Shown here piece after piece: positions 1-61,166 of a stretch of DNA of 61,166 nucleotides (positions within the stretch are counted from its first letter, which is position 1; each line of letters opens with the position of its first letter). Below the pieces are notes generated by a model. It was not told the DNA's origin and did no database searches. It saw only the letters and a list, made by a program, of their open reading frames with translations. The position numbers and the translations under genes are program-made. This DNA comes from Oscillospiraceae bacterium (GTDB taxonomy: Bacteria; Bacillota; Clostridia; Oscillospirales; WRJC01). The stretch covers positions 1 to 61,166 of the forward strand of contig WQYZ01000003.1 in assembly GCA_009780985.1 (NCBI GenBank), written 5' to 3'.

Positions 1-362
1 ATAAAGTGCGGAATTGTGCTGTGATTGTTCTTGGGTACCTCAGCGGTAAGACCGTCTCCGTTCTGGATTATGACGGTGTCGCCTTCTTCGCGTATTACCT
101 GATACGGAAAAGACGGATTCATCCAGTAATTTCCGCCAAGACCGCCGAAAACGTCGAAAGAGAAAAACTGGTTTGCCTCCCATTCGTTTGTTATGCCGTT
201 GTTGACGAACAAATCCCATTGCGTATAATTTTCGTCCCAGTAGCCGAATTCTATATTAACCGTCCGGTCAAACGGTTTATAGTGCATCTGCGCGTTAAAA
301 CGGTCGCGCTGCGTCATTGTGCCTTTCCAGGGCTTTTTCATCGGTATTATTTCTTTTGCCAT
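1..362 (-). CDS. URO-D/MtaA-CmuA superfamily protein, N-terminal part (runs off window edge)
   Basis: Manually translated, not in ORF track: AAGGAG RBS then ATG at 362; MAKEIIPMKKPWKGTMTQRDRFNAQMHYKPFDR...EFGYWDE... open to position 1; resembles the paralog at 7736-8863 (EFGFY). Confidence 0.65.
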   Translation of the reverse strand, partial: MAKEIIPMKKPWKGTMTQRDRFNAQMHYKPFDRTVNIEFGYWDENYTQWDLFVNNGITNEWEANQFFSFDVFGGLGGNYWMNPSFPYQVIREEGDTVIIQNGDGLTAEVPKNNHSTIPHF

Positions 363-420
363 TTTTGCTGACTCCTTTATGATTTAATTAAAATTATTAT
401 AATATTTATAATTATGTGAT

Positions 421-830
421 TTAATCGTTAGCTGATACCTGATTGTATATCTTATCGAGTTTTGTCTGCGCGGCAGTGCTTTTTTTCTCATACGATATTG
501 ATTTCGTAGGTTATATCCAAATCGTATACGCCGCCGGCGTATATTATGTTAAGCATTTCGATCGAATCTTCGTCGCGGGTAAGTTTTACGTTCATTCATG
601 CCCTCCCTTACCGCAATATTATGAATATTTTATTCCCAATTTAAATTATCGTGTTTTAATTATAAATATAAAAATTTTTTATAATGAGTTTGAGTTAAAA
701 CAACCACATCGGTCGGTTGCTCGCTTTTACTGCTCTGCGCCAGAGTTCCCGAAGTTCCGCCGCAGTTTATAATCGTGAACAAAATTGCAGTCAGCAAAAC
801 TCCGGTTATTATCTTTTTTATATTTTTCAT
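421..830 (-). pseudogene. Remnant of an extracellular solute-binding lipoprotein gene (signal peptide and C-terminal fragments, middle missing)
   Basis: 830-660 encodes MKNIKKIITGVLLTAILFTIINCGG (lipoprotein-type signal); 595-421 encodes NVKLTRDEDSIEMLNIIYAGGVYDL then, frameshifted, YEKKSTAAQTKLDKIYNQ*, similar to the C-terminus of the SBP at 34444-36000 (KFARDNESQEMLDLIFASRLYDI). Confidence 0.55.
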
Positions 831-843
831 CTCTGTCATTTCT

Positions 844-2763
844 TTATTTTATCGAAACCGTAACAATACTGCCTTTTTTTAGAAATACTTTTTTAAAGCC
901 CGCGAGATTTTTGCACTGAACGCCGTTCAGTATTGGGATATATTCATAGCGCAAAACAGTATAATTGACGTCATAATCGCCAGTATTCGTAAGTTCTACA
1001 ATATTCGCATCAATCCAGTTTTCTTTTATGTCGCAGTACGTAAGTCCGTAACCAAATTCATATAAAGGTTTTCCATGGAAAAATTTGTATGTGCGGTTTT
1101 CCATGGAATAATCGTTGAACGGCGGCAAATCCGCTGTACTTCTATAAAATGTCACGGGGAGCCTGCCGCATGGGGATTCTTTGCCGAAAATAATGTCTGC
1201 CAACGCTCCGCCGCCCTCCGCGCCGGGATAAAAACACTGGACGACAGCCGCGCATTTTTCGTCCTGTGCCGTCAGATTTACGCAGCTGCCGCTGACGTTT
1301 ATAAAAATCACAGGTTTACCGGTTTTTATTATCTCGTCAAACAATTTTTTCTGTATTTCAGGAAGTTCGATATCTCGTTTGTCGCCGCTGATTGAACCGT
1401 TATACGCGTCGCCTTCTTCGCCTTCCATTGACGGGTTTAACCCCATAATCATAATTACAGCGTCAGATTTGTCTGCCGCGATAATCGCTTCGCGCGTCGG
1501 CTGTTCCGCCCAATCGTGCGCCGCATCGCCGAATATATCGCACCCTCTGGCATAATAAACTTTTTGATTATTTTCTTTTGCGGCTTCCTGAATCCCGCGT
1601 AAAAGCGTCGTATATGACGACGGCGTTCCGTTGTAATTTCCGAGCAGTACGGATTTATCGTCTGCATTTGGACCGATGACGGCGATTTTTTTGATTTTAT
1701 CGCTTTTAATCGGCAGAATATTGTTGTTTTTGAGCAAAACGATACTTTCACGCGCCATTTTTCTGCTGAGACCGTGATGTTTTTCACAGTCCACAACGTC
1801 GTAAGATATCTTGTCGTATTCGCAGTCATTATCGAACATTCCAAGTCTGAACCGTGCTGTGAACAAACGCTCAACCGTCTCGGTTATTTTTTCTTCAGTT
1901 ATATAACCCTCGGCAACTGCAACTTTCAGATACGGATACGAACAGCCGCAATTCAAATCGCAACCGTTGTTGACTGCGAGAGCCGCGCTTTCCGCTTCGT
2001 TTTTCGTTATTTTGTGTCCGCTGTTGATGTCGTTGATCGCACCGCAGTCGGATACGACATAACCGTCGAAAGCGAATTCGCCGCGCAGAATATCTGTCAG
2101 CAAAGTTTTGCTCGCGCAGCACGCCTCGCCGTTTACGCGGTTGTATGCGCCCATGACCGCCGACGGGTCGGCGTTTTCGACGCAATATTTAAACGCTGCG
2201 AGATATGTTTCGTACAAATCTTTTTTACTTACGACCGCGTCGAAACTGTGACGTTCGGACTCCGGACCGCTGTGTACTGCGTAATGCTTGATTGTTGCGT
2301 CAAGTTTCCTGTATTTGCCGCTGCCCTGAAGTCCTCTTATAAACGCCGTTCCCATTTTCCCCGTAAGATACGGGTCTTCCCCATAAGTTTCGTGACCCCT
2401 GCCCCAGCGCGGGTCTCTGAAAATATTTATATTTGGCGACCAGTATGTGAGTCCCTGATAAATCAGGGTATTCCCGAACTTTTTGTACTCGTTGTATTTT
2501 GCCCTAGCTTCGTCGGATATGGCGGTCGCGACTTCATACATCAATTCTTCGTCGAAACTCGCCGCCATAGCTATCGCCTGCGGAAATACAGTCGCGGTAC
2601 CCGCCCGTGCAACTCCGTGCAGACATTCGTTCCACCAGTTGTACGCGGGGACGCCCAACCGTTCGATTGCCATTGATTCATGCGTCATCTGCGAAATTTT
2701 TTCCGCGAGCGTCATTTTCGACACAAGTTCTTTTGCTCTTTCTTTGAAATCCGTATTATTCAT
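844..2763 (-). CDS. Glycoside hydrolase family 3 (beta-xylosidase/beta-glucosidase), cytoplasmic
   Basis: WWNECLHGVARAG, WSPNINIFRDPRWGRGHETYGEDP, KHYAVH, VVSDCGA (nucleophile Asp); no signal peptide. Confidence 0.93.
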   Translation of the reverse strand: MNNTDFKERAKELVSKMTLAEKISQMTHESMAIERLGVPAYNWWNECLHGVARAGTATVFPQAIAMAASFDEELMYEVATAISDEARAKYNEYKKFGNTLIYQGLTYWSPNINIFRDPRWGRGHETYGEDPYLTGKMGTAFIRGLQGSGKYRKLDATIKHYAVHSGPESERHSFDAVVSKKDLYETYLAAFKYCVENADPSAVMGAYNRVNGEACCASKTLLTDILRGEFAFDGYVVSDCGAINDINSGHKITKNEAESAALAVNNGCDLNCGCSYPYLKVAVAEGYITEEKITETVERLFTARFRLGMFDNDCEYDKISYDVVDCEKHHGLSRKMARESIVLLKNNNILPIKSDKIKKIAVIGPNADDKSVLLGNYNGTPSSYTTLLRGIQEAAKENNQKVYYARGCDIFGDAAHDWAEQPTREAIIAADKSDAVIMIMGLNPSMEGEEGDAYNGSISGDKRDIELPEIQKKLFDEIIKTGKPVIFINVSGSCVNLTAQDEKCAAVVQCFYPGAEGGGALADIIFGKESPCGRLPVTFYRSTADLPPFNDYSMENRTYKFFHGKPLYEFGYGLTYCDIKENWIDANIVELTNTGDYDVNYTVLRYEYIPILNGVQCKNLAGFKKVFLKKGSIVTVSIK

Positions 2764-2797
2764 ATTTTGGCACCTCTTGTTTATATTTTATAATATT

Positions 2798-3682
2798 TTA
2801 CTTAGGGTTCATACATAAATCTATAAATTTTTTCATTGACGGAGTAAGATATTTATTTTTATGATAAGCAATTTTAAAAGTGCGGCAAAAACGCATTCCT
2901 TCGATAGTTTTTGCACACAGTTTCTCAAAATCAACTTCTTTCCGAACCGCGATTTTTGATATGACAGATACGCCTAATCCAGCCATAACCGCTTCTTTAA
3001 TAGTATCCGTATTATTGCATACCCATTTGGCGTTCCAAGAAATTTGATAAGCCGACATAACATCCTCAAATGTTTTTCTGGTTCCGCTTCCGGGTTCGCG
3101 GATAATAAAATCTTCTTTTTCGAGCTCGTGAGATTCTATAACAGGCATCGAGGCAAATCTGTGTTTTACGCCGCAAATAAGCGTCAGTTCGTCGTCCGCA
3201 AAAGACATAGTTATAATATCAGGCGATATGATTTCGCCCTCCACTAATCCTAAATCTGTTTTATCCGACAATAACCGTTCTTCAATCTTTACCGTATTGT
3301 CTTCAAAAACCGTTATGTCAATCTGAGGATTGGACTGTTTGAAAGACGCAACAAGGGCGGGCAGGACATTCGCGCCTACCGTGACGCTCGCGCCGAGCCT
3401 TATTGAACCGCTTTCTTTCAAAGCCTTCATTTCTTTCTCGATGTCCGCGTTCATTCCTATGATGTGCTGCGCATAACTGTACAGTTTTTCCCCAGCCGGC
3501 GTGAGATAAAGTTTGCGCGAAAGGCGTTCAAACAGACGGACGTCATAATATTTTTCGAGGTCGTTTACCGCCTGACTGATTGCGGACTGCGATATGAAAA
3601 GCTGTTCTGCCGCTGCAGTCATGCGCATAGTATTACAGACGGCGACAAAGATTTCAAAATAACGGAGCGTCAAAACAATCAC
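2798..3682 (-). CDS. LysR-family transcriptional regulator (CysL/YeiE-like)
   Basis: N-terminal HTH (TAAAEQLFISQSAISQ...LFERLSRKLYLTPAGE), IIREPGSGTR motif; divergent from a YeiH gene. Confidence 0.92.
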   Translation of the reverse strand: MIVLTLRYFEIFVAVCNTMRMTAAAEQLFISQSAISQAVNDLEKYYDVRLFERLSRKLYLTPAGEKLYSYAQHIIGMNADIEKEMKALKESGSIRLGASVTVGANVLPALVASFKQSNPQIDITVFEDNTVKIEERLLSDKTDLGLVEGEIISPDIITMSFADDELTLICGVKHRFASMPVIESHELEKEDFIIREPGSGTRKTFEDVMSAYQISWNAKWVCNNTDTIKEAVMAGLGVSVISKIAVRKEVDFEKLCAKTIEGMRFCRTFKIAYHKNKYLTPSMKKFIDLCMNPK

Positions 3683-3691
3683 CTTTTATAA

Positions 3692-3707
3692 ATTAGTTTT
3701 AACTTAT
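3692..3707. promoter_or_regulatory. Candidate LysR T-N11-A box
   Basis: ATTAG-N6-CTTAT imperfect dyad between divergent lysR and yeiH. Confidence 0.4.
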
Positions 3708-3729
3708 GTATATAATAAGATTATAATAT

Positions 3730-3758
3730 TTGACTTATAATATATTGTGTGCTATAAT
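3730..3758 (+). promoter_or_regulatory. Sigma-A promoter of the YeiH gene
   Basis: TTGACT-N17-TATAAT with extended -10 TG. Confidence 0.7.
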
Positions 3759-3801
3759 TTAAACACGCAATAAATATATTACGAAAGGATTGGTTATTAC
3801 A

Positions 3802-4851
3802 ATGGCTGCCTCAAAGTGGTATCATATTATACCGGGTATAATGCTGTGTTTCGTGCTGGCTGTGCCGTCATGGCTTCTCGGCAAAACGTTCCCGATTATA
3901 GGAGGTCCTGTTTTTGCGATTGTCATCGGTATATTAATTTCCTTGTTTTTCCCAAAGCTAACTGTTTATAAGTTTAAGAAAACGCTGACATTTGAACACG
4001 GCGTCAAGTATACGTCAAAAAAATTACTTCAATACTCTATTGTCCTTTTAGGATTTGAAATGAATCTCTACAACGTTATAAACGTGGGGGGACAGTCTTT
4101 GCTTGTAATGCTTTTTACGCTTTCCGCGGCGTTTCTGACAGCGTTTTTCGTAGGCAAAGCGTTAAAACTTCCGGGCGACGCCACCACTCTAATTGGGGTC
4201 GGGACGTCCATATGCGGCGGTTCGGCGATCGCCGCAACCGCTCCGATAATCCGCGCTAAGGACGAAGACGTAAGCCAGGCGATTTCCACAATATTTCTGT
4301 TCAATATAATCGCCGTCTTTATTTTCCCCATATTGGGCAGACTAATGCACATGAGCGACATCGGATTCGGTATGTGGGCTGGAACCGCCGTCAATGATAC
4401 ATCGTCCGTCGTTGCGGCAGGCACGTCATGGAGCAACGCCGTCGGCAACAATACCGCGCTCCAGTTTGCGACAATCGTGAAACTCACGCGGACGCTTATG
4501 ATAGTCCCGGTTACGCTTGCTCTGGCTGTCTATACCACGCGCAAACGCGACCGTAAAATCGAACAGGACGGAGGCGGGAATTTTAGTTTTGTAAAAGTCT
4601 TTCCGTGGTTTGTAATTTTTTTCGTCATTGCCGCCGTATTAAACACATTTGCCGGGATTCCAGCGCAATGGTCGTCTGTATTGACAGAAATAGGCAAATT
4701 TGTGATTATAATGGCTATGGGCGCAATCGGACTGAACACAAACCTGAAAAAACTTGTCTCAAACGGAATAAAACCGATTTTACTCGGACTTTCCTGTTGG
4801 TTTGCGGTTGCCGCCGTCTCGCTGATAGTTCAAAATGTAATGGGGATTTGA
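3802..4851 (+). CDS. YeiH/UPF0324 family membrane transporter (putative sulfate exporter)
   Basis: Polytopic; GTSICGGSAIAA, GTAVNDTSSVVAAG, ATIVKLTRTL motifs; start may be TTG at 3790. Confidence 0.9.
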   Translation: MAASKWYHIIPGIMLCFVLAVPSWLLGKTFPIIGGPVFAIVIGILISLFFPKLTVYKFKKTLTFEHGVKYTSKKLLQYSIVLLGFEMNLYNVINVGGQSLLVMLFTLSAAFLTAFFVGKALKLPGDATTLIGVGTSICGGSAIAATAPIIRAKDEDVSQAISTIFLFNIIAVFIFPILGRLMHMSDIGFGMWAGTAVNDTSSVVAAGTSWSNAVGNNTALQFATIVKLTRTLMIVPVTLALAVYTTRKRDRKIEQDGGGNFSFVKVFPWFVIFFVIAAVLNTFAGIPAQWSSVLTEIGKFVIIMAMGAIGLNTNLKKLVSNGIKPILLGLSCWFAVAAVSLIVQNVMGI

Positions 4852-4865
4852 AGTCTTTATTTTTA

Positions 4866-7481
4866 TTATTCTGTTCTGAGTGCGACGACAGGGTCTTTCT
4901 TCGCCGCCATTTTAGACGGTATAAGACCTGCGATAAACGTCAAAATCATGCTGATTATTATCAGCGCAATCCCGCCGAGCAGCGGGAGAGCCGCAACTCC
5001 CGATATTTTCGTCAGAGCTTTTATTATAATATTCGCCGGAATACATAACAGCAGCGTCACACCTATCCCGATTAATCCGGCAACAAATCCGACAATTAAA
5101 GTCTCCGCGTTGAACACTCTCGATATATCTCCCTTTGCCGCTCCGATACTGCGCAGGATTCCGATTTCTTTTGTGCGTTCGAGAACTGAAATGTATGTGA
5201 TAATTCCAATCATAATTGAAGAAACCACAAGCGATATTGCTACAAACGCGATTAAAATATAACTTATTGTTTTGATTATATTGCTTACCGACGACATCAT
5301 CAGCCCTACATAATCTGTGTAATGTATAACGTATTTGTCATTTCCCGCCGCAGTCATGCTGTTATTATAATCGTCTATTATTTTTATTATTTTATCTTTT
5401 GACGCAAAATCCGCCGGATATATGCTTATGCTCGTCGGATTGTTCAAGTCTGAAACTCCCAGAGTTGTCATATTTCCGTCGTATGTCGCGTCAGATTTGT
5501 TATTCGCCAAGTAATTTTGTATTAATGCCGAACGTTCGTCGTCTGTGAGCGTCGCCAAATATGCCTGCTGGTCTGCAGGAAGAACGCTGTAGTCGAAAGT
5601 GGACGGGTCAACCGGCTGAGTGCTATCGGAAAAAGGCAGACCGGTGAATATATCCGCGTTCGGGTTAGCTTCCTGAGCCTTTACTATTTCGCTGTTGTTT
5701 ACTTCATCTATCAGGTGATTCATTAATGCGGTCGTATAACCTATATACCCGCCGGTCTGATTCATATTTGTGGCGGAGGTGTCCGCCGGTTTTACAATGC
5801 CGACTACTTTTAGCATTTCACCGTTGTCTACAACCTGTTTCATAAATATATCGTCGTCTTTTTTACTTTCCCATTTTGTATCGCTGTCTTTTTGGTAAAA
5901 AGCTGTATTCAGCACAAGTTTAAAAGTGAGGGACAGCAAGTCGTCATAAGTATATACGGACTGATCTTCGTTGAGCATGATTTTCTGGTCGGAGCCTATA
6001 TTGTTTACGGCGTCGGTTAAAGCCGTCGTGTCTTTCAATCCGAGAGAATATAAAGTGTAATCTGTAATTTCGTTTTTATCATTTACGACTAACATGACTT
6101 CGTCATACGCTTCAGGGAACCGTCCGGCGATTATATTGTACTGCTCTTTCAATACATCGGGATTATCCAAAAGCTGCTGCCAAATATCTGTGTTTGTCAT
6201 GCCGCTGCTCATGATACCGCCGCCCATGCCTCTCACGCCGAGCGAGCGCAGTAAATTACTTGGATTTACCTGCACAATATCTGCAGACGTATCGGTTTTA
6301 TATATATTTAAAGTAGTGCCGTAGCCGTACTGAATATCGCTAGAAAGACTTTTAATGCTATCTTTGTCCTGCTGACTTTCCGTCTCTATATAATTTTTAA
6401 AATTTTGCAAATCGTTTGTGGAAACCTGCGATATCATTGTATTAAGCATTTTTTCCATCACGTTATTTGAGTATATTTTATCGAGAGGGTGGTCTGTCTG
6501 GGATTTGCTCATTCCCATAGACGCACTAACAAGCGCGCTTACGTCAACTGCGCTCTGCTGTATTGTAATCGGGTAGCTTGAAAGGGTGTCATGCTCGACT
6601 CTGGTAATATAATTCTGCGCCCCGTTGGACAGCGACATAATCAAGGCAATTCCGATAATTCCTATGCTTCCGGCAAAAGACGTAAGGATAGTTCTCGCCT
6701 TTTTTGTCATAAGATTCGTAAGGCTCAGAGATAAAGCCGTAAAGAACGACATATAAGTCTTTTTTTTCTTACCGGTCTTTTCTTCTTTTTTCTGTTCTTC
6801 TTCGGAATAGGGATTCGAATCGCTTATGACTGTGCCATCCAATAATCTGATAATTCTGGTGGAATATTTTTCGGCTAAATCTGGATTGTGAGTAACCATG
6901 ATAACGAGCCTGTCTTTTGCGATTTCTTTAAGTATCTCCATAATCTGCACGCTCGTTTCGGAATCCAAAGCCCCTGTAGGCTCGTCTGCGAGAACTATCT
7001 CGGGGTCGTTGACAAGAGCTCTGGCGATTGCGACTCTCTGCATTTGCCCGCCGGATAACTGATTTGGCTTTTTGTGTATCTGGTCGCCGAGACCTACCTG
7101 ATTTAACACTTCTACGGCGTGCTGGCGGCGTTTTGACTTCGATACGCCGGATAATGTCATGGCGAGTTCAACGTTTGCAAGAACAGTCTGGTGGGATATT
7201 AAATTATATGTCTGAAACACAAATCCTATAGAATTATTTCTGTAAGCATCCCAGTCGCCGTCTTTGAATTCTTTTGTGGAAATTCCGTCCACAGACAAAT
7301 CGCCGCTTGTATATCTGTCAAGACCGCCGATTATATTGAGCATAGTCGTTTTTCCGCATCCCGACGGTCCGAGAACGGAAACAAACTCGCTTTTTCTGAA
7401 CTCTAAATTTATTCCTCTGAGTGCCTGAACGACAGTATCGCCTGTGACATAGTGTTTGACGATATTTTTCAACAATAACAT
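4866..7481 (-). CDS. Fused ABC transporter ATPase/permease (MacB/FtsX-like)
   Basis: GPSGCGKTT, LSGGQMQR, LADEPTGALD; C-terminal ERTKEIGILRSIGA permease motif. Confidence 0.92.
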   Translation of the reverse strand: MLLLKNIVKHYVTGDTVVQALRGINLEFRKSEFVSVLGPSGCGKTTMLNIIGGLDRYTSGDLSVDGISTKEFKDGDWDAYRNNSIGFVFQTYNLISHQTVLANVELAMTLSGVSKSKRRQHAVEVLNQVGLGDQIHKKPNQLSGGQMQRVAIARALVNDPEIVLADEPTGALDSETSVQIMEILKEIAKDRLVIMVTHNPDLAEKYSTRIIRLLDGTVISDSNPYSEEEQKKEEKTGKKKKTYMSFFTALSLSLTNLMTKKARTILTSFAGSIGIIGIALIMSLSNGAQNYITRVEHDTLSSYPITIQQSAVDVSALVSASMGMSKSQTDHPLDKIYSNNVMEKMLNTMISQVSTNDLQNFKNYIETESQQDKDSIKSLSSDIQYGYGTTLNIYKTDTSADIVQVNPSNLLRSLGVRGMGGGIMSSGMTNTDIWQQLLDNPDVLKEQYNIIAGRFPEAYDEVMLVVNDKNEITDYTLYSLGLKDTTALTDAVNNIGSDQKIMLNEDQSVYTYDDLLSLTFKLVLNTAFYQKDSDTKWESKKDDDIFMKQVVDNGEMLKVVGIVKPADTSATNMNQTGGYIGYTTALMNHLIDEVNNSEIVKAQEANPNADIFTGLPFSDSTQPVDPSTFDYSVLPADQQAYLATLTDDERSALIQNYLANNKSDATYDGNMTTLGVSDLNNPTSISIYPADFASKDKIIKIIDDYNNSMTAAGNDKYVIHYTDYVGLMMSSVSNIIKTISYILIAFVAISLVVSSIMIGIITYISVLERTKEIGILRSIGAAKGDISRVFNAETLIVGFVAGLIGIGVTLLLCIPANIIIKALTKISGVAALPLLGGIALIIISMILTFIAGLIPSKMAAKKDPVVALRTE

Positions 7482-7637
7482 TTAATATGAAAATCTCCTT
7501 TTAACTTTTATAACTTTTGCCTTTTTAACTATATAAAACTATATATTTTTTTATTATATGCTTTTAATATAAACTAAATTTAAACTAATATTTGTATAAT
7601 ATAAACTTTTTTGTGATGAATTTAACAAATACACAGT

Positions 7638-7663
7638 AAAAGACGGCGCGACAGCCGTCTTTT
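7638..7663. terminator. Intrinsic terminator hairpin downstream of URO-D-like gene
   Basis: AAAAGACGGC-gcgaca-GCCGTCTTTT. Confidence 0.65.
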
Positions 7664-7735
7664 TGGAGTTTTATTTGTAATGCTTAATTATCTAATCGAC
7701 AGCTTTCAGTCCGCAAACCGAAAGCCGCCGTCGTT

Positions 7736-8863
7736 TTAATCTTTAAATTCAACCATTCTTTTTCTGAAATGCATATAGTCGTTAAAATCCACTTCCTCCG
7801 GCACACCATGGTCGCATACCGGAATATATCCCCCGCGCTTCTTCATAACCGGCATAATCCTGTCGATTTCGCGGTCGATTGCGTCTTTTCCCGCCGCCAA
7901 AATACGCTTGTCTATTCCGCCGCGTATTTTCAAATCCGGGTACTTTTTCCCGACTTCCACAACATCGCAGCCAGCCGCGACTTCAAACGGCGACATATGA
8001 TCAAGTCCGATTTCCTCGTACAAATCTATAATCGGGTAAACAAATCCGTCGGTTGCGAGATGAAAAAATAAATGCCGCGATTTGTCTGTCTGCCGCGATT
8101 TTGTATTGTTTATCAACTGCCGATAATAGGGAAACAAAAATTCATGAATCATATCGGACGAAATAAGCGGTCCGTTTTTATAACATATATCTTCATCAAA
8201 TATAAGTTCATCTAATACAACATATTTCTGCTGTTCGGCTATAATTCTGTCCGCAAGTTCGAACCATGTTTTCATACAGTCATGTATAAGCTCCGGCTCG
8301 TCGTAGAATTTATATAAAACACCCTCGGGTCCCATGAGGCTTCGCAGATACATGTAACCGCCCACTAAATACTGCTGGATTACGCACCCTTCTTCTTCCC
8401 TGTCTATTGCAGGTTTTATATTTTTTTCAAAATTCGCATATCTTTCCGGCGAATTAGGGTTCATACGCCATTTGCAGTTTTCTTCCCACGATTTCATATC
8501 TTTGACAGGGTGATCGACATATTCGGGCATAAATCCGTTTCTGCGACCTTTAAAATACAGCACGCGCCGACCCGCGAAATCCTGAACTAATTCGTAATCG
8601 CCTCTGTCTTCCAAAATTTTTTCCTCAAAATACGGACAGAACGCAGCTTCGCACCCGCCGAGCCCTCCTAGCGTGGTGCACCCGGCATCTTCATACATAA
8701 ATAATTCGTTTAAATTCGTGCCGTCGGATATATATCCCTGACTTTTCCACTTATCAAGGCAGTAAAATCCGAATTCTGTCTGGATTATTCCCGAATCCGG
8801 CTTTATCGCGTAAAAATCGCGTACTTTTTTTGCCGCGGACGTCATTTTTTTATAATCTGTCAT
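7736..8863 (-). CDS. URO-D/MtaA-CmuA (uroporphyrinogen decarboxylase-like) family protein
   Basis: EDICYKNGPLISS, HLATDG, PFEVAAGCD, GGIDKRIL, GGYIPVCDHGVP motifs; ATG at 8863 preferred over 8884. Confidence 0.8.
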   Translation of the reverse strand: MTDYKKMTSAAKKVRDFYAIKPDSGIIQTEFGFYCLDKWKSQGYISDGTNLNELFMYEDAGCTTLGGLGGCEAAFCPYFEEKILEDRGDYELVQDFAGRRVLYFKGRRNGFMPEYVDHPVKDMKSWEENCKWRMNPNSPERYANFEKNIKPAIDREEEGCVIQQYLVGGYMYLRSLMGPEGVLYKFYDEPELIHDCMKTWFELADRIIAEQQKYVVLDELIFDEDICYKNGPLISSDMIHEFLFPYYRQLINNTKSRQTDKSRHLFFHLATDGFVYPIIDLYEEIGLDHMSPFEVAAGCDVVEVGKKYPDLKIRGGIDKRILAAGKDAIDREIDRIMPVMKKRGGYIPVCDHGVPEEVDFNDYMHFRKRMVEFKD

Positions 8864-8905
8864 TATTTTATCACGCCCTTTCACTGCGCTTATTATCTTG
8901 TATTA

Positions 8906-10270
8906 TTAATTCCCCGGCACGGCAACAGTTGTATCTGGAACCTCTGTTGTGTCTGGAATATTTGCCATTCCGGTCGTATCCGCCGAATTTGACGTATCTG
9001 TAGTATCCGGCACATCGGCGGGTTTTTCAAGAACCATTTTCCCGTTGTCGAACCATCCCGAATATGTTCTGCCGCTTGTCCAGTAATATGTCCCCCACCC
9101 GTGCATGGTGTTGTGCATAAAATCCCCCTCATAGTATTCGCCCGAAGCCCATGTATATTTGCCTGTCCCGTTATACGAATCATTTTCAAAATTGCCCTCG
9201 TACACGTCTCCGTTCGCCCATGCGTACTTGCCTTCGCCCTGTTTTACATCGTTCACATAGTTTCCGTCATATACGGACCCGTCTGCGAAAACATTCACTC
9301 CATGTCCGTTTTTCATATTATTTTTAAAACTCCCGGTATAAGAAGTACCGTCGCTCCATGTGAATACACCGTCGCCTTCTTTTTGACCGTTTAATATGTT
9401 TCCGACATAACTGTCGCCCTGAGCAAATAAAAATTCGCACTTCCCGGTTTTTTCGTCCGCGGCAAAATCGCCGTAATATATATCTCCGCTTTTATAATAA
9501 TACAAGCCTTTGCCGTCTTTCTGAATATTGCTGTTTATCGCTCCGATATACAAATCTTCCGCGTGGCCGCCTTTTTCGTAATATATTCTGTATATGTCAT
9601 ACGCAGGGTATAAATTTATTATATTGCCGCTGGCAAGCGTGAAAGTCGCAAAAGTTATCTGTTCGCTGTTTACAAACTGCAAAACGTCGCCTTTGTACAC
9701 TTTTGATTTATCGTCCTGCTGCGACACGTCAAAATCCACATATGACGATGTATTTGTTTTTGTAGCCACTAAAATCCACACTTTTCCGTCAGACGTGTGA
9801 ATTTCGCCGTATTTTATGTTATTCTTATCGGATTGATAATTTTTTATCAAAGTGCCGAAATCTTCTTTATGAAACATTATTCTGTCGTCCGAAGTGTTAA
9901 ATATAAAATTGTTCATCGGAAAATAATCCGTCATTTCTTTCGGCAAAGTATCGTTTATAATTTTTAAAACGTCGTCTGCGGGCGTAAGATTCAGAATTTT
10001 AAGCTGCCCGGCAAGATTCTTGTCTTTGATTTCTACCGTATAAAATTTCTGCAGACCGATACTCGCAACGGTATCTTCAAACCACATACTGCCGTTTGCT
10101 ATATTGCCGCTTTTGTCTACGCTGCCGAAATATTTTATTCCGGTATCCGCAGTTTTCATGTATCTTAAACCGGATTGATATATTATAATCACAACCGCTA
10201 TTATACAAATAATGGCGGCAATAAATATTGAAAGTATTATCGCGCCCGTTCTGTGATATTTTCTTTTCAT
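8906..10270 (-). CDS. MORN-repeat protein with N-terminal membrane anchor
   Basis: Repeated YxGxFxNxxKxGxGxYxWxxG units in C-terminal half; N-terminal hydrophobic helix; PDTT-repeat tail. Confidence 0.85.
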   Translation of the reverse strand: MKRKYHRTGAIILSIFIAAIICIIAVVIIIYQSGLRYMKTADTGIKYFGSVDKSGNIANGSMWFEDTVASIGLQKFYTVEIKDKNLAGQLKILNLTPADDVLKIINDTLPKEMTDYFPMNNFIFNTSDDRIMFHKEDFGTLIKNYQSDKNNIKYGEIHTSDGKVWILVATKTNTSSYVDFDVSQQDDKSKVYKGDVLQFVNSEQITFATFTLASGNIINLYPAYDIYRIYYEKGGHAEDLYIGAINSNIQKDGKGLYYYKSGDIYYGDFAADEKTGKCEFLFAQGDSYVGNILNGQKEGDGVFTWSDGTSYTGSFKNNMKNGHGVNVFADGSVYDGNYVNDVKQGEGKYAWANGDVYEGNFENDSYNGTGKYTWASGEYYEGDFMHNTMHGWGTYYWTSGRTYSGWFDNGKMVLEKPADVPDTTDTSNSADTTGMANIPDTTEVPDTTVAVPGN

Positions 10271-10305
10271 ATAAATATTTTAACACCCTTATTAATTTAT
10301 TAAAC

Positions 10306-10806
10306 TCAGCCGCCGTTATTAGTGCCGAACATATTGCTGAAAACTGTAGACGCGTAATTTAAAAGAGACGGCAAATAAAGCAATACTAACGCAGAGAATA
10401 TAAAAAAAACTATGATTACAGCGGCAAGCATTAATACATCTACATCTTTTCCGCCGTACATTCTGCCTGCCCTGTATAATTTATCTTCGGGAATATAATA
10501 TGCGCCGGCAATATTATTATGGGTATTGCCTATTATTTGCCCATCGCTGTCTACGTCTAAAACATTGTCTTTGCGCTCCAAAACGATTTTACGCAAAGTT
10601 CCTCTATTTCTCAGAGCAAAAGAAATAAATATATTTTTCCTGATTTTTAAATCTTCAAAAGTCTTAGCAAACGCAGGATGAACCGCTTCGGCTTTTATAA
10701 GAGCTTTAACAAATCTGCCTATAACAAGTTTATTATATCCGACAACTAAGACTGCGACTATAACCCCTGCGAATATTCCCTGTAAAATGTAATCGAGAGA
10801 AAGCAT
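10306..10806 (-). CDS. Hypothetical membrane protein (two TM helices)
   Basis: 166-aa ORF, AAAGG RBS, hydrophobic N- and C-terminal segments. Confidence 0.65.
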   Translation of the reverse strand: MLSLDYILQGIFAGVIVAVLVVGYNKLVIGRFVKALIKAEAVHPAFAKTFEDLKIRKNIFISFALRNRGTLRKIVLERKDNVLDVDSDGQIIGNTHNNIAGAYYIPEDKLYRAGRMYGGKDVDVLMLAAVIIVFFIFSALVLLYLPSLLNYASTVFSNMFGTNNGG

Positions 10807-10875
10807 TTATACACACACCGGTCCTTTCTATCATAAATTATAATATATAATAATCAAACTTAACAAATCTAAAAA

Positions 10876-10891
10876 TGTTTCACGTGAAACA
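10876..10891. promoter_or_regulatory. parS site 1
   Basis: Perfect palindrome TGTTTCACGTGAAACA just downstream of serS. Confidence 0.92.
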
Positions 10892-10901
10892 TTTTACCGC
10901 A

Positions 10902-12194
10902 TCATTTTTTCCTTTTTTCGATTAAAGTCTGACCGCCCATATACGGTCTCAAGACTTCCGGAATCGTGACCGTACCGTCCGCATTTTGATAATTTTCAAG
11001 AATACACGCTGTTGTTCTCCCGACAGCTACACCGGAGCCGTTCAATGTGTGGATAAACTGCGCCTTGTCTTTCTGGTTTCTTTTATATCTGATATTTGCC
11101 CGCCGCGCCTGAAAATCTTCGTAGTTGGAACATGACGAAATTTCCACGTAACGCTCATATGACGGCATATAGACTTCCAAGTCGTACGTCTTTGCGCTGC
11201 CGAAACCGACATCGCCCGTGCATAACAGCGAAACCCTGTATGCAAATCCCAATCCTTGCAAAACTTTTTCGGCATCAGCCGTGAGCTTTTCGTGTTCTTC
11301 ATATGAATTTTCAGGCAGCGCAAATTTTACAAGCTCGACTTTATTAAACTGGTGCTGTCTTACAAGACCCCTTGTGTCTCTGCCCGCGCTCCCAGCTTCG
11401 GATCTGAAACACGCCGTATACGCGCAGTATTTTATCGGCTCGGCGTTTTCAAACATCAATATCTCATTTGCGTGATAATTTGTAACTGGGACTTCTGCAG
11501 TCGGCGCCAAAAAATAATCTGTGCCGCTTAACTTAAACGCGTCTTCTTCAAATTTCGGAAGCTGCCCCGTGCCAATCATGGAATTTCTGTTGACAATAAA
11601 AGGCGGAAGGATTTCCGTATATCCCGATTTTGCATGAGTGTCGAGAAAATAATTAATAACAGCCCTTTCCAGTCTCGCGCCGTCGCCTATATAAAAATGA
11701 AATCTCGCTCCCGTAACTTTAGCGGCGTTTTCGGGGTCGAGAATACCGAGCTTCTCCCCTATTTCCCAGTGCGGAAGCGGAGCAAAATCAAATTTTCGCG
11801 GTTCGCCTATAATTCTGACGACCGGATTTTCTTTGTCGTCTTTGCCAACCGGCACTGATTTGTGCGGCAGATTTGGGATTCCGTAAAGTATATTATCTAT
11901 TTTACCGTCGATTTCTTTGATTATAATATCGGCTTCTTTTATTTTATCCGCAATCTCTTTCATTTGATTTAAAAGGTCCGACGTATCTTTTCCCTCTTTT
12001 TTGAGTGCGGGTATTTCTTTTGACACCTGATTTTGTTTTGCTTTCATTTGTTCTGCGTTATATATCAGTTCGTTGCGTTTAGTATATAATTCGACAGCCC
12101 GATTTATTTCGCTGTCGAAATTTTTGCTATTGCGTTCGTTCAGTCTTGTTTTAACAAAATCTGTATTGTCTTTGATAAACTTTATGTCAAGCAT
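10902..12194 (-). CDS. serS: Seryl-tRNA synthetase
   Basis: MLDIKFI start, [45 protein letters not shown]. Confidence 0.98.
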
Positions 12195-12230
12195 GATTTT
12201 CCTCCAAAATTATATAAACAATCTTAAAAA

Positions 12231-12246
12231 TGTTTCACGTGAAACA
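12231..12246. promoter_or_regulatory. parS site 2
   Basis: Perfect TGTTTCACGTGAAACA between parB and serS. Confidence 0.92.
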
Positions 12247-12258
12247 TTTATCTGTGTT

Positions 12259-13200
12259 TTATATCTCATTTTCTTCAAATATATTTTCCCCGCATAAAAC
12301 TTTTATTATACTCTCAAGTTCGTCGTTGTCTTTATATTCTATTTCGAGCTTACCGTGATTGGCCCCCTGTTTCTTTGCCTTATTTATCACTACTTTTCTG
12401 CCAAACACTTCGGAAATTTTTTGCTGAAGATTTTTTATGTAGACGGCTTCTTGACTTTTTGCGTTTTCGCTGTCGTTTCTCTCTCTTATATCTTCGTCCG
12501 ACGATTCGAATACGCTTTCAAGCGATGAGCTTTTTCTCATTTTGACAATTTTTTCGGTATCTCTTACAGATAAGTCATTTTTAATTATACGCTGGGAAAT
12601 CATAACCTGCTCGTCCGGACTGTCTATTGCTAGTAACGCTCTCGCGTGCCCCGCCGACAATTCGTTGCTCTCAATATATTTCAATATTTCATCCGGCAAA
12701 GAGAGCAATCTTAAAGCGTTTGCGACGACCGAACGACTCTTTGCAACCTGACGCGATATTTCTTCCTGCGTCATATCGTAATGGTCGGCAAGATATTTAT
12801 ATCCCATAGCTTCTTCTATAGGATTCAAATCTTCTCTTTGCAAATTTTCTACCATAGTCATTTCGGTCGCGGTTAAATCGTCCACGTTTTTTATAACTAC
12901 AGGCACTTCGTCCAGCCCCGCCATTTTTGCGGCGCGCCAGCGTCTCTCCCCCGCTATTATCTGATAATAGCCGTTCGGTTGACTTCTGACGACTATCGGC
13001 TGAATTATGCCGTGTTTCGCAATAGAATCCGCAAGTTCTGCCAGAGCTTCTTTATTAAAATCTTTTCTCGGCTGCGTTTTCTTGGGTTCTATATGCGTAG
13101 TGCGCATAACCGTTATATCCCTGTTATCGATTGTCATATCTATAGAATTGTCGGCAAACAAAGCGGCGATTCCGTTCCCCAATCCCGTCTTTTTAGCCAT
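12259..13200 (-). CDS. parB: Chromosome partitioning protein ParB/Spo0J
   Basis: KKTGLGNGIAALF N-terminus, QPRKDF, IIAGERRWRA, ENLQREDLNPIEEA, HARALL. Confidence 0.96.
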   Translation of the reverse strand: MAKKTGLGNGIAALFADNSIDMTIDNRDITVMRTTHIEPKKTQPRKDFNKEALAELADSIAKHGIIQPIVVRSQPNGYYQIIAGERRWRAAKMAGLDEVPVVIKNVDDLTATEMTMVENLQREDLNPIEEAMGYKYLADHYDMTQEEISRQVAKSRSVVANALRLLSLPDEILKYIESNELSAGHARALLAIDSPDEQVMISQRIIKNDLSVRDTEKIVKMRKSSSLESVFESSDEDIRERNDSENAKSQEAVYIKNLQQKISEVFGRKVVINKAKKQGANHGKLEIEYKDNDELESIIKVLCGENIFEENEI

Positions 13201-13206
13201 ATATTT

Positions 13207-14001
13207 TTATACCCCTTTCATACATATCCTATCAATTTCTTTTGCCAAATCCATGTAACAGTCATTGACTTTCGACGCTTTATCGTAATAATAAATTGGC
13301 ATTCCCTGAGTTTGCGATTCGCCTAATTTTACCGTTCGCGGCACTAATGTTTTTAATATTTGGTCCGGGAAGATTTTTTTCAATTCTTCGAGCATTTGTA
13401 TAGAGAGGTTTAATCTGCCGTCGTACATCGTAATTAATATGCCTGCGATAGCAATCTTGGGATTATATAACTGTTTAACCCGTCTGATTGTTTGGGTGAG
13501 CATCGCAAGTCCTTCCAAAGCAAAAAATTCGCACTGCAGCGGCACAACTATATAATCGCTTGCCACTAGCGCATTTATTGTCAGAACCCCAAGAGACGGC
13601 TGACAGTCTATTATAATATAATCGAAATCTTTTTCCGCAGTCAAAACGGTATTCTTAAATCTGAAATGTCTTTCAGAGACAGATACAGTTTCGTCCTCGA
13701 CAAATTCAATCTCAGCTCCCGCCAAGTTTAAATTCGACGGCAGCAGCCAGAGATTTTCATATTTCGTTTTTAATTTTGCTTCATCAACAGAACTTCTCCC
13801 TATAATCACGTCGTATATTGAGAGCGATAAACTTCTTTTATCCTGAAATCCAACGCCGCTTGTAGTATTAGACTGCGGGTCCAGGTCGCACAGCAAGACT
13901 TTTTTACCAAGAACTCCGAGAGACGCCGCAATGTTGATTGCCGATGTAGTTTTGCCGACCCCGCCTTTTTGGTTTGCGAATGATATTACCATAGTATTCA
14001 A
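13207..14001 (-). CDS. parA: Chromosome partitioning ATPase ParA/Soj
   Basis: NQKGGVGKTT deviant Walker A, DLDPQ, LQCEFFALEGL; directly upstream of parB. Confidence 0.96.
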   Translation of the reverse strand: MNTMVISFANQKGGVGKTTSAINIAASLGVLGKKVLLCDLDPQSNTTSGVGFQDKRSLSLSIYDVIIGRSSVDEAKLKTKYENLWLLPSNLNLAGAEIEFVEDETVSVSERHFRFKNTVLTAEKDFDYIIIDCQPSLGVLTINALVASDYIVVPLQCEFFALEGLAMLTQTIRRVKQLYNPKIAIAGILITMYDGRLNLSIQMLEELKKIFPDQILKTLVPRTVKLGESQTQGMPIYYYDKASKVNDCYMDLAKEIDRICMKGV

Positions 14002-14036
14002 TGTCCTTTTTTTATTTATATTTGATACTGTGTTTT

Positions 14037-14065
14037 ATTATACCAACATAAACAAAAAAAGTCAA
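14037..14065 (-). promoter_or_regulatory. Sigma-A promoter of parAB
   Basis: TTGACT-N17-TATAAT on minus strand. Confidence 0.7.
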
Positions 14066-14128
14066 TATATTTGCTTCAAATTTTATACTAAATCTTATAT
14101 TCGTTTGCGATTTGTTAAAACATATAAA

Positions 14129-14144
14129 TGTTTCACGTGAAACA
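14129..14144. promoter_or_regulatory. parS site 3
   Basis: Perfect TGTTTCACGTGAAACA between noc and parA. Confidence 0.92.
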
Positions 14145-14165
14145 TTTTTGGCATACTCCCATTTT

Positions 14166-14181
14166 TGTTTCACGTGAAACA
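14166..14181. promoter_or_regulatory. parS site 4
   Basis: Perfect TGTTTCACGTGAAACA, 37 bp start-to-start from site 3. Confidence 0.92.
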
Positions 14182-14199
14182 TTCTGTTTTTATATTTTT

Positions 14200-15159
14200 C
14201 TATGCTTTCCTTTTCGGAACAGTCAGACAGATTTCTATATATTCTCCTTTATCTGTTTTTTCGCTCTTTATATCTATTCCGCTCTGCGCAACTGTGTCCA
14301 CGGCTTTATCTATCGTATTTAAAAATAAACGTATATCTTTTACTATAATCGTCTGTCTCGGATTTTTTTCACGCGTAATTTCTTTTTCTTTTCCGGCGAT
14401 AATTTTGTCTATATATTTATCTGTGGACGATACGTTCATAGCCCGTTTTATCACAGTGTTTAATACATTTTTACGTTCTTCGTCGTCTTGTATCCTAATT
14501 ACCGACCGCGCATGCCTTTCTGTTAATCCGTATTCTGTAATTAGATTTTGTTCTTCTTTCGAAAGCTTCAAAATCCTGAGTTTATTCGCTATATAAGACT
14601 GACTGACTGATAATCTTCTCGCGGTCTGCTCCTGAGTATAACCGAACATTTCGATTAATTTCTGCACCGCTCGCGCCTGCTCGAAAAAATTCAAATCTTC
14701 TCTTTGCAGATTTTCTATTATAGCCATTTCGGCGGAAATCTGTCTGTCTGCATTGATTATAACGCATGGAACAGTTTCCATAAATAAAAGTACCGCCGCT
14801 CTCAACCTTCTTTCCCCGGAAATGAGTTCGTAAACCGGTTGATTATCCCCGCTCTCGGTCACGGATTCACGATTCGCTAATCTGACCGACAACGGCTGTA
14901 TTATACCATAGTCTTTTATACTCTGCGCAAGTCCGTAAAGGGAACGTTCGTCAAATTCTCTTCTCGGCTGATTGGGATTCGGCGCTATATTTTTAATTGG
15001 GATATTGTATATCAGGTTTTGAATATTTTGAATTTTCGTCAACTGTTCTTCTTCCCTGTTTACTGTATTAATTGTATTTGTCCGCGTATTGCTGCTGACG
15101 ATAGTTTTTTCTTTTTTGTTTACATCTGTTTTAAATAAATTGAGCATATGTATTTCCAC
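14200..15159 (-). CDS. noc: Nucleoid occlusion protein Noc (ParB-like)
   Basis: PNPNQPRREF, LISGERRLRA, ENLQREDLNFFEQA, LTERHAR, KDIRLFLNTI; rsmG-noc-parA-parB order. Confidence 0.85.
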   Translation of the reverse strand: MEIHMLNLFKTDVNKKEKTIVSSNTRTNTINTVNREEEQLTKIQNIQNLIYNIPIKNIAPNPNQPRREFDERSLYGLAQSIKDYGIIQPLSVRLANRESVTESGDNQPVYELISGERRLRAAVLLFMETVPCVIINADRQISAEMAIIENLQREDLNFFEQARAVQKLIEMFGYTQEQTARRLSVSQSYIANKLRILKLSKEEQNLITEYGLTERHARSVIRIQDDEERKNVLNTVIKRAMNVSSTDKYIDKIIAGKEKEITREKNPRQTIIVKDIRLFLNTIDKAVDTVAQSGIDIKSEKTDKGEYIEICLTVPKRKA

Positions 15160-15300
15160 AACCCTCTCGTTACATCATTTTTCTTTATATATTATTTTAT
15201 AAATTTACTGTCTGTATATTATCATATTTTTTCGCATATTATTGTCGTATTGCGCATAAAAAAAACATAAAATAATAATATAAAACACAAAAAATCCCGT

Positions 15301-16035
15301 TTATAAGGGATTTTTTGATATATTAGAAAAACTTCTCGGATATTTTGGCGATGTCTTTTTTAATTTTTTTATTTTTATTAAAATTCTTTTATTATCTTCT
15401 TCTTGTGAAATATTAAAATTTACAGTTTCTGTTATATGCAGGTCTAAAACTTTAATGGCATTTTCGGATTCTTTTATTTCTTCACCGGAATTTTTGCTTT
15501 TGTACGAGATAAAATATCCGCCGGATTTTATAAACGGAACCGCAAGCTCGCATAGAATATTCAATTTAGCCACTGCCCGCGAAACGGCGAAATCATATTT
15601 TTCTCTGAACTCTATATCTTTTCCCGTATCTTCTGCCCTGCTGCAAATAAATACGTTTTCATGTTTGCATTCTAATTTATTTAAAACATTTTTTATGAAG
15701 TTTATCTTTTTATTTGAACTGTCAAGAAAAGTTATACTCAAATCATTGCGCATTATATATAAAGGCACGGACGGAAATCCCGCCCCTGCTCCTATATCAA
15801 TAAGCGACGAATTTTCCGGTAAGTCAAAATATTTTAAAACAGAAACGGAATCTATATAATGCTTTTGAATCATATCGTCTATATCCGTTATTGCGGTCAG
15901 ATTATATTTTTCGTTTTCGCATATAAGATATTCTGTAAAAATATAAAAATCCCGAAGTATTTTTTCGTCGAATGTAATCCCGAAATTTGTGAAATAATAT
16001 GTAAACTTTCCTTTGAATACATCAAAATCAATCAT
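15301..16035 (-). CDS. rsmG: 16S rRNA m7G527 methyltransferase
   Basis: NLTAI, KHYIDS, DIGAGAGFP, SRAVA, KYPR. Confidence 0.95.
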   Translation of the reverse strand: MIDFDVFKGKFTYYFTNFGITFDEKILRDFYIFTEYLICENEKYNLTAITDIDDMIQKHYIDSVSVLKYFDLPENSSLIDIGAGAGFPSVPLYIMRNDLSITFLDSSNKKINFIKNVLNKLECKHENVFICSRAEDTGKDIEFREKYDFAVSRAVAKLNILCELAVPFIKSGGYFISYKSKNSGEEIKESENAIKVLDLHITETVNFNISQEEDNKRILIKIKKLKKTSPKYPRSFSNISKNPL

Positions 16036-16756
16036 AATTTTTCAACTCCGATATAAGATTTTCTATGTCTTTGTAATATCCGAATTCCGTTTTTATATTA
16101 AACTTTTCATCGCATTTTTCGTCTAAGTCGATTAATATATTATATAATTTCCCAATCACTTTATTTATATATCCAGGGTGTTTTATATTTTTCCCGGCGA
16201 TTATTTCTATTGGTTTCGGTTCATAATATTTTCCGATAAATACGGCGCATATTATATTATACAGCCTGTTTTCATCTTCGACAACATTCTCTTTTGTTAA
16301 ATCAAACCCGCTTTTATATAAAAATTCCCGCAGAAATTCAACTTTTGTATTCGGCTGTAAAATAAAATTAATATTTTCCATATTGTCTGTTTCTATATTT
16401 TTTATTATCTGTGAAATATTTTCCCCGCCTATACCTGCGATAACTATATCCGTGACTTCATACAATTCTGCAAGCCCCAAAAGTCCGTCAGATAAAACCG
16501 GTATAATTATATTTTCGGATATATCATATTTTTTTAAATTCTTTTTTATTTTCGTTATCGAATTTACGCTTATATCAAGCGCATATGCTTTTTTTATCTT
16601 TTTATTTTGCCACAGCCAGATTGGCAAATATGCGTGGTCGCTTCCTACGTCGGCAATTATGTCTCCCGCTATCATTTCTGCGATCGCCTTTAATCTGCTA
16701 TCTATAGATATATTTATATTCCGATTCACCTCGTTATTCGTAGGGGGCGACTTCAC
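16028..16756 (-). CDS. trmK: tRNA m1A22 methyltransferase (start uncertain; 5' end overlaps a REP-like element, GTG at 16729 possible)
   Basis: SRLKAIA, ADVGSDHAYLPI, SDGL, IAGIGG, ILQPN motifs. Confidence 0.85.
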   Translation of the reverse strand: MKSPPTNNEVNRNINISIDSRLKAIAEMIAGDIIADVGSDHAYLPIWLWQNKKIKKAYALDISVNSITKIKKNLKKYDISENIIIPVLSDGLLGLAELYEVTDIVIAGIGGENISQIIKNIETDNMENINFILQPNTKVEFLREFLYKSGFDLTKENVVEDENRLYNIICAVFIGKYYEPKPIEIIAGKNIKHPGYINKVIGKLYNILIDLDEKCDEKFNIKTEFGYYKDIENLISELKNYD

Positions 16757-16790
16757 GAACGTGTTCGTGCTATGGTCGTCCCCTACGAAT
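16736..16790. repeat. GTAG-type REP-like palindromic element 1
   Basis: ATTCGTAGGGGGCGAC...GTCGTCCCCTACGAAT inverted arms with inner CACGAAC/GTTCGTG hairpin. Confidence 0.7.
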
Positions 16791-16801
16791 TTTTCTATAT
16801 T

Positions 16802-17404
16802 TTACGCTTTTCTAAGCGAGTTTTCGATTATCTTGAAAATCCTGTCTTTTTGCGGATGAGATACATAATAAACATAATTCCCGTAACTGCGCACTTCCGC
16901 ATTGTTTGCAGTTTCTAAAAAATTGATGTTGTTTCTGCTATTCATATTTTTTACATTTTCTTTTTGCATTTCCTGCTTTTTAGAGATTCTTTTACTCATA
17001 AAGTCTTTTATATAATCCGCATTCACTCTGTCATATAATTTAAATATTCCGATTTCGACAGCAGGATTTTCTTTTGACTGCCTTACAGAATACTTTTCTA
17101 TTTTAGACAAATCTATCACACTGTCATCATTTTTTTTATTTGACTCCGAATATAATTCTTTCGCAGTTTTTTCTGATAATTCTTTTGCTTTTATTCCGCT
17201 TTTATACACAATACAATCTGATGATTTTACTGCATCGTGTTCCGAATCGGAAAAATCGGCAAGTATTTTTTTCATTATGTCGTCAGGATTAGCTTCAACC
17301 GCCGGTTCCTTTTTTTCACAGGAATAAAGGCATGATATAAATATTATAATAACTGTTATATTAATAAGAAAGTTTATAATCTTTTTTGGTTTAATATTCC
17401 GCAT
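16802..17404 (-). CDS. Lipoprotein, DUF4358-like
   Basis: Lipobox LYSC; VEIGIFKL and NAEVRSYGNYVYYV resemble DUF4358 proteins. Confidence 0.6.
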   Translation of the reverse strand: MRNIKPKKIINFLINITVIIIFISCLYSCEKKEPAVEANPDDIMKKILADFSDSEHDAVKSSDCIVYKSGIKAKELSEKTAKELYSESNKKNDDSVIDLSKIEKYSVRQSKENPAVEIGIFKLYDRVNADYIKDFMSKRISKKQEMQKENVKNMNSRNNINFLETANNAEVRSYGNYVYYVSHPQKDRIFKIIENSLRKA

Positions 17405-17469
17405 TTTTTAACATCACCTTTTTTAATTTGCATACCGTTTTGAATATACTTAATATTTTCCGCATTTTT

Positions 17470-17814
17470 TCATATTTTATGCCTTTCCGGATTTGTCAGT
17501 TCTATCAACAGATTGACATCGTCGTCATTTGCCGCGCGATTTCGGACTTTCGTCCCGCACCTTCTGCATTTGAACGTAATTACATACCCTTTTTTTAAAT
17601 CCGCGCTTGGTTCAGACGAAATTGGCTCCAACATTCCTCCGCATGAATTTTCCCTGTCGCCGGGCATTATATCAACGTGAAGCGAAAAAAGGCAATGCGG
17701 ACAATGGTTTCTTGAAGTATATTTCAACGGTTTAACTTCTTTCTCGCAATTTTTGCACGTAAATCCGGCGTCGTTTTTCGTAAATCTTTTATTTTTAAAT
17801 TTATTAATATCCAT
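17470..17814 (-). CDS. RNHCP-domain zinc-finger protein
   Basis: FTCKNC, RNHCPHCLFSLHVD, PGDR, CRRCG. Confidence 0.9.
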   Translation of the reverse strand: MDINKFKNKRFTKNDAGFTCKNCEKEVKPLKYTSRNHCPHCLFSLHVDIMPGDRENSCGGMLEPISSEPSADLKKGYVITFKCRRCGTKVRNRAANDDDVNLLIELTNPERHKI

Positions 17815-18120
17815 TCCATAATAACCATTTATTAAATATTATTCAATTTTTTTAGATTTTTTTTACCTGCTCTTATATTTTAATACATTTACTGTAATAT
17901 TTATTTTCATAAATAAGCAATTTTCAAAAATCATAGCATAACTTACATTATATTCTTCGTTTATGAAGTAATTATTACGGAGATACTACATTCAGGTTAT
18001 AAATTTTATTATCTCAATTTTATTTTTACATGATTTATATATAAAATAAATTTATAATCGGAAGTTAAAATAAAAGATAAAAAAAACAAGGATTAAAAAT
18101 TTAAGGAGAAAATAAAAATT

Positions 18121-20067
18121 ATGAATAAGAAAATAAACAAAAAACCATCAATGTTTATTTTGACTTTCATAGCCTGTATAACTGTTTTTTCTTTTGCCTT
18201 TTCTACTGTATCAAGCGTTGCGGCATATGCATACACTTCGCCGACACCCGGCGGAATTTCTAACAGCGCCACAACCAGAGGCTTGATTGACAACAGAACA
18301 GGCGGCGGCAGTTTATATGACAATTACAGAACATTAAGCGGAGTCCCTACAAATTATAACAATTACAGAAGCGGCGGCGTATACACTCCTCCGGGCAATA
18401 ACTTTGCTGCAAATTCTGCAAATTACGGAACCACTGTAAATCCTGCCAACAATTTAAATAATAATTACGGCGGATATAGAGGTTTTACCGGAACAACCGG
18501 AACAATCGGTTTAAACGACACAATGTACAGATCTAATATGAACGCTACAAATTCTTACACCAATATGAATATCCCCAATATAAACAATTATCCTCATAAT
18601 CCCAGCAATTTGGGTACGGCTGTAAATACGGACTACTATGCACGCGGCGCATACAATATGTACAGAAGCAACAATAATTATAATAATTCTTTAGGTATGC
18701 CTTACGGATACAATAATACCAACACCCCCGGTATGTACAATTATTCCGGCAGTCTTAATAACGCAAACACCGCTAATAACAATATTAATAATGCTACAGC
18801 GATGAATCAAAATCAGGGCATAACTCCTACGCGTAACAACAATACAGCAGTAAATAATAACAATATGTTTGGCAGAAACAATAATACAATGATGAACAAC
18901 ACTGCCGGCGGAAATATGAATTCCACTTTCAGAAGCGGCACAACAGCTAACAATGTAAATCGTAATACTACTGCGGCTCAAACTCCTGCAGCCAACAGAG
19001 GCTCTATGATGACTTCAACTCCAGCAGCAACTAACAGAGCTAATTCTGCAGCCGCAGCAGGACATTCAAGAACAACAACATTCAGATCTGCAAAAGTTAA
19101 TTCAATTAACCCGACTACACAAGCTGCAACAAGTAAAGCAACTACCACTAAATCAACAATGAAAGCAGCTCCCGCAACAGCGGCAAATACAAATACTGCT
19201 ACAAAAGCGAACCCGTCTAAAACTCATACGACAAGAGCCAATGCGGCGGCAACTCATAATAAAGCAATAACCACAAGAAATCATACAGCCGTACAACAGC
19301 ACGCAACAGGTTCGACAGCAAGACACGGCTACAGAACAAATGCAAATGCGGATACCGGCTCAAAAGTTACCAATAACTACGTTTATAATTATTATAACAG
19401 TGCATCTGACGGCAACGCTTACAGAAGCGGCAGAAATAACGCTGTAAACAGCTCAAGCAATATGAATAACGATATGCACTCTACAAGATACGCTTTCAAA
19501 AATAACATGGCAGGACAGGATAACAGCTACGGTCATAATACCAGAAATTCTATATCCAACAGAACCGGCAGAAATAATGTCGTAAACAGCGCGAACAATA
19601 TGACTGGATATAATAACAATAATTACGGCAGAAACTATAGATACAACGACAACAATTCTATGTATAGCAGAAATGACAATTACGCCAATTACAGAACCGG
19701 AAGCAATTATCAAACCGGCAATTACAGAGCCAATAATCACGGTACAGCAGGTACGGCAGGAGCTTACGGCAACACTTTCAGAAGCGCAACTCCTTCAGCA
19801 ACCGCTAACAATAATATAAATCAAGTTGCGCCTGCGAACAGAACAACAAAAATGACAAACGCTCCCGCTACAAGAAACGTTGTAAATAATAACAGAACAG
19901 CGGCGACAAGATACAGAGACACAGTCACCGAAAACAGAAACGCTACAATCACATTCGTCATACTCTTAGTCGCAATAGCTGCTTTGCTCGCACTTGCAAT
20001 ATATGCTTTGATGCGTCCTCGCCACGACAGAATTTCAGACAATGACAGCGCGCAAAGAAGACGTTAA
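18121..20067 (+). CDS. Secreted, C-terminally membrane-anchored Asn/Thr/Tyr/Arg-rich low-complexity protein, function unknown
   Basis: AAGGAG RBS, Sec-type signal (...SSVAAYA), ~580-aa polar low-complexity body, TM helix plus basic tail, own terminator. Confidence 0.8.
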   Translation: MNKKINKKPSMFILTFIACITVFSFAFSTVSSVAAYAYTSPTPGGISNSATTRGLIDNRTGGGSLYDNYRTLSGVPTNYNNYRSGGVYTPPGNNFAANSANYGTTVNPANNLNNNYGGYRGFTGTTGTIGLNDTMYRSNMNATNSYTNMNIPNINNYPHNPSNLGTAVNTDYYARGAYNMYRSNNNYNNSLGMPYGYNNTNTPGMYNYSGSLNNANTANNNINNATAMNQNQGITPTRNNNTAVNNNNMFGRNNNTMMNNTAGGNMNSTFRSGTTANNVNRNTTAAQTPAANRGSMMTSTPAATNRANSAAAAGHSRTTTFRSAKVNSINPTTQAATSKATTTKSTMKAAPATAANTNTATKANPSKTHTTRANAAATHNKAITTRNHTAVQQHATGSTARHGYRTNANADTGSKVTNNYVYNYYNSASDGNAYRSGRNNAVNSSSNMNNDMHSTRYAFKNNMAGQDNSYGHNTRNSISNRTGRNNVVNSANNMTGYNNNNYGRNYRYNDNNSMYSRNDNYANYRTGSNYQTGNYRANNHGTAGTAGAYGNTFRSATPSATANNNINQVAPANRTTKMTNAPATRNVVNNNRTAATRYRDTVTENRNATITFVILLVAIAALLALAIYALMRPRHDRISDNDSAQRRR

Positions 20068-20094
20068 TATAACAATATAAATTAAAACACAGTA

Positions 20095-20121
20095 GTACAG
20101 GCGGGAAAATCCCGCCTGTAC
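20095..20121. terminator. Hairpin terminator between convergent genes
   Basis: GTACAGGCGGGA-aaa-TCCCGCCTGTAC. Confidence 0.7.
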
Positions 20122-20181
20122 ATATATTTTTTATTTCACAGTTTGCTTGTTCCGACTTTGAAACTCTCTTTTTATAATTTT

Positions 20182-21156
20182 TTATATAAAAATAAAATTT
20201 GTTTTATTTACAAGCGGCTTGAATATATCACGGCACCACCAATCCATTTTATTAGGAAACCATTCCCATTCTTTTGCCATTTCGTATTGAGATGAAAGAA
20301 ACAATATAATTATAAAAGCAAAATATGCTTCAATATAACGAGGATTTATTTCACATTTTCGAACTCTTTTATATTCTTCTATCATAGATTTACTGTCGCC
20401 GTCAACATGATTGAGACCGTATATACCGGCTATGTCCATATAAAAATGACTATATCCGCAAAGACCGAAGTCTATCGGTGCTAAATGTCCGTCAACGCCC
20501 ATAATTACATTTGATTTTCCTAAATCAGCATGAACAATATGCTTTTCCTGCATATTATCAAGTTCGTCCAACCGACGCTGTATTTCGTAAAGAGATTTAA
20601 TGATAATATCCGCTTGTTTTTCGGTTATCGCTCTAATCCGCATGGCGTTTTCAATTCGTTCTGCAATTTTTGGTAATATTGACTGGTCGAAGTTATATCT
20701 TTTATACAATTTATTTAATTCTGTTTTTTTATAAAAAAAAGAATGTATTTCAGCCATTAATTTTCCACTTTTTATAAGTATCTTCGGAGTCATTATAATA
20801 TTTTCAAGAGTTTGCCCCTCAACCCATTCAAGCAGAGTAACAGGGGTATTATCCGAAAAAGTCTGTACAAGATCGCCATTTATTCCATACACAGGCATTT
20901 GAATAGGTAGATTCGTCCCGTTTTTCAAAGACGAAATTATTTCGAGTTCAGCTTGTACCATTTCGATACGGCTGTAACCTTTATTTAAAAAATCATATGA
21001 AAATCCTTCAATAGACTTGTGTATACGCAGCATATACTTTTTTTCTGCGTCGGTAATTTTGTATGTCATATTTTCACTGTGGCGCAAAAGTTCTGCATGC
21101 GGATGTTTAAAATCGTAAAATTTCAATGCTTGATTTAAAAACTGTTCGTTTATCAT
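20182..21156 (-). CDS. Phosphotransferase (APH/choline kinase/type II homoserine kinase fold)
   Basis: HSENMTY, LRIH, HIVHADLGKSNV, PIDFGLCG. Confidence 0.8.
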   Translation of the reverse strand: MINEQFLNQALKFYDFKHPHAELLRHSENMTYKITDAEKKYMLRIHKSIEGFSYDFLNKGYSRIEMVQAELEIISSLKNGTNLPIQMPVYGINGDLVQTFSDNTPVTLLEWVEGQTLENIIMTPKILIKSGKLMAEIHSFFYKKTELNKLYKRYNFDQSILPKIAERIENAMRIRAITEKQADIIIKSLYEIQRRLDELDNMQEKHIVHADLGKSNVIMGVDGHLAPIDFGLCGYSHFYMDIAGIYGLNHVDGDSKSMIEEYKRVRKCEINPRYIEAYFAFIIILFLSSQYEMAKEWEWFPNKMDWWCRDIFKPLVNKTNFIFI

Positions 21157-21269
21157 TTTACACCATTCGTTTACGCTTTTTGTATTATAGAAAATTTATT
21201 TAACGGCGGATTTTATTTGTACTTTCCTCACCATTTTAAGATCCGCTATAATAACAACAAAATACAGCA

Positions 21270-21299
21270 ATATAGGGACATAATAAACTGTCCCTATAT
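21270..21299 (-). terminator. Hairpin downstream of DUF1858 gene
   Basis: ATATAGGGACA-N8-TGTCCCTATAT. Confidence 0.5.
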
Positions 21300-21333
21300 G
21301 TTTCGCATAATTTAATTTCTTATTATTTTATTA

Positions 21334-21552
21334 TTATTTTTCAGATGCCAAATAATCGTTTATTTTTTCTAAAAGTTCGTTGACGTCTACATCGTGTACT
21401 TCGCACGCTTCTTCAAGCGATTCGCCTCTTGAAGCTGGACAGCCTAAACAGTGCATACCGATTTCTAAAAGATATTGCGCTATTCCCATATCAATATCGA
21501 GTATTTCTCCGATTAACATGTCTTTTGTTATTGTTGTAGCAGGTGCAGCCAT
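21334..21552 (-). CDS. DUF1858 domain protein (hybrid-cluster-associated redox domain)
   Basis: ITKDMLIGEIL, GMHCLGCPASRGESLEEACEVH. Confidence 0.88.
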   Translation of the reverse strand: MAAPATTITKDMLIGEILDIDMGIAQYLLEIGMHCLGCPASRGESLEEACEVHDVDVNELLEKINDYLASEK

Positions 21553-21694
21553 TTTATATTACTCCTTCTATTATTTAAAATAATTATTTTTAAATATAAC
21601 AAATCATTAAATTTATTATATAGTTATTATAACATATAAAAATTAAAAATTCAACTGAAATATAAAATTTTACAGAGGTATCCGCATAATTTTT

Positions 21695-22321
21695 TCAGGA
21701 ATTATAAGAATTATATAAAGCTAAAAGATAACATATAGGTATTTTTTGAGACACAAAATTTTTTTCGTATTCCGTTTGAACATTTCCGTTCAAAAATTCG
21801 CTGTTATATAAATCGTAAGTCGAATTTTCCACATTAAATCCGTTCGACGATAAATTTCTGATTGAGAAGTCAAAAAAATCCTGATTGTCTGTTTTCAATT
21901 CAATTTTAGATTTGGGTTTAAGAATCTTTTTGTAGACTTCAAGGAATAACGGGTGAGTCAAACGTTTATTATGCTGATAGCGTTTGTTCCACGGGTCGGA
22001 GAAATTCAGATATATTCCGGAGATTGAAGAATTGTTTATATAACTTTCAAGTTCCTTGGCGTCGGCGATCATGAATTTAACATTGGATAAATTTAGATTT
22101 TTTGCTTTTTCCATTGCTATGACGATAACGTCCGAAATTTTTTCTACGGCGATAAAATTCGCGTCGGGATATTTCTGCGCCATATCGCATATAAAATTCC
22201 CTTTGCCGCACCCGATTTCCAAATACACCGGTTTGCCGTCTTCGAACATATCGTTCCAGCGCATATAATCCATACACTCCTGTATTCTTTTGTCAGCGTG
22301 TTTCTTTTTGCGCATTCTCAT
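21695..22321 (-). CDS. trmB: tRNA m7G46 methyltransferase
   Basis: MRMRKK, LEIGCGKG, LNFSDPW, RLTH, KTDN, TEYE. Confidence 0.95.
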   Translation of the reverse strand: MRMRKKKHADKRIQECMDYMRWNDMFEDGKPVYLEIGCGKGNFICDMAQKYPDANFIAVEKISDVIVIAMEKAKNLNLSNVKFMIADAKELESYINNSSISGIYLNFSDPWNKRYQHNKRLTHPLFLEVYKKILKPKSKIELKTDNQDFFDFSIRNLSSNGFNVENSTYDLYNSEFLNGNVQTEYEKNFVSQKIPICYLLALYNSYNS

Positions 22322-22371
22322 ATTCTTTTATTTATACTCCAAGTTTTATTTGTTTGTTTCTTTATACAAAA

Positions 22372-22387
22372 TGTTTCACGTGAAACA
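22372..22387. promoter_or_regulatory. parS site 5
   Basis: Perfect TGTTTCACGTGAAACA abutting the fabD stop codon. Confidence 0.9.
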
Positions 22388-23350
22388 TTATTTTATATTA
22401 AACAGTTCAATCGCAGACTCCAGTGTATCCGCGTCCTGAATATTTGTGATCCGCGCGTTTTTGCATGTGCGTTTCACAAGCCCGGATAACACCTTCCCCG
22501 CTCCGATTTCTATAAATAACCCACAGCCGTCCGATTCTAAATTTTCAAGTTCTTTCCTGAATTTTACAGGGTTTGACATCTGTTTTGGTATATAATCTAT
22601 CATAAATGATTTTATATTTCTGTCAAAAATAAATTTTTCTCCTGTTAAGTTCGAGTACAAATCTATTTTCGGAGCATTGAAATTTAATGTCCCGAGAAAT
22701 TTTATTAGTTCGTCCTGTTTATATTGCATAAGGCTGCTGTGAAAGGCTCCTGCGACATTTAATTTCATTGCTCTTATTTTTTTCTCTGAGAATATCCTGA
22801 CAGCCGTTTCGACCGCCTCAGTTTCGCCGCTTATCACAACCTGTCCCGGACAGTTATAATTCGCCGGGATTACATATCCTCCCCCGCTTGATAATACGCC
22901 TGTGCAGACTTCTTCGACAGCGTCGTCCGCCGCTCCGATTACGCTGTACATCAGTCCCGGTTTGTATTCGCATGCCGCTTGCATAACTCCGCCGCGTACT
23001 TTTATTAAATCCAATGTGTCTTTGAAAGTCAGAATTTCCGAAACGCATAGAGAGGTCATTTCGCCAAGCGAAAATCCCGCGATAAAATCAGGCTTGATAT
23101 TATATTCGTCAGCTAAGAGTTTATATATCCCGTAAGATACGGCAAAAATTGCCGACTGCGCATTGTTCGTTTTTGATAATTCCTGTATATCGCCGCAAAT
23201 ATCTATTAAGTTTATTTTTAAATGTTCGCTCGCTTCGTCAAATATTTGTTTAAAAGCATTATACTTTTCGTATAAATCCTTTCCCATTCCCGCATACTGC
23301 GCTCCTTGTCCTGTAAACAGAAACGTCGTTTTACATATATTTTCGCTCAT
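22388..23350 (-). CDS. fabD: Malonyl-CoA:ACP transacylase
   Basis: FTGQGAQYAGMG, GFSLGE, ANYNCPGQVVISG, GAFHS; ATG 23350 after AAGGGG. Confidence 0.95.
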   Translation of the reverse strand: MSENICKTTFLFTGQGAQYAGMGKDLYEKYNAFKQIFDEASEHLKINLIDICGDIQELSKTNNAQSAIFAVSYGIYKLLADEYNIKPDFIAGFSLGEMTSLCVSEILTFKDTLDLIKVRGGVMQAACEYKPGLMYSVIGAADDAVEEVCTGVLSSGGGYVIPANYNCPGQVVISGETEAVETAVRIFSEKKIRAMKLNVAGAFHSSLMQYKQDELIKFLGTLNFNAPKIDLYSNLTGEKFIFDRNIKSFMIDYIPKQMSNPVKFRKELENLESDGCGLFIEIGAGKVLSGLVKRTCKNARITNIQDADTLESAIELFNIK

Positions 23351-23509
23351 ATTATTTATTCCCCTTTTATTTAATTTTTTCTGTCTGTAGATTATTATAC
23401 AATATATTTTCAAATTAAGCAATATGATTTGTTATTTATTCAATTTTTGCTAACATATTATGTTTATAATAAGATTAAAATATCATAGAAAGGGCTGAGG
23501 GCATATCAT

Positions 23510-24523
23510 ATGAAAAACATAAATTCTGTCATAACCGGAACCGGATCATATCTTCCGGAGTTTGTTTTGGACAACAAAATGCTGGAACAAACAGTAGAAA
23601 CATACAACGACTGGATTGTCTCAAGAACCGGAATAAAAGAAAGACGAATGGAACAGGAGAAACTGACTTTTGAAATGATAGGCGAAGCGTGCAAATGCGC
23701 CCTGAACAACGCAGGACTTACTCCTGATAAGATAGATATGATAATCGTCAGCACAATTACATCGGATTACAGCTTCCCATCCACAGCGTGTCTTGTGCAG
23801 AATTATATACAGGCGGATAACGCCTCGTCATTCGATGTTGCGGCGGCATGCGCGGGATTTATATTTGTGCTTGACATGGCCGACGCATATATAAAAGCCG
23901 GCAGGGCGAAGAATATCCTGATTGCTTCCGGCGATGTGCTCACCCGCACAGTCAATTATTTTGACAGAAGCAACTGTATTTTATTCGGAGACGGAGCGGG
24001 CGCGGCAGTTGTCTCTGCGTCGGAAGAACCGGAGAGGGGCGTCATAGCAAGTTATACGGCGAGCGAATGTGACGGGTTAAAGCCGTTTTTTATTCAGGCG
24101 GAGTTATATAAACCCTCTCAGATTTTCGATAAAGAAACTAAATTATTCAAGGGTAACGTTGATAAAGTGCGCAACAGTTATATTACGCAGAACGGGCGTG
24201 AAGTCATGCAGTTTGTGACAAAGGTCGTGCCCAAAGCCTTAGACGAGGTTTTAAGAAGAGCGAATAAAAATATGGCTGATTTAAAATATATAATTCTTCA
24301 TCAGGCAAACAAGAGAATAATAGACCATGTTGTTGACAAGTGCCAGATAGACCGCGAGAAAGTGCCGCTGACTATAGATAAATATGGCAATACTTCAAGT
24401 TCTACTGTGCCTATACTTTTACACGAATTAAACGAACAGAATTTAATACGCCGAGGGGATTTAATCGCCCTTGCAGGATTCGGTTCGGGTCTCGTATACG
24501 GTGCGGTTTTAGTCAAATGGTAA
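23510..24523 (+). CDS. fabH: 3-oxoacyl-ACP synthase III
   Basis: AACAGF, LFGDGAGA, HQAN, GNTSS catalytic motifs. Confidence 0.95.
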   Translation: MKNINSVITGTGSYLPEFVLDNKMLEQTVETYNDWIVSRTGIKERRMEQEKLTFEMIGEACKCALNNAGLTPDKIDMIIVSTITSDYSFPSTACLVQNYIQADNASSFDVAAACAGFIFVLDMADAYIKAGRAKNILIASGDVLTRTVNYFDRSNCILFGDGAGAAVVSASEEPERGVIASYTASECDGLKPFFIQAELYKPSQIFDKETKLFKGNVDKVRNSYITQNGREVMQFVTKVVPKALDEVLRRANKNMADLKYIILHQANKRIIDHVVDKCQIDREKVPLTIDKYGNTSSSTVPILLHELNEQNLIRRGDLIALAGFGSGLVYGAVLVKW

Positions 24524-24595
24524 TTATTTGAATAAAAAATTTTTAAAGCGCTCAATAATTTGGCTTCCTCAATCGTTTTAATAAGGGGGCAACAT

Positions 24596-24925
24596 ATGGA
24601 ACAGAAAAAATTCATGGCTAAAGAAAATTTTTACGAAGTAATTCAGGAAATACGGGAAATAGTTAAAGACCCGGAAAACCTGAGATGCACATGTCCGAAT
24701 ACATTCTGCGAGTGGTACGGCAAATGCAGGGAATGTGTTGCCCAGCACAGATATTTCGGGAAACATCTGCCGGTATGTTTACAGCCGATACTAAAAGATA
24801 AAATCAACGCTTTAGCCGAAACGGCTGAACTGTATACAGACGCAAAAGAGCGTTCTACTATAGAAGATTGGCAGTATGTCAGCGAAAGAGATAATTTAAA
24901 TAAACAAAACGGTGATAATAAATAA
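24596..24925 (+). CDS. Small Cys/His-rich hypothetical protein (probable metal-binding)
   Basis: CTCPNTFCEWYGKCRECVAQH...HLPVC; AAGGGGG RBS before ATG 24596; TAATG overlap with next gene. Confidence 0.7.
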   Translation: MEQKKFMAKENFYEVIQEIREIVKDPENLRCTCPNTFCEWYGKCRECVAQHRYFGKHLPVCLQPILKDKINALAETAELYTDAKERSTIEDWQYVSERDNLNKQNGDNK

Positions 24926-25827
24926 TGACGGAATATATTTTTAAAAGCGAAATTTCAGGAAAGGCTTCATGGGCAAAAATTTATCAGTCTATTGAGATAT
25001 GGGAGCCCTTGATTAATTTTATTTTGGAGAAAGAGAATTTGCCCGTATCAAAAATCGAAAACCTTTCGCCCGGAACAAACGCCGTATTTAAATCCGGCGG
25101 ATATGTTGTAAAGATATTTTCTCCCATAGAAGCCGACTACGGCGGCGAAGCGGAGTATAAATCTGAAAGTTACGCGTTATCTTTTGCGCAGTCGCACGGA
25201 GTTTCGGTTCCGAAAGTGATTGCAAACGGAGAAATTGACGATAAATATCATTTCCTGTATATGATTATGAAATATATAGAGGGCGTAGAATTCAACGAAG
25301 CCTCGGCAAAATTTACAGACGATGAAAAATTCGCGTTCGCAAAGCGTTTGCGGGAATTTACGGATTTAATGAATATACCGTGTGAAGATTTTAACGGAAT
25401 AGATGCTATACGCGACCCATGCAGACATAAACGCTGGGATGAATATTCTGAAAATTTTAAGAAAGAACGCCTTGAATATCTCAACACTCACGATTTCGGC
25501 GAAAAGGTTCTTGTTCACGGTGATTTAGGCAACGATAATATGTTGATTGATAATGCAGGTAATATTTATATTATAGATTTCGCAGATTCTATTGTTGCAC
25601 CGCAAAGTTATGAACATGCTTATTTGATAAGTGTGCTATTTAAGTTTGACAAATCATATTTGCAAGGTTATTTCGGCGAATATAAAGCAAGCGAACTTGT
25701 TGACATCTGTTTTGACGGAATATTGATACATGATTTCGGCGGATGGATTGTCGAGGAGATAGGCAAAACCGAAGAAATAAATTGTCTGAAAGATTTACGG
25801 GATAGATTATACGATAAAATAAAATGA
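24925..25827 (+). CDS. Aminoglycoside-phosphotransferase-family kinase
   Basis: PGTNAVF, VVKIF, LVHGDLGNDN, IIDFAD. Confidence 0.8.
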   Translation: MTEYIFKSEISGKASWAKIYQSIEIWEPLINFILEKENLPVSKIENLSPGTNAVFKSGGYVVKIFSPIEADYGGEAEYKSESYALSFAQSHGVSVPKVIANGEIDDKYHFLYMIMKYIEGVEFNEASAKFTDDEKFAFAKRLREFTDLMNIPCEDFNGIDAIRDPCRHKRWDEYSENFKKERLEYLNTHDFGEKVLVHGDLGNDNMLIDNAGNIYIIDFADSIVAPQSYEHAYLISVLFKFDKSYLQGYFGEYKASELVDICFDGILIHDFGGWIVEEIGKTEEINCLKDLRDRLYDKIK

Positions 25828-25852
25828 ATTACATAAAGAGGTGTTTTAAATT

Positions 25853-26590
25853 ATGAATAAAAAAGCTGTTTTAATCACAGGAGCCGCCGGAGGAATCGGC
25901 GCGTGTGTCGCGGAAACTCTTGCGGGCGAAAGATACAATATAATAATAACAGACGTAATTCCCGAAGAAAAGGCAGAGAATACTATAAATAAATGCAAGG
26001 AAAAAGGCGCGGAAGTTTTGTATATACAAAGCGATGTCTCGTCTTATTCTTCGTGCGAAGAAGCAGTGAAACAATCCGTCGAAAAATTCGGCGGGATATA
26101 CGGACTTGTAAATAACGCGGGAATTATAAAAGACGCTCTTTTAATGCGTATGACTGAAGAACAATGGGATAATGTTATATCAGTAAATTTAAAGGGTGTT
26201 TTTAATATGTCACACCATGTCGTTCCTCATATGGTAAAAGCAAAAGCGGGCAGGATTGTAAGTCTTTCGTCAGTCGCGGGAATATACGGCAACGCCGGAC
26301 AGACAAATTATTCGTCAACTAAAGCGGGAATTATCGGATTTACAAAATCGCTCGCCAAAGAAGTCGGAGCCAGAGGTATAACCGTAAACGCAGTCGCTCC
26401 GGGATTCATAGAAACGCCTATGACTGCAAATTTGCCTCAAAAGGCTGTTGAGGAAGCAACATCGAGAATCTCTCTGAAATCGTTCGGCTCCGCGCAGGAC
26501 ATCGCAAATGCAGTATCATTTTTGATAAGCGACAAAGCTTCATATATAAGCGGACATGTTCTTTCAGTCGACGGCGGCATGAGTCTATAA
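25853..26590 (+). CDS. fabG: 3-oxoacyl-ACP reductase
   Basis: TGAAGGIG, NNAGI, GQTNYSSTKAG, VAPGFIET. Confidence 0.95.
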   Translation: MNKKAVLITGAAGGIGACVAETLAGERYNIIITDVIPEEKAENTINKCKEKGAEVLYIQSDVSSYSSCEEAVKQSVEKFGGIYGLVNNAGIIKDALLMRMTEEQWDNVISVNLKGVFNMSHHVVPHMVKAKAGRIVSLSSVAGIYGNAGQTNYSSTKAGIIGFTKSLAKEVGARGITVNAVAPGFIETPMTANLPQKAVEEATSRISLKSFGSAQDIANAVSFLISDKASYISGHVLSVDGGMSL

Positions 26591-26660
26591 TTAACAAATT
26601 TAACAAATATTAGATAACAATTTATAATTACATTATACGCAAAGGAGAAAAAATACAATA

Positions 26661-27917
26661 ATGAGCAGCAGAGTTGTCGTTACCGGAATAGGCATGATAA
26701 CATCCGCCGGAAAAAATGTAAATGAAAGCTGGCAAAGAGTTTTAAGCGGCGATACCGCTATTGATAATATCACAAGATTTGATACTTCAAATTTTAAAGT
26801 TAAGCTCGCCGCAGAAATAAAAGATTTTGACCCTGCGCCTTTTGTCGAGGACAGAAAAGATATAAGACGGCTTGACAGGTTTGCGCAGTATGCGCTTGCC
26901 GCAGTCCACGAAGCCGTAACGTCGTCCGGGATTGATTTCAAAAACGACGCCGGTTTGGATAAAAGACGGTGCGGGATTATATTCGGTTCCGGAATCGGCG
27001 GTATCGAAACATTGGAAACAGAAATTATGAAATATCAGAATAACGGAGAGAAAGGCGCGTCAAGGGTTTCTCCTCTCTATATTCCCATGCTGATCGCAAA
27101 TATAGCGGCGGGACATATATCGATAAAATACGGGCTCGAAGGACACGGTTTTTGTCCGGTCACAGCCTGCGCGACAAGCGCGCACGCTGTAGGCGAAGCG
27201 TTCAGGGCAATAAAGCACGGCTACGCGGATATAATAATAGCAGGCGGAAGCGAATCCGCTATAACTCCTACGGCTATCGCAGGGTTCCAGAATACGACCA
27301 CAATGTCAACTTCGGCTGATAAAAACGCGGCGTTGCTCGCATTTGACAAACGCAGAGACGGGTTTATCATGGGCGAGGGTTCGGGAGCGTTGATTATGGA
27401 GAATTACGAGAGCGCAAAAAAACGCGGCGCGGTTATATACGGCGAGGTCGTCGGGTATTGCGCAAACTTTGACGCGTTTCATATCACAAGTCCCGAACAG
27501 ACAGGAAAAGGCGCGGCTAATGCGATTTTAGGAGCAATTGACGACGCAAAGATTGACATGAATCAAATCGGCTATATAAACGCTCACGGCACAGGCACCG
27601 CGATAAACGATAAAACCGAAACGCTCGCGCTCAAACGCGCTTTCGGCGAAAACGCGTATAATATCCCCGTGTCTTCCACAAAAGGAGTCACAGGGCATAT
27701 GCTCGGAGCTACCGGAGCGGTCGAGTCAATATTCTGCATTAAAACAATAAACGACGGCATACTTCCGCCCACCGCAAATCTGCGGGAAATCGACCCGGAG
27801 TGCGATCTGGACTATATTCCGTTAAACGCACGGGAGAAAAAGATAGATTATGCGTTATCAACTTCTTTGGGATTCGGTTCGACTAACGCCGTGCTTATTA
27901 TAAAGAAATTTATGTGA
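26661..27917 (+). CDS. fabF: 3-oxoacyl-ACP synthase II
   Basis: RVVVTGIG, TACAT, INAHGTGT, TGHMLGA (Cys-His-His triad). Confidence 0.95.
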   Translation: MSSRVVVTGIGMITSAGKNVNESWQRVLSGDTAIDNITRFDTSNFKVKLAAEIKDFDPAPFVEDRKDIRRLDRFAQYALAAVHEAVTSSGIDFKNDAGLDKRRCGIIFGSGIGGIETLETEIMKYQNNGEKGASRVSPLYIPMLIANIAAGHISIKYGLEGHGFCPVTACATSAHAVGEAFRAIKHGYADIIIAGGSESAITPTAIAGFQNTTTMSTSADKNAALLAFDKRRDGFIMGEGSGALIMENYESAKKRGAVIYGEVVGYCANFDAFHITSPEQTGKGAANAILGAIDDAKIDMNQIGYINAHGTGTAINDKTETLALKRAFGENAYNIPVSSTKGVTGHMLGATGAVESIFCIKTINDGILPPTANLREIDPECDLDYIPLNAREKKIDYALSTSLGFGSTNAVLIIKKFM

Positions 27918-27937
27918 TTGCAAAATTATTCCAATGT

Positions 27938-28009
27938 GTAGGGGCGGGGTTTTCCCGCCCGCGAAATAACACCAATGTAGATTCAAGGGCGGGAAAACCC
28001 CGCCCCTAC
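27938..28009. repeat. GTAG-type REP-like doublet 2
   Basis: GTAGGGGCGGGGTTTTCCCGCCC...GGGCGGGAAAACCCCGCCCCTAC, perfect 23-bp inverted arms between fabF and accB. Confidence 0.85.
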
Positions 28010-28038
28010 GAACAAAATGATTCACAGGGAGGAAACAT

Positions 28039-28593
28039 ATGGCAGTAATTAAAAAATTTGATAGTTTTGAAAACAAAGATGATATTTTTGAACTCATAGA
28101 TAAATTTGATAAAAGTTCGCTGTTTGAGTTAGACATTTCGATTGCTTATCCAACTGATGTTTTTCAGGTTGAACGGGAAGTAAAAATAAAAATGATGAAA
28201 ACGTCGGGCGCAAGGAATAATTATTGGGATACGCACAGAGATATTGATGAAGAAGATGATGAGGATAATTTCGATGATGTTGACGACAACCGGAAAGAGA
28301 ATGCGAAAACTATAAAAATGACAAAATCGGAAAAACCTGCGGATGCAAATTCTGTCGCAGACAGTATAATAAAAGCGCCGTTAATCGGGACTTTTTACGC
28401 GTCGCCGTCGCCGGATTCGGAAGCGTATGTAAAAGTGGGCGATAAGGTTGAAAAAGGCATGGTTTTATGTATAATCGAAGCGATGAAAATCATGAACGAA
28501 ATAGAGAGCGAAACAAACGGAGAAATCGCCGAAATTCTGGCGAAAACAGGCGATGTTGTGGAATACGGACAGCCTCTGTTCAGATTAAAATAG
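28039..28593 (+). CDS. accB: Acetyl-CoA carboxylase biotin carboxyl carrier protein
   Basis: [23 protein letters not shown] biotinyl-Lys, VEYGQPLF. Confidence 0.93.
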
Positions 28594-28618
28594 ATTGAAA
28601 ATAAACGGAGATATATAA

Positions 28619-29047
28619 ATGTTGTATAATCAGGAGCAGATAAAAGCGGTAATACCACACAGAGATCCATTTTTACTTATAGATGAAATTGAGGAATATG
28701 TAGAAAAAGAGAGTGTCACCGCGATAAAGCATGTAACAGGCGAAGAAGATTTTTTCAGAGGACATTTTCCGGAATATAAAGTTATGCCGGGAGTATTAAT
28801 TCTTGAAGCGTTGGCACAGGCGGGAGCGTTTATTGTTTTAAACATTGAAGAATACAAGGGTAAAATCGCGTTTTTCGCGGGAGCGGACGATGTCAAATGG
28901 CGTAAACAGGTCAAGCCGGGCGACACTCTTAGATTATGTGTAAAAGTCGATAAATTCAAACTCGGCATAGGAATCGCGGACGCAGTCGCGTATGTCGGAC
29001 AAGACGCCGTATGCACGGCGAAGATAAAATTCGCAGTGCAGAGATAA
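28619..29047 (+). CDS. fabZ: 3-hydroxyacyl-ACP dehydratase
   Basis: IPHRDPFLLID, FFRGHFP, MPGVLILEALAQ. Confidence 0.95.
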   Translation: MLYNQEQIKAVIPHRDPFLLIDEIEEYVEKESVTAIKHVTGEEDFFRGHFPEYKVMPGVLILEALAQAGAFIVLNIEEYKGKIAFFAGADDVKWRKQVKPGDTLRLCVKVDKFKLGIGIADAVAYVGQDAVCTAKIKFAVQR

Positions 29048-29060
29048 ATATAGAAATATT

Positions 29061-29143
29061 GTAGGGCGTGGCATCCCTGACACGCCGCAAATGTACACCA
29101 ATGCGGGGGTTTCACACGGCGCGTATAGGAATCCGCGCCCTAT
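29061..29143. repeat. GTAG-type REP-like doublet 3 (degenerate)
   Basis: GTAGGGCGTGGCATCCCTGACACGCCG...CGGCGCGTATAGGAATCCGCGCCCTAT between fabZ and accC. Confidence 0.7.
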
Positions 29144-29201
29144 AAATATTACGTTTTAATTGTAATATATACAATATAAATTTCAAAGGTTATATAATAA
29201 T

Positions 29202-30554
29202 ATGTTCAAGAAAATACTGATTGCAAACAGAGGCGAAATCGCCGTAAGAATTATAAGAGCGTGCAGGGACATGGGAATAATAAGCGTCGCTGTCTATTCC
29301 GAAGCGGACAGGGATTCTATGCACGCCAATATCGCCGACGAAAGTCTGTGTATCGGCGGAGCAGCCGCGAAAGACAGCTATCTCAATATGCGCGCGATTA
29401 TTACAGCCGCGCAGATTTGCGGAGCCGACGCAATACACCCGGGTTACGGTTTTTTGTCTGAAAATACGCTTTTCGTCAAATTGTGCGAAGAAAATGGGAT
29501 AAAATTTATAGGACCGAGCGCGAAATCAATCGCGCTCATGGGCAATAAAGCCGAAGCGAAAATTATGATGACAAAAGCAGGCGTCCCGACAATCCCCGGT
29601 TCAGACGGAGCGGTTCACAGCCTTAAAGAAGCTGATGAAGTATGCGGTCAGATACAATATCCCGTGATGATAAAAGCCTCCAGCGGAGGCGGCGGGCGGG
29701 GAATAAGAAAAGTTGCAGATTTTGATGAGTTAAAAAATGCGTATGATATGTGCAGAGCCGAAGCCCAGGCATCTTTCGGGGACGATTCTGTTTATATAGA
29801 AAAATTTATAGAAAATCCAAGACATATAGAAATACAGATACTTGCCGACGAATACGGCAACACTATACATCTGTTTGAGCGCGACTGTTCTCTCCAGAGA
29901 CGTCACCAGAAAATTATGGAAGAAGCTCCGTCAACTTTTATGGACCCTGAGCTTCGCCAAAAAATGGGGGACGCGGCGGTCAAAGCGGCAAAAGCGGCAA
30001 ATTACGCGAACGCCGGGACGATTGAGTTTTTAGTTGACAAAGACAAAAATTTTTATTTTATGGAAATGAACACAAGAATACAGGTCGAACACCCTGTAAC
30101 TGAATTTATCACGGGAATAGATATAGCGGCGCAGCAAATCAAAATAGCGAACGGGGAACCGCTCGGATTGTCGCAGAGCGATATAAAACTTCTCGGGCAC
30201 GCTATAGAGTGCAGAATAAACGCGGAAAACCCGGATAAAAATTTCGCTCCGTCGCCGGGTATCATAAAAGAACTGAACGTTCCGGGCGGTCCGGGGGTGC
30301 GCGTTGACAGCGCGGTATATCAGGGGTATAATATACCGCCGTATTATGATTCTATGATTTCAAAGTTAATCGTATTCGGAAACAACAGAGAAGAGGCAAT
30401 CGCGAGAATGAGGCGCGCGCTTGCAGAGTATTTATTCGATGGAATAATAACGAACGTGGATTATCAGATAGAACTTTTATCGACCGAAGAGTTTCAGACG
30501 GGCAATTTCCACAACAATTTTGTGGACGAGTATAATAAACGCAGGAACAGATAG
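29202..30554 (+). CDS. accC: Biotin carboxylase
   Basis: KILIANRGEIA, HPGYGFLSEN, GGGGRG, EMNTRIQVEHP. Confidence 0.97.
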   Translation: MFKKILIANRGEIAVRIIRACRDMGIISVAVYSEADRDSMHANIADESLCIGGAAAKDSYLNMRAIITAAQICGADAIHPGYGFLSENTLFVKLCEENGIKFIGPSAKSIALMGNKAEAKIMMTKAGVPTIPGSDGAVHSLKEADEVCGQIQYPVMIKASSGGGGRGIRKVADFDELKNAYDMCRAEAQASFGDDSVYIEKFIENPRHIEIQILADEYGNTIHLFERDCSLQRRHQKIMEEAPSTFMDPELRQKMGDAAVKAAKAANYANAGTIEFLVDKDKNFYFMEMNTRIQVEHPVTEFITGIDIAAQQIKIANGEPLGLSQSDIKLLGHAIECRINAENPDKNFAPSPGIIKELNVPGGPGVRVDSAVYQGYNIPPYYDSMISKLIVFGNNREEAIARMRRALAEYLFDGIITNVDYQIELLSTEEFQTGNFHNNFVDEYNKRRNR

Positions 30555-30578
30555 ATTTGCGTGGGAAATAAATAGATT

Positions 30579-30971
30579 ATGTTGAGTAGTCATGTATTTG
30601 TTAGCGGGTACGGAAGTAATACTATGTTTTCTGTATCGGTAATGATTTTAATATTTTTTGTAATTTTTATAGGCATTTTTATATTTATAATTGTGCGGGG
30701 GCTTATAAGTTGGCATAAAAATAATACTTCGCCGATAATCTCTGTCGGCGCAAGTATTGTCGCAAAACGCATGAGAGTAAGCGGAGGAGCGGAGATGTCA
30801 AACCAAATGCACACTCCGCCGTCAACGATATACTATGTGACTTTTGAATTTTTATCTGGGAGCAGACAGGAATTTCATGTTCATGGAAAAGAATACGGAT
30901 TGCTTGCCGAGGGTGACAGCGGCATTTTGACGTTTCAGGGAACAAGATACATAAGTTTTGAAAGAAAGTAA
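30579..30971 (+). CDS. DUF2500-family membrane protein
   Basis: TM helix then WHKNNTSP, YYVTFEF, EYGLLAEGDSGILTFQGTRY. Confidence 0.8.
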   Translation: MLSSHVFVSGYGSNTMFSVSVMILIFFVIFIGIFIFIIVRGLISWHKNNTSPIISVGASIVAKRMRVSGGAEMSNQMHTPPSTIYYVTFEFLSGSRQEFHVHGKEYGLLAEGDSGILTFQGTRYISFERK

Positions 30972-31002
30972 AATATATAAAATAAAATCAGGTGAATAAA
31001 AA

Positions 31003-31857
31003 ATGCTGAAAGATTTGTTTAAAAAAGCGAAATATATCTCCGTCCCCATAGCCAAACGCGCTATAAACGAAATGGGTGACAGCGATAATATTCAGGACTT
31101 TATTGTGTGTTCAAAATGTGAAAAGAAGATTTCCGCCGAAAAATACGAAAGCCTCCAGAAAGTCTGCCCGTCATGCGGGTATCATACGAGACTGAGTGCG
31201 TTTGAGCGGATTGAATATACAATAGACGGCGAAAGTTTTGTCGAAAAATACAATAATATTCATACTGTAAATCCGATAGAGTTTGAAGGTTATCTCGAAA
31301 AAATAGAGAAATTACAGAGAATGACCGGTGTTGACGAAGCTGTTGTCACTGGATTCGGCAAAATCGACGGGATTGAAACGGGTATCGGCATAATGGACAG
31401 TTCATTTTTTATGGCGACTATGGGGTCTGTAGTCGGCGAAAAAATAACGCGCCTTTTTGAGGAAGCAATAGAAAAAAGACTGCCTGTCATTATATTTGCG
31501 GCGTCCGGCGGCGCGAGAATGCAGGAAGGGATAATCTCTCTAATGCAAATGGCAAAAGTGTCGGCGGCTGTGGGTAAACATTCGGACGCAGGATTATTGT
31601 ACGTCACAGTTATAACAGACCCGACAACCGGCGGTGTAACCGCGTCTTTCGCAAGTTTGGGCGATATAATATTGGCGGAACCCGGCGCGATTTACGGATT
31701 TACCGGACGGCGGGTTATAGAGGGTACAATCGGGTCAAAACTGCCGGACGATTTCCAGACAGCGGAATTTTTATTGGAGCACGGTTATATCGACAGTATT
31801 GTGCCGCGCAACGAGATGAAACAAATGCTGGCATTGCTGCTGAAAATGCACGTATGA
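31003..31857 (+). CDS. accD: Acetyl-CoA carboxylase carboxyltransferase beta
   Basis: CSKC...CPSC zinc finger, SGGARMQEG, PTTGGVTASFA. Confidence 0.96.
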   Translation: MLKDLFKKAKYISVPIAKRAINEMGDSDNIQDFIVCSKCEKKISAEKYESLQKVCPSCGYHTRLSAFERIEYTIDGESFVEKYNNIHTVNPIEFEGYLEKIEKLQRMTGVDEAVVTGFGKIDGIETGIGIMDSSFFMATMGSVVGEKITRLFEEAIEKRLPVIIFAASGGARMQEGIISLMQMAKVSAAVGKHSDAGLLYVTVITDPTTGGVTASFASLGDIILAEPGAIYGFTGRRVIEGTIGSKLPDDFQTAEFLLEHGYIDSIVPRNEMKQMLALLLKMHV

Positions 31858-31944
31858 TTTTTGCGTAAGTAATGCAGAAAATTTATATTTTGTGAGATTA
31901 GAATAATTCAACTATTGTTAGAAATCAATTCTAATATTACGTTA

Positions 31945-31973
31945 TTGAATCCTACAAATTTTCATGATATACT
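31945..31973 (+). promoter_or_regulatory. Internal sigma-A-like promoter of XRE-TPR gene
   Basis: TTGAAT-N17-TATACT with extended -10 TG. Confidence 0.5.
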
Positions 31974-32016
31974 AAACACAAACGAGCTTGTTAATAAAAT
32001 TTTTAGGGGGATATAC

Positions 32017-33102
32017 ATGAATATTTATATAAGCGAAAATATAAAACGTCTGCGACGAGAAAAAAATCTTACGCAGGAAGCACTTGCGGATTTTATCGGG
32101 ATTAGCTTTCAGGCTGTGTCAAAATGGGAGTGCGGCGACGCATACCCCGACATCACACTATTACCTACGCTTGCGAACTTTTTTGAAGTAACGCTTGATG
32201 AACTTGTGGGCATGAACGAAATAAAAAACGCGAAAAAACTTGATGAAATCAAAGAACAGTATAGAAAATTTAATACCAACAAGACACATAAAGAAGTTAG
32301 AGAATTATTGCGCGGCGGTCTTAAAATTTTCCCGAATGATTATTGGTTGCTTTCAGAACTTGCGTTTAATTTATCTTTTCAAGACAACGGCGAAACAGAT
32401 GAGGAATGTAATAAAAATAATGAAGAAGCTGTTAAGATTTCGGAGCGCATTCTTGAATTTTGCACCGATTCGGAAATCCGCAATAGAGTACAGGCTAATA
32501 TGTGTCTTAGTTTATGGAAAATGGGAGAAAAAGACAAAGCCGTTGAACTCGCGAAAAAGTTGCCGAAAATTAATGAAACGAGCGAACGCACATTAACTTT
32601 TATTCAGGACGATGGAAAAGAAAAAATAAAACTGCGTCAGGACAATGTTTTAACGTTTACAGCGGAATTAGAGGATAATATACGGGGTCTTGCACAAACC
32701 GACCATTATACAGACGATGAAAAGTTTAAATTATATCAAAAAGCCATAGATATTTACAAAATTATCTATGAAGAAAGAAATTATGACATAGGTCACGTAT
32801 ATTTGTGCGATATTTATATAAACATGGCGAAGATTTATATAAAACGTGATAATAAAAACGAAGCTGTGAAAAGTCTGGAAGAAGCGGCAAAAAATATAAT
32901 TGCTTATTTAAATCGTATCGACTCACCGCTTGAAATAGGCAAATCTTTGCTTATAAATTCTATCGGAAAAACAACAACCATGAAAGGAGTGAATCATGCA
33001 AGAGATACAAAAAATCGGATTGACGGAGAACCTTTTGAATCAATCAGAGAACGGGAAGAAATCAAAAACATATTGACTGAACTTGATAAATACGCAAATT
33101 AA
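32017..33102 (+). CDS. XRE-HTH regulator with C-terminal TPR-like helical domain
   Basis: IKRLRREKNLTQEALADFIGISFQAVSKWECG..PDI; helical repeats; AGGGGG RBS before ATG 32017. Confidence 0.85.
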   Translation: MNIYISENIKRLRREKNLTQEALADFIGISFQAVSKWECGDAYPDITLLPTLANFFEVTLDELVGMNEIKNAKKLDEIKEQYRKFNTNKTHKEVRELLRGGLKIFPNDYWLLSELAFNLSFQDNGETDEECNKNNEEAVKISERILEFCTDSEIRNRVQANMCLSLWKMGEKDKAVELAKKLPKINETSERTLTFIQDDGKEKIKLRQDNVLTFTAELEDNIRGLAQTDHYTDDEKFKLYQKAIDIYKIIYEERNYDIGHVYLCDIYINMAKIYIKRDNKNEAVKSLEEAAKNIIAYLNRIDSPLEIGKSLLINSIGKTTTMKGVNHARDTKNRIDGEPFESIREREEIKNILTELDKYAN

Positions 33103-33182
33103 TATGTTTATTTAATTGCACAAATTAAGCATTTTCTTCAGTCGCAAAATCAATAAAACATACTAAAAAAGGATAAATAATT

Positions 33183-34016
33183 ATGGCAAACGAAATACCT
33201 GAATTAACAAAAGACGAAATGATAATAAAAAGATATGAAATATCAATGCACAAAAACCGCCCGACAATACGCGACTATATCCCCAATATTTTCGACGATT
33301 TTATAGAGCTTCACGGAGACAGGGGATTTGCCGACGACAAGGCTATTTTATGCGGACTTGCGCATTTTAACGGAATCCCTGTGACTGTAATCGGACATGT
33401 CAAAGGCAGAAATACAAAAGAGAATATCGCCTCAAATTACGGTATGCCAAACCCGGAGGGATACAGGAAAGCGTTGCGCTTCATGAAACAGGCGGACAAG
33501 TTTCACCGTCCGATTATAACTTTTGTCGATACTCCCGGCGCGTACTGCGGGGTCGGCGCAGAAGAAAGAGGCGAGGGGGAAGCTATAGCAAAAAACCTCA
33601 TGGAGATGTCCCGTCTGAGAACTCCCGTTATCGCGGTAATAACCGGCGAGGGCAGAAGCGGCGGAGCTTTGGGAATCGCGCAGGCAAACTGCGTTTTAAT
33701 GCTCGAAAACGCGACATATTCGGTTATATCGGCAAAAGGGTTTGCCAGTTTGCTGTGGAAAGACCCGAAACGCGAAAAAGAAGCGATTATCAAACAGCGT
33801 ATGACTGCGGACGATTTGCTCGAACTCGGAGGAGTAATAGACGGGATAATTCCCGAACCGCCGGAGGGCGCGCACAAAGACCCTGTATTGACTGCGCTCA
33901 CGATTAAAACCGCTCTGGAAAATAAGTTAGGAGTTTTGTTGGATATGTCGCCGGATGAAATATATAACCAGAGGTATAAAAAATTCAGGGAAATCGGATT
34001 TTTCAGCGAGTTTTGA
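33183..34016 (+). CDS. accA: Acetyl-CoA carboxylase carboxyltransferase alpha
   Basis: ELHGDR..DD, PEGYRKALR, DTPGAY, AEERG, IPEPPEGAH. Confidence 0.95.
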   Translation: MANEIPELTKDEMIIKRYEISMHKNRPTIRDYIPNIFDDFIELHGDRGFADDKAILCGLAHFNGIPVTVIGHVKGRNTKENIASNYGMPNPEGYRKALRFMKQADKFHRPIITFVDTPGAYCGVGAEERGEGEAIAKNLMEMSRLRTPVIAVITGEGRSGGALGIAQANCVLMLENATYSVISAKGFASLLWKDPKREKEAIIKQRMTADDLLELGGVIDGIIPEPPEGAHKDPVLTALTIKTALENKLGVLLDMSPDEIYNQRYKKFREIGFFSEF

Positions 34017-34144
34017 TTAATGCTGATTAACAAAATGTAAATTTATCGCTGAAAATATTTACTTTTGCAGATATTTTATGTATTATTAAATATATAAAAT
34101 TATATAATAATTTTAATAAACTATAAATTTTGGAGGATTCTGTC

Positions 34145-34372
34145 ATGATAGAACAAATAAGCAAAATAATAGCCGAACAGCTTTGTATAGACGTAAGCGA
34201 AGTAAAACCGGAATCGCACATAATGGAAGATTTGAACGCTGATTCTCTTGCCGTTGTGGAGATTTTAATGGCAATCGAAGAACAGTTCGGCATTAAAGTC
34301 CCCGACGAGGAAGTCCCGTCGCTGAAAACAGTTAAAGATATATCAGACTATGTGGAAAGTCATTCGGTGTAA
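34145..34372 (+). CDS. acpP: Acyl carrier protein
   Basis: EDLNADSL phosphopantetheine Ser motif, acidic 75 aa, GGAGG RBS. Confidence 0.92.
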   Translation: MIEQISKIIAEQLCIDVSEVKPESHIMEDLNADSLAVVEILMAIEEQFGIKVPDEEVPSLKTVKDISDYVESHSV

Positions 34373-34394
34373 TTAATATTTTTTGTAAACATAA

Positions 34395-34422
34395 AACAGC
34401 AGGAGTATTTGCTCCCGCTGTT
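34395..34422. terminator. Terminator between acpP and convergent SBP gene
   Basis: AACAGCAGGAG-N6-CTCCCGCTGTT followed by T tract. Confidence 0.6.
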
Positions 34423-34443
34423 ATTTTTATTATATTTTAATAA

Positions 34444-36000
34444 TTATTGTTGAATCTGGTCGAATTGAGCGATAGTTTTCTCCATAGCCGTAGTTATTTT
34501 CGCTTCGTTTTTGTCCCAGTACGACGCCATTGTATTTGTGCCTTTGTTTAACGAGTTGAAGAAATCGGTGACATTGCCCCAGTTGTAAACCTGAGCTATA
34601 TCATATAATCTGCTGGCAAAAATGAGGTCGAGCATTTCCTGCGATTCATTGTCGCGCGCAAATTTTGTTTTCAGCGATATATCGTAATATGCCGGAAGAA
34701 GAGTATATTGGCTTTCCGCAGTCAGGGCTTCGAGTATTATTCCGGTCCGGTCTTTATCCGTCACAGTGACGGGAATGGCGACGCTGCTTGTGCATCCCAC
34801 TTCGACGCTCGGATAATATCCGTCCTGCTGTTCATCGTATTTCGGCGGCGGAATTATCCCGAAATCAGTCGCCATATCGCGCAGAAGAGTTACCCTGTTC
34901 ATTCCCGCGTAATAAAACATTGCTCTGTTTGTGTTGAATACGACAAGCTGCATGCCGTCCCATACTGTATCGTTGGGATATTTTGACGCATAATCGTCGG
35001 CGTTTATCGTTATCTGTTTATCGGACTGTAACTGAAGTATTTTATCGCATATATCAACTGCGCGCTGGCTGAACATAGTAAGTTCGGGCTCGCCTGTCGA
35101 TTGATTGACTTTTGCTATATACTCCCCCGCTCCGTTGTAGAACGCCATCGCGTTTCTGTACTGGCTGACAAGCCCCCACTGATCTGTCTGGTCCATTACT
35201 CCGTCGCCGTTCAGGTCTTTTGCGACGGCTTTTATCATGTCGAGCATTTTACCCATAGTCCATGTGCCGTCTTTGACTAACTGATACGGGTCGTCAAGAT
35301 TATAGTCTTTCTGAACCTGTTTGTTGAACATAAGTATCCATGTCGCGTCCTTATCGGTTATAAGATAATTGCTGACTGTCGCGAACAATCTGCCGTCCAT
35401 TGTCAACTGTTCGGCGGCTTTCTGGTCCCACCACGGCTTGGTTAAATCAAGATACGGGAACGTTTTAAGGTCATATAAATATCCTCCGGTCATAAGCGTA
35501 GTTATTTGTGATAAACCATGGCACATGAGGTCAAACGCGTCGTCCCCGGCTTTTATGGATTTTGACGCTCTCGGTGTCAAATCCCCGTTTTCGGGAAGAT
35601 TCACGATTTTTATGTTGTATTTGTCTTCTATTGTCTTATTTCTCAGATAAACCGCGTCGTTTATAGGGTCTCCGTTTTCCTGTTCGGCATATATATCTTT
35701 TGCGTACCAGTGAACATTATACGACGGTCCCCTGCTTAAAATCCTGAACTCATATCCGTTGTAATCTTCCTGTGGCAACCCGGGGTCAATGCGGGCGACT
35801 GTTGTCGTCTGGTCGGATACTGTACTGTCAATGTTTGTCTCTCCTGAATTTGCGGTTGTTGTGTTTTCGGTATTGTCCGCATTTTTCGCGTCGCTATTGC
35901 TTTTCGCGCAACCCGAACTTATCCACGCGGAAAATATAATAATACACGCCAATAACAGAAATAATAAAATTGTATTGAGCTTTTTTATTTTTTTAACCAT
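34444..36000 (-). CDS. Extracellular solute-binding lipoprotein (sugar ABC-type), no adjacent permease
   Basis: Lipobox SSGC, LDLTKPWWD, DLNGDG, FGIIPPPKYDE, YYDISLK..ARD. Confidence 0.8.
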   Translation of the reverse strand: MVKKIKKLNTILLFLLLACIIIFSAWISSGCAKSNSDAKNADNTENTTTANSGETNIDSTVSDQTTTVARIDPGLPQEDYNGYEFRILSRGPSYNVHWYAKDIYAEQENGDPINDAVYLRNKTIEDKYNIKIVNLPENGDLTPRASKSIKAGDDAFDLMCHGLSQITTLMTGGYLYDLKTFPYLDLTKPWWDQKAAEQLTMDGRLFATVSNYLITDKDATWILMFNKQVQKDYNLDDPYQLVKDGTWTMGKMLDMIKAVAKDLNGDGVMDQTDQWGLVSQYRNAMAFYNGAGEYIAKVNQSTGEPELTMFSQRAVDICDKILQLQSDKQITINADDYASKYPNDTVWDGMQLVVFNTNRAMFYYAGMNRVTLLRDMATDFGIIPPPKYDEQQDGYYPSVEVGCTSSVAIPVTVTDKDRTGIILEALTAESQYTLLPAYYDISLKTKFARDNESQEMLDLIFASRLYDIAQVYNWGNVTDFFNSLNKGTNTMASYWDKNEAKITTAMEKTIAQFDQIQQ

Positions 36001-36058
36001 TTTAATTTCGCCTCCTATATAAAATAATTTTATATTTATACTTACATGAAAAAAATGA

Positions 36059-36535
36059 TTATTCGGTACGTTTAGAATATAAAAAATTATCTATTTCGTC
36101 CGCACGCTCAAATCGCCCAAGTTTTCTATAGGCTGAACTTTCATAGGAAAGATTCAATACAGGTAATTTCATATTTTTATAAACTATTTGTTCTATAAAC
36201 GGGCGTAAGTCAATTATATCTTCCCAAATATCATTGCATTTCTTTTGAATATCTCCCATTACTTCAATTTCCACTCCATTGATTGCAAAATATCCGATAT
36301 GTGACCGTACTTTTTCTATTGCTGAAAATAAAACAGGTCTTACAACATAATTCTTTAATAACTCATTAATCTCATATGCTCCCGCTTTATTTGTTTGAAT
36401 ATCAATATCGCGGGGGGTTAATTTCATCCCCTGAATTGTAAACGATGTACTTCCAGTTAGTACCCAAATTATTTCTCGCTGATTTAAATAATTGTATATA
36501 GTAACCAAAGCCGAATCTTGATTTAAACTTAACAT
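36059..36535 (-). CDS. Nucleotidyltransferase-fold protein
   Basis: WVLTGS...QG...DIDI motif; promoter TTGACG-N17-TATACT at 36600-36628 argues for ATG 36535. Confidence 0.7.
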   Translation of the reverse strand: MLSLNQDSALVTIYNYLNQREIIWVLTGSTSFTIQGMKLTPRDIDIQTNKAGAYEINELLKNYVVRPVLFSAIEKVRSHIGYFAINGVEIEVMGDIQKKCNDIWEDIIDLRPFIEQIVYKNMKLPVLNLSYESSAYRKLGRFERADEIDNFLYSKRTE

Positions 36536-36673
36536 CTTGCTATCTCCGAATATAAACTTTCCACGTTTAAATAATAATTTAAAACTATTTAATAATATAA
36601 GTATAACATATCGCTTATAATTCGTCAATGAAATAATCATTATTTTTCAAAAATTTATAAATATAAAATAAAA

Positions 36674-36707
36674 AAATATGCCATGTATTTTATTACACGG
36701 CATATTT
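36674..36707 (-). terminator. Terminator downstream of PBP gene
   Basis: AAATATGCC...GGCATATTT hairpin with A tract on + strand. Confidence 0.55.
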
Positions 36708-36722
36708 CTTTCAATTAAAGCA

Positions 36723-38396
36723 TTAATACAAAAACAGTCCCAAGTAATCGCATATCTCTTTAAATATCGCGGCAGATTGTACGTTTTCCGTTACGCCGCC
36801 TTCCGCAATCACGGCAATTGAGTATAACGCCCCGTTAGCGTCAGTGTTTGCAGGATAATATCCGGCAAACCAGCTGTGCACTATCTGCTGCGTCGTGACT
36901 GTTCCGTCGTCTCCAACAACCTGCTCGTACTGCCCTGATTCCGCGCTCGACGTCTTGCCTCCTGCAACTCCGTATTCCGGCTGAGCCGGCGACCCTGTTC
37001 CGTGGTCGACACACGCTTTTGTCATTTCAAGCAGATATTCGACCGTCTGGTCGCTTAAGACTTTTTCAGATTCGGCGTTCTGTACGTTTACCGTTTCATT
37101 TTCGAAATCTAAGGATTTCACGATAGATAGTTCCGGCATAATTCCGTTGTTTGCTATACAGCAGAAAATCCTCGAAATTTCGAGCGGGGTTACCAACAGT
37201 TCGCCCTGCCCTATAGCAGTGTTTGCAATCATAGCGGGCGGCGGGTCGTCGACTTGCGGGATATTCCCGTGCTGAACAGACAGTCCGTCCAAATCGGTCA
37301 TTTCGCCTATGCCGAGTTTTTTTGCCATGGCGTATATTTTATCGTAGCCTATATGCAAGGCGAGGTTCATAAAATAAGTGTTGCAGCTGTGCGCATACGC
37401 CTCGCACATATCCATTTCCCCGTGTCCCCAGCCGCCGCGGCATGTAAAAGTTTTGCCGTCAACGTCAATATATCCTGTGCAGTCATAAGTATAATTATAA
37501 TAATTCTCATCTTCTTCAAGAGCCGCCGCCGCAACTACCGTTTTAAATATAGAACCGGGAGTAAACGTGCTGAAAGCCCTGTTTATAAATTCCCCGTTTG
37601 TGCTGTTTATATAATCGGCTAAATTATCCGGCGAATATGTCGGACGGCTGACGCTTGCGAGTATTTCACCGGTAGATACGGACGTCACGACAATCGCGCC
37701 TTTTTTCATATATTTAGCGGCTATTTCCTCAACCTTTTTCTGCAAATCCAAATCTATAGTCAGGGATATGCCGGTTTGCGCATTATATCCGTAATCTATT
37801 GTCCTGATAGGAGAACCTTTCAAACTCTTTTCCAACGCGTCGGAATCATATACAGCCTCTATTTTTGAACCTGTTTTAGTCAGAAAATCGTTATACGCCG
37901 CTTCAATTCCGGTTACGCCGTTTCCTGTTTTGTCGACGTAACCCACAATATGCAGAGCCGGGAAACTCTCCCCGTCGTTTCTTTTGTATGTTCTGTAGGA
38001 TTGCATGTATGCGTTGTTAATATTTTCGTTTATGCGGATTACAAACGGCTTTCCCTGCGTTATTTCATTTAATACATCATCCTGTTTTAAACCGCTGACT
38101 TGCGCGATACTTTTTGCCGCGTCGTCATATGTTTCCGTACTCAAATCTATTTTTGACGGGTCAACGAGACAGTTGTACGCATCCGGAAAACCGGCGACTA
38201 TATTGCCGTTTCGGTCAAATATGAATCCCCTGCGTTGAACCACGTCTAATTTTCTCGTATATTGATCCGCAAGAGCCGGCATAACTTCTTTATAATCGCT
38301 TGTGGACACGGTATATAACTTAAAAAATATAAAACCTGTTATAATTATAATAACAACATATAAACCGACTGTTTTTCTTTCGTTAATTGACAGCAT
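36723..38396 (-). CDS. Class B penicillin-binding protein (transpeptidase)
   Basis: N-terminal TM, RGFIFDRNG, PGSIFK (SxxK), HSCN (SxN), GKTSS (KTG-like). Confidence 0.9.
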   Translation of the reverse strand: MLSINERKTVGLYVVIIIITGFIFFKLYTVSTSDYKEVMPALADQYTRKLDVVQRRGFIFDRNGNIVAGFPDAYNCLVDPSKIDLSTETYDDAAKSIAQVSGLKQDDVLNEITQGKPFVIRINENINNAYMQSYRTYKRNDGESFPALHIVGYVDKTGNGVTGIEAAYNDFLTKTGSKIEAVYDSDALEKSLKGSPIRTIDYGYNAQTGISLTIDLDLQKKVEEIAAKYMKKGAIVVTSVSTGEILASVSRPTYSPDNLADYINSTNGEFINRAFSTFTPGSIFKTVVAAAALEEDENYYNYTYDCTGYIDVDGKTFTCRGGWGHGEMDMCEAYAHSCNTYFMNLALHIGYDKIYAMAKKLGIGEMTDLDGLSVQHGNIPQVDDPPPAMIANTAIGQGELLVTPLEISRIFCCIANNGIMPELSIVKSLDFENETVNVQNAESEKVLSDQTVEYLLEMTKACVDHGTGSPAQPEYGVAGGKTSSAESGQYEQVVGDDGTVTTQQIVHSWFAGYYPANTDANGALYSIAVIAEGGVTENVQSAAIFKEICDYLGLFLY

Positions 38397-38482
38397 TGAA
38401 ATTTAATCTCCTATAGAAATATAATATTTATATTTTTATTATGGATTTATTTCCCATACTTTATTCTGTGAAAATATATAAA

Positions 38483-38503
38483 AAAGCAATTAATCATTGC
38501 TTT
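38483..38503. promoter_or_regulatory. Candidate operator palindrome between PBP and XRE genes
   Basis: AAAGCAAT-taatc-ATTGCTTT. Confidence 0.4.
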
Positions 38504-38583
38504 ATTTTAGATATTTTTTAGTGTATAATATTAAGCAAACAAATATAAAAAATATAAATTAAATAAATTCGAGGTGTAATCAT

Positions 38584-39273
38584 ATGTTTAACATAAGAAA
38601 ATTCGGGGCATATATATCAAAACTGCGTAAACATGCGGATATGACGCAGTCTGTTCTGGGAGAAAAATTAAACGTCACGAGACAGGCTGTGTCAAGATAC
38701 GAAAACGGCGACAGTTTCCCGGATATATCTATATTGGTTCTGCTTTCAGAAATTTTTAACGTTTCTGTCGACGATTTAATAAAAGCCGGAGAACCCACAA
38801 AAGCCGAGGCAATTTTATTGCAAAGCGATATAAAACAATCTGAAATTCCTCAAGAAATATTTAAAGAAAAAACAATAACTGACGATATATTAAATATAGC
38901 CTCTCTGTTAAAACCCAGCTTGTTGGACAAAATAGCAAAAGGATTCGAAAAACACGATATAGATATATCAAAACTTACAAATCTTGCCGAATATCTGTCG
39001 GATGAAACTTTTGTTTCCATGCTCGAAAACTCCTCTTTTGAAACGCTCGACAAAAATATTTTAGAAAAATTTGTACCGTTTTTAGACGATAATTCGAGGG
39101 GCAACATATTTAAGCAGGTTATCGACGGAGAGCTTGATTATAACTTTTTGGAATTGCTCGCGCCTTATGTAGACCCGTATTATTTTTCCACGCAGGTTGA
39201 AGCCGCGGTCGTTTACGGCGTTCTGCCGGCTGAGGCTTTAAAAACATTGGAGAAATTACATTGGCCTGCATAG
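38584..39273 (+). CDS. XRE-family transcriptional regulator
   Basis: ISKLRKHADMTQSVLGEKLNVTRQAVSRYENGDSFPDI. Confidence 0.85.
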   Translation: MFNIRKFGAYISKLRKHADMTQSVLGEKLNVTRQAVSRYENGDSFPDISILVLLSEIFNVSVDDLIKAGEPTKAEAILLQSDIKQSEIPQEIFKEKTITDDILNIASLLKPSLLDKIAKGFEKHDIDISKLTNLAEYLSDETFVSMLENSSFETLDKNILEKFVPFLDDNSRGNIFKQVIDGELDYNFLELLAPYVDPYYFSTQVEAAVVYGVLPAEALKTLEKLHWPA

Positions 39274-39471
39274 TGAAAAACATGTGTAAAAAAATTAACA
39301 TTTTAATTTGTTAAATTTTCAAAAAAGACTTGTATTTATAAAAAATTTATGATATTATATGAAACAGTATTTTATTAAGGTAATTTTAAGGCAAATAATA
39401 GAACCACAGGAAAAAAATAAAAAAGGAAAGTAAAAAATCGTTGTATTTATAAAACGGAGGATGTATTAGAA

Positions 39472-41313
39472 ATGAAAAGGAAAAAAAGAAGTTTAGCAGC
39501 AAAAATGATTTCTATCATGGTGGTAATCTGTATTGTCGGAGTGGCGGCAATCGTCACGACGGGCACAATATTATCCGGGAATTCGGTATTTCAGGAAACT
39601 TTAGATAAAGTGCAAAACAGCACGGCGGTTAAAGCCGAAGACATAGAATCATGGGTAACCAGTGAAACCGCTTATTTAGATTCTATTGACCACAGTCTGG
39701 CTTTTATAACGGATCAGTCGAAAGACAATATGCAAAATATTTTCAATTCATATGTCCAGGCTCACCCTATATATTATTCTTTATATACGGGTATGCCCGA
39801 CGGCAGCGCGGTATTCAACGACGGGTGGATTCCGGGCGCAGGCTGGGTGCCGTCTGACAGAGAATGGTATAAAGGAGCCGCTGCAGACAAGTCTTCGGTC
39901 TATATCTCGTCAGTATATACCGACGCAGAAAGCGGAAAATTGTGCACTTCTATTTCAAAAGCAATCATTGACGAATCAACCGGGGAATTTAAAGGCGTAT
40001 TGAGCGCGGATATATTTATTGACGACATCACAAAAATGGTAATTGAAACAAATATCGCAAAAGGCAGTTACGCATTTGTTGCAGACGCGCAGGGAAATAT
40101 TTTAATGCATCCGGATGCAAACTATCAGCCGGTTTACGATGCGGCTAACGACACAGATACATTTAAAAATCTCAGTACGGTAGACAACGGCTCTTTGGCA
40201 AATATGTGGAGGGAATCAACCCAAAGCGGCGACCCTGTAAAGGCTGTGGGTCCCGATGGTATCGCAAAATTTTACACCATGGCTGCGATTCCGTCCACCG
40301 GATGGATAATGTATATCGCCGTCCCGACAAGCGTGATATACGCTCCAGTATATCAGCTGCTCTATGTAACTGTGCCGATATGCTTGGTTCTTTTGATTAT
40401 ACTCGTAATAGTTGCGGTAAGCATAGTTAAGTCTATAGACAAAGTACTGAAGCAAGCCGCAGTTCAGCTCCAGCAGTCCACGGGCGATATAATAAACACA
40501 GCCGCAGAACTTACAGAGACGTCAAATAATCTCGCTCAAAGCGGCAGCCAGCAGGCGGCGTCAATCGAGGAAACGTCAGCAACTATGAATCAAACCGCGA
40601 GCATGGTGGAACAAAATACAAGAAGCACGCATCACGCATTGACGCTGACAAAAGAAACGTCTGAAGAAACGTCTAACGGAGCGCAGAAAATATCAAGTCT
40701 GATAAACTTTATGGACGAGCTTTCAAAATCGAGCCATGCCATATCAAACGTTATAAACACTATTTCAGGCATAGCTTCGCAGACCAATATACTTGCGCTC
40801 AACGCGTCAGTAGAATCCGCAAGAGCGGGAGAAGCGGGGAAAGCGTTCTCCGTAGTATCAGAAGAAGTGCGCGCGCTCGCGCAAAAATGTAACGACGCAG
40901 TCAGAAGCACTTCGGAAATAATCGAAAACAACGCGCGTCTGACTGAATTGAGCATAGATAATTCTCACGAAGTCAGCAGGGCGTTCGATGCCATATCGAA
41001 TAAAATCGACAAAGTAAATCAAATAATGGAAGAGATAACAACCGCGAGCGAAGAACAGTCAAAAGGCGTCAAATATGTAAACGAGACGCTGAGCCAAATG
41101 GAAAAGCTCACCCAGTCAAACGCGGCGATTTCGGAAGAATCCGCCGCCGCCGCAACCGAACTGAAATCGCAGTCTGATATATTGCAGGAACTCACAGACA
41201 ATTTAAATCGTCTCGTCGGGCATGATTACTCCCAAACAGATGAAATTCAAACAAAATCAGCCGGCGCGAGACAGTTCAACACCAATTCCCCTCTTGCCAT
41301 GAACGAGCGATAG
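39472..41313 (+). CDS. Methyl-accepting chemotaxis protein with dCache sensor
   Basis: Two TM helices, REWY and YTD Cache motifs, IASQTNILALNASVESARAGEAGKAF signalling tip. Confidence 0.93.
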   Translation: MKRKKRSLAAKMISIMVVICIVGVAAIVTTGTILSGNSVFQETLDKVQNSTAVKAEDIESWVTSETAYLDSIDHSLAFITDQSKDNMQNIFNSYVQAHPIYYSLYTGMPDGSAVFNDGWIPGAGWVPSDREWYKGAAADKSSVYISSVYTDAESGKLCTSISKAIIDESTGEFKGVLSADIFIDDITKMVIETNIAKGSYAFVADAQGNILMHPDANYQPVYDAANDTDTFKNLSTVDNGSLANMWRESTQSGDPVKAVGPDGIAKFYTMAAIPSTGWIMYIAVPTSVIYAPVYQLLYVTVPICLVLLIILVIVAVSIVKSIDKVLKQAAVQLQQSTGDIINTAAELTETSNNLAQSGSQQAASIEETSATMNQTASMVEQNTRSTHHALTLTKETSEETSNGAQKISSLINFMDELSKSSHAISNVINTISGIASQTNILALNASVESARAGEAGKAFSVVSEEVRALAQKCNDAVRSTSEIIENNARLTELSIDNSHEVSRAFDAISNKIDKVNQIMEEITTASEEQSKGVKYVNETLSQMEKLTQSNAAISEESAAAATELKSQSDILQELTDNLNRLVGHDYSQTDEIQTKSAGARQFNTNSPLAMNER

Positions 41314-41335
41314 ATTAAAACAAAAATAATAAATA

Positions 41336-41376
41336 AAAAAGGGCGATGAAAACTGTTTCGTTTCATCGCCCTTTTT
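41336..41376. terminator. Bidirectional terminator between MCP and htpG
   Basis: AAAAAGGGCGATGAAA...TTTCATCGCCCTTTTT. Confidence 0.8.
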
Positions 41377-41399
41377 GGGTTTTATATATATTTATAAAT

Positions 41400-43484
41400 C
41401 TATTGATTCGTCTTATCGCACAAATCAATGCTGTATTCCATGAATTTTTCGAGTTCTTCCGCAGTTAATTCACGCTTGCTTATCAGCGAAAGCATATAAA
41501 TATATCTTGCCGTTTCTTTATTCTTTGTGTTCATGAGTTTTTGTATAAGAGAGTTGTTTGAATTAATTATGAGCGTTTCTTCGTAATCCATGTCTGCCAT
41601 ACCCGCCATATTTGAATCTACCGCTTTATACTGTTTCATCATATCGGCAATTCTTCTTGACTGTTCGGATAAAGTCAGCAAAGCCGGTATTTTATCGTCG
41701 CTGAGTTTGCTCACTTCCATTTTGAGATTTTTGAATTTATCTGGATTTTCCGTCATGCCTATCGCGTCTTTGAATAAGTCGATAAGTCCTTGATTTTCAG
41801 GACTTTCTTCTTTTTTATCTTTATTATTTTTATCGTCTTTTTTGTCTGCTGTTTCGTTTAAATCGGAATCTACTCTGACAAATTTTACTTTAGGCTTGTC
41901 CTTATCTCCCCCGCCGCGCATTTCCACAAGACTTATAAACTGCGTCTCTATTATGTTTTCGAGAATTAAAACTTCTCTGCCCGCTCTCTGATGCATAGAC
42001 ACATATACAGCCTGCGCGGACGGGTTGTTTGTATAATATATGCTGACTTCTTTTTTATCTTTACTGTCTTTAATTTCTGCATTATCTTTTGACATGGCAT
42101 TTATATATTCGTCTAAAGTTTTATATTCGCCCTGCGTATTTTTATATATTATAATGTCTTTCAGTCTGTCGTAGAATTTTTGGTCGCGCAGACAGCCGTA
42201 TAATATAAAAGTCTTTATATCCTGCCAGAATCCCTCATATTCTTTGCGTTCGGTGTTAAACAGCGACGTGAGTTTATCTCCCACTTTTTTCACGATATGC
42301 GCCGAAATTCTGGAAACATACCCGCTGTTTTGCAAATAGCTTCTCGAAACGTTCAGGGGAAGTTCCGGGCAGTCGATAACGCCTTTCAGCATCAAAAGAT
42401 ATTCCGGGATAACTTCTTTTATATTATCCGCGACAAAGACCTGATTATAATACAGTTTCACCTGACCCTCAAGGCTGTCAAACTGTGTGTTTATTTTCGG
42501 GAAATATAAAATCCCTTTAAAATTAAGCGGATAATCCGCATTTATGTGGATATAGAACAGCGGTTCTTTAAAATCTTTAAAGACTTTTCTGTAAAATTCC
42601 GAATATTCTTCTTTTGTGCAGGACGACGGATTTTTCGTCCAAAGCGGCGAAATGTCGTTTATGGGTTTTTCTACCTCTGTCGTCTCTATCATGTCTTCCT
42701 CTTCGCTATGTTCGTGGTCGTGATGCTCATGTCCGTCGTTTTCATCATGTTCATGTTTCTTATTTACGTCTGTAAAATATATCGGAACAGGCATAAAAGC
42801 GCAGTATTTGTCGAGTATATCTTTTATTTTATACTCGCTCATAAATTCTTTGTTTTCGTCGTTTATGTGAAGAATGACTTCGGTTCCCATGTCTGTTTTT
42901 TCGGGAGCGTATATGCCGGACGCGTCCGGCGAATCCCCTTCGTAAAGTTCAAAATTGCCGTCGTCCGTACACGTCCAGAACACGCCCGGACTCCCGGCAT
43001 ATGATTTTGTTCTGATATCGACTTTATCAGAAACCATAAACGCCGAATAAAATCCCAATCCGAAATGACCGATTATGCCGTTTTTAGCGGTGTCTTCTTT
43101 TAAATTTTTATCGGTTTCACCGGACTTATCCGAATTTTCCTGACTGTCGTTGGATTCATATTTTTCGATAAAATCCAACGCCCCTGAAAGCGCGATTTGG
43201 TTTATATATTTTTTAACTTCTTCGGCGTTCATTCCGATACCATTGTCTGTTACTTTAAGCGTATTTTCCTCGGAATTAAGCTCGACGGTAATTTTAAATT
43301 CCGTGTTTTTGATATCCTCCGATTGTATTTCCCCAAGAGATATTAATCTTTTTATTTTAGTTACTGCGTCGCATGAATTTGAGACAATTTCCCTCAAAAA
43401 TATTTCTTTGTCAGAGTAAAGCCACCTTTTAATTATAGGAAATATATGTCTGGTTTCTACTGATATTCCGCCTTTTTCAAGCAT
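41400..43484 (-). CDS. htpG: Hsp90 chaperone HtpG
   Basis: LYSDKEIFLREIVSN, DNGIGM, IGHFGLGFYSAFMV, LPLNVSRS. Confidence 0.95.
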   Translation of the reverse strand: MLEKGGISVETRHIFPIIKRWLYSDKEIFLREIVSNSCDAVTKIKRLISLGEIQSEDIKNTEFKITVELNSEENTLKVTDNGIGMNAEEVKKYINQIALSGALDFIEKYESNDSQENSDKSGETDKNLKEDTAKNGIIGHFGLGFYSAFMVSDKVDIRTKSYAGSPGVFWTCTDDGNFELYEGDSPDASGIYAPEKTDMGTEVILHINDENKEFMSEYKIKDILDKYCAFMPVPIYFTDVNKKHEHDENDGHEHHDHEHSEEEDMIETTEVEKPINDISPLWTKNPSSCTKEEYSEFYRKVFKDFKEPLFYIHINADYPLNFKGILYFPKINTQFDSLEGQVKLYYNQVFVADNIKEVIPEYLLMLKGVIDCPELPLNVSRSYLQNSGYVSRISAHIVKKVGDKLTSLFNTERKEYEGFWQDIKTFILYGCLRDQKFYDRLKDIIIYKNTQGEYKTLDEYINAMSKDNAEIKDSKDKKEVSIYYTNNPSAQAVYVSMHQRAGREVLILENIIETQFISLVEMRGGGDKDKPKVKFVRVDSDLNETADKKDDKNNKDKKEESPENQGLIDLFKDAIGMTENPDKFKNLKMEVSKLSDDKIPALLTLSEQSRRIADMMKQYKAVDSNMAGMADMDYEETLIINSNNSLIQKLMNTKNKETARYIYMLSLISKRELTAEELEKFMEYSIDLCDKTNQ

Positions 43485-43588
43485 AGATTCAACAATCCTC
43501 CTTTTGTTTTTGCTTTTGTTTAATATATAATTTTATAATATTATAACATAATATTATAATAAAATCAATCAATTACAAAAAATTTTTA

Positions 43589-43617
43589 TTGACATCTAAT
43601 AAAAAATATGATATAAT
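43589..43617 (+). promoter_or_regulatory. Consensus sigma-A promoter of tRNA-His
   Basis: TTGACA-N17-TATAAT, extended -10 TG, A/T-rich UP region. Confidence 0.8.
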
Positions 43618-43682
43618 ATTTAAACATGAATAATTTCAAGCGCACTTTTGATTTTTATAATTGTTATCTGTTAATTGAATAT

Positions 43683-43757
43683 GGTGGGTGTGGCTCAGTT
43701 GGTTAGAGCGCCAGGTTGTGGCCCTGGATGTCGCCGGTTCAAATCCGGTCATTCACC
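43683..43757 (+). tRNA. tRNA-His (GTG)
   Basis: G-1 plus acceptor GTGGGTG/CATTCAC, D arm GCTC/GAGC, anticodon arm CCAGG-TTGTGGC-CCTGG, T loop GGTTCAAATCC, discriminator C; CCA not encoded. Confidence 0.95.
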
Positions 43758-43764
43758 CTATGGA

Positions 43765-43800
43765 AAAAATCCCGATATATTACGATATATCGGGATTTTT
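43765..43800. terminator. Bidirectional terminator after tRNA-His / SLH gene
   Basis: AAAAATCCCGATATAT-tacg-ATATATCGGGATTTTT. Confidence 0.8.
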
Positions 43801-43835
43801 GTTTTTATGCTGTGTTTACCTGTCTTAAATTATGT

Positions 43836-45101
43836 TTACTGTAAATCTACAGAAGCATTAAGTATATCCTCGAACGCCCAGTGATTTGCAGACAAGTCAT
43901 TATATAAACTCCGTAAACTGTCAGGAATTTTATCAAGGCTTGGTCTGCCAAGTATACGATTGACAATTACCACGCATTCGGCGCGCGTAATATTCGCCTC
44001 AGGTCTGAATGTATTGTCCGGATAGCCGGACAGCCATCCTTTGGCGTATGCTGATGCAATGCTTTCGTATGCCCAGTAGTCTTTTGAAATATCTGTGAAT
44101 GGTATAGTTGCGTCGTCTAAAATATCATAAAAACGTGATGCAATTACTACAAATTCTGCTCTTGTGATGGGTTCGTTGGCTCTGAATGTATCGTCCGCGT
44201 AGCCTCTCAGTATGCCTTTTGAAGCTAAATATGTCACCGCTTGCGCGTACCATTCGTTGCCGGTTATATCGCTGAATGGGTTGACAATAATATCATTTTT
44301 ACTGCCGTCTTTTACCAAACGGAAGAATATCATAGCAACTTCAGCGCGAGTAATCGCAATGTCCGGTTTTACGCTTCCGTCCCCGTAGCCGCTGATATAC
44401 TTTTTGCCTGTTTCAAATGGATTGCTATTATTTGTTATAATATTACCTAAAGCTTGCGGTACAGAATTATCTGGAATGTCTTTGGTTTCTTCTCCTGATG
44501 CCGTCGTTTCAGCTCCGTTGGTTCCTGTGCCGCCGTTGTTACCGCCGGTTCCGGTACCGCTGTAGTCAGGGTGAGGCGTAACAGGAGCAGGAGGAGCAGG
44601 TGTAACGTTAATCGCACCGTTCACGCCGTTCAATGGAAATGGATTTTCTATATCGTTGGCTGAAGCCGCCTGAGCGGTAACTGTTAATGATATTGTATCA
44701 GTCGTAACACCGTTCGCTATTTTGAAACTAAGAACAGCCAATTTGCCATTTACATTGCTATCTTTTAAACCGTCGTTAGACGCAGTAACTGTAACACTCC
44801 CTTGTTTATTCGCTACATCGGACTTAGTTGATACAAACGCTACTGTTTCTGCAAATACATCAAATTGTTGTGCACATCCTAAGTACGTTAATTTTGTATT
44901 GTCATAGCTAACATCAAATTCATATCCTGCGATACCTGTGTTACCCGATAATTCCACCGGCACGCTCACCGTGTCGCCTGCTTTACCTGTTACCGTACCT
45001 ACCGTTATTGTCGGGCTGGCGGCTAAAACCACCATAGGCAGCATACTTATCACCATCATAACTATAATAATCAGACAAAATGTTTTTATTAATTTTTTCA
45101 T
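43836..45101 (-). CDS. Cell-surface anchor: signal peptide, cohesin, P/T/G linker, three SLH repeats
   Basis: TITVGTVTGKAGDTVSVPV...DVSYDNTKLTY...NGAINV cohesin pattern; three GYxDxxxxP/A..ITRAE SLH motifs. Confidence 0.85.
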   Translation of the reverse strand: MKKLIKTFCLIIIVMMVISMLPMVVLAASPTITVGTVTGKAGDTVSVPVELSGNTGIAGYEFDVSYDNTKLTYLGCAQQFDVFAETVAFVSTKSDVANKQGSVTVTASNDGLKDSNVNGKLAVLSFKIANGVTTDTISLTVTAQAASANDIENPFPLNGVNGAINVTPAPPAPVTPHPDYSGTGTGGNNGGTGTNGAETTASGEETKDIPDNSVPQALGNIITNNSNPFETGKKYISGYGDGSVKPDIAITRAEVAMIFFRLVKDGSKNDIIVNPFSDITGNEWYAQAVTYLASKGILRGYADDTFRANEPITRAEFVVIASRFYDILDDATIPFTDISKDYWAYESIASAYAKGWLSGYPDNTFRPEANITRAECVVIVNRILGRPSLDKIPDSLRSLYNDLSANHWAFEDILNASVDLQ

Positions 45102-45150
45102 TGCATGTCCTCCGTTTTTTTATATTTTTTATTTTTTAACGTTTATAACA

Positions 45151-48100
45151 TTATTTTAACGAATATGCCGTAGTGAATTCCCTGAAAGCAAGCGTGTCAT
45201 CCTCAATGTCGCCTGTAACTCCCAATGCCAACTGCCGCGCCGCGCCAAGCTCATCAAGGTTCTTGTCGCCGTAATATCGGGAGAATATCATGAAATCCTT
45301 AAAATTCAAATCCCCGTCGCCGTTCAAATCAAACTTGACTACAACTGTTTTCGTGTCTTTATTATCGCCGTTCTCCAAAATAATTACCATTCCTGTGCCA
45401 AGCAGAGTATCCGGGTCTGTGATTTCATTGCCTTTACGGTCATATACTTTTATATTGTCGTGGTTATTCGCAAGTTCGTTCAGCAGGTCGCCGACTGTTG
45501 TTCCGTCTCCTGCTATAGAGCCGGTTATGAATCCGTTCTCAATATTGAAGTGCGACCCGCCTTTCAGGGTTATTCCCAACGGTTCATATATCGCCGTAAC
45601 AGTCAAGTCACCTTCGATGTCGCTGAAATCAGTTACCTTAGTGTTCGAATCAGTGAACCAGCCCGTGAATTTGTAACCTGGTACAGCCGGTGCCATGGGC
45701 GCAGTCGCAAATTCGCCGTACTTCACACTCTGTTCCTTTATCAAATTGCCGTCTTTATCGTTGAATATAACCGTATATGTGTTTTTATCGTATTGTGCTG
45801 TCACTGTAAGGTCTGATTTTATATTGCTGAAATCAGTGACTTTAGTGTTCAAATCAGTAAACCAACCTTTGAACGTATAACCTGTCCTCGTCGGATTTGT
45901 CGCCGGAGGCGTCGCTGACGTATTGTAGTCTACCATTTCACTTTTTAGCGTCGTACCATCCCAGTCTACGAATGTCACCTCGTAGCTGTTTATCTTATAT
46001 TGTGCCGTAACTGTGAGGTCGCCTTTGATATCTTCGAAAGAGTTGTCCCAACCTGTGAACGTGTAGCCTGTTACTGCCGGTGCTGTAGGCGCTGTTGCCG
46101 ATTCGCCGTATTTCACCGTCTGCGTATCGCCAATCGGGTTGCCGTCAAAGCCTATGAACGTAACCATGAAAGTAGGAACGGTTATTTTAATCCAACCGTC
46201 GCTTTTTGTGATGTCGGAAATCGGAACCTCGTCTGAACCAAGAAGAACGGAATCAAGCGATAAATCTACTTTAGCATATGTTACTGCGTCATCTTTTATT
46301 TTGAATTCAAGAGTAAACATAGTTCCGTCACCGGAGAAAACCGAAGAACCATTATCTGCAGTAACCCAAAACTTTCCGGCTGCATTTATCTCATTCAAAA
46401 AACCTGGCATAAACCTTCCGTCTCCGGCGGCAACGCTATCGGCAAATACGTCACTTTGCTCACAGCCTACATACTCTAATTTTGTATTGTCGAATGTTAT
46501 TTCGACTGTATATGTTACGATACCCGGGTTTTCCGTCAATGTAACCGGCACCTTTACCGTGTCGCCGGCTTTGCCTGTTGCCGTACCTACCGTTACTGTC
46601 GGATTATTTGTTGAAATCAGTTCCCACTCCGCCGTCAACTCTACGTCTGACGTAATCGGCGTGCTGAAATCGAACGCGGATCCCTCGTCGTCAGAATACC
46701 AATAGCAGAAATTGCAGCCGTCTTTAACTGGATCTGGCATTGGTCTGTCTACATAGTCGCCATTTGTCACTGGCACTGTGGTTGGATCGGTTCCATTGTC
46801 TGCGTCGAATGTAACGGTATAGATTATTGCCGGTACTTCTTCCCATTGTGCCGTCACGGTCGTGGGTTCGGTGATATTGCTGTAATCTCCAACCCAGCCA
46901 ATGAACGTGTAACCCGCTTTCGTCAGATTTGTCGGAGGCGTCGCCGTTTCGCCGTATGGAACGCTGTCAGTTCCGAGTACAGTAGTGCCGTCGCTGTCTA
47001 CAAATGTAACATTTATATTATACTGCGCTGTCACAGTTGTGGGTTCGATGATTTGGCTGAAATCTTCGGGGTCCCAGCCTGTGAACGTATAGCCTGTCCT
47101 CGTCGGATTTGTCACCGGAGGCGTCGCTGACGTATTGTAGTCTACCATTTCACTTTTTAGCGTCGTACCATCCCAGTCTACGAATGTCACTTCATAGCTG
47201 TCTATCTTATATTGTGCTATTATGGTGAGGTCGCCTTTGATATCTTCGAAAGAGTTGTCCCAACCTGTGAATGTATAACCTGTTCTCGTTGGATCACTCG
47301 GAGCTTTCGCATTGCCGCCTTCTGCCACGCTCTGCTGTTCGCCAATCTTATCGCCGTTCCAGTCTTGGAATATTACCGTGTAGTATGTCGTTACCGGAAC
47401 CGCCGTCCACTGTGCTATAAGCGTTACATCTGATGTGATCGCCACACCGAAATCAAACAACGTAGCTCCGCCGTAGCTCCAGCCGTCGAATGTGTATCCG
47501 TCTTTACTTGGGTCTGCGGGCTGTTTAGCCTTACCGCCGTCTGCCACTGTCTGACTGTCTGCCAGAGTTGTTGTGCCGTCGCTGTCGAAAAATGTTACTT
47601 TGTGGGTAACTGTAGGAGTTGTTCCGTCTGGAATAAACACAACGTCCCTTAAATAATTGTGACCGAGCGATACGGCTGGATATGTACCATATGCGGAGTA
47701 AACCCCTGTTTGCTTCGGATACGAAAGATTACTGCCATTATCTCCCGCACTTTCGGGATTGTTTGAGATCGCCGCATAATTCCCAGCCGCGTCGGTGGAA
47801 ACGGAAACGGTGTAGCTGACATCGGCTTTAACAGGCGTAGATGTTATTGGTAGGTATACCCAACCGTCATTGCCGTCAAAACTTACAGTGTCCTCGTAAA
47901 TTGCCTCACCAGTGCTGTTGTTGTATATTGCCACATGATGGTCTCCGGTTTCTTCCGCATACGCGAACACCCTAATATATGTTATCGTTCCGTCTACTGA
48001 TGGAGTGAATATTGTTCCCAGTTCACATGTTCCCGAGTTTGTGCATAGAATAATTCCGTCATCCGTGCTCAGATCGCCCCAAATTGTTTCGGCGTTGTCC

Positions 48101-51100
48101 GGTAGAACGAAGTCGCCGCTCGCTTTTACGGTTATTCTGACCGTATAGCTCGCTTCGTTCGTTCCGTCTGTCGCGGTGAACGTCACGGAATATATTCCGT
48201 GTTGTCCGACGTCAGGCGTCCAACCGAACTTCTGAGTATCAGAGTCAAAACTTGCGCCGCCAGGCAGATTAGCCGCAGAGTAAGTCAAGTCTCTGTCACT
48301 GACCGCGTGTACTGTGAAGCTGAGGCTGTTCCCCTCCGCTACGGTTTTATCTGCTATCGCGTCAAATATTGGAGTGTTATCCACCTCTGCCGCGTTGACC
48401 GTAACGTCAAAGCTCGTGGTTTTGGTTACTCCATTTTCGGTGTAGCTCACTGTCACAGTCTGAGTGCCTTCGGTATCGAGTTTTGAACCCTCAGCCGGAT
48501 TCGTTTTGTAGCCGCTGACTGCCTTGCTATCTTCGCTGCTGTAGGTCGCCGTTACCACCATACCTGTAAGGTCAAGGACATCGCCTACGGTATATTCTAT
48601 CGTTTTCGGCGGGGTTGTGACGGCTAACTTATCCAGTGTCACCATTGGCGGCTCTACGCCATCGGGAATGAAGACAACATCACGAAGGTAATTACAGCCG
48701 TATGTGTCCGTAGGGCGTGCCGTGAACGTTAAGTCTGTGTTAGCTACACCAAAATTATCTGGATAGTAAAGGCACCCGCCGTTGTTCCCACTGACCGAGG
48801 CATGTTGGATGGCTGGATAAGCCGTTGCGTCGTCCGTGCCAGTTGAAACAGAGACGGTGTAGTAGACGTCAGCGTCGATATGAAGCGGACTATCTAAATT
48901 ATAATACTCCCATTTATTTGCTCCGGTATAGTCAAACACTTCCGGTCCGAAGACTAGGTCCCCGTCATTGTTCCATATTGTGATTGTGTGCTCACCTGTT
49001 TCCCCTGGGATTCCGTATACCCTTACGGATGTTATGTTACCCGGTTCGGATGAATAGAACACAGTCCCTAAGTTATATGAAACGCCGTCTCCCTGGAATG
49101 CCCCTATGTCGGCTGTTTCATCGATATTGCCCCAGATGGTTTCCTCGCCGCCCTGCGGGACAACAGTTGCGGTTACGGTTATTGTTATTGTTTTGTTGCT
49201 GACCATTACCCCGTCGTCCGCCGTAAATTTTACGTTATACACACCGGACTGTCCGACGCTCGGCGTCCACTTGAATTCGCCTGTCTGCGCATTAAGAGTC
49301 GCGCCGTCGGGCAGCACATCCGCCGAATATGTAACCTGTCCGTTTTCGCTTGTTGCGAGTACGGTAAAACTGAGGCTTTCGCCTTCCTTCACGGTTTGAT
49401 CAGTCAAGTCAGAAAAGGTCGGAGCCTTGACCGCGCCGTCGTTCGGCACGAATACTACATCACGCAGATAGTTGTTATGATATTGATTATCCATGGGCTG
49501 CGTGCCTAAGTCGCCGTATACCCCGGCATATGCAGGATAAATGAGGTTCTTCCCATTGTTGCCCGCAGTTGCCGGCGAATTGTTGATCGACGCGTATAAA
49601 TACGGGTCACTCAATTGGGTGGAGACAGAGACGGTGTAGTAATGTCCGGCTTGAACCTGCACAGGTTCGGGTAATTCTATATAGACCCACTCGTTATCGC
49701 CCGTATATGTAGCAGTACCGCTGTAAATTTGCGTTCCGGGCACGAAAGCCGCGTCGCTTTCCCAAATGGATACGTTGTGAGTACCGGTTTCCTGCCCAGA
49801 GATATTCGCGTCGCCGTATACCCCACTGAACCCGAATATTTTGACGTGGGTTATCTCACCGTCAACGATCGGGGAAAACACCGTCCCAAGCTCGTACGCC
49901 CCGCCGTAACCCGCCGTTATGCCTTTTACGGAGGTACCCCAAATGGATTCGGAGTTATCCGGCAGGTTGTAAAAGCTTTTCACGGTTATCGTGATGGTCA
50001 CGCTGTCGAGGCTCAGCTTGTCGCTCGCGGTGAACGTTATGTTGTATACGCCGTATTGCCCGACACTCGGCGTCCACTTGAATTCGCCTGTCTGCGCGTT
50101 AAGGGTCGCGCTGTCTGGCAGTTTGTCCGCCGAAAAGGTTATCGGGACCAAAACCTCATTGCCGCCGTTATCCGCTGACAGCGTAAATCCTATCTGATCC
50201 TTTTCCGTTACGGTTATGGAATTCCCATCCACGTTGGACTGTATTGTCACCGCGGGGATGGCGTCGTTGGAATACTCAGCCGTAAATAAATCGCCGTCGT
50301 GCGCAGTGACGAACGCGTATCCGTTGCCTTTGACGGTTTCAACATCATAGCCGCTGGCCGGAACGCCATTTATGCTTTCCAGAATATGCCCATCATAAAA
50401 AGCTGGAATCATCGCGGTTAGGTTCCCGTAACCCTGACCCTGCGCTGGGGAAGAGACATTGAACGTCAGGACGCTCGTATTATTGTCCCAAGCTATGTTT
50501 TTGAAGCTTGCGCTGTCGCGCATGTTAGTGAAATTGTACATATCCCTGCCGCTGCAGATGGGGATGCCGTTGCTTTTAGAATAAGCCAATACTTGTACGG
50601 CTTCGCTCTTATAGCCGCTTCCGTCTCCGTTAAGCCAGCCTGCGGGATGGAAGTTGGCGGTCAGCCAGGCATAGTCCTCATTATTAAGGGCGTTGTCAAG
50701 CATTGTTTTATAATTTGCGGCTATAGTATAGTGGAAATATTCGTCCGGAAGCTGGGTGTCGTTCTGGTATATGTCCAGCACCTCGCCCTTGCTTGTGGAG
50801 AACTTCATGGGCATACCGCTTCCGTTCTCAAAGCCGGGGTTGCCGAGGTTCAGGAAGTCAAACACATTATAATAGTTGAAGTCCATCATAATGCCGTATT
50901 TCCGCTCTAACATTGCCTGAGCGGCGAACTCCGGCAATCCGTTTGAGTCTGTGCCGCACCATATCACACAGTGGTTGCGCACGGAAGTCGGTGACGGGCT
51001 GACACTGCCATATTTATTGTCGAAAATACTCTCAGCACTTGCGATAGTCGCGTCCGCAGACGCCCAAGACGGCTCAGATGCGTGCTCGAAATGGATCGCG

Positions 51101-52140
51101 AACTCATTACCTTCGTCAGTCCATGTCTTGATCTGCGCCGGCGAATCTATCATGTCGCTCACCCACGAATAAATGGATGCGTGACCGCCGTAACTCATAA
51201 CGGTATTGAATTCGTCCGCAAAATTTTGCTGCGCGCCATCCGAATCGCCCGTAAAGACAGTCATCGCCTTTTTACCGTCGGGGAAGTACCACAAGCGCGG
51301 CAAAGGCATCGTGGAGGTGTTCATCCATTCGATTATGTGAGACAGAAGCCGCATTTGCTCATCCGCCTGTGGTATTTCGACTTTTGTGTTGTCGTTGTAT
51401 GAACCGCCGTCTTTTTGGTACATTAAATCCCCCGCGCGGAGATAACCGTCATTGTTCGTATCCACACCTGCGTTGGCTGGATTCCCCTGCCTCGTATACA
51501 CGATGCTTTTGCATAGATCGAATGAAAACGCGGCTGTTCTGCCTCCGCCGTATTCATTCGCCGCGACTGCGGCACTGCCGGAATCTGTAACGCTGTTGTT
51601 ATATAAAGACGCTATTTTGCTGCCGGTTGTGAGTCCATATTTATCCGCGTCGCCATGGAATTTCATGGTTTCGGATATCAACCCCCGACCGATTTCAGTG
51701 GAAGTGTCAATTTTTATGTACCCTTCGGAAACTGCGCCGGATGTGCCTGAAATTCCGAATAGATTATAAAGCTGTGCGTCCGGCTGTATCCCGATTAAAT
51801 TTCCGCCGTCATTCACATATTGCTCAAGCATTGCGCTCTGCTCTGACGTGACTGATGTTTCTGTCAGAATAACTACGTCAAACTGATTGAGGTAATCTTC
51901 TGATAGATTATTTATATCTTCTGTTTCAAATTCATTGAATCCTTCTTCTTTTAATATCTCGCCCATATACGCGCCAAACGTGTTTGCAGAGTTGCTGTTT
52001 ACTACTAGAATAGGGTTTGATGAGCTTAGAGATGCCGAAGTATTTTCATCGGCTGCAAATATCGTAGTGGAAGGAAGAAGCCCGAATAACATACACACAA
52101 ATAATACAAAAGCCAATAATTTTCTAAATTGATTTTTCAT
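45151..52140 (-). CDS. 2329-aa secreted modular protein: GATase-like and deacetylase-like N-terminus, 3x DUF4082-like, Ig/cadherin-like repeats, InlB-B repeats, internal cohesin, C-terminal dockerin
   Basis: Signal peptide; TGDSD/HFEH/RNH/NFHP barrel motifs; three units ELGT.F...NYLRDVVF.P; LPDGATLN..TGEFKWTP; PTRTGYTFTGW repeats; cohesin at ~46181-46605; FDLNGDGDLNFKD EF-hand. Confidence 0.8.
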   Translation of the reverse strand: MKNQFRKLLAFVLFVCMLFGLLPSTTIFAADENTSASLSSSNPILVVNSNSANTFGAYMGEILKEEGFNEFETEDINNLSEDYLNQFDVVILTETSVTSEQSAMLEQYVNDGGNLIGIQPDAQLYNLFGISGTSGAVSEGYIKIDTSTEIGRGLISETMKFHGDADKYGLTTGSKIASLYNNSVTDSGSAAVAANEYGGGRTAAFSFDLCKSIVYTRQGNPANAGVDTNNDGYLRAGDLMYQKDGGSYNDNTKVEIPQADEQMRLLSHIIEWMNTSTMPLPRLWYFPDGKKAMTVFTGDSDGAQQNFADEFNTVMSYGGHASIYSWVSDMIDSPAQIKTWTDEGNEFAIHFEHASEPSWASADATIASAESIFDNKYGSVSPSPTSVRNHCVIWCGTDSNGLPEFAAQAMLERKYGIMMDFNYYNVFDFLNLGNPGFENGSGMPMKFSTSKGEVLDIYQNDTQLPDEYFHYTIAANYKTMLDNALNNEDYAWLTANFHPAGWLNGDGSGYKSEAVQVLAYSKSNGIPICSGRDMYNFTNMRDSASFKNIAWDNNTSVLTFNVSSPAQGQGYGNLTAMIPAFYDGHILESINGVPASGYDVETVKGNGYAFVTAHDGDLFTAEYSNDAIPAVTIQSNVDGNSITVTEKDQIGFTLSADNGGNEVLVPITFSADKLPDSATLNAQTGEFKWTPSVGQYGVYNITFTASDKLSLDSVTITITVKSFYNLPDNSESIWGTSVKGITAGYGGAYELGTVFSPIVDGEITHVKIFGFSGVYGDANISGQETGTHNVSIWESDAAFVPGTQIYSGTATYTGDNEWVYIELPEPVQVQAGHYYTVSVSTQLSDPYLYASINNSPATAGNNGKNLIYPAYAGVYGDLGTQPMDNQYHNNYLRDVVFVPNDGAVKAPTFSDLTDQTVKEGESLSFTVLATSENGQVTYSADVLPDGATLNAQTGEFKWTPSVGQSGVYNVKFTADDGVMVSNKTITITVTATVVPQGGEETIWGNIDETADIGAFQGDGVSYNLGTVFYSSEPGNITSVRVYGIPGETGEHTITIWNNDGDLVFGPEVFDYTGANKWEYYNLDSPLHIDADVYYTVSVSTGTDDATAYPAIQHASVSGNNGGCLYYPDNFGVANTDLTFTARPTDTYGCNYLRDVVFIPDGVEPPMVTLDKLAVTTPPKTIEYTVGDVLDLTGMVVTATYSSEDSKAVSGYKTNPAEGSKLDTEGTQTVTVSYTENGVTKTTSFDVTVNAAEVDNTPIFDAIADKTVAEGNSLSFTVHAVSDRDLTYSAANLPGGASFDSDTQKFGWTPDVGQHGIYSVTFTATDGTNEASYTVRITVKASGDFVLPDNAETIWGDLSTDDGIILCTNSGTCELGTIFTPSVDGTITYIRVFAYAEETGDHHVAIYNNSTGEAIYEDTVSFDGNDGWVYLPITSTPVKADVSYTVSVSTDAAGNYAAISNNPESAGDNGSNLSYPKQTGVYSAYGTYPAVSLGHNYLRDVVFIPDGTTPTVTHKVTFFDSDGTTTLADSQTVADGGKAKQPADPSKDGYTFDGWSYGGATLFDFGVAITSDVTLIAQWTAVPVTTYYTVIFQDWNGDKIGEQQSVAEGGNAKAPSDPTRTGYTFTGWDNSFEDIKGDLTIIAQYKIDSYEVTFVDWDGTTLKSEMVDYNTSATPPVTNPTRTGYTFTGWDPEDFSQIIEPTTVTAQYNINVTFVDSDGTTVLGTDSVPYGETATPPTNLTKAGYTFIGWVGDYSNITEPTTVTAQWEEVPAIIYTVTFDADNGTDPTTVPVTNGDYVDRPMPDPVKDGCNFCYWYSDDEGSAFDFSTPITSDVELTAEWELISTNNPTVTVGTATGKAGDTVKVPVTLTENPGIVTYTVEITFDNTKLEYVGCEQSDVFADSVAAGDGRFMPGFLNEINAAGKFWVTADNGSSVFSGDGTMFTLEFKIKDDAVTYAKVDLSLDSVLLGSDEVPISDITKSDGWIKITVPTFMVTFIGFDGNPIGDTQTVKYGESATAPTAPAVTGYTFTGWDNSFEDIKGDLTVTAQYKINSYEVTFVDWDGTTLKSEMVDYNTSATPPATNPTRTGYTFKGWFTDLNTKVTDFSNIKSDLTVTAQYDKNTYTVIFNDKDGNLIKEQSVKYGEFATAPMAPAVPGYKFTGWFTDSNTKVTDFSDIEGDLTVTAIYEPLGITLKGGSHFNIENGFITGSIAGDGTTVGDLLNELANNHDNIKVYDRKGNEITDPDTLLGTGMVIILENGDNKDTKTVVVKFDLNGDGDLNFKDFMIFSRYYGDKNLDELGAARQLALGVTGDIEDDTLAFREFTTAYSLK
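45871..47271. repeat. ~190-bp near-identical direct repeats (45871-46059 and 47083-47271) within the large gene
   Basis: Shared CCTGTCCTCGTCGGATTTGTC...GGCGTCGCTGACGTATTGTAGTCTACCATTTCACTTTTTAGCGTCGTACCATCCCAGTCTACGAATGTCAC...GATATCTTCGAAAGAGTTGTCCCAACCTGTGAA; offset 1212 bp. Confidence 0.9.
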
Positions 52141-52741
52141 AATACACCTTCTATTATTTTGATTATATATTGTTTTTATTTATGCCTATTCAATCTTTGA
52201 CATCCTTTAATTTTAACAATATTTTAAGAAACGTCCGTATTTTTTTATATCCAGTGTAATATGCGCACCTCGGAAATCTTAAATTTCCATATTTTTATAG
52301 ATTTAACGCTACCGGCAATCACCTTCTCTTCATTTCAGACTTATGATTTACATTTTAATATTCTTAAGTTTATTTTAATAAAAGCATTGTACCATAATCG
52401 TCAAAAAAATGCAAGCGATTTCTTAAAATTTCCTTAACTATACGAATAATTAAAAAATAATTCATAAAATTTATATCGATTTTGCAAAATTCATTCAAAA
52501 TAATGTCATATAACGTAAAAGTCGTGTTTGTAATATATTATTTTACTTTTATGCGGCATATCTTTGAAAAATAGATATTTTTAAATAAAAAGGCGATGAA
52601 ATATTTATAAAAGTCAATGGAATTTATTATTTTTATGTATAATTTTGTTTGAATTTAATCTGTTCATATAATTCCAATTTGTCATTAAGTTTATTTGTTC
52701 TGTAAAAACGGTTTAATTTTCCGTTTGAATTTAAGCAAAAT

Positions 52742-52781
52742 AAAAAAGCCCGTCATCGCCTATAACGGCAAAAGCGGACTT
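52742..52781 (-). terminator. Terminator after GH30-like gene
   Basis: Minus strand AAGTCCG..TGCC-N6-GGCG..CGGGCTT followed by T run. Confidence 0.55.
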
Positions 52782-52823
52782 CTTTATTTTTTTATTTTGC
52801 GGATAACATCGGTCTTTACGGAT

Positions 52824-55049
52824 CTATTGGCTGTTCTTCGTTTTAACTTTGTGTCGAAACCAAAAGAATATTAACGCCCCTATTGTTATAACTATAATTA
52901 CAGTTATTATAATTATTACTTCCGCCGGTATTTGTTTTTGAATATCAGAAGCAGTCGCAGTCAATATTTCTGTCTTCGTTATCTCACTCGCAGGATTTGT
53001 GTTTGTTACCGGTGTTTCTATGCCGGCGACGGCGTTTTTATCATTGTTGGCAGAATTGACAAAATCCGCATCGTTGGCAGAAGTGACAACGACAATGACG
53101 GTGTTAGTGGGAACTTCCACGACAATGCTGCCATTTTCAAGATTGCGAGGGGGCAAAACCTTCGGCTCGTAATTGTTCGGAGCGACTTTGCCGCCATTCA
53201 TCGAAATTTCTTCGTCAAAATAATATACCGTCGCCGATTTGCCGTTAAGATTATTTAAACGGTAATATCTGTCCGTCGTTTTCTTCGTATCAGCCAGTAA
53301 GACGATATCGGCATTGTCGTTTCTCCATGCGCACATGTCTATACGCTCGCCCATTGCCGTGTTTATCTCCGGGTCGTCCGTTTCAAGTAAAGCTACTTTG
53401 GAGCCGGGTACGGCATTTTTGTATATTATAGAGAGTAAGTTGTACTGCATACTCTTGTTTAACGTCGTGGTCCCGTTGCCTGACAGAAGCGTTTCCTGAT
53501 TGGGAACGTTTATTTCGTACCCGGACGCAAAGGCAGTCCACCAGAACCAGTCGTTTATGCGGGCATTTACCATGTTGGAACTGAGCACTTCGGCGAGATC
53601 CATGGTTTTGGAAAGCATTGTAGGACTCGGCAGCCCTTCACCGGTGCAAAATTCCGTCATCCATGCTTGTTTTTCAGGATACAGCTCCAATGCTGCGCGC
53701 CAGTTGCGCACATCATTGTCGCTGGTCCACCCCGGATGAACATAAGCGTGAACAGCGACTATTGGAATCGCCGAATTTAATTCGGGGTCGGCGGCGAATT
53801 GACTGAATTTATTGCCAAAGAATTTTATATTCCTCAGGAAAACGTCTCCGATGCCAATCAAGGGAACATCAGTATAACCGGCGGCATCAAGCGTTTTGCG
53901 CATAAGTTTTGCAACCCGTACATATTGTTCCGGCGTGTATAAGCACGACTGATAATCAGCGACATTTTCCGGTTCATTCTGCAAATCGAAAGCATATGGC
54001 TTGGGCAATCCCAAATCTTTAGTAAAGTAATCAAGACACTTCACGATGTAGTCGCAGTAGTCCTGTTCATTTTCGACTTTGAGCGAAGCGTCAGTTCCGT
54101 CGGCGTTCAGTCCGCTTATTGAATTATTTGTTTTAAATTCCGGCGGCGGCGTCCATACGCTTAACAGGTACTTCTTGATTCCATACTCGCAACCGCTTTT
54201 TATAGCGCTTGCAACCTGATTCAACCGGTCATAGTCGAGCGTTTTGTTCGGACCGCCGCATTCGCCGTATAATTCAATACGGTAATTCGTTATGCCCATG
54301 TCTTTAAATACGGCATCTTTAAGCAGCGTTCTGCCGTCTGTTCCCGAGCTGTCCGAACCGAAAAATACTCCCCAGTCGGTAATCTCCTGCTGCAGTTCTC
54401 CTGTAAGGGTAATATTGTATATATCAGGATTTACATACGGCTCTTGGGGAACTACAACAGTCTCGACAGTTTTGTAAGGCGGCGGTAAATTCGGGTCATT
54501 TGTCGCGGTAAGGGCGAAACCGGAACCCAACGCTTCCCATGCCTCGCCAAAATCTTTAGGCCACAAAACCTTTATGTATTTGGAATTTATCCCCGTTAAA
54601 GTATATATTCCGCGAACCCAGGCGGCGCCAAGATCCGTTGCGTCTTTAGTATAATGGTCAAATTCTGTCCAGGGACCGTCCGGATTGTCGGATACTTCAA
54701 AACTGAAATCAACATCGAAAGTAGGATGCTTGACGGCTTTCCATACCAACGCCGTTATTTTGTCGTCAGGATAAGCCGCGCCGGGATATAAAATCATACT
54801 GCTTTCGTCCGAAGCGTCGTAATTACCCGCGGGCTGGAAGCACTCTGTGTAATCGGAATCCGCATTCCAGTGTCCTGCCTGTACCTGATTGTATGAATAA
54901 ATATTTTGGTCATCCATACCGCTGGCATCGCTTGCGCTTATATGCGCCGTTTCTGCAATCTGAGTTGGCGTTTCAGCCGCAAGAGCCTGTGAAGTTAAAG
55001 GCGTCATCATCGCGAAAAATAGCAAAAAAGAAATCACCTTGCCTTTCAT
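52824..55049 (-). CDS. Secreted, C-terminally membrane-anchored clan GH-A glycoside hydrolase (GH30-like)
   Basis: SVWTPP, LQNEP (acid/base), AVHAY, AWMTE (nucleophile), WFWW; signal peptide and C-terminal TM helix. Confidence 0.75.
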   Translation of the reverse strand: MKGKVISFLLFFAMMTPLTSQALAAETPTQIAETAHISASDASGMDDQNIYSYNQVQAGHWNADSDYTECFQPAGNYDASDESSMILYPGAAYPDDKITALVWKAVKHPTFDVDFSFEVSDNPDGPWTEFDHYTKDATDLGAAWVRGIYTLTGINSKYIKVLWPKDFGEAWEALGSGFALTATNDPNLPPPYKTVETVVVPQEPYVNPDIYNITLTGELQQEITDWGVFFGSDSSGTDGRTLLKDAVFKDMGITNYRIELYGECGGPNKTLDYDRLNQVASAIKSGCEYGIKKYLLSVWTPPPEFKTNNSISGLNADGTDASLKVENEQDYCDYIVKCLDYFTKDLGLPKPYAFDLQNEPENVADYQSCLYTPEQYVRVAKLMRKTLDAAGYTDVPLIGIGDVFLRNIKFFGNKFSQFAADPELNSAIPIVAVHAYVHPGWTSDNDVRNWRAALELYPEKQAWMTEFCTGEGLPSPTMLSKTMDLAEVLSSNMVNARINDWFWWTAFASGYEINVPNQETLLSGNGTTTLNKSMQYNLLSIIYKNAVPGSKVALLETDDPEINTAMGERIDMCAWRNDNADIVLLADTKKTTDRYYRLNNLNGKSATVYYFDEEISMNGGKVAPNNYEPKVLPPRNLENGSIVVEVPTNTVIVVVTSANDADFVNSANNDKNAVAGIETPVTNTNPASEITKTEILTATASDIQKQIPAEVIIIITVIIVITIGALIFFWFRHKVKTKNSQ

Positions 55050-55114
55050 AAAAAATAAACCCCCGAGTTATTATTTTTGCCTCAGTATTGTAATGTAATT
55101 TCTCTACCGTATTT

Positions 55115-55143
55115 ATTCTAACATCATATAAATTTTTTGTCAA
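55115..55143 (-). promoter_or_regulatory. Sigma-A promoter of GH30-like gene
   Basis: TTGACA-N17-TAGAAT on minus strand. Confidence 0.6.
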
Positions 55144-55202
55144 GCATATTTTCACTTAATTTTTAACACCACAGAAAATTCAGGAATATGATATATTAGA
55201 TG

Positions 55203-55314
55203 TGTCCGGAAACCCCGATTTATGTAGGGGCGGATGGTAATCCGTCCGTGATTTTACGGGACGATTACTTAAATTCAACGAAGTTGAATTTGTGTCCCCT
55301 ACAGTTTCCGGACA
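55203..55314. repeat. GTAG-type REP-like element 4 nested inside 11-bp perfect inverted repeats
   Basis: TGTCCGGAAAC (55203-13) ... GTAGGGGCGGA (55224) ... GTCCCCTAC (55302) ... GTTTCCGGACA (55304-14); inner AAATTCAAC-GAA-GTTGAATTT. Confidence 0.7.
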
Positions 55315-55376
55315 GATATATTGTATAAATTTCTTGGCTAAAAATAATAAAAAATTTAAGAAAAGAAGCGGAAAAT

Positions 55377-56939
55377 ATGAATAATACAGCAATATATCTT
55401 AGGCTTTCTTCGTCTGACGAGAACTACGGCGAAAGCAACAGCATCAAAAATCAGCGCGATTTACTGACGATGTTTGTCGCAAATCAGCCGGATTTACGCG
55501 AGACAAAAATCATAGAGGTATGCGACGATGGTTACAGCGGCACTAATTTTGACCGCCCCGGAGTGAAACGTCTGCTTGAACTCGTAAAAAACGGCGAAGT
55601 GAAGTGCATACTTGTCAAGGATTTTTCGCGTTTCGGCAGAAACTATATCGAAACCTGCGACTATATCGAGCAGATTTTCCCAAGCCTGGGAGTGCGGTTC
55701 ATCAGCGTGAACGACGGTTATGACAGTGACAAAACAGATATGTCGGCAGGCAATCTCAACGTCGCGTTTATGAATCTGATTCATGATTTATACGCCAAAG
55801 ATATATCCACAAAAATCAAAACCGCGCAAAGAGTCCGTTGGGAAAAAGGCGAAATATCAACCCCTTCCACGATTTTTGGCTATGCCAAATCACCTGACGA
55901 CAAGCATAAAATTGTTATTGATAAGCCTGCGGCGGATATAGTCAAACAGGTATTTAACATGGCGGCAAATGGTTACGGAACTGCGGAGATAGCGCGATTT
56001 TTGAACGCGAATAATATACCCACGCCGGGTAAATATAAAAAACGCGCCGATAAAGTTAATAACGACTCGTCAATATTTTGGACTAATAGTATGGTGCGTA
56101 AAATTATAACGGACGAGAAATATACAGGCAAGGCGATATTCGGTAAAACCCGCAGAAAAGCCGTCGGCAGCAGACAAATTCTTGAAGTGAACAGAAACGA
56201 GTGGATAATAAAAGAAAACGCCTTTGAAGCGATTATTACGGAAGATATTTTTACCCGGGCGCAGAAAAAAGATTCAAGAGAAAGATTACCCGTTCATAAA
56301 CAAAAAGAACAGCGCATAATATATGGGAAAGTCCGCTGTTATAACTGCGGGCGTCTCATGGACCGCCGGACTTATAAAAATCCCGTATATGTATGCGAAA
56401 CACCGAAATTCATCAATTCGCCGGGCTGTGTCCGCGGGCATACTTCAGAGAGAGCGGCTGCGCACTGCCTGTTTGAGATGGTACGAATAAGATTAGAAAT
56501 TTATTCAGATTCAGAAAATGACATATTGAAACGTAACGAAGCTGATTTATCAGAGAATAAACGCCGCCAAATATCGCTTAAAATACAAGAAACCCGGCGC
56601 TTGCTGCAGAAATTGTCGCAAAATCAAATATCGTTGTACGAGAGTTATCAGGATAAAAAAATAAGCCGCGAACAATATTCAACCGAACGCGAAACGTTCA
56701 ATTCGCAGATTGAAAGCCTCGAAAATCAGTTACAGTTGTTAAGATCCGAACTTGAACTGACTGCGCTTCCTAAATCCGCGCCGCCTGAACAAACTTATAT
56801 GCGGTCTGTGAACGGCACGGAACTATCGCGGAAAATGGTTGATTGCCTGATTGACGGCATTATCGCATACGGCGCAGACAGAATTAAGATTAACTGGAAA
56901 ACGTCTGATGATTTGACCCTCATTGAAAAAAAGCGGTAA
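55377..56939 (+). CDS. Large serine recombinase (resolvase, recombinase, Zn-ribbon, coiled coil)
   Basis: AIYLRLS (catalytic Ser), DDGYSGTNFDRPG, VKDFSRFGRN, FGY, YTG, CYNCG...C...C. Confidence 0.92.
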   Translation: MNNTAIYLRLSSSDENYGESNSIKNQRDLLTMFVANQPDLRETKIIEVCDDGYSGTNFDRPGVKRLLELVKNGEVKCILVKDFSRFGRNYIETCDYIEQIFPSLGVRFISVNDGYDSDKTDMSAGNLNVAFMNLIHDLYAKDISTKIKTAQRVRWEKGEISTPSTIFGYAKSPDDKHKIVIDKPAADIVKQVFNMAANGYGTAEIARFLNANNIPTPGKYKKRADKVNNDSSIFWTNSMVRKIITDEKYTGKAIFGKTRRKAVGSRQILEVNRNEWIIKENAFEAIITEDIFTRAQKKDSRERLPVHKQKEQRIIYGKVRCYNCGRLMDRRTYKNPVYVCETPKFINSPGCVRGHTSERAAAHCLFEMVRIRLEIYSDSENDILKRNEADLSENKRRQISLKIQETRRLLQKLSQNQISLYESYQDKKISREQYSTERETFNSQIESLENQLQLLRSELELTALPKSAPPEQTYMRSVNGTELSRKMVDCLIDGIIAYGADRIKINWKTSDDLTLIEKKR

Positions 56940-57126
56940 ATAAAATATCATTTTTAGTTTCCTGTATTAACTGCACTATTTTTTTATATCGTGCATATTC
57001 TTTTTCAGAGCCTTCTTTTGCCGTGCTGCAGACCGCCGTTTCAGAGTATTTGCGGAGTTCTCCAACTTCTATTTCCATAAGCTCGTTTAATTTTGTTAAA
57101 AGTTTGTTTTCATCCAATGTAATCAT
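56920..57126 (-). CDS. Small hypothetical protein
   Basis: 68 aa, AAGGAAG RBS before ATG; 3' end overlaps the recombinase 3' end. Confidence 0.45.
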   Translation of the reverse strand: MITLDENKLLTKLNELMEIEVGELRKYSETAVCSTAKEGSEKEYARYKKIVQLIQETKNDILFTAFFQ

Positions 57127-57292
57127 AGTTTTCGCTTCCTTATCATTTACTATAAAGTATTTATGTTATTATTATATCATAAACAAAATATGATTGCAAT
57201 AGTTATATCAAATTTCAATATTAAATTTCAAATGCTTTCAAGGCATATATTATAGACTATAATATATATATCAAATTACGAGGTGATTTTAT

Positions 57293-57481
57293 ATGCCTGA
57301 ATTCAATCCCCAAAAGATAGAAAAAATAGCGATTACTCTTCGACTTGAGGAATCTACAATAGAGAAATTAGATAAATTATCAATTAAACGCGATTTATCT
57401 CGAAATGAGTTGATGGTTCAATGTATTGATTTTGCACTAAAACATATAATTGATGATGAAGAAAAAGAAAATAAACTGTAA
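57293..57481 (+). CDS. Ribbon-helix-helix (CopG-like) DNA-binding protein
   Basis: ITLRLEESTIEKLDKLS..DLSRNELMVQCIDFAL; GAGGTG RBS. Confidence 0.8.
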   Translation: MPEFNPQKIEKIAITLRLEESTIEKLDKLSIKRDLSRNELMVQCIDFALKHIIDDEEKENKL

Positions 57482-57559
57482 ACAGATTGCTAATATTTCA
57501 GTAAATTAGTATATTAGCATATTAAAATATATTTATAAGCAAGGTGAATTGTACAAACT

Positions 57560-58780
57560 ATGTTATATCGCGAAAATCAAAGAAACGGGGATAAACTTTC
57601 CCAGCTCGGATTCGGCTGTATGAGGCTTCCCCGAAAAGGCGTGGGAATAGATATTTCCCGCTCGGCTGATATGGTGCATTCCGCAATAGAAAAAGGCGTA
57701 AATTATTTTGATACTGCGTATGTTTATCCAGGAAGCGAAAACGCTTTAGGTCAGATACTTTCAGGCGGGTGGCGCGAAAAAGTTAATATTGCGACTAAAA
57801 TGCCGCTTTTCTTAGTGCGCTCCGCCAATGATTTCGACAAGTTCTTTTCCCAGCAATTAGAACATCTCAAAACCGGTTTTATAGACTATTATCTGCTTCA
57901 TATGCTGACAGATTTTGAGTATTTCGACAAACTGCGCAGTCTCGGAATAGAAGACTGGATAAAAAAAGAAAAAGCAAGCGGCAGAATACGAAATATGGGA
58001 TTTTCTTTTCACGGCAGATACGATTCGTTCGCGAAGATTATCGACGCGTATGACTGGGACTTTTGCATGATTCAGTATAATTATTTAGACGAAAATCATC
58101 AAGCCGGAACAGCCGGTTTAAAATACGCGAACTCAAAGAATCTGCCGGTTATAATCATGGAGCCCCTGAGAGGCGGCAAACTCGCCGCCGGACTTCCCGA
58201 CGAAGCTATGCGGGAATTCCGCGCGGTAAATAACGACAGAACTCCCGCCGACTGGGGACTGCGATGGGTCTGGAATCACCCGGAAGCGACGGTCGTTTTA
58301 TCCGGTATGAACAGCGAAACGCAGTGCGAACAGAATATTGCGACAGCGTCCGAAGTAGCCGCCAACAGTATGACTGAAGAAGAATCAGAGGCTGTAAAAA
58401 AAGTCACGGCGATCATGAAATCGAAAATAAAAATAAACTGCACAGGTTGCGGATACTGTATGCCGTGTCCGCACAGCGTAGATATACCGGGGACTTTCAG
58501 CAGTTACAGCAACAGCTATATTTTTGACCGTATGCATATAATTACAAATTATATGATGACTACCGGAGTGCTCGCGGAAAAACCGGGATTTGCGTCGCAG
58601 TGCAAAAAATGCGGAAAGTGCGAGAAGCACTGTCCGCAGAATATAAAAATCATGGACGAGCTTGAAAATGCGTCGAAATATTTGGAACCGTTCTGGGTTA
58701 AAGCGGCGGCGAAAGTTATGCGCCGGTTCACTATCGGCGGCGTAAAGAACAAAAATAAAACAGATACGCAGAGAAATTAA
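57560..58780 (+). CDS. Aldo/keto reductase with C-terminal 4Fe-4S dicluster
   Basis: LGFGCMRLP, NYFDTAYVY, IATK, DYYLLH, CTGCGYCMPCP and CKKCGKCEKHCPQ. Confidence 0.9.
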   Translation: MLYRENQRNGDKLSQLGFGCMRLPRKGVGIDISRSADMVHSAIEKGVNYFDTAYVYPGSENALGQILSGGWREKVNIATKMPLFLVRSANDFDKFFSQQLEHLKTGFIDYYLLHMLTDFEYFDKLRSLGIEDWIKKEKASGRIRNMGFSFHGRYDSFAKIIDAYDWDFCMIQYNYLDENHQAGTAGLKYANSKNLPVIIMEPLRGGKLAAGLPDEAMREFRAVNNDRTPADWGLRWVWNHPEATVVLSGMNSETQCEQNIATASEVAANSMTEEESEAVKKVTAIMKSKIKINCTGCGYCMPCPHSVDIPGTFSSYSNSYIFDRMHIITNYMMTTGVLAEKPGFASQCKKCGKCEKHCPQNIKIMDELENASKYLEPFWVKAAAKVMRRFTIGGVKNKNKTDTQRN

Positions 58781-58792
58781 CGTTATTATTCT

Positions 58793-58865
58793 GTAGGGGC
58801 GGAATCTATTTCCGCCCGAGACCTAATTTTGCTGAAAAACGGGCGGATATGGAATCCGCCCCTAC
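58793..58865. repeat. GTAG-type REP-like doublet 5
   Basis: GTAGGGGCGGAATCTATTTCCGCCCG...CGGGCGGATATGGAATCCGCCCCTAC between convergent genes. Confidence 0.85.
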
Positions 58866-58896
58866 AATTTTTCCGCTCAATTTAACATTGCGTCGC

Positions 58897-61002
58897 TTAT
58901 TTTATCCCCTGCGCCAATAAAACCATAAGCCTGTTTAAAACGGTCGCGGCTTCCGCTCTTGTAAGAGTTTTCGCGGGCATAAACATGCCGTTTGAACCTT
59001 GTAAAAGTCCTAAATTTGTGCAGGTCCTCACGTCGTTTGTATATACCGGATTTATGGAGTTCAAATCGGAATAGTTAAGCGCGGGCGTAATAAATTTTGA
59101 CGTGTCGATTCCCGCATATTCCGCGGCTCTCGCTATCATATACGCCATTTCCTCGCGCGTGACCGCTTTGTTCGGATTATAGTCAAGCCCCGTCGCATAT
59201 CCGTTAAGCCCCATTGTATCGCCGGTTTGAATGTCGTTATAAAACCAATCCGAAGATTTTACGTCGCTGTAAGTCTTTGCAGTTTTCGGCGCGGGCGCGT
59301 TATATATATTTGACAAAACCCTTGTCAGCATTGCGCAGAATTCCGCGCGCGTCAAAGTGCCGTCGGGTTGATAAGTTCCGTCCGTATAACCGTTTACTAT
59401 AAACGAGTTCGCGGCGTTTAATATATCGGTTTTTGCCCAATGATTTGATATGTCGCTGAAGCTCGCGTTTCTCTGCGCTATCCAGTATGTGACTGCGCTT
59501 CTCGGCAGTTTTATTTTTATTACGCCGCCGGATTTAACCTGAGGAATCGGGAAAGCCGGGCTGCTCGTTATAAATCTGTAACTGTCGTCTTTTACGGGAA
59601 CGCTTAAATAAACGTTGTCAGGGAATTTACCGTTCAAATAAGCGGAACCTACACTATTGCCCGATTTGTCGTATACGGTGAAAGCGATGAAGTACAGAAA
59701 CTGCTGAGACGTGTCCATTTTAACCGCGAGATTATAATCCCCGGTCAGATAATCGCTTTTCAAGCCGTTTGCATAACTGAACGGAACGTCCAAATATCCG
59801 CCCGCAGTGAAATTAAATCTGAAAACTCCGTTGTTATATTGTTTGCAGAGGTCGGACATTGTCTTTGCGTTTATCAGACAGGTATAAACTCCGGTTTTGA
59901 TATTGTAACTGTAAATCCCGTTGTTTATATTGCTTATATTGTCCTGAACGTCAAACTTATCGATAATTGCGCCGGTCGAGTCAATTACGGTGAAGTTTAT
60001 ATTCGGGGTTTTTACCGGAACTGCCGTATTTTTCGTCGAGAACGTTGTTATGCCTGTCGTCTGTCCGGCGATTGTAACGATGCACGACAAAGTTATGGTT
60101 ACATTATTTATCGTTATGTCAACCATATATCTTCCGGAGTAACCTTCTGAAGCATTGTTTATTACAAGAGTGTCTCCCGTAGCGTTTGATATTAAAGTGC
60201 CTTTGGAATACCATTGATATTGTACAGAAGAATTGTTTTTATCGCTTACGTCAACTGAAAGCTCCAAATCTATGCCCGCCGCAGCATATATATTTGACGG
60301 AACTTTATGAAAATTCCACTCCACTTTTCTGAAATTACTGAACACGGAACTGTCGTATCCCGCTGCGTCCGACGGGATTATAAACACGCAGTTTGACGGA
60401 ACCCCGGCAAACGCGCTGCTTACTGCATTGTAAGCTGCGCCGTTTGAATTGAACGCCACCACTGTTTTAAGTCCGGCGCAGTTTGCAAAGGCATTTTCGC
60501 TTATGCTTGTCAAATACTGCGGAAGCGCAACGCTGTCGAGAACGTAACAGTTTGAAAAAGCGTTCGCGCCGATTGTCTGCACATACGGGCTTATACTAAC
60601 GTTTAAAAGAGAGTAGCAGTTCGCAAACGCGCTGTCCCCTATCGCGGTTACGCTCATCGGAATAGCTATGCTCTGTAAACCTGCGCAATTCTGAAACGCT
60701 CCGTCGGGAATTTTATTGTCTTTGAATGTCGCGTCTGTGAGATTAAGAGATATAATATTCGGCAGAGTTTTTATAAAATCACAGTCGGCTTTTGTGATTT
60801 GTCCGTTTCCGGTTATAGTCAGCACATAAACGCCTGTGTCGTTTGAACCAAACGCGGTTTCAAAATCCGCGTCGGAGCTGCTGTAATTCACCGTAAGATA
60901 AGCCGACGCCGCCGATATGGCGATATTCATAACCGGCACAATCAGAAATACCGCAATCAACAGAGATAATGCTTTTTTTAATTTATTTTTCATATTTACC
61001 AT
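58897..61002 (-). CDS. Surface protein: BspA/TpLRR leucine-rich repeats, Ig-like domain, three SLH repeats
   Basis: AFxNCxxLxSIxIPxxVTxIG repeats, YQWY Ig motif, FSDISNHWA / LTRAE / VTREE SLH motifs. Confidence 0.85.
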   Translation of the reverse strand: MVNMKNKLKKALSLLIAVFLIVPVMNIAISAASAYLTVNYSSSDADFETAFGSNDTGVYVLTITGNGQITKADCDFIKTLPNIISLNLTDATFKDNKIPDGAFQNCAGLQSIAIPMSVTAIGDSAFANCYSLLNVSISPYVQTIGANAFSNCYVLDSVALPQYLTSISENAFANCAGLKTVVAFNSNGAAYNAVSSAFAGVPSNCVFIIPSDAAGYDSSVFSNFRKVEWNFHKVPSNIYAAAGIDLELSVDVSDKNNSSVQYQWYSKGTLISNATGDTLVINNASEGYSGRYMVDITINNVTITLSCIVTIAGQTTGITTFSTKNTAVPVKTPNINFTVIDSTGAIIDKFDVQDNISNINNGIYSYNIKTGVYTCLINAKTMSDLCKQYNNGVFRFNFTAGGYLDVPFSYANGLKSDYLTGDYNLAVKMDTSQQFLYFIAFTVYDKSGNSVGSAYLNGKFPDNVYLSVPVKDDSYRFITSSPAFPIPQVKSGGVIKIKLPRSAVTYWIAQRNASFSDISNHWAKTDILNAANSFIVNGYTDGTYQPDGTLTRAEFCAMLTRVLSNIYNAPAPKTAKTYSDVKSSDWFYNDIQTGDTMGLNGYATGLDYNPNKAVTREEMAYMIARAAEYAGIDTSKFITPALNYSDLNSINPVYTNDVRTCTNLGLLQGSNGMFMPAKTLTRAEAATVLNRLMVLLAQGIK

Positions 61003-61058
61003 ATTACATTTAATCCTTTCTGTTATTTAATAATTATTTTTATATAAAACGCTTATTT

Positions 61059-61166
61059 TTATACAAAATCGAAAATACCGCAAAATGCTATGTCCGCCAA
61101 ACGCTTCAAACCGACTGCGCATTGTCCGGCTTTTTTTATATCGCCGAAAATCCCGAACAGAGCCGA
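61059..61166 (-). CDS. 3' end of a gene entering from window edge, possibly IspE (GHMP kinase) C-terminus
   Basis: Manual translation SALFGIFGDIKKAGQCAVGLKRL...*, resembling the (SGSG)SAVFGIF tail of IspE; only 35 residues visible. Confidence 0.4.
   Translation of the reverse strand, partial: SALFGIFGDIKKAGQCAVGLKRLADIAFCGIFDFV

Follow-up and report, generated by a model that had tools for sequence, protein, structure and literature searches.

Cohesin-dockerin systems outside cellulosomes are reportedly treated by Peer et al. 2009, and the toxin and glycosidase complexes of Clostridium perfringens are said to be one such non-cellulosomal system. The Limousia mucinolysome is described as another (PMC12997984). 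The closest known system to the one reported here is Amy4/Sca2 of the Ruminococcus bromii amylosome. According to the account in PMC4611034, Amy4 (= Sca1) combines GH13, a cohesin and a C-terminal dockerin, Sca2 is the wall anchor, and the dockerin of Amy4 is bound by Sca2 as well as by Amy4's own cohesin. Two scaffoldin classes, as worded in PMC11557425, also apply: SLH-anchoring scaffoldins have at least one cohesin and an SLH domain, and monovalent adaptor scaffoldins have one dockerin and one cohesin.

We analyzed a window of 61,166 nucleotides (the whole stretch of DNA studied) from a termite-gut Clostridia bacterium of the Oscillospiraceae, and consider it probable that two of its genes form a unit for non-covalent cell-surface display of a giant protein by a wall-anchored cohesin. 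As in Amy4/Sca2, so far as PMC4611034 describes them, an enzyme-bearing protein with one cohesin and then a C-terminal dockerin is accompanied by a separate wall-fixed single-cohesin protein, in a non-cellulosomal setting and in Clostridia of the Oscillospiraceae type. Measured against the same account, the anchor uses SLH repeats and not the sortase motif of Sca2; an uncharacterised ThuA/deacetylase-like module and DUF4082 units stand in place of GH13 and starch CBMs; an X-like module precedes the dockerin, whose second loop is degenerate; and the genes of this predicted pair are adjacent, in a genome where only three dockerins were found. An earlier note on this DNA had called the cargo unusual; as a kind, the system is not unusual in view of the published accounts of amylosomes (PMC4611034) and mucinolysomes (PMC12997984), and the pair most likely adds a non-cellulosomal case to a familiar mode of hanging a protein on the surface.

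Architecture of the gene pair

The giant gene (P0001; 45151..52140, minus strand, as are all features below unless stated) encodes 2329 aa, the ORF including the stop codon. The anchor gene (P0002; 43836..45101; 421 aa, with stop codon) lies 49 nt downstream on the same strand, just as the earlier note had reported. The spacer (45102..45150) holds a GGAGG ribosome-binding site and no terminator-like site, and 43700-45932 is bridged by a 2240-nt contig obtained with an independent assembler. Beyond the anchor gene, a palindromic hairpin of 16 pairs, with an A run and a T run on its flanks (43765..43800, no strand assigned), probably terminates the two-gene unit. The AT-rich 683-nt region upstream of the giant gene (52141..52823) is the presumed promoter region, with the terminator-like hairpin of the upstream gene at 52750-52768. 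With the short spacer free of terminators and the hairpin after the anchor, the two genes look like one operon and would be co-transcribed. Both products begin with signal peptides that read as the basic-hydrophobic-AxA type, in the giant protein at residues 1-29 by eye (MKNQFRK...TIFA/ADE; 52054..52140).

In the anchor, the signal peptide is followed by a cohesin (residues 31-166; 44604..45011; Pfam 60.4 bits, cut-off 24.1), a Pro/Gly/Thr-rich linker read from the sequence (residues 167-229; 44415..44603) and three SLH repeats (43977..44405, in stretches 44334-44405, 44151-44279 and 43977-44102; Pfam 122.3 bits), which bears out the layout first proposed for it. The best PDB matches of the cohesin profile are OlpC (4uyp_A, 1.2e-14), OlpA (3ul4_A, 2.5e-13) and CipA type I cohesins; the SdbA type II cohesin 2bm3_A is matched at just 1.3e-3 over 54 positions. 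Because the anchor cohesin is type I-like, unlike that of SdbA, we rejected the CipA type II X-dockerin as the identity of the X-module and dockerin that end the giant protein.

The giant protein opens with an enzyme-like module (residues 30-650; 50191..52053), for which the evidence comes from its relatives, Pfam and a profile search of PDB sequences. Three Ig+DUF4082 units follow: He_PIG (residues 641-720; 49981..50220; 47 bits) and DUF4082 (743-892; 49465..49914; 49.3 bits, cut-off 28.4); He_PIG (907-990; 49171..49422) and DUF4082 (1015-1151; 48688..49098; 66.4 bits); and Big_3 (1177-1248; 48397..48612), He_PIG (1257-1338; 48127..48372) and DUF4082 (1369-1496; 47653..48036; 58.6 bits). Five Flg_new (Listeria-Bacteroides) repeats (1514-1837; 46630..47601) and three more (1991-2183; 45592..46170) flank an internal cohesin (1848-1986; 46183..46599; 56.9-64.1 bits), and the protein ends in an X-like module (2188-2270; 45331..45579) and an atypical dockerin (2271-2329; 45154..45330). 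The Pfam tally of three DUF4082, three He_PIG, one Big_3 and eight Flg_new matches, with no cellulase or CBM3 family in the same scan, agrees with the three DUF4082 modules and the lack of a recognisable cellulase or CBM3 claimed before; the earlier domain reading had missed the internal cohesin and the module of about 83 aa before the dockerin.

The N-terminal 620 aa fall in a family that is uncharacterised and about 610 aa long. The search gave 1486 relatives, and the 120 listed align with more than 90% of the query at about 40% identity. Toward its N terminus the module resembles ThuA/GATase1: Pfam's ThuA model matches best at residues 57-119, where its 33.2 bits fall just short of the 33.4-bit cut-off, and ThuA is matched by 34 of 46 aligned relatives. 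From residue 300 or so onward it is polysaccharide-deacetylase-like. The deacetylase-like barrel of the earlier note stands at the family level, with PF01522 matched by 28 of the 46 relatives at E<=0.1 and weak CE4 matches (best E 0.057) in the profile search of PDB sequences; the giant protein's own sequence has no deacetylase Pfam match. The module appears to be a putative enzyme of ThuA-like and polysaccharide-deacetylase-like domains.

X-module and atypical dockerin

The first dockerin loop (DLNGDGDLNFKD, residues 2271-2282) is a canonical, intact Ca loop, and the second (GVTGDIEDDTLA, residues 2307-2318) is degenerate, its positions 1, 3 and 12 not being the canonical Asp/Asn. Pfam Dockerin_1 stays under its cut-off (13.7 and 16.5 vs 22.9 bits, profile positions 26-55 only), and the dockerin call therefore rests on relatives and on profile-profile comparison. 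Searching 1.84 billion representatives with the C-terminal 142 aa gave 344 relatives at E<=1e-3; when 35 from the 150 listed were scanned, Dockerin_1 was above cut-off in 26, just below it in two and absent from seven. The X-like module, for which Pfam has no matching family, is conserved directly N-terminal of the dockerin in relatives, and the alignment places the dockerin start of 22 sequences at the column of DLNGDG. An hhalign comparison of three atypical sequences with 29 canonical X-dockerin fragments gave a probability of 99.6% (E 1e-23) over 133 aligned columns, spanning the X module and both dockerin halves. The family profile ranks solved dockerins first (8x39 at 2.7e-22, 2ccl_B at 6.8e-14), and the best match of the single sequence in the PDB is also a dockerin (2y3n_B, 1.3e-5). 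The C-terminus is thus a homologue of X-module+dockerin units, so that the dockerin-type EF-hand end claimed earlier is upheld in its first loop and by homology, and qualified by the sub-threshold Pfam score and the degenerate second loop. With one intact Ca2+ loop, it probably has a single binding mode.

Relatives of the cohesins and of the cassette

The closest paralogue of the anchor's cohesin is the internal one, which shows 45% identity to it and falls with the anchor clade in the tree (support 82/83). As internal cohesin and dockerin are joined in one protein, the giant protein is an adaptor-type scaffoldin that could accept a further partner or its own copy. Searches of 399 genomes of the class, the two same-genus genomes, one genome for each of 185,579 species, and proteins of 231-737 aa among 5.8 billion clusters (E<=1e-10) turned up no close relative of the anchor cohesin.

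The closest X-dockerin relative (53% identity) comes from a metagenome locus, L022, where the same atypical form sits on an unrelated Cys-rich-repeat cargo and a cohesin-linker-SLH gene begins 37 nt past the X-dockerin gene. The anchor cohesin of this locus is 52% identical to ours and its sister in the tree (support 99/98). The plug-socket cassette hence recurs with different cargo, which suggests that plug and socket travel together, with co-conservation seen in this single extra locus. Among 28 distinct loci, interrelated and so not independent, picked by cohesin similarity only and mostly seen with 1.5-kb flanks (the counts are a floor), a dockerin ORF lies directly upstream of a cohesin ORF in seven, and 12 have both domains within one ORF.

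Cohesin and dockerin census

The genome, a draft bin of 387 contigs, has a completeness of 87.7% and a contamination of 6.2%, and its 4.9 Mb compare with 2.0-2.6 Mb for genus mates, so that a census in it may overlook partners or count contigs of foreign origin. Pfam models and an HMM built from X-dockerin relatives found three cohesins and three dockerins. The second dockerin gene, on contig C369, is directly followed by a cohesin-anchor gene (cohesin and Cu_amine_oxidN1); another dockerin belongs to a Lipase_3-dockerin protein on contig C355. SLH is the usual wall anchor of the organism (49 matches in about 27 ORFs), and a gene of the PF04230 pyruvyl-transferase family is present. Either socket of the gene pair is in principle usable by the genome's two other dockerin proteins.

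Proposed display and alternative explanations

In the proposed display, the giant protein (about 250 kDa) would be secreted by Sec, and the anchor would serve as an SLH-anchoring single-cohesin scaffoldin whose three SLH repeats grip the secondary cell-wall polymer and whose flexible linker keeps the cohesin off the wall. The dockerin would plug into this cohesin, presumably in a Ca2+-dependent manner, tethering the giant protein, with DUF4082 as putative glycan-binding modules and the Flg_new repeats as likely spacers. The internal cohesin could be the real or an additional dockerin partner: as one further socket, it may hold a second copy by its dockerin, so that copies would line up head to tail as they do in R. 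bromii Amy4, or it may receive another dockerin protein, for example the Lipase_3-dockerin protein. Of the dedicated plug-and-socket pair suggested earlier, the cohesin-SLH socket and the divergent X-dockerin plug stand; "dedicated" is not supported, given the cargo's own cohesin and the two other dockerin proteins.

That same cohesin raises the alternative that self-assembly comes first: the dockerin would mainly bind its own internal cohesin, between copies (as chains or sheets) or intramolecularly, and the anchor cohesin would be only the chain base or take other dockerin proteins such as the one on C355. The close paralogy of the two cohesins, the precedent of Amy4 recognising its own dockerin (as PMC4611034 has it) and the frequency of single-ORF combinations among related loci speak for this. 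We nevertheless think it rather unlikely, since L022 keeps this dockerin type beside a cohesin-SLH anchor with no cohesin in the visible 733 aa of its cargo (an ORF cut at the 5' end), and in the alignment the two anchor cohesins resemble each other in the central strands more closely than either resembles the internal cohesin. The degenerate second Ca2+ loop might also mean an impaired module, and the low Dockerin_1 scores, together with the generic EF-hand proteins that follow the single dockerin in the PDB search, would fit a remnant without cohesin binding, the giant protein being released or otherwise held and the adjacency historical. Such decay seems improbable: the degenerate form is shared by P0122 and P0123 (47-54% identity) with invariant positions through the second dockerin half (QLAL, D, AF, F, AYS), which argues for selection, and its pairing with a co-diverged anchor persists at L022.

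It is likewise quite unlikely that a larger complex for polysaccharide breakdown, built like a cellulosome, amylosome or mucinolysome, has its tip in this pair and its other dockerin enzymes in the unassembled part of the genome. The fragmented bin leaves room for them, contig C355 ends inside its dockerin so that more genes may follow, P0272 and P0273, the longer proteins most closely related to the enzyme module, bear a dockerin directly, and a GH30/GH59-like gene lies upstream of the locus. Yet the census is small, none of the three dockerins is on a glycoside hydrolase, CBM3 has no match in the genome, and its two GH9 matches are in ORFs absent from the results of the dockerin searches. 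These counts support the non-cellulosomal context put forward in the earlier note.

Comparison with other systems

Preferring display by the wall-anchored cohesin, we compared the pair with further systems. The anchor shares its signal peptide, cohesin, linker and three SLH repeats with the OlpA/OlpC/SdbA types of Acetivibrio thermocellus and relatives; unlike these, it has no cellulosomal clients, its likely partner being a single giant protein that is encoded next to it and is not a cellulase. With exactly one cohesin and a single dockerin, the giant protein resembles the monovalent adaptor scaffoldins as outlined in PMC11557425, and differs from that outline in its large enzyme-like and putative binding modules and in that a cohesin-type switch is not indicated. 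With mucinolysome-type systems, as described, it shares cohesin-dockerin pairs outside cellulose degradation and scaffoldin dockerins predicted to dock on a wall-anchored cohesin. Where the available descriptions of mucinolysome and C. perfringens-type systems give numerous dockerin enzymes, and wall anchors that are of the sortase type or lacking, the pair here is private-looking and has an SLH anchor. A similar arrangement occurs at G120:C40 (locus L033), where a cohesin-3xSLH anchor gene adjoins large Flg_new proteins with a cohesin and a C-terminal dockerin (CHAP...Coh-Doc, 1495 aa; Coh...Doc, 741 aa). There, unlike here, the gene order starts with the anchor, no X module accompanies the canonical dockerins, the cargo is CHAP/CHB_HEX, and cohesin identity is just 27-34%.

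Architecture of the giant protein and its anchor gene

The giant gene (P0001; ORF at 45151-52140 on the reverse strand) encodes 2329 amino acid residues and is followed, 49 nt downstream and on the same strand, by the anchor gene (P0002; 43836-45101, reverse strand; 421 residues). The 49-nt spacer contains a GGAGG ribosome-binding site and nothing that resembles a terminator; a palindromic hairpin of 16 pairs with flanking A and T runs (43765-43800) lies just 3' of the anchor gene. On its 5' side the giant gene is bordered by 683 nt of AT-rich DNA, beyond which lies the neighbouring gene's terminator-like hairpin.

Pfam scans of excised segments were used to map the giant protein. A signal peptide (residues 1-29) and an enzyme-like module (30-650) are followed by He_PIG (641-720), DUF4082 (743-892; 49.3 bits), He_PIG (907-990), DUF4082 (1015-1151; 66.4 bits), Big_3 (1177-1248), He_PIG (1257-1338), DUF4082 (1369-1496; 58.6 bits), five Flg_new repeats (1514-1837), a cohesin (1848-1986), three Flg_new repeats (1991-2183) and, within the last 142 residues, an X-like module with a dockerin. 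The three DUF4082 (PF13313) modules proposed in the earlier note all score above the 28.4-bit cut-off, but its domain list for this protein had overlooked the internal cohesin, which scores 56.9 bits when the entire protein is scanned and 64.1 bits when its segment is excised (cut-off 24.1). With one cohesin and one atypical dockerin, the giant protein has the composition of monovalent adaptor scaffoldins, described in PMC11557425 as proteins with a single cohesin and one dockerin, but its fused enzyme-like module exceeds the definition as worded there.

The whole stretch is covered without differences by another assembler's contigs from two public DNA runs, including a single 2240-nt contig that runs from the anchor gene through the spacer into the 3' end of the giant gene; these contigs do not count as independent support, because the two runs may be the source of the present assembly. 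The internal cohesin is bracketed by two direct repeats of 300 nt each (45862-46161 and 47074-47373), which encode Flg_new. Misassembly at these repeats was considered and rejected, since the copies are 82% identical to each other and too divergent to collapse. Between them, the other assembler's contigs have a depth of 4-5.5 versus 7-9 and a loose end at 46068, which could reflect strain variants in that segment.

The C-terminal X-dockerin

A type I dockerin is built from a tandem pair of segments, each about 22 residues long, in which a helix follows a 12-residue Ca2+-binding loop (D-x-[ND]-x-D-G-x5-D). At the C-terminus of the giant protein the first segment fits this definition, with the canonical loop DLNGDGDLNFKD at residues 2271-2282, and the second does not: the segment aligned with loop 2, GVTGDIEDDTLA (residues 2307-2318), carries neither acid nor amide side chains at positions 1, 3 and 12. 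Scanned over the full length of the protein, Dockerin_1 (PF00404) gives no match at E<=0.1, and its scores of 13.7 bits with the last 159 residues and 16.5 bits with the last 79 fall under its cut-off of 22.9; the sub-threshold match spans only profile positions 26-55, half of the model.

Homology to dockerins was evident when relatives were brought in. The last 142 residues, used as query in an exhaustive HMMER search of 1.84 billion representatives, matched 344 proteins at E<=1e-3, mostly near their C-termini. Among 35 of the 150 relatives listed, Dockerin_1 exceeded its cut-off in 26, was just under it in two and had no match in seven. In an alignment of 22 relatives the Pfam dockerin starts exactly at the DLNGDG column, preceded by a conserved X-like module of about 83 residues that matches no Pfam family. 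When the giant protein and two other proteins sharing its atypical X-dockerin (P0122 and P0123) were compared by hhalign with 29 canonical fragments, a set excluding these three, the result was a probability of 99.6% (E 1e-23) over 133 aligned columns spanning the X module and both dockerin halves. Solved dockerins also rank first among PDB sequences searched with the family profile, and the best match of the C-terminus as a single sequence is a dockerin (2y3n_B, 1.3e-5), followed by generic EF-hand proteins. Judged by these comparisons, the C-terminus is homologous to bona fide dockerins. The dockerin-type EF-hand that had been proposed for this end of the protein thus holds as regards homology and loop 1, but not as regards the Pfam cut-off and loop 2.

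The same form of loop 2 is common to P0122 and P0123, together with invariant positions in the following helix. Taking the canonical loop 1, the degenerate loop 2 and this sharing together, we call the domain a divergent dockerin that retains a single intact Ca2+ site, and it probably has a single binding mode. A degenerate second loop could also be read as the mark of a decayed plug; given its recurrence in P0122 and P0123, we regard decay as improbable. A dockerin subtype with one Ca2+ loop bears on the evolution of dual versus single binding modes. The C-terminal 165 residues matched only themselves in a phmmer search of the genome's ORFs of at least 60 residues. In a separate search, the atypical X-dockerin had no relative among the contigs of other genomes.

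The anchor protein

The anchor combines a signal-peptide-like N-terminus and a Pro/Gly/Thr-rich linker, both read from the sequence, with a Cohesin domain (PF00963; residues 31-166; 60.4 bits, curated cut-off 24.1) and SLH in three stretches (122.3 bits), in agreement with the signal-cohesin-linker-3xSLH gene that the earlier note placed 49 nt downstream on the same strand. The whole-genome scan gave cohesin scores of 60.7 and 63.6 bits. Having at least one cohesin and SLH in one secreted protein, the anchor belongs with the SLH-anchoring scaffoldins, a class described in PMC11557425 as cohesin(s) together with an SLH domain.

A profile built from the anchor cohesin and 12 relatives matched, by sequence alone, 41 solved cohesin-type chains at E<=0.01. 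It scored best on type I cohesins (1e-16 to 1e-10; CipA 3kcp_A, 3.5e-16), with values of 1.2e-14 for OlpC (4uyp_A) and 2.5e-13 for OlpA (3ul4_A), whereas matches to SdbA and other type II cohesins were limited to roughly the first 54 positions, at about 1e-3. In this respect the pair differs from the type II cohesin and X-dockerin of SdbA and CipA.

SLH has 49 matches in about 27 ORFs of the genome, among which the anchor is the sole one with a cohesin; SLH is the organism's general wall anchor. A direct SLH fusion lies nearby, namely a BspA-type LRR_5 protein of 701 residues with three SLH repeats (58897-61002, reverse strand). The genome also has a pyruvyl-transferase-family gene, which is weak evidence because the family matches in nine of 14 control genomes as well.

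Conservation of plug and socket

Scanning metagenome contigs with the atypical X-dockerin recovered one locus (L022). Its X-dockerin is the closest relative of the giant protein's plug (53% identity) and stands at the end of an unrelated cargo (positions 1-2202 of that locus, forward strand) with one Flg_new and many Cys-rich repeats of about 45 residues, in which 'NHVGGTYE' and 'GEMGIYC'-type motifs recur. A gene for 523 residues, starting 37 nt after the cargo, encodes a signal peptide, cohesin, linker and SLH. This cohesin is 52% identical to the socket, the anchor cohesin of the window, and in a tree of 13 sequences the two are sisters (support 99/98), joined by the internal cohesin of the giant protein (82/83). 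The similar identities indicate, from this single extra locus, that plug and socket diverged to a similar extent and remained adjacent while the cargo changed. A cassette that is kept while its cargo is swapped amounts to a natural modular display system, whose specificity is testable with three small domains. The cargo repeats of L022 match no convincing Pfam family; similar repeats occur in P0123.

The anchor cohesin has no close relative in 61 related genomes, of which the two from the same genus have none, in 399 genomes of the class, where matches over most of the query are 28-39% identical, or across 185,579 species represented by one genome apiece. The last of these searches, made with an alignment of cohesins, gave eight loci, two of them matching the whole query at 31-32% identity and the others only about 45 residues. 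Among 5.8 billion protein clusters, searched at a strict threshold (E<=1e-10) and with proteins of 231-737 residues, the cohesin region found only itself, and one related genome (G454) had no cohesin or X-dockerin match. The whole anchor was discarded as a cohesin probe, since SLH matches dominated and were uninformative.

A looser association of dockerin and cohesin genes is common. In 28 distinct loci, which were picked by cohesin similarity only and are kin, a dockerin ORF lies directly upstream of the cohesin ORF in seven and both domains share one ORF in 12; these counts are a floor, because most loci have flanks of 1.5 kb. One of these 28 loci (L033, 617-8958, forward strand) is a cluster of three genes from a Clostridia genome of high GC content. 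It starts with a cohesin-3xSLH anchor, followed by a CHAP/Flg_new/CHB_HEX protein with cohesin and dockerin and then by a protein with cohesin, FIVAR and dockerin; the cohesins of the two cargo proteins are sister paralogues (100/98). On a further contig (loci L019 and L010, G017:C14), a cohesin ORF of 499 residues shares 4 nt with the start of a 2111-residue ORF that has an N-terminal dockerin-like match, weak at first and 1.1e-9 with a custom dockerin HMM; the order, cohesin then dockerin, is the reverse of that in the window.

Genome census

The draft genome comprises 4.9 Mb in 387 contigs (87.7% complete, 6.2% contamination). Two same-genus genomes measure 2.0 and 2.6 Mb. The bin may be mixed, or this genome may be much larger than those two, and two of its small contigs, C369 and C355, may come from another organism.

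Three cohesins exceed the cut-off (anchor, internal, and one on C369), all in single-cohesin proteins. There are likewise three dockerins, on the giant protein, on a Doc-Big_2 protein of C369 and on a Lipase_3 protein of C355, none of them (0/3) joined to a glycoside hydrolase. The C369 genes (loci L003 and L005; 3-1788, reverse strand) form a pair with the dockerin gene first: a 332-residue protein, which has Big_2 and a canonical dockerin in mid-chain, directly precedes a cohesin fused to Cu_amine_oxidN1, a non-SLH anchoring type, which is cut at the contig end. The C355 protein (L058; 1-2877, reverse strand; 959 residues, Lipase_3 and CarboxypepD_reg) runs into the contig edge, which cuts it, at its terminal canonical dockerin. 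No cohesin gene adjoins this dockerin, alone among the three, and so it is a candidate client of the internal cohesin.

CBM_3 has no match in the genome, and the two GH9 matches fall in ORFs outside the results of the dockerin searches; GH48 is also without a match, which is uninformative since control genomes are equally silent. The system, assessed in a genome 87.7% complete, is not a cellulosome, and the census upholds the non-cellulosomal context that had been proposed. A larger complex could in principle be concealed by the incompleteness of the draft; with three single-cohesin proteins, three dockerins and no CBM_3 at this level of completeness, we think there is only a small chance of it.

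Two weak candidates were rejected during the census: a 22-bit cohesin match on contig C154 is a subtilase-RCC1 protein, and a weak dockerin match on C87 is a BlaR1-type M56/alpha-beta hydrolase with an EF-hand. A Ca-loop regular expression was dropped as a dockerin census because it recovered mostly solute-binding proteins of about 510 residues. Across the genome, more than 60 ORFs of about 500-530 residues have an EF-hand-like loop near residue 255, among them an SBP_bac_1-type extracellular solute-binding protein of the window (34444-36000, reverse strand); such a number points to a very large expansion of binding proteins for sugar uptake.

Cargo modules

Residues 31-650 of the giant protein match 1486 proteins at E<=1e-3. 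The 120 relatives listed are mostly stand-alone proteins of about 610 residues, 36-46% identical across more than 90% of the query; none has a name, and most lack a precomputed Pfam domain. When 46 aligned members were scanned singly at E<=0.1, ThuA was found in 34, Polysacc_deac_1 in 28 and a GATase1-like Glyco_hydro_42M in 17. The best PF01522 match among them has an E value of 6.2e-6; the giant protein itself has none at E<=0.1. Of eight weak matches between the family profile and PDB sequences (best E 0.057), five are CE4-type chains, deacetylases and one acetyl-xylan esterase; the module as a single sequence had no match. The catalytic motifs of CE4 enzymes are the Asp-Asp of TFDD and the metal site H-[ST]-x-x-H. 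The invariant residues of the family alignment (D269, E316, H320, N359, H360 and H468 in the 620-residue query) do not reproduce them. With weak CE4 matches and no canonical motifs, the putative esterase/deacetylase-type activity of the module is a reasoned guess.

Both fusions seen in the giant protein recur separately elsewhere: in its closest longer relatives, P0272 and P0273, a dockerin directly follows the enzyme module, and in P0334 and P0355 DUF4082 does. DUF4082 gave only chance-level matches to PDB sequences, with no solved relative, and is hardly mentioned in the literature; its position in the protein points to a putative glycan-binding role. The cargo thus unites two families without known function, the one of about 610 residues having more than 1000 relatives. 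The locus DNA occurs in runs labelled termite gut metagenome, and in this setting surface display would suggest an extracellular glycan as substrate.

Proposed display mechanism

We propose that the anchor is held on the wall through SLH and that the giant protein, once secreted, docks through its C-terminal dockerin to the anchor cohesin. The long Ig/Flg_new stalk would push the enzyme and DUF4082 modules outward, and the internal cohesin would be free to accept a further dockerin. Docking of plug on socket is, in our judgement, the likelier outcome, as the adjacent genes and their counterparts in L022 suggest. The inventory would be a single plug and a single wall socket, with a spare socket on the cargo.

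The spare socket groups in the tree with the anchor cohesins, so self-binding could occur alongside docking on the anchor, with which it is compatible. As the main interaction of this dockerin we find it rather unlikely; the conserved neighbour of the plug in L022 is a cohesin-SLH gene. A more speculative extension, to which we give a similarly low chance, is a self-polymerising surface fibre: a single-mode dockerin would bind the anchor cohesin as well as the paralogous cohesin of another copy, giving head-to-tail chains of 250-kDa enzyme/adhesin units outward from the wall, in which the 610-residue module and DUF4082 would be new carbohydrate-esterase-type and carbohydrate-binding families acting on termite-gut glycan.

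Cohesin-dockerin systems outside cellulose degradation were reportedly surveyed by Peer et al. in 2009, and complexes of C. perfringens are said to be of this kind. The amylosome (PMC4611034) and the mucinolysome (PMC12997984) are further such assemblies. In the former, Amy4 of R. bromii, an enzyme with cohesin and dockerin whose dockerin binds both the wall anchor Sca2 and Amy4's own cohesin (PMC4611034), is a published analogue of our giant protein with its anchor. The present pair leaves the known principle of cohesin-dockerin display unchanged and adds a clean, minimal case to a growing list unrelated to cellulose; particular to it are the one-loop dockerin with its X-like module, the SLH anchor and the two-family cargo.

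Genomic neighbourhood

The neighbouring HtpG is 79% identical to those of the same-genus genomes and 73% identical to an Oscillospiraceae bacterium homologue. Beyond HtpG, none of the window genes on the examined side occurs in the two same-genus genomes, so that an insertion is neither proven nor excluded. The display genes are flanked by tRNA-His (43684-43758, forward strand) and a large serine recombinase gene (55377-56939, forward strand), and share this interval with a membrane-anchored GH30/GH59-like gene (52824-55049, reverse strand). The cohesin and the GH30/GH59-like gene did not turn up in the two same-genus genomes searched, and the GC content of the giant gene is 0.486 versus 0.405 for the genome. 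The segment from tRNA-His to the recombinase may be an acquired island. Elsewhere in the window, an ORF of the aminoglycoside 2''-adenylyltransferase family (PF10706; 36059-36640, reverse strand; 193 residues, 60.9 bits) has a GC content of 0.297, far under that of its neighbours.

Follow-up and report, generated by a model that had tools for sequence, protein, structure and literature searches.

Display of proteins through cohesin-dockerin pairs is best known from cellulosomes, and a protein that unites a cohesin with a dockerin is reported from Archaeoglobus fulgidus.

Among the closest described systems is the amylosome of Ruminococcus bromii. According to the available part of Ze et al. 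2015 (PMC4611034), the cohesin of Amy4, a 1356-aa GH13 amylase running at >250 kDa on zymograms, binds Amy4's own dockerin, and this dockerin also binds the cohesin of the wall-anchoring, sortase-linked Sca2. The idea that Amy4 forms chains was shown there with recombinant modules and pull-downs, and one R. bromii dockerin binds four different cohesins. Adaptor scaffoldins have one cohesin and one dockerin per chain; in many of them an enzyme forms the N-terminus, and SLH-anchoring scaffoldins are their predicted docking partners. ScaC of R. flavefaciens is such a monovalent adaptor scaffoldin (PMC4081043, available text), and Paenibacillus guangzhouensis has 28 GH-cohesin-dockerin proteins together with five SLH anchors (PMC11557425, available text). 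In Acetivibrio, the anchors of the SdbA and OlpA/OlpC type consist of a signal peptide, a cohesin and an SLH triplet, and their partner ends in an X-module/dockerin dyad (PMC3413522, in the part available). On the whole, the socket-and-plug design of the cell surface is already known, and in R. bromii is shown at the bench; the locus reported below is a further example of it, and since this design is in the literature already, it holds little surprise for specialists. What the locus adds is a non-cellulosomal example from an uncultured gut-type Firmicute, with a 2329-aa cargo protein of uncharacterised activity, and a survey of relatives in the same taxonomic order, where a cohesin and a dockerin on one chain are commonly encoded next to a cohesin gene.

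The window, namely the whole analysed stretch of 61,166 nt (contig WQYZ01000003.1 of an Oscillospiraceae bacterium), has two neighbouring genes which, with a probability of roughly 0.55 in our estimate, form a cohesin-dockerin surface-display unit. The X-dockerin of a giant protein would tether it to an SLH anchor, leaving the giant protein's internal cohesin as a second socket. The features concerned are the following.

43765..43800, no strand assigned: palindromic terminator-like hairpin just past the anchor stop, from a consensus scan only
43836..45101, minus strand: anchor ORF of 421 aa, with signal peptide, cohesin, Pro/Gly-rich linker and three SLH repeats
about 43845-44414, minus strand: the three SLH repeats of the anchor (Pfam, E 7.4e-36)
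44604-45011, minus strand: anchor cohesin, residues 31-166 (Pfam, E 2.8e-16)
45151..52140, minus strand: giant ORF of 2329 aa (ORF call and Pfam profiles)
45154..45333, minus strand: divergent dockerin of three helices (homology, AF2 model, structure search)
45295-45330, minus strand: canonical Ca loop of the dockerin, DLNGDGDLNFKD, with F/K at positions 10/11
45334..45573, minus strand: X module, a small beta domain of ~80 aa, model residues 15-94 (alignment and AF2 model)
45601..46158, minus strand: three Flg_new (Listeria-Bacteroides) repeats, a spacer of ~190 aa between cohesin and X-dockerin (Pfam)
45862..46161, minus strand: 300-nt direct repeat, copy 1, coding for Flg_new (repeat comparison)
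46183..46599, minus strand: internal type-I-like cohesin, residues 1848-1986 of the giant ORF (Pfam, PDB sequence, AF2 model)
47074..47373, minus strand: 300-nt direct repeat, copy 2 (repeat comparison)
50250..52050, minus strand: N-terminal cargo module of ~600 aa, conserved, function not assigned by profile

Like the amylosome, the locus encodes a secreted cargo protein that has one cohesin and ends in a dockerin, as well as a second, wall-anchored protein bearing a single cohesin, whose R. bromii counterpart can take the Amy4 dockerin. In place of the GH13 amylase and the sortase-linked Sca2, we find a 600-aa module with DUF4082, He_PIG and Flg_new domains, and an SLH anchor. The window dockerin is also unlike that of Amy4 in having an X module and one intact Ca loop, and whereas Amy4 self-recognition is established at the bench, the window is known from sequence and its two cohesins differ in their binding sheets. 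Having one cohesin and one dockerin, albeit a divergent one, the giant protein has the composition of a ScaC-type monovalent adaptor scaffoldin; ScaC, however, is small and cargo-free, while the window protein is giant and carries cargo. The proteins of P. guangzhouensis have known GH families and Pfam-recognisable dockerins, whereas only one protein of this kind is encoded in the window, and a Flg_new spacer separates its cohesin from a divergent X-dockerin. The Acetivibrio systems resemble the locus both in the anchor and in the partner's terminal dyad, but in sequence and fold the two window cohesins resemble type I and not type II, and the window is free of cellulases and CBM3. The X module may be distinct from those of CipA and ScaA. 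In the literature searched, analogues are found, and nothing on a one-Ca-loop X-dockerin combined with Flg_new, DUF4082 and a cohesin. A cellulosome is ruled out, as CBM3, scaffoldins with several cohesins and glycoside hydrolases bearing a dockerin are all absent from the window; the proposed display unit lies outside any recognisable cellulosome. The sole GH-like neighbour in the window, P0003, is membrane-anchored and lacks a dockerin.

The two genes are close together, with the anchor ORF beginning 49 nt past the stop codon of the giant ORF on the same strand. The anchor N-terminus is hydrophobic and ends in VLA/AS in the translation, from which the signal peptide is read; together with its cohesin (Pfam PF00963, 60.4-60.7 bits against a cut-off of 24.1) and the SLH triplet, it has the parts that define an SLH-anchoring scaffoldin, namely a signal peptide, at least one cohesin and three SLH repeats. 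Searching 41 genomes with the whole anchor mostly gives SLH matches. In the consensus scan, the gene pair has a terminator-like hairpin after the anchor gene only, and this hairpin is likely the end of a two-gene operon. The giant ORF in turn begins with a Sec-type signal peptide and the ~600-aa N-terminal module, followed by three He_PIG + DUF4082 units, Big_3 and Flg_new repeats, and then, in its C-terminal part, by the cohesin, three Flg_new, the X module and the dockerin-like module. Coordinates 45151-46605 of the minus strand encode its residues 1846-2329, and Flg_new is detected in three stretches of the C-terminal 484 aa (E 4e-32).

That this giant protein combines a cohesin with a dockerin was proposed in the first-pass annotation, and for the cohesin the proposal is borne out. 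Pfam PF00963 detects it at E 3.3e-15 (56.9-63.6 bits, cut-off 24.1), and a PDB sequence search matches cohesins, 4uyp_A being the best at E 4e-6. Its AF2 model (pLDDT 78.4) has 121 Foldseek matches at E<=0.001, with 2vn5_C as the best (E 3e-13, TM 0.73-0.78), and among the matches listed all are cohesin chains or cohesin-bearing entries. The model is the nine-stranded beta-sandwich expected of a cohesin, with low confidence in the region of strand 5, where residues 61-76 lie below pLDDT 50 and no confident strand is formed.

The dockerin is divergent and stays below the Pfam cut-off, and its identification is backed by homology and modelling. Dockerin_1 (PF00404) scores 11.6-15.5 bits, the cut-off being 22.9, and aligns over profile positions 24-55 only, i.e. 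one repeat; EF-hand models score about as weakly, and the 154-aa piece made of X module and dockerin (X-Doc, residues 2176-2329) finds no profile family at E<=0.001. By definition a type I dockerin is a duplication whose two segments both contain a Ca-binding loop of 12 residues, and the module departs from this: the first loop is canonical, and in the family alignment the second segment has lost the ligands of loop positions 1, 3 and 12, just as the first-pass annotation had read one canonical loop with F/K at positions 10/11 and one degenerate loop. By phmmer the piece has 359 matches at E<=1e-3, the nearest at 53% and 46% identity, and it is homologous over its full length to proteins with Pfam-dockerin C-termini behind the same beta module. 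Dockerin_1 is matched by 35 of the 42 sequences of the X-Doc alignment, which comprises the window piece and 41 of 150 listed matches chosen for short length. The best PDB sequence match of the C-terminal module is the dockerin 2y3n_B (E 1.6e-5). The AF2 model of X-Doc is confident (pLDDT 95.1), with helices at 105-117, 124-131 and 137-153. As a whole it has no Foldseek match in the PDB at E<=0.001; in a VIA structure search of 48,161 chains, the six top-ranked are all dockerins from solved complexes (Z 6.1-4.9, in the tool's 'common' range), aligned to model residues 92-154 with rmsd 2.4-3.4 A over 54-61 residues. Homology, the confident model and the structure search point to the C-terminal module being a divergent dockerin. 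By analogy with asymmetric R. flavefaciens dockerins, which have one interface (PMC5429695, available text), it is reasonable to expect a single binding orientation, as the first-pass annotation did. The X module in front of it, missed in the first-pass annotation, precedes the dockerin throughout the X-module and dockerin family aligned here.

The two cohesins of the window had been regarded as closely matching paralogs, with quoted peptides which are both present in our translations. Their likeness is real, with 46% identity over 110-111 aa in BLASTP (E 9e-20) and reciprocal best matches among 137 cohesin domains, but it is a mosaic, with 36/59 identical positions (61%) in the first part and 24/83 (29%) in the rest. 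Nor do the trees join them firmly: one ML tree places both in a clade with SH-aLRT 89 which includes a third sequence, and the second leaves the grouping unresolved. With strand borders taken from the AF2 model (pLDDT 78), the non-binding back sheet 9-1-2-7-4 has 27 of 47 positions identical, while the dockerin-binding strands 8-3-6 have 8 of 31 (2/10 in strand 3 and 3/14 in strand 8, whose alignment is gapped; Fisher p 0.01 for the difference between the sheets). These are whole-strand identities, used in place of the C. thermocellum contact residues Asn37/Asp39/Gly123/Ala125. The available texts of earlier studies give this sheet particular weight: the dockerin interface is the cohesin sheet 8-3-6-5, where differences explain specificity (PMC5429695), mutating four dockerin-contacting residues of a cohesin switches specificity (PMC5772552), and specificity is not predicted by cohesin type or likeness (PMC3413522). 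Since the likeness of the window pair is on the back sheet and not on the binding sheet, the specificity that the first-pass annotation took them to share is not supported, and the low identity of the binding strands is a hint that they differ in specificity. As the binding sheet of the internal cohesin has diverged from that of the anchor, a different dockerin is likelier for it than the protein's own, and judged from sequence, the internal cohesin is probably a second socket with a different ligand. This favours recruitment of other dockerin proteins, which the first-pass annotation had named as one alternative to chains.

From the modules, folds, gene order and conservation pattern observed here, we infer every binding step of the surface-display unit. 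The SLH repeats would hold the small anchor protein on the cell wall, and the Ca-dependent X-dockerin of the giant protein would plug, in one orientation, into the anchor cohesin. Facing outward, the internal cohesin of the giant protein would then offer a second socket, much like that of a monovalent adaptor scaffoldin with added cargo, and would probably take a dockerin other than the protein's own. Candidate ligands in the bin are a class-3 lipase-dockerin (lipase_3) on contig C355 and a dockerin-Big_2 protein on C369, the dockerin of which adjoins its own cohesin, one of three in the bin. At 4.9 Mb the bin exceeds the 2.0-2.6 Mb of its genus, and it has 6% contamination, so both proteins may belong to another organism. 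A search of this 87.7%-complete bin with the X-Doc profile gives one full-length match, the giant protein, and searches of genome and metagenome contigs with the X-Doc piece each give one spurious 31-residue match and no orthologous locus.

The chain proposal of the first-pass annotation is possible but doubtful to us. Here the X-dockerin would fit both the anchor and the internal cohesin, so that each docked copy regenerates a free socket and Amy4-like head-to-tail chains grow from the SLH anchor. Its enabling architecture is real, with a bench precedent in Amy4 (PMC4611034, available text), and the window cohesins are reciprocal best matches; the premise of shared specificity, however, is not supported, the binding sheet being the least conserved part of the pair, and the trees do not firmly join the two. 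Cross-binding is nonetheless compatible with a diverged face, as one R. bromii dockerin binds four cohesins. Uncultured relatives from the same taxonomic order lend the proposal further weight. Among 10 loci, which were chosen for showing cohesins in large or adjacent ORFs, six ORFs of five genomes (G091, G019, G122, G020 and G121) have a cohesin and a dockerin on one chain. Like the window protein they are large surface proteins (with LRR_5, Flg_new or RicinB cargo), and some adjoin cohesin or cohesin-SLH genes. In G091 and G019 the tandem cohesin is sister to that of the neighbouring gene (support 99/96 and 98/95), and the binding sheet is at least as conserved as the back sheet (18/31 vs 20/47 in G091, 15/31 vs 17/47 in G019), the reverse of the window pair. 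G019, 99% complete, has four cohesin matches and a single detectable dockerin, which is in the tandem protein itself, of 1484 aa; two SLH-cohesin anchors belong to the same locus. However, this support is by analogy and comes from loci selected as above; moreover, the relatives' dockerins are canonical and abut the cohesins, the module borders either overlapping or separated by a few residues, whereas in the window ~190 aa and the X module lie between. We tentatively consider, as an unlikely generalisation, an order-wide design in small-genome uncultured Clostridia, where the cohesin-dockerin pair of giant surface proteins would be a socket-regenerating link: with a dockerin fitting both the anchor cohesin and that of the next copy, homopolymers bearing adhesin or enzyme cargo would grow outward from just one SLH anchor. 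G019 is the strongest hint of it, and the window protein would, by analogy, be a spaced-out X-dockerin version. If self-chaining is true in this order, the Amy4 principle would no longer be confined to one amylase but would be a general means of making long surface fibres with few genes, and protein engineering would gain new orthogonal pairs of cohesin and dockerin, among them one with a single-loop X-dockerin.

Two further readings concern the dockerin itself. It might be decayed, or a plain EF-hand stabiliser which binds no cohesin, leaving the two cohesins to serve other dockerin proteins. The score below the Dockerin_1 cut-off with one repeat matched, the similarly weak EF-hand models and the ligands missing from the second loop all agree with this, but the degenerate second segment is retained in the two nearest kin (53% and 46% identity), which argues for selection rather than decay. 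With a confident model that is dockerin-like over all three helices, and a position directly upstream of a cohesin anchor gene, we regard decay as improbable. Alternatively, the ~190-aa Flg_new spacer is long enough for the dockerin to reach the internal cohesin within its own chain, an intramolecular binding also named in the first-pass annotation, which would mask both modules until the anchor cohesin displaces the internal one, or would lock the C-terminus. We find no precedent for such closure in the available texts of the literature examined, and since cohesin and dockerin abut in the relatives, cis binding is unlikely as a general role; we consider it very improbable here. The diverged binding face is neutral for cis closure.

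As for the cargo of the giant protein, its N-terminal module belongs to a widespread family of stand-alone hypothetical proteins of ~610 aa, of which 1477 match at E<=1e-10, with 37-46% identity and 94-99% of the query covered. A PDB sequence search with these N-terminal 600 aa gives no match, and Pfam and NCBIfam give no family above cut-off; a ThuA-like match is weak (32.4 bits, cut-off 33.4), and in the Atlas, polysaccharide deacetylase is the lead in 10 of 30 matches. In addition, the two copies of the 300-nt direct repeat flank the internal cohesin, and their last 200 columns are ~93% identical between copies.

The stretch singled out by the first-pass annotation is the C-terminal part of a giant protein, whose gene lies next to that of its presumed anchor:

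36059-36640, minus strand: ORF matching aminoglycoside-2''-adenylyltransferase (PF10706, E 2e-16)
43836-45101, minus strand: anchor ORF, 421 aa, 49 bases downstream of the giant ORF on the same strand
45151-52140, minus strand: giant protein, 2329 aa (ORF call)
45151-46605, minus strand: last 484 residues of the giant protein (translation)
45862-46161 and 47074-47373: two copies of a 300-nt direct repeat, encoding near-identical Flg_new repeats either side of the internal cohesin
50250-52050, minus strand: N-terminal module of the giant protein, about 600 aa
52824-55049, minus strand: GH30/GH59-like protein, 741 aa, hydrophobic anchor segment at the C-terminus, without dockerin, upstream of the giant gene
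55377-56939: serine recombinase gene, upstream of the giant gene
58897-61002, minus strand: surface protein with LRR_5 and SLH

By Pfam, the giant protein carries a weak ThuA-like stretch, three He_PIG, three DUF4082, Big_3, Big_9, at least eight Flg_new repeats and one cohesin, and the anchor a cohesin at residues 31-166 (E 2.8e-16) and three SLH stretches (E 7.4e-36); both N-termini have a hydrophobic, signal-like segment. A consensus scan places palindromic terminator-like hairpins 3' of the anchor gene and 3' of the upstream GH30/59-like gene, the latter sitting between that gene and the giant gene, and finds none between the giant and anchor genes. Since a hairpin follows the anchor gene and none the giant gene, the two look like one operon.

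The internal cohesin reported before is borne out: Pfam calls it over residues 1848-1986 (56.9 bits against a cut-off of 24.1, E 3.3e-15), solved cohesins are matched by sequence (best 4uyp_A, E 4e-6), and its AF2 model (pLDDT 78.4) has the fold of type I cohesins (2vn5_C, E 3e-13, being the best of 121 matches at E<=0.001). The anchor cohesin leads by sequence to type I cohesins as well (best 6kg8_A, E 3e-7). The C-terminal module scores 11.6-15.5 bits against Pfam Dockerin_1, below the cut-off of 22.9 and with one repeat covered only, and the last 149 residues best match a dockerin in the PDB (2y3n_B, E 1.6e-5), whose two repeats each align to the single canonical loop. Run with HMMER against 1.84 billion representatives, the last 154 residues bring up 359 relatives at E<=1e-3; the aligned part falls near the C-terminal end in most of the 150 listed, and the consensus of these relatives is a beta module of about 75 aa followed by a two-repeat dockerin. 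In an alignment of 42 sequences (the window piece and 41 of the 150 listed relatives, chosen for short length), Dockerin_1 is detected at E<=0.001 in 35, the window's own piece not being among them. The one canonical Ca loop and degenerate second loop described earlier are both confirmed: the first loop reads DLNGDGDLNFKD, a canonical sequence carrying F/K at positions 10/11, and in the family alignment the second segment is missing the Ca ligands of positions 1, 3 and 12 in its loop. The AF2 model on this alignment (pLDDT 95.1) has a beta module at residues 15-94 and three helices; Foldseek finds no match to it at E<=0.001, and the top six of 48,161 chains in VIA-align are all dockerins from solved complexes, spanning model residues 92-154 at modest Z (2ccl_B 6.1, the rest 5.5-4.9). 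Adding the homology to these modest fold scores, we interpret the module as a divergent dockerin with an X module in front of it (X-Doc). The X module was absent from the earlier description of the protein.

The two window cohesins had been taken for closely matching paralogs. They do share 46% identity over 110-111 residues (BLASTP, E 9e-20), and are reciprocal best hits (next best 32-41%) among 137 domains cut out of the 47 proteins that a profile search retrieved from 5.8 billion at E<=1e-8. However, their smallest common clade in the 137-domain ML tree includes a third domain (SH-aLRT 89), with both on long branches, a 17-domain ML tree does not unite them, and the likeness is a mosaic, 36/59 residues being identical in the first part (nt 71%) and 24/83 in the rest (nt 49%). 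Placed on DSSP strands of the AF2 model, identities amount to 27/47 in the back sheet 9-1-2-7-4 and 8/31 on the dockerin-binding strands 8, 3 and 6 (strand 3 2/10, strand 8 3/14; Fisher p 0.01, with positions non-independent). In a C. thermocellum cohesin, the four partner-switching contact residues reportedly lie on strands 3 and 8. Passages in the literature describe sheet 8-3-6-5 as the dockerin interface, where differences explain specificity (PMC5429695), a partner switch upon mutating four contact residues in a C. thermocellum cohesin (PMC5772552), and cohesin type as not predicting specificity (PMC3413522). Because these passages weight the very sheet on which the window cohesins diverge, the premise that their likeness implies a shared socket is left unsupported.

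Cohesins are common in the order, being found in 77 of 151 genomes (E<=0.001). Among ten fetched loci with a cohesin in a large ORF or two adjacent cohesin ORFs, a chosen and non-random sample, six ORFs in five genomes combine cohesin and dockerin (tandem ORFs):

G091: 1919 aa, LRR_5 cargo
G122: 648 aa, RicinB cargo
G020: two ORFs, 2166 and 2101 aa
G019: 1484 aa, tandem N-terminal
G121: 2663 aa

No such ORF is found in the other four loci; in one of them (G026) a cohesin-SLH anchor adjoins a 2672-aa cohesin protein cut by the contig end. Cohesin genes are adjacent in five loci, and the tandem and neighbour cohesins are reciprocal best hits in the window's bin G000 (46%), G091 (52%) and G019 (47%), but not in G122 and G026. 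In G091 and G019 the two cohesins group as sisters with good support (99/96 and 98/95) and, unlike the window pair, keep their binding strands, where identity is no lower than in the back sheet (G091 18/31 vs 20/47, G019 15/31 vs 17/47). Against four cohesin matches, the 99% complete G019 genome shows a single dockerin (Pfam and X-Doc profile), located in the tandem protein; its locus (L038, G019:C20:23000-34000) encodes two SLH-cohesin anchors (ORFs 1779-4298 and 4310-5440) and then the 1484-aa protein (5440-9891), which starts with cohesin-dockerin and continues with LRR_5 and Flg_new, and offers a clean test case for self-recognition. Cohesin and dockerin recur on one chain also in four metagenome CHAP/NlpC-type wall hydrolases (P0026, P0041, P0049, P0081), ordered Flg_new, cohesin, dockerin, cohesin, Flg_new, dockerin. 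Published passages report 5-11 cohesin-plus-dockerin adaptors per strain of R. flavefaciens, typified by ScaC (PMC4081043), and 28 one-cohesin/one-dockerin proteins, often with a GH module, beside five SLH anchors in Paenibacillus guangzhouensis (PMC11557425).

Socket and plug on one giant protein are real, with qualifications, and it is the shared specificity behind the proposed polymer that is weakened. Most likely (probability about 0.55), the X-Doc would dock into the anchor cohesin and tether the giant protein to the wall, and the internal cohesin would act as a second socket, every binding step being predicted. The diverged binding sheet of the internal cohesin leans towards a different dockerin as its ligand, the candidates in the same bin being the lipase_3-dockerin protein of contig C355 and the dockerin-Big_2 protein of C369. 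The latter has 331 aa and a canonical dockerin, and is followed by a cohesin and Cu_amine_oxidN1 protein cut by the contig end (L005, G000:C369:1-2853). With 4.9 Mb over 387 contigs, 87.7% completeness and 6.2% contamination, the bin is twice as large as its congeners (two same-genus genomes of 2.0 and 2.6 Mb) and may hold more than one organism, so both candidates may belong to another.

A head-to-tail chain on the SLH anchor, with the X-Doc fitting both cohesins, is a legitimate idea already demonstrated elsewhere: passages of PMC4611034 report that the cohesin of R. bromii Amy4 (GH13-cohesin-dockerin) binds its own dockerin, which also binds the wall-anchoring Sca2 cohesin, the authors proposing multimers. 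Its main support here is the analogy with G019 and G091; with its premise of a shared socket weakened for the window pair, we regard such a chain as possible but rather doubtful. Less likely than tether or chain are a decayed dockerin that binds nothing, which is improbable, since the two nearest relatives (53% and 46% identity) share the degenerate second segment, and closure in cis, which appears more improbable still.

The first 600 or so residues of the giant protein fall into a large family whose members are stand-alone proteins of about 610 aa (1477 at E<=1e-10; 37-46% identical across 94-99% of the query), and all names that the sources give for those listed read 'hypothetical protein'; two of those listed carry an added DUF4082, as the giant protein does, and there are weak leads to a ThuA-like and a polysaccharide-deacetylase fold. 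Genome and metagenome contigs yield no close relative of either the X-Doc or the locus, and the two same-genus genomes (90-91% complete) neither cohesin nor X-Doc. The giant gene (window 46001-52000) has a GC of 0.48-0.51 vs 0.37-0.43 in the flanks; with the upstream serine recombinase and the lack of both modules in the same-genus genomes, this might reflect an accessory or acquired locus. The copies of the 300-nt repeat are 82% identical overall and about 93% over the last 200 columns, and, lying on either side of the cohesin, they point to a recent intragenic duplication or recombination around this module.
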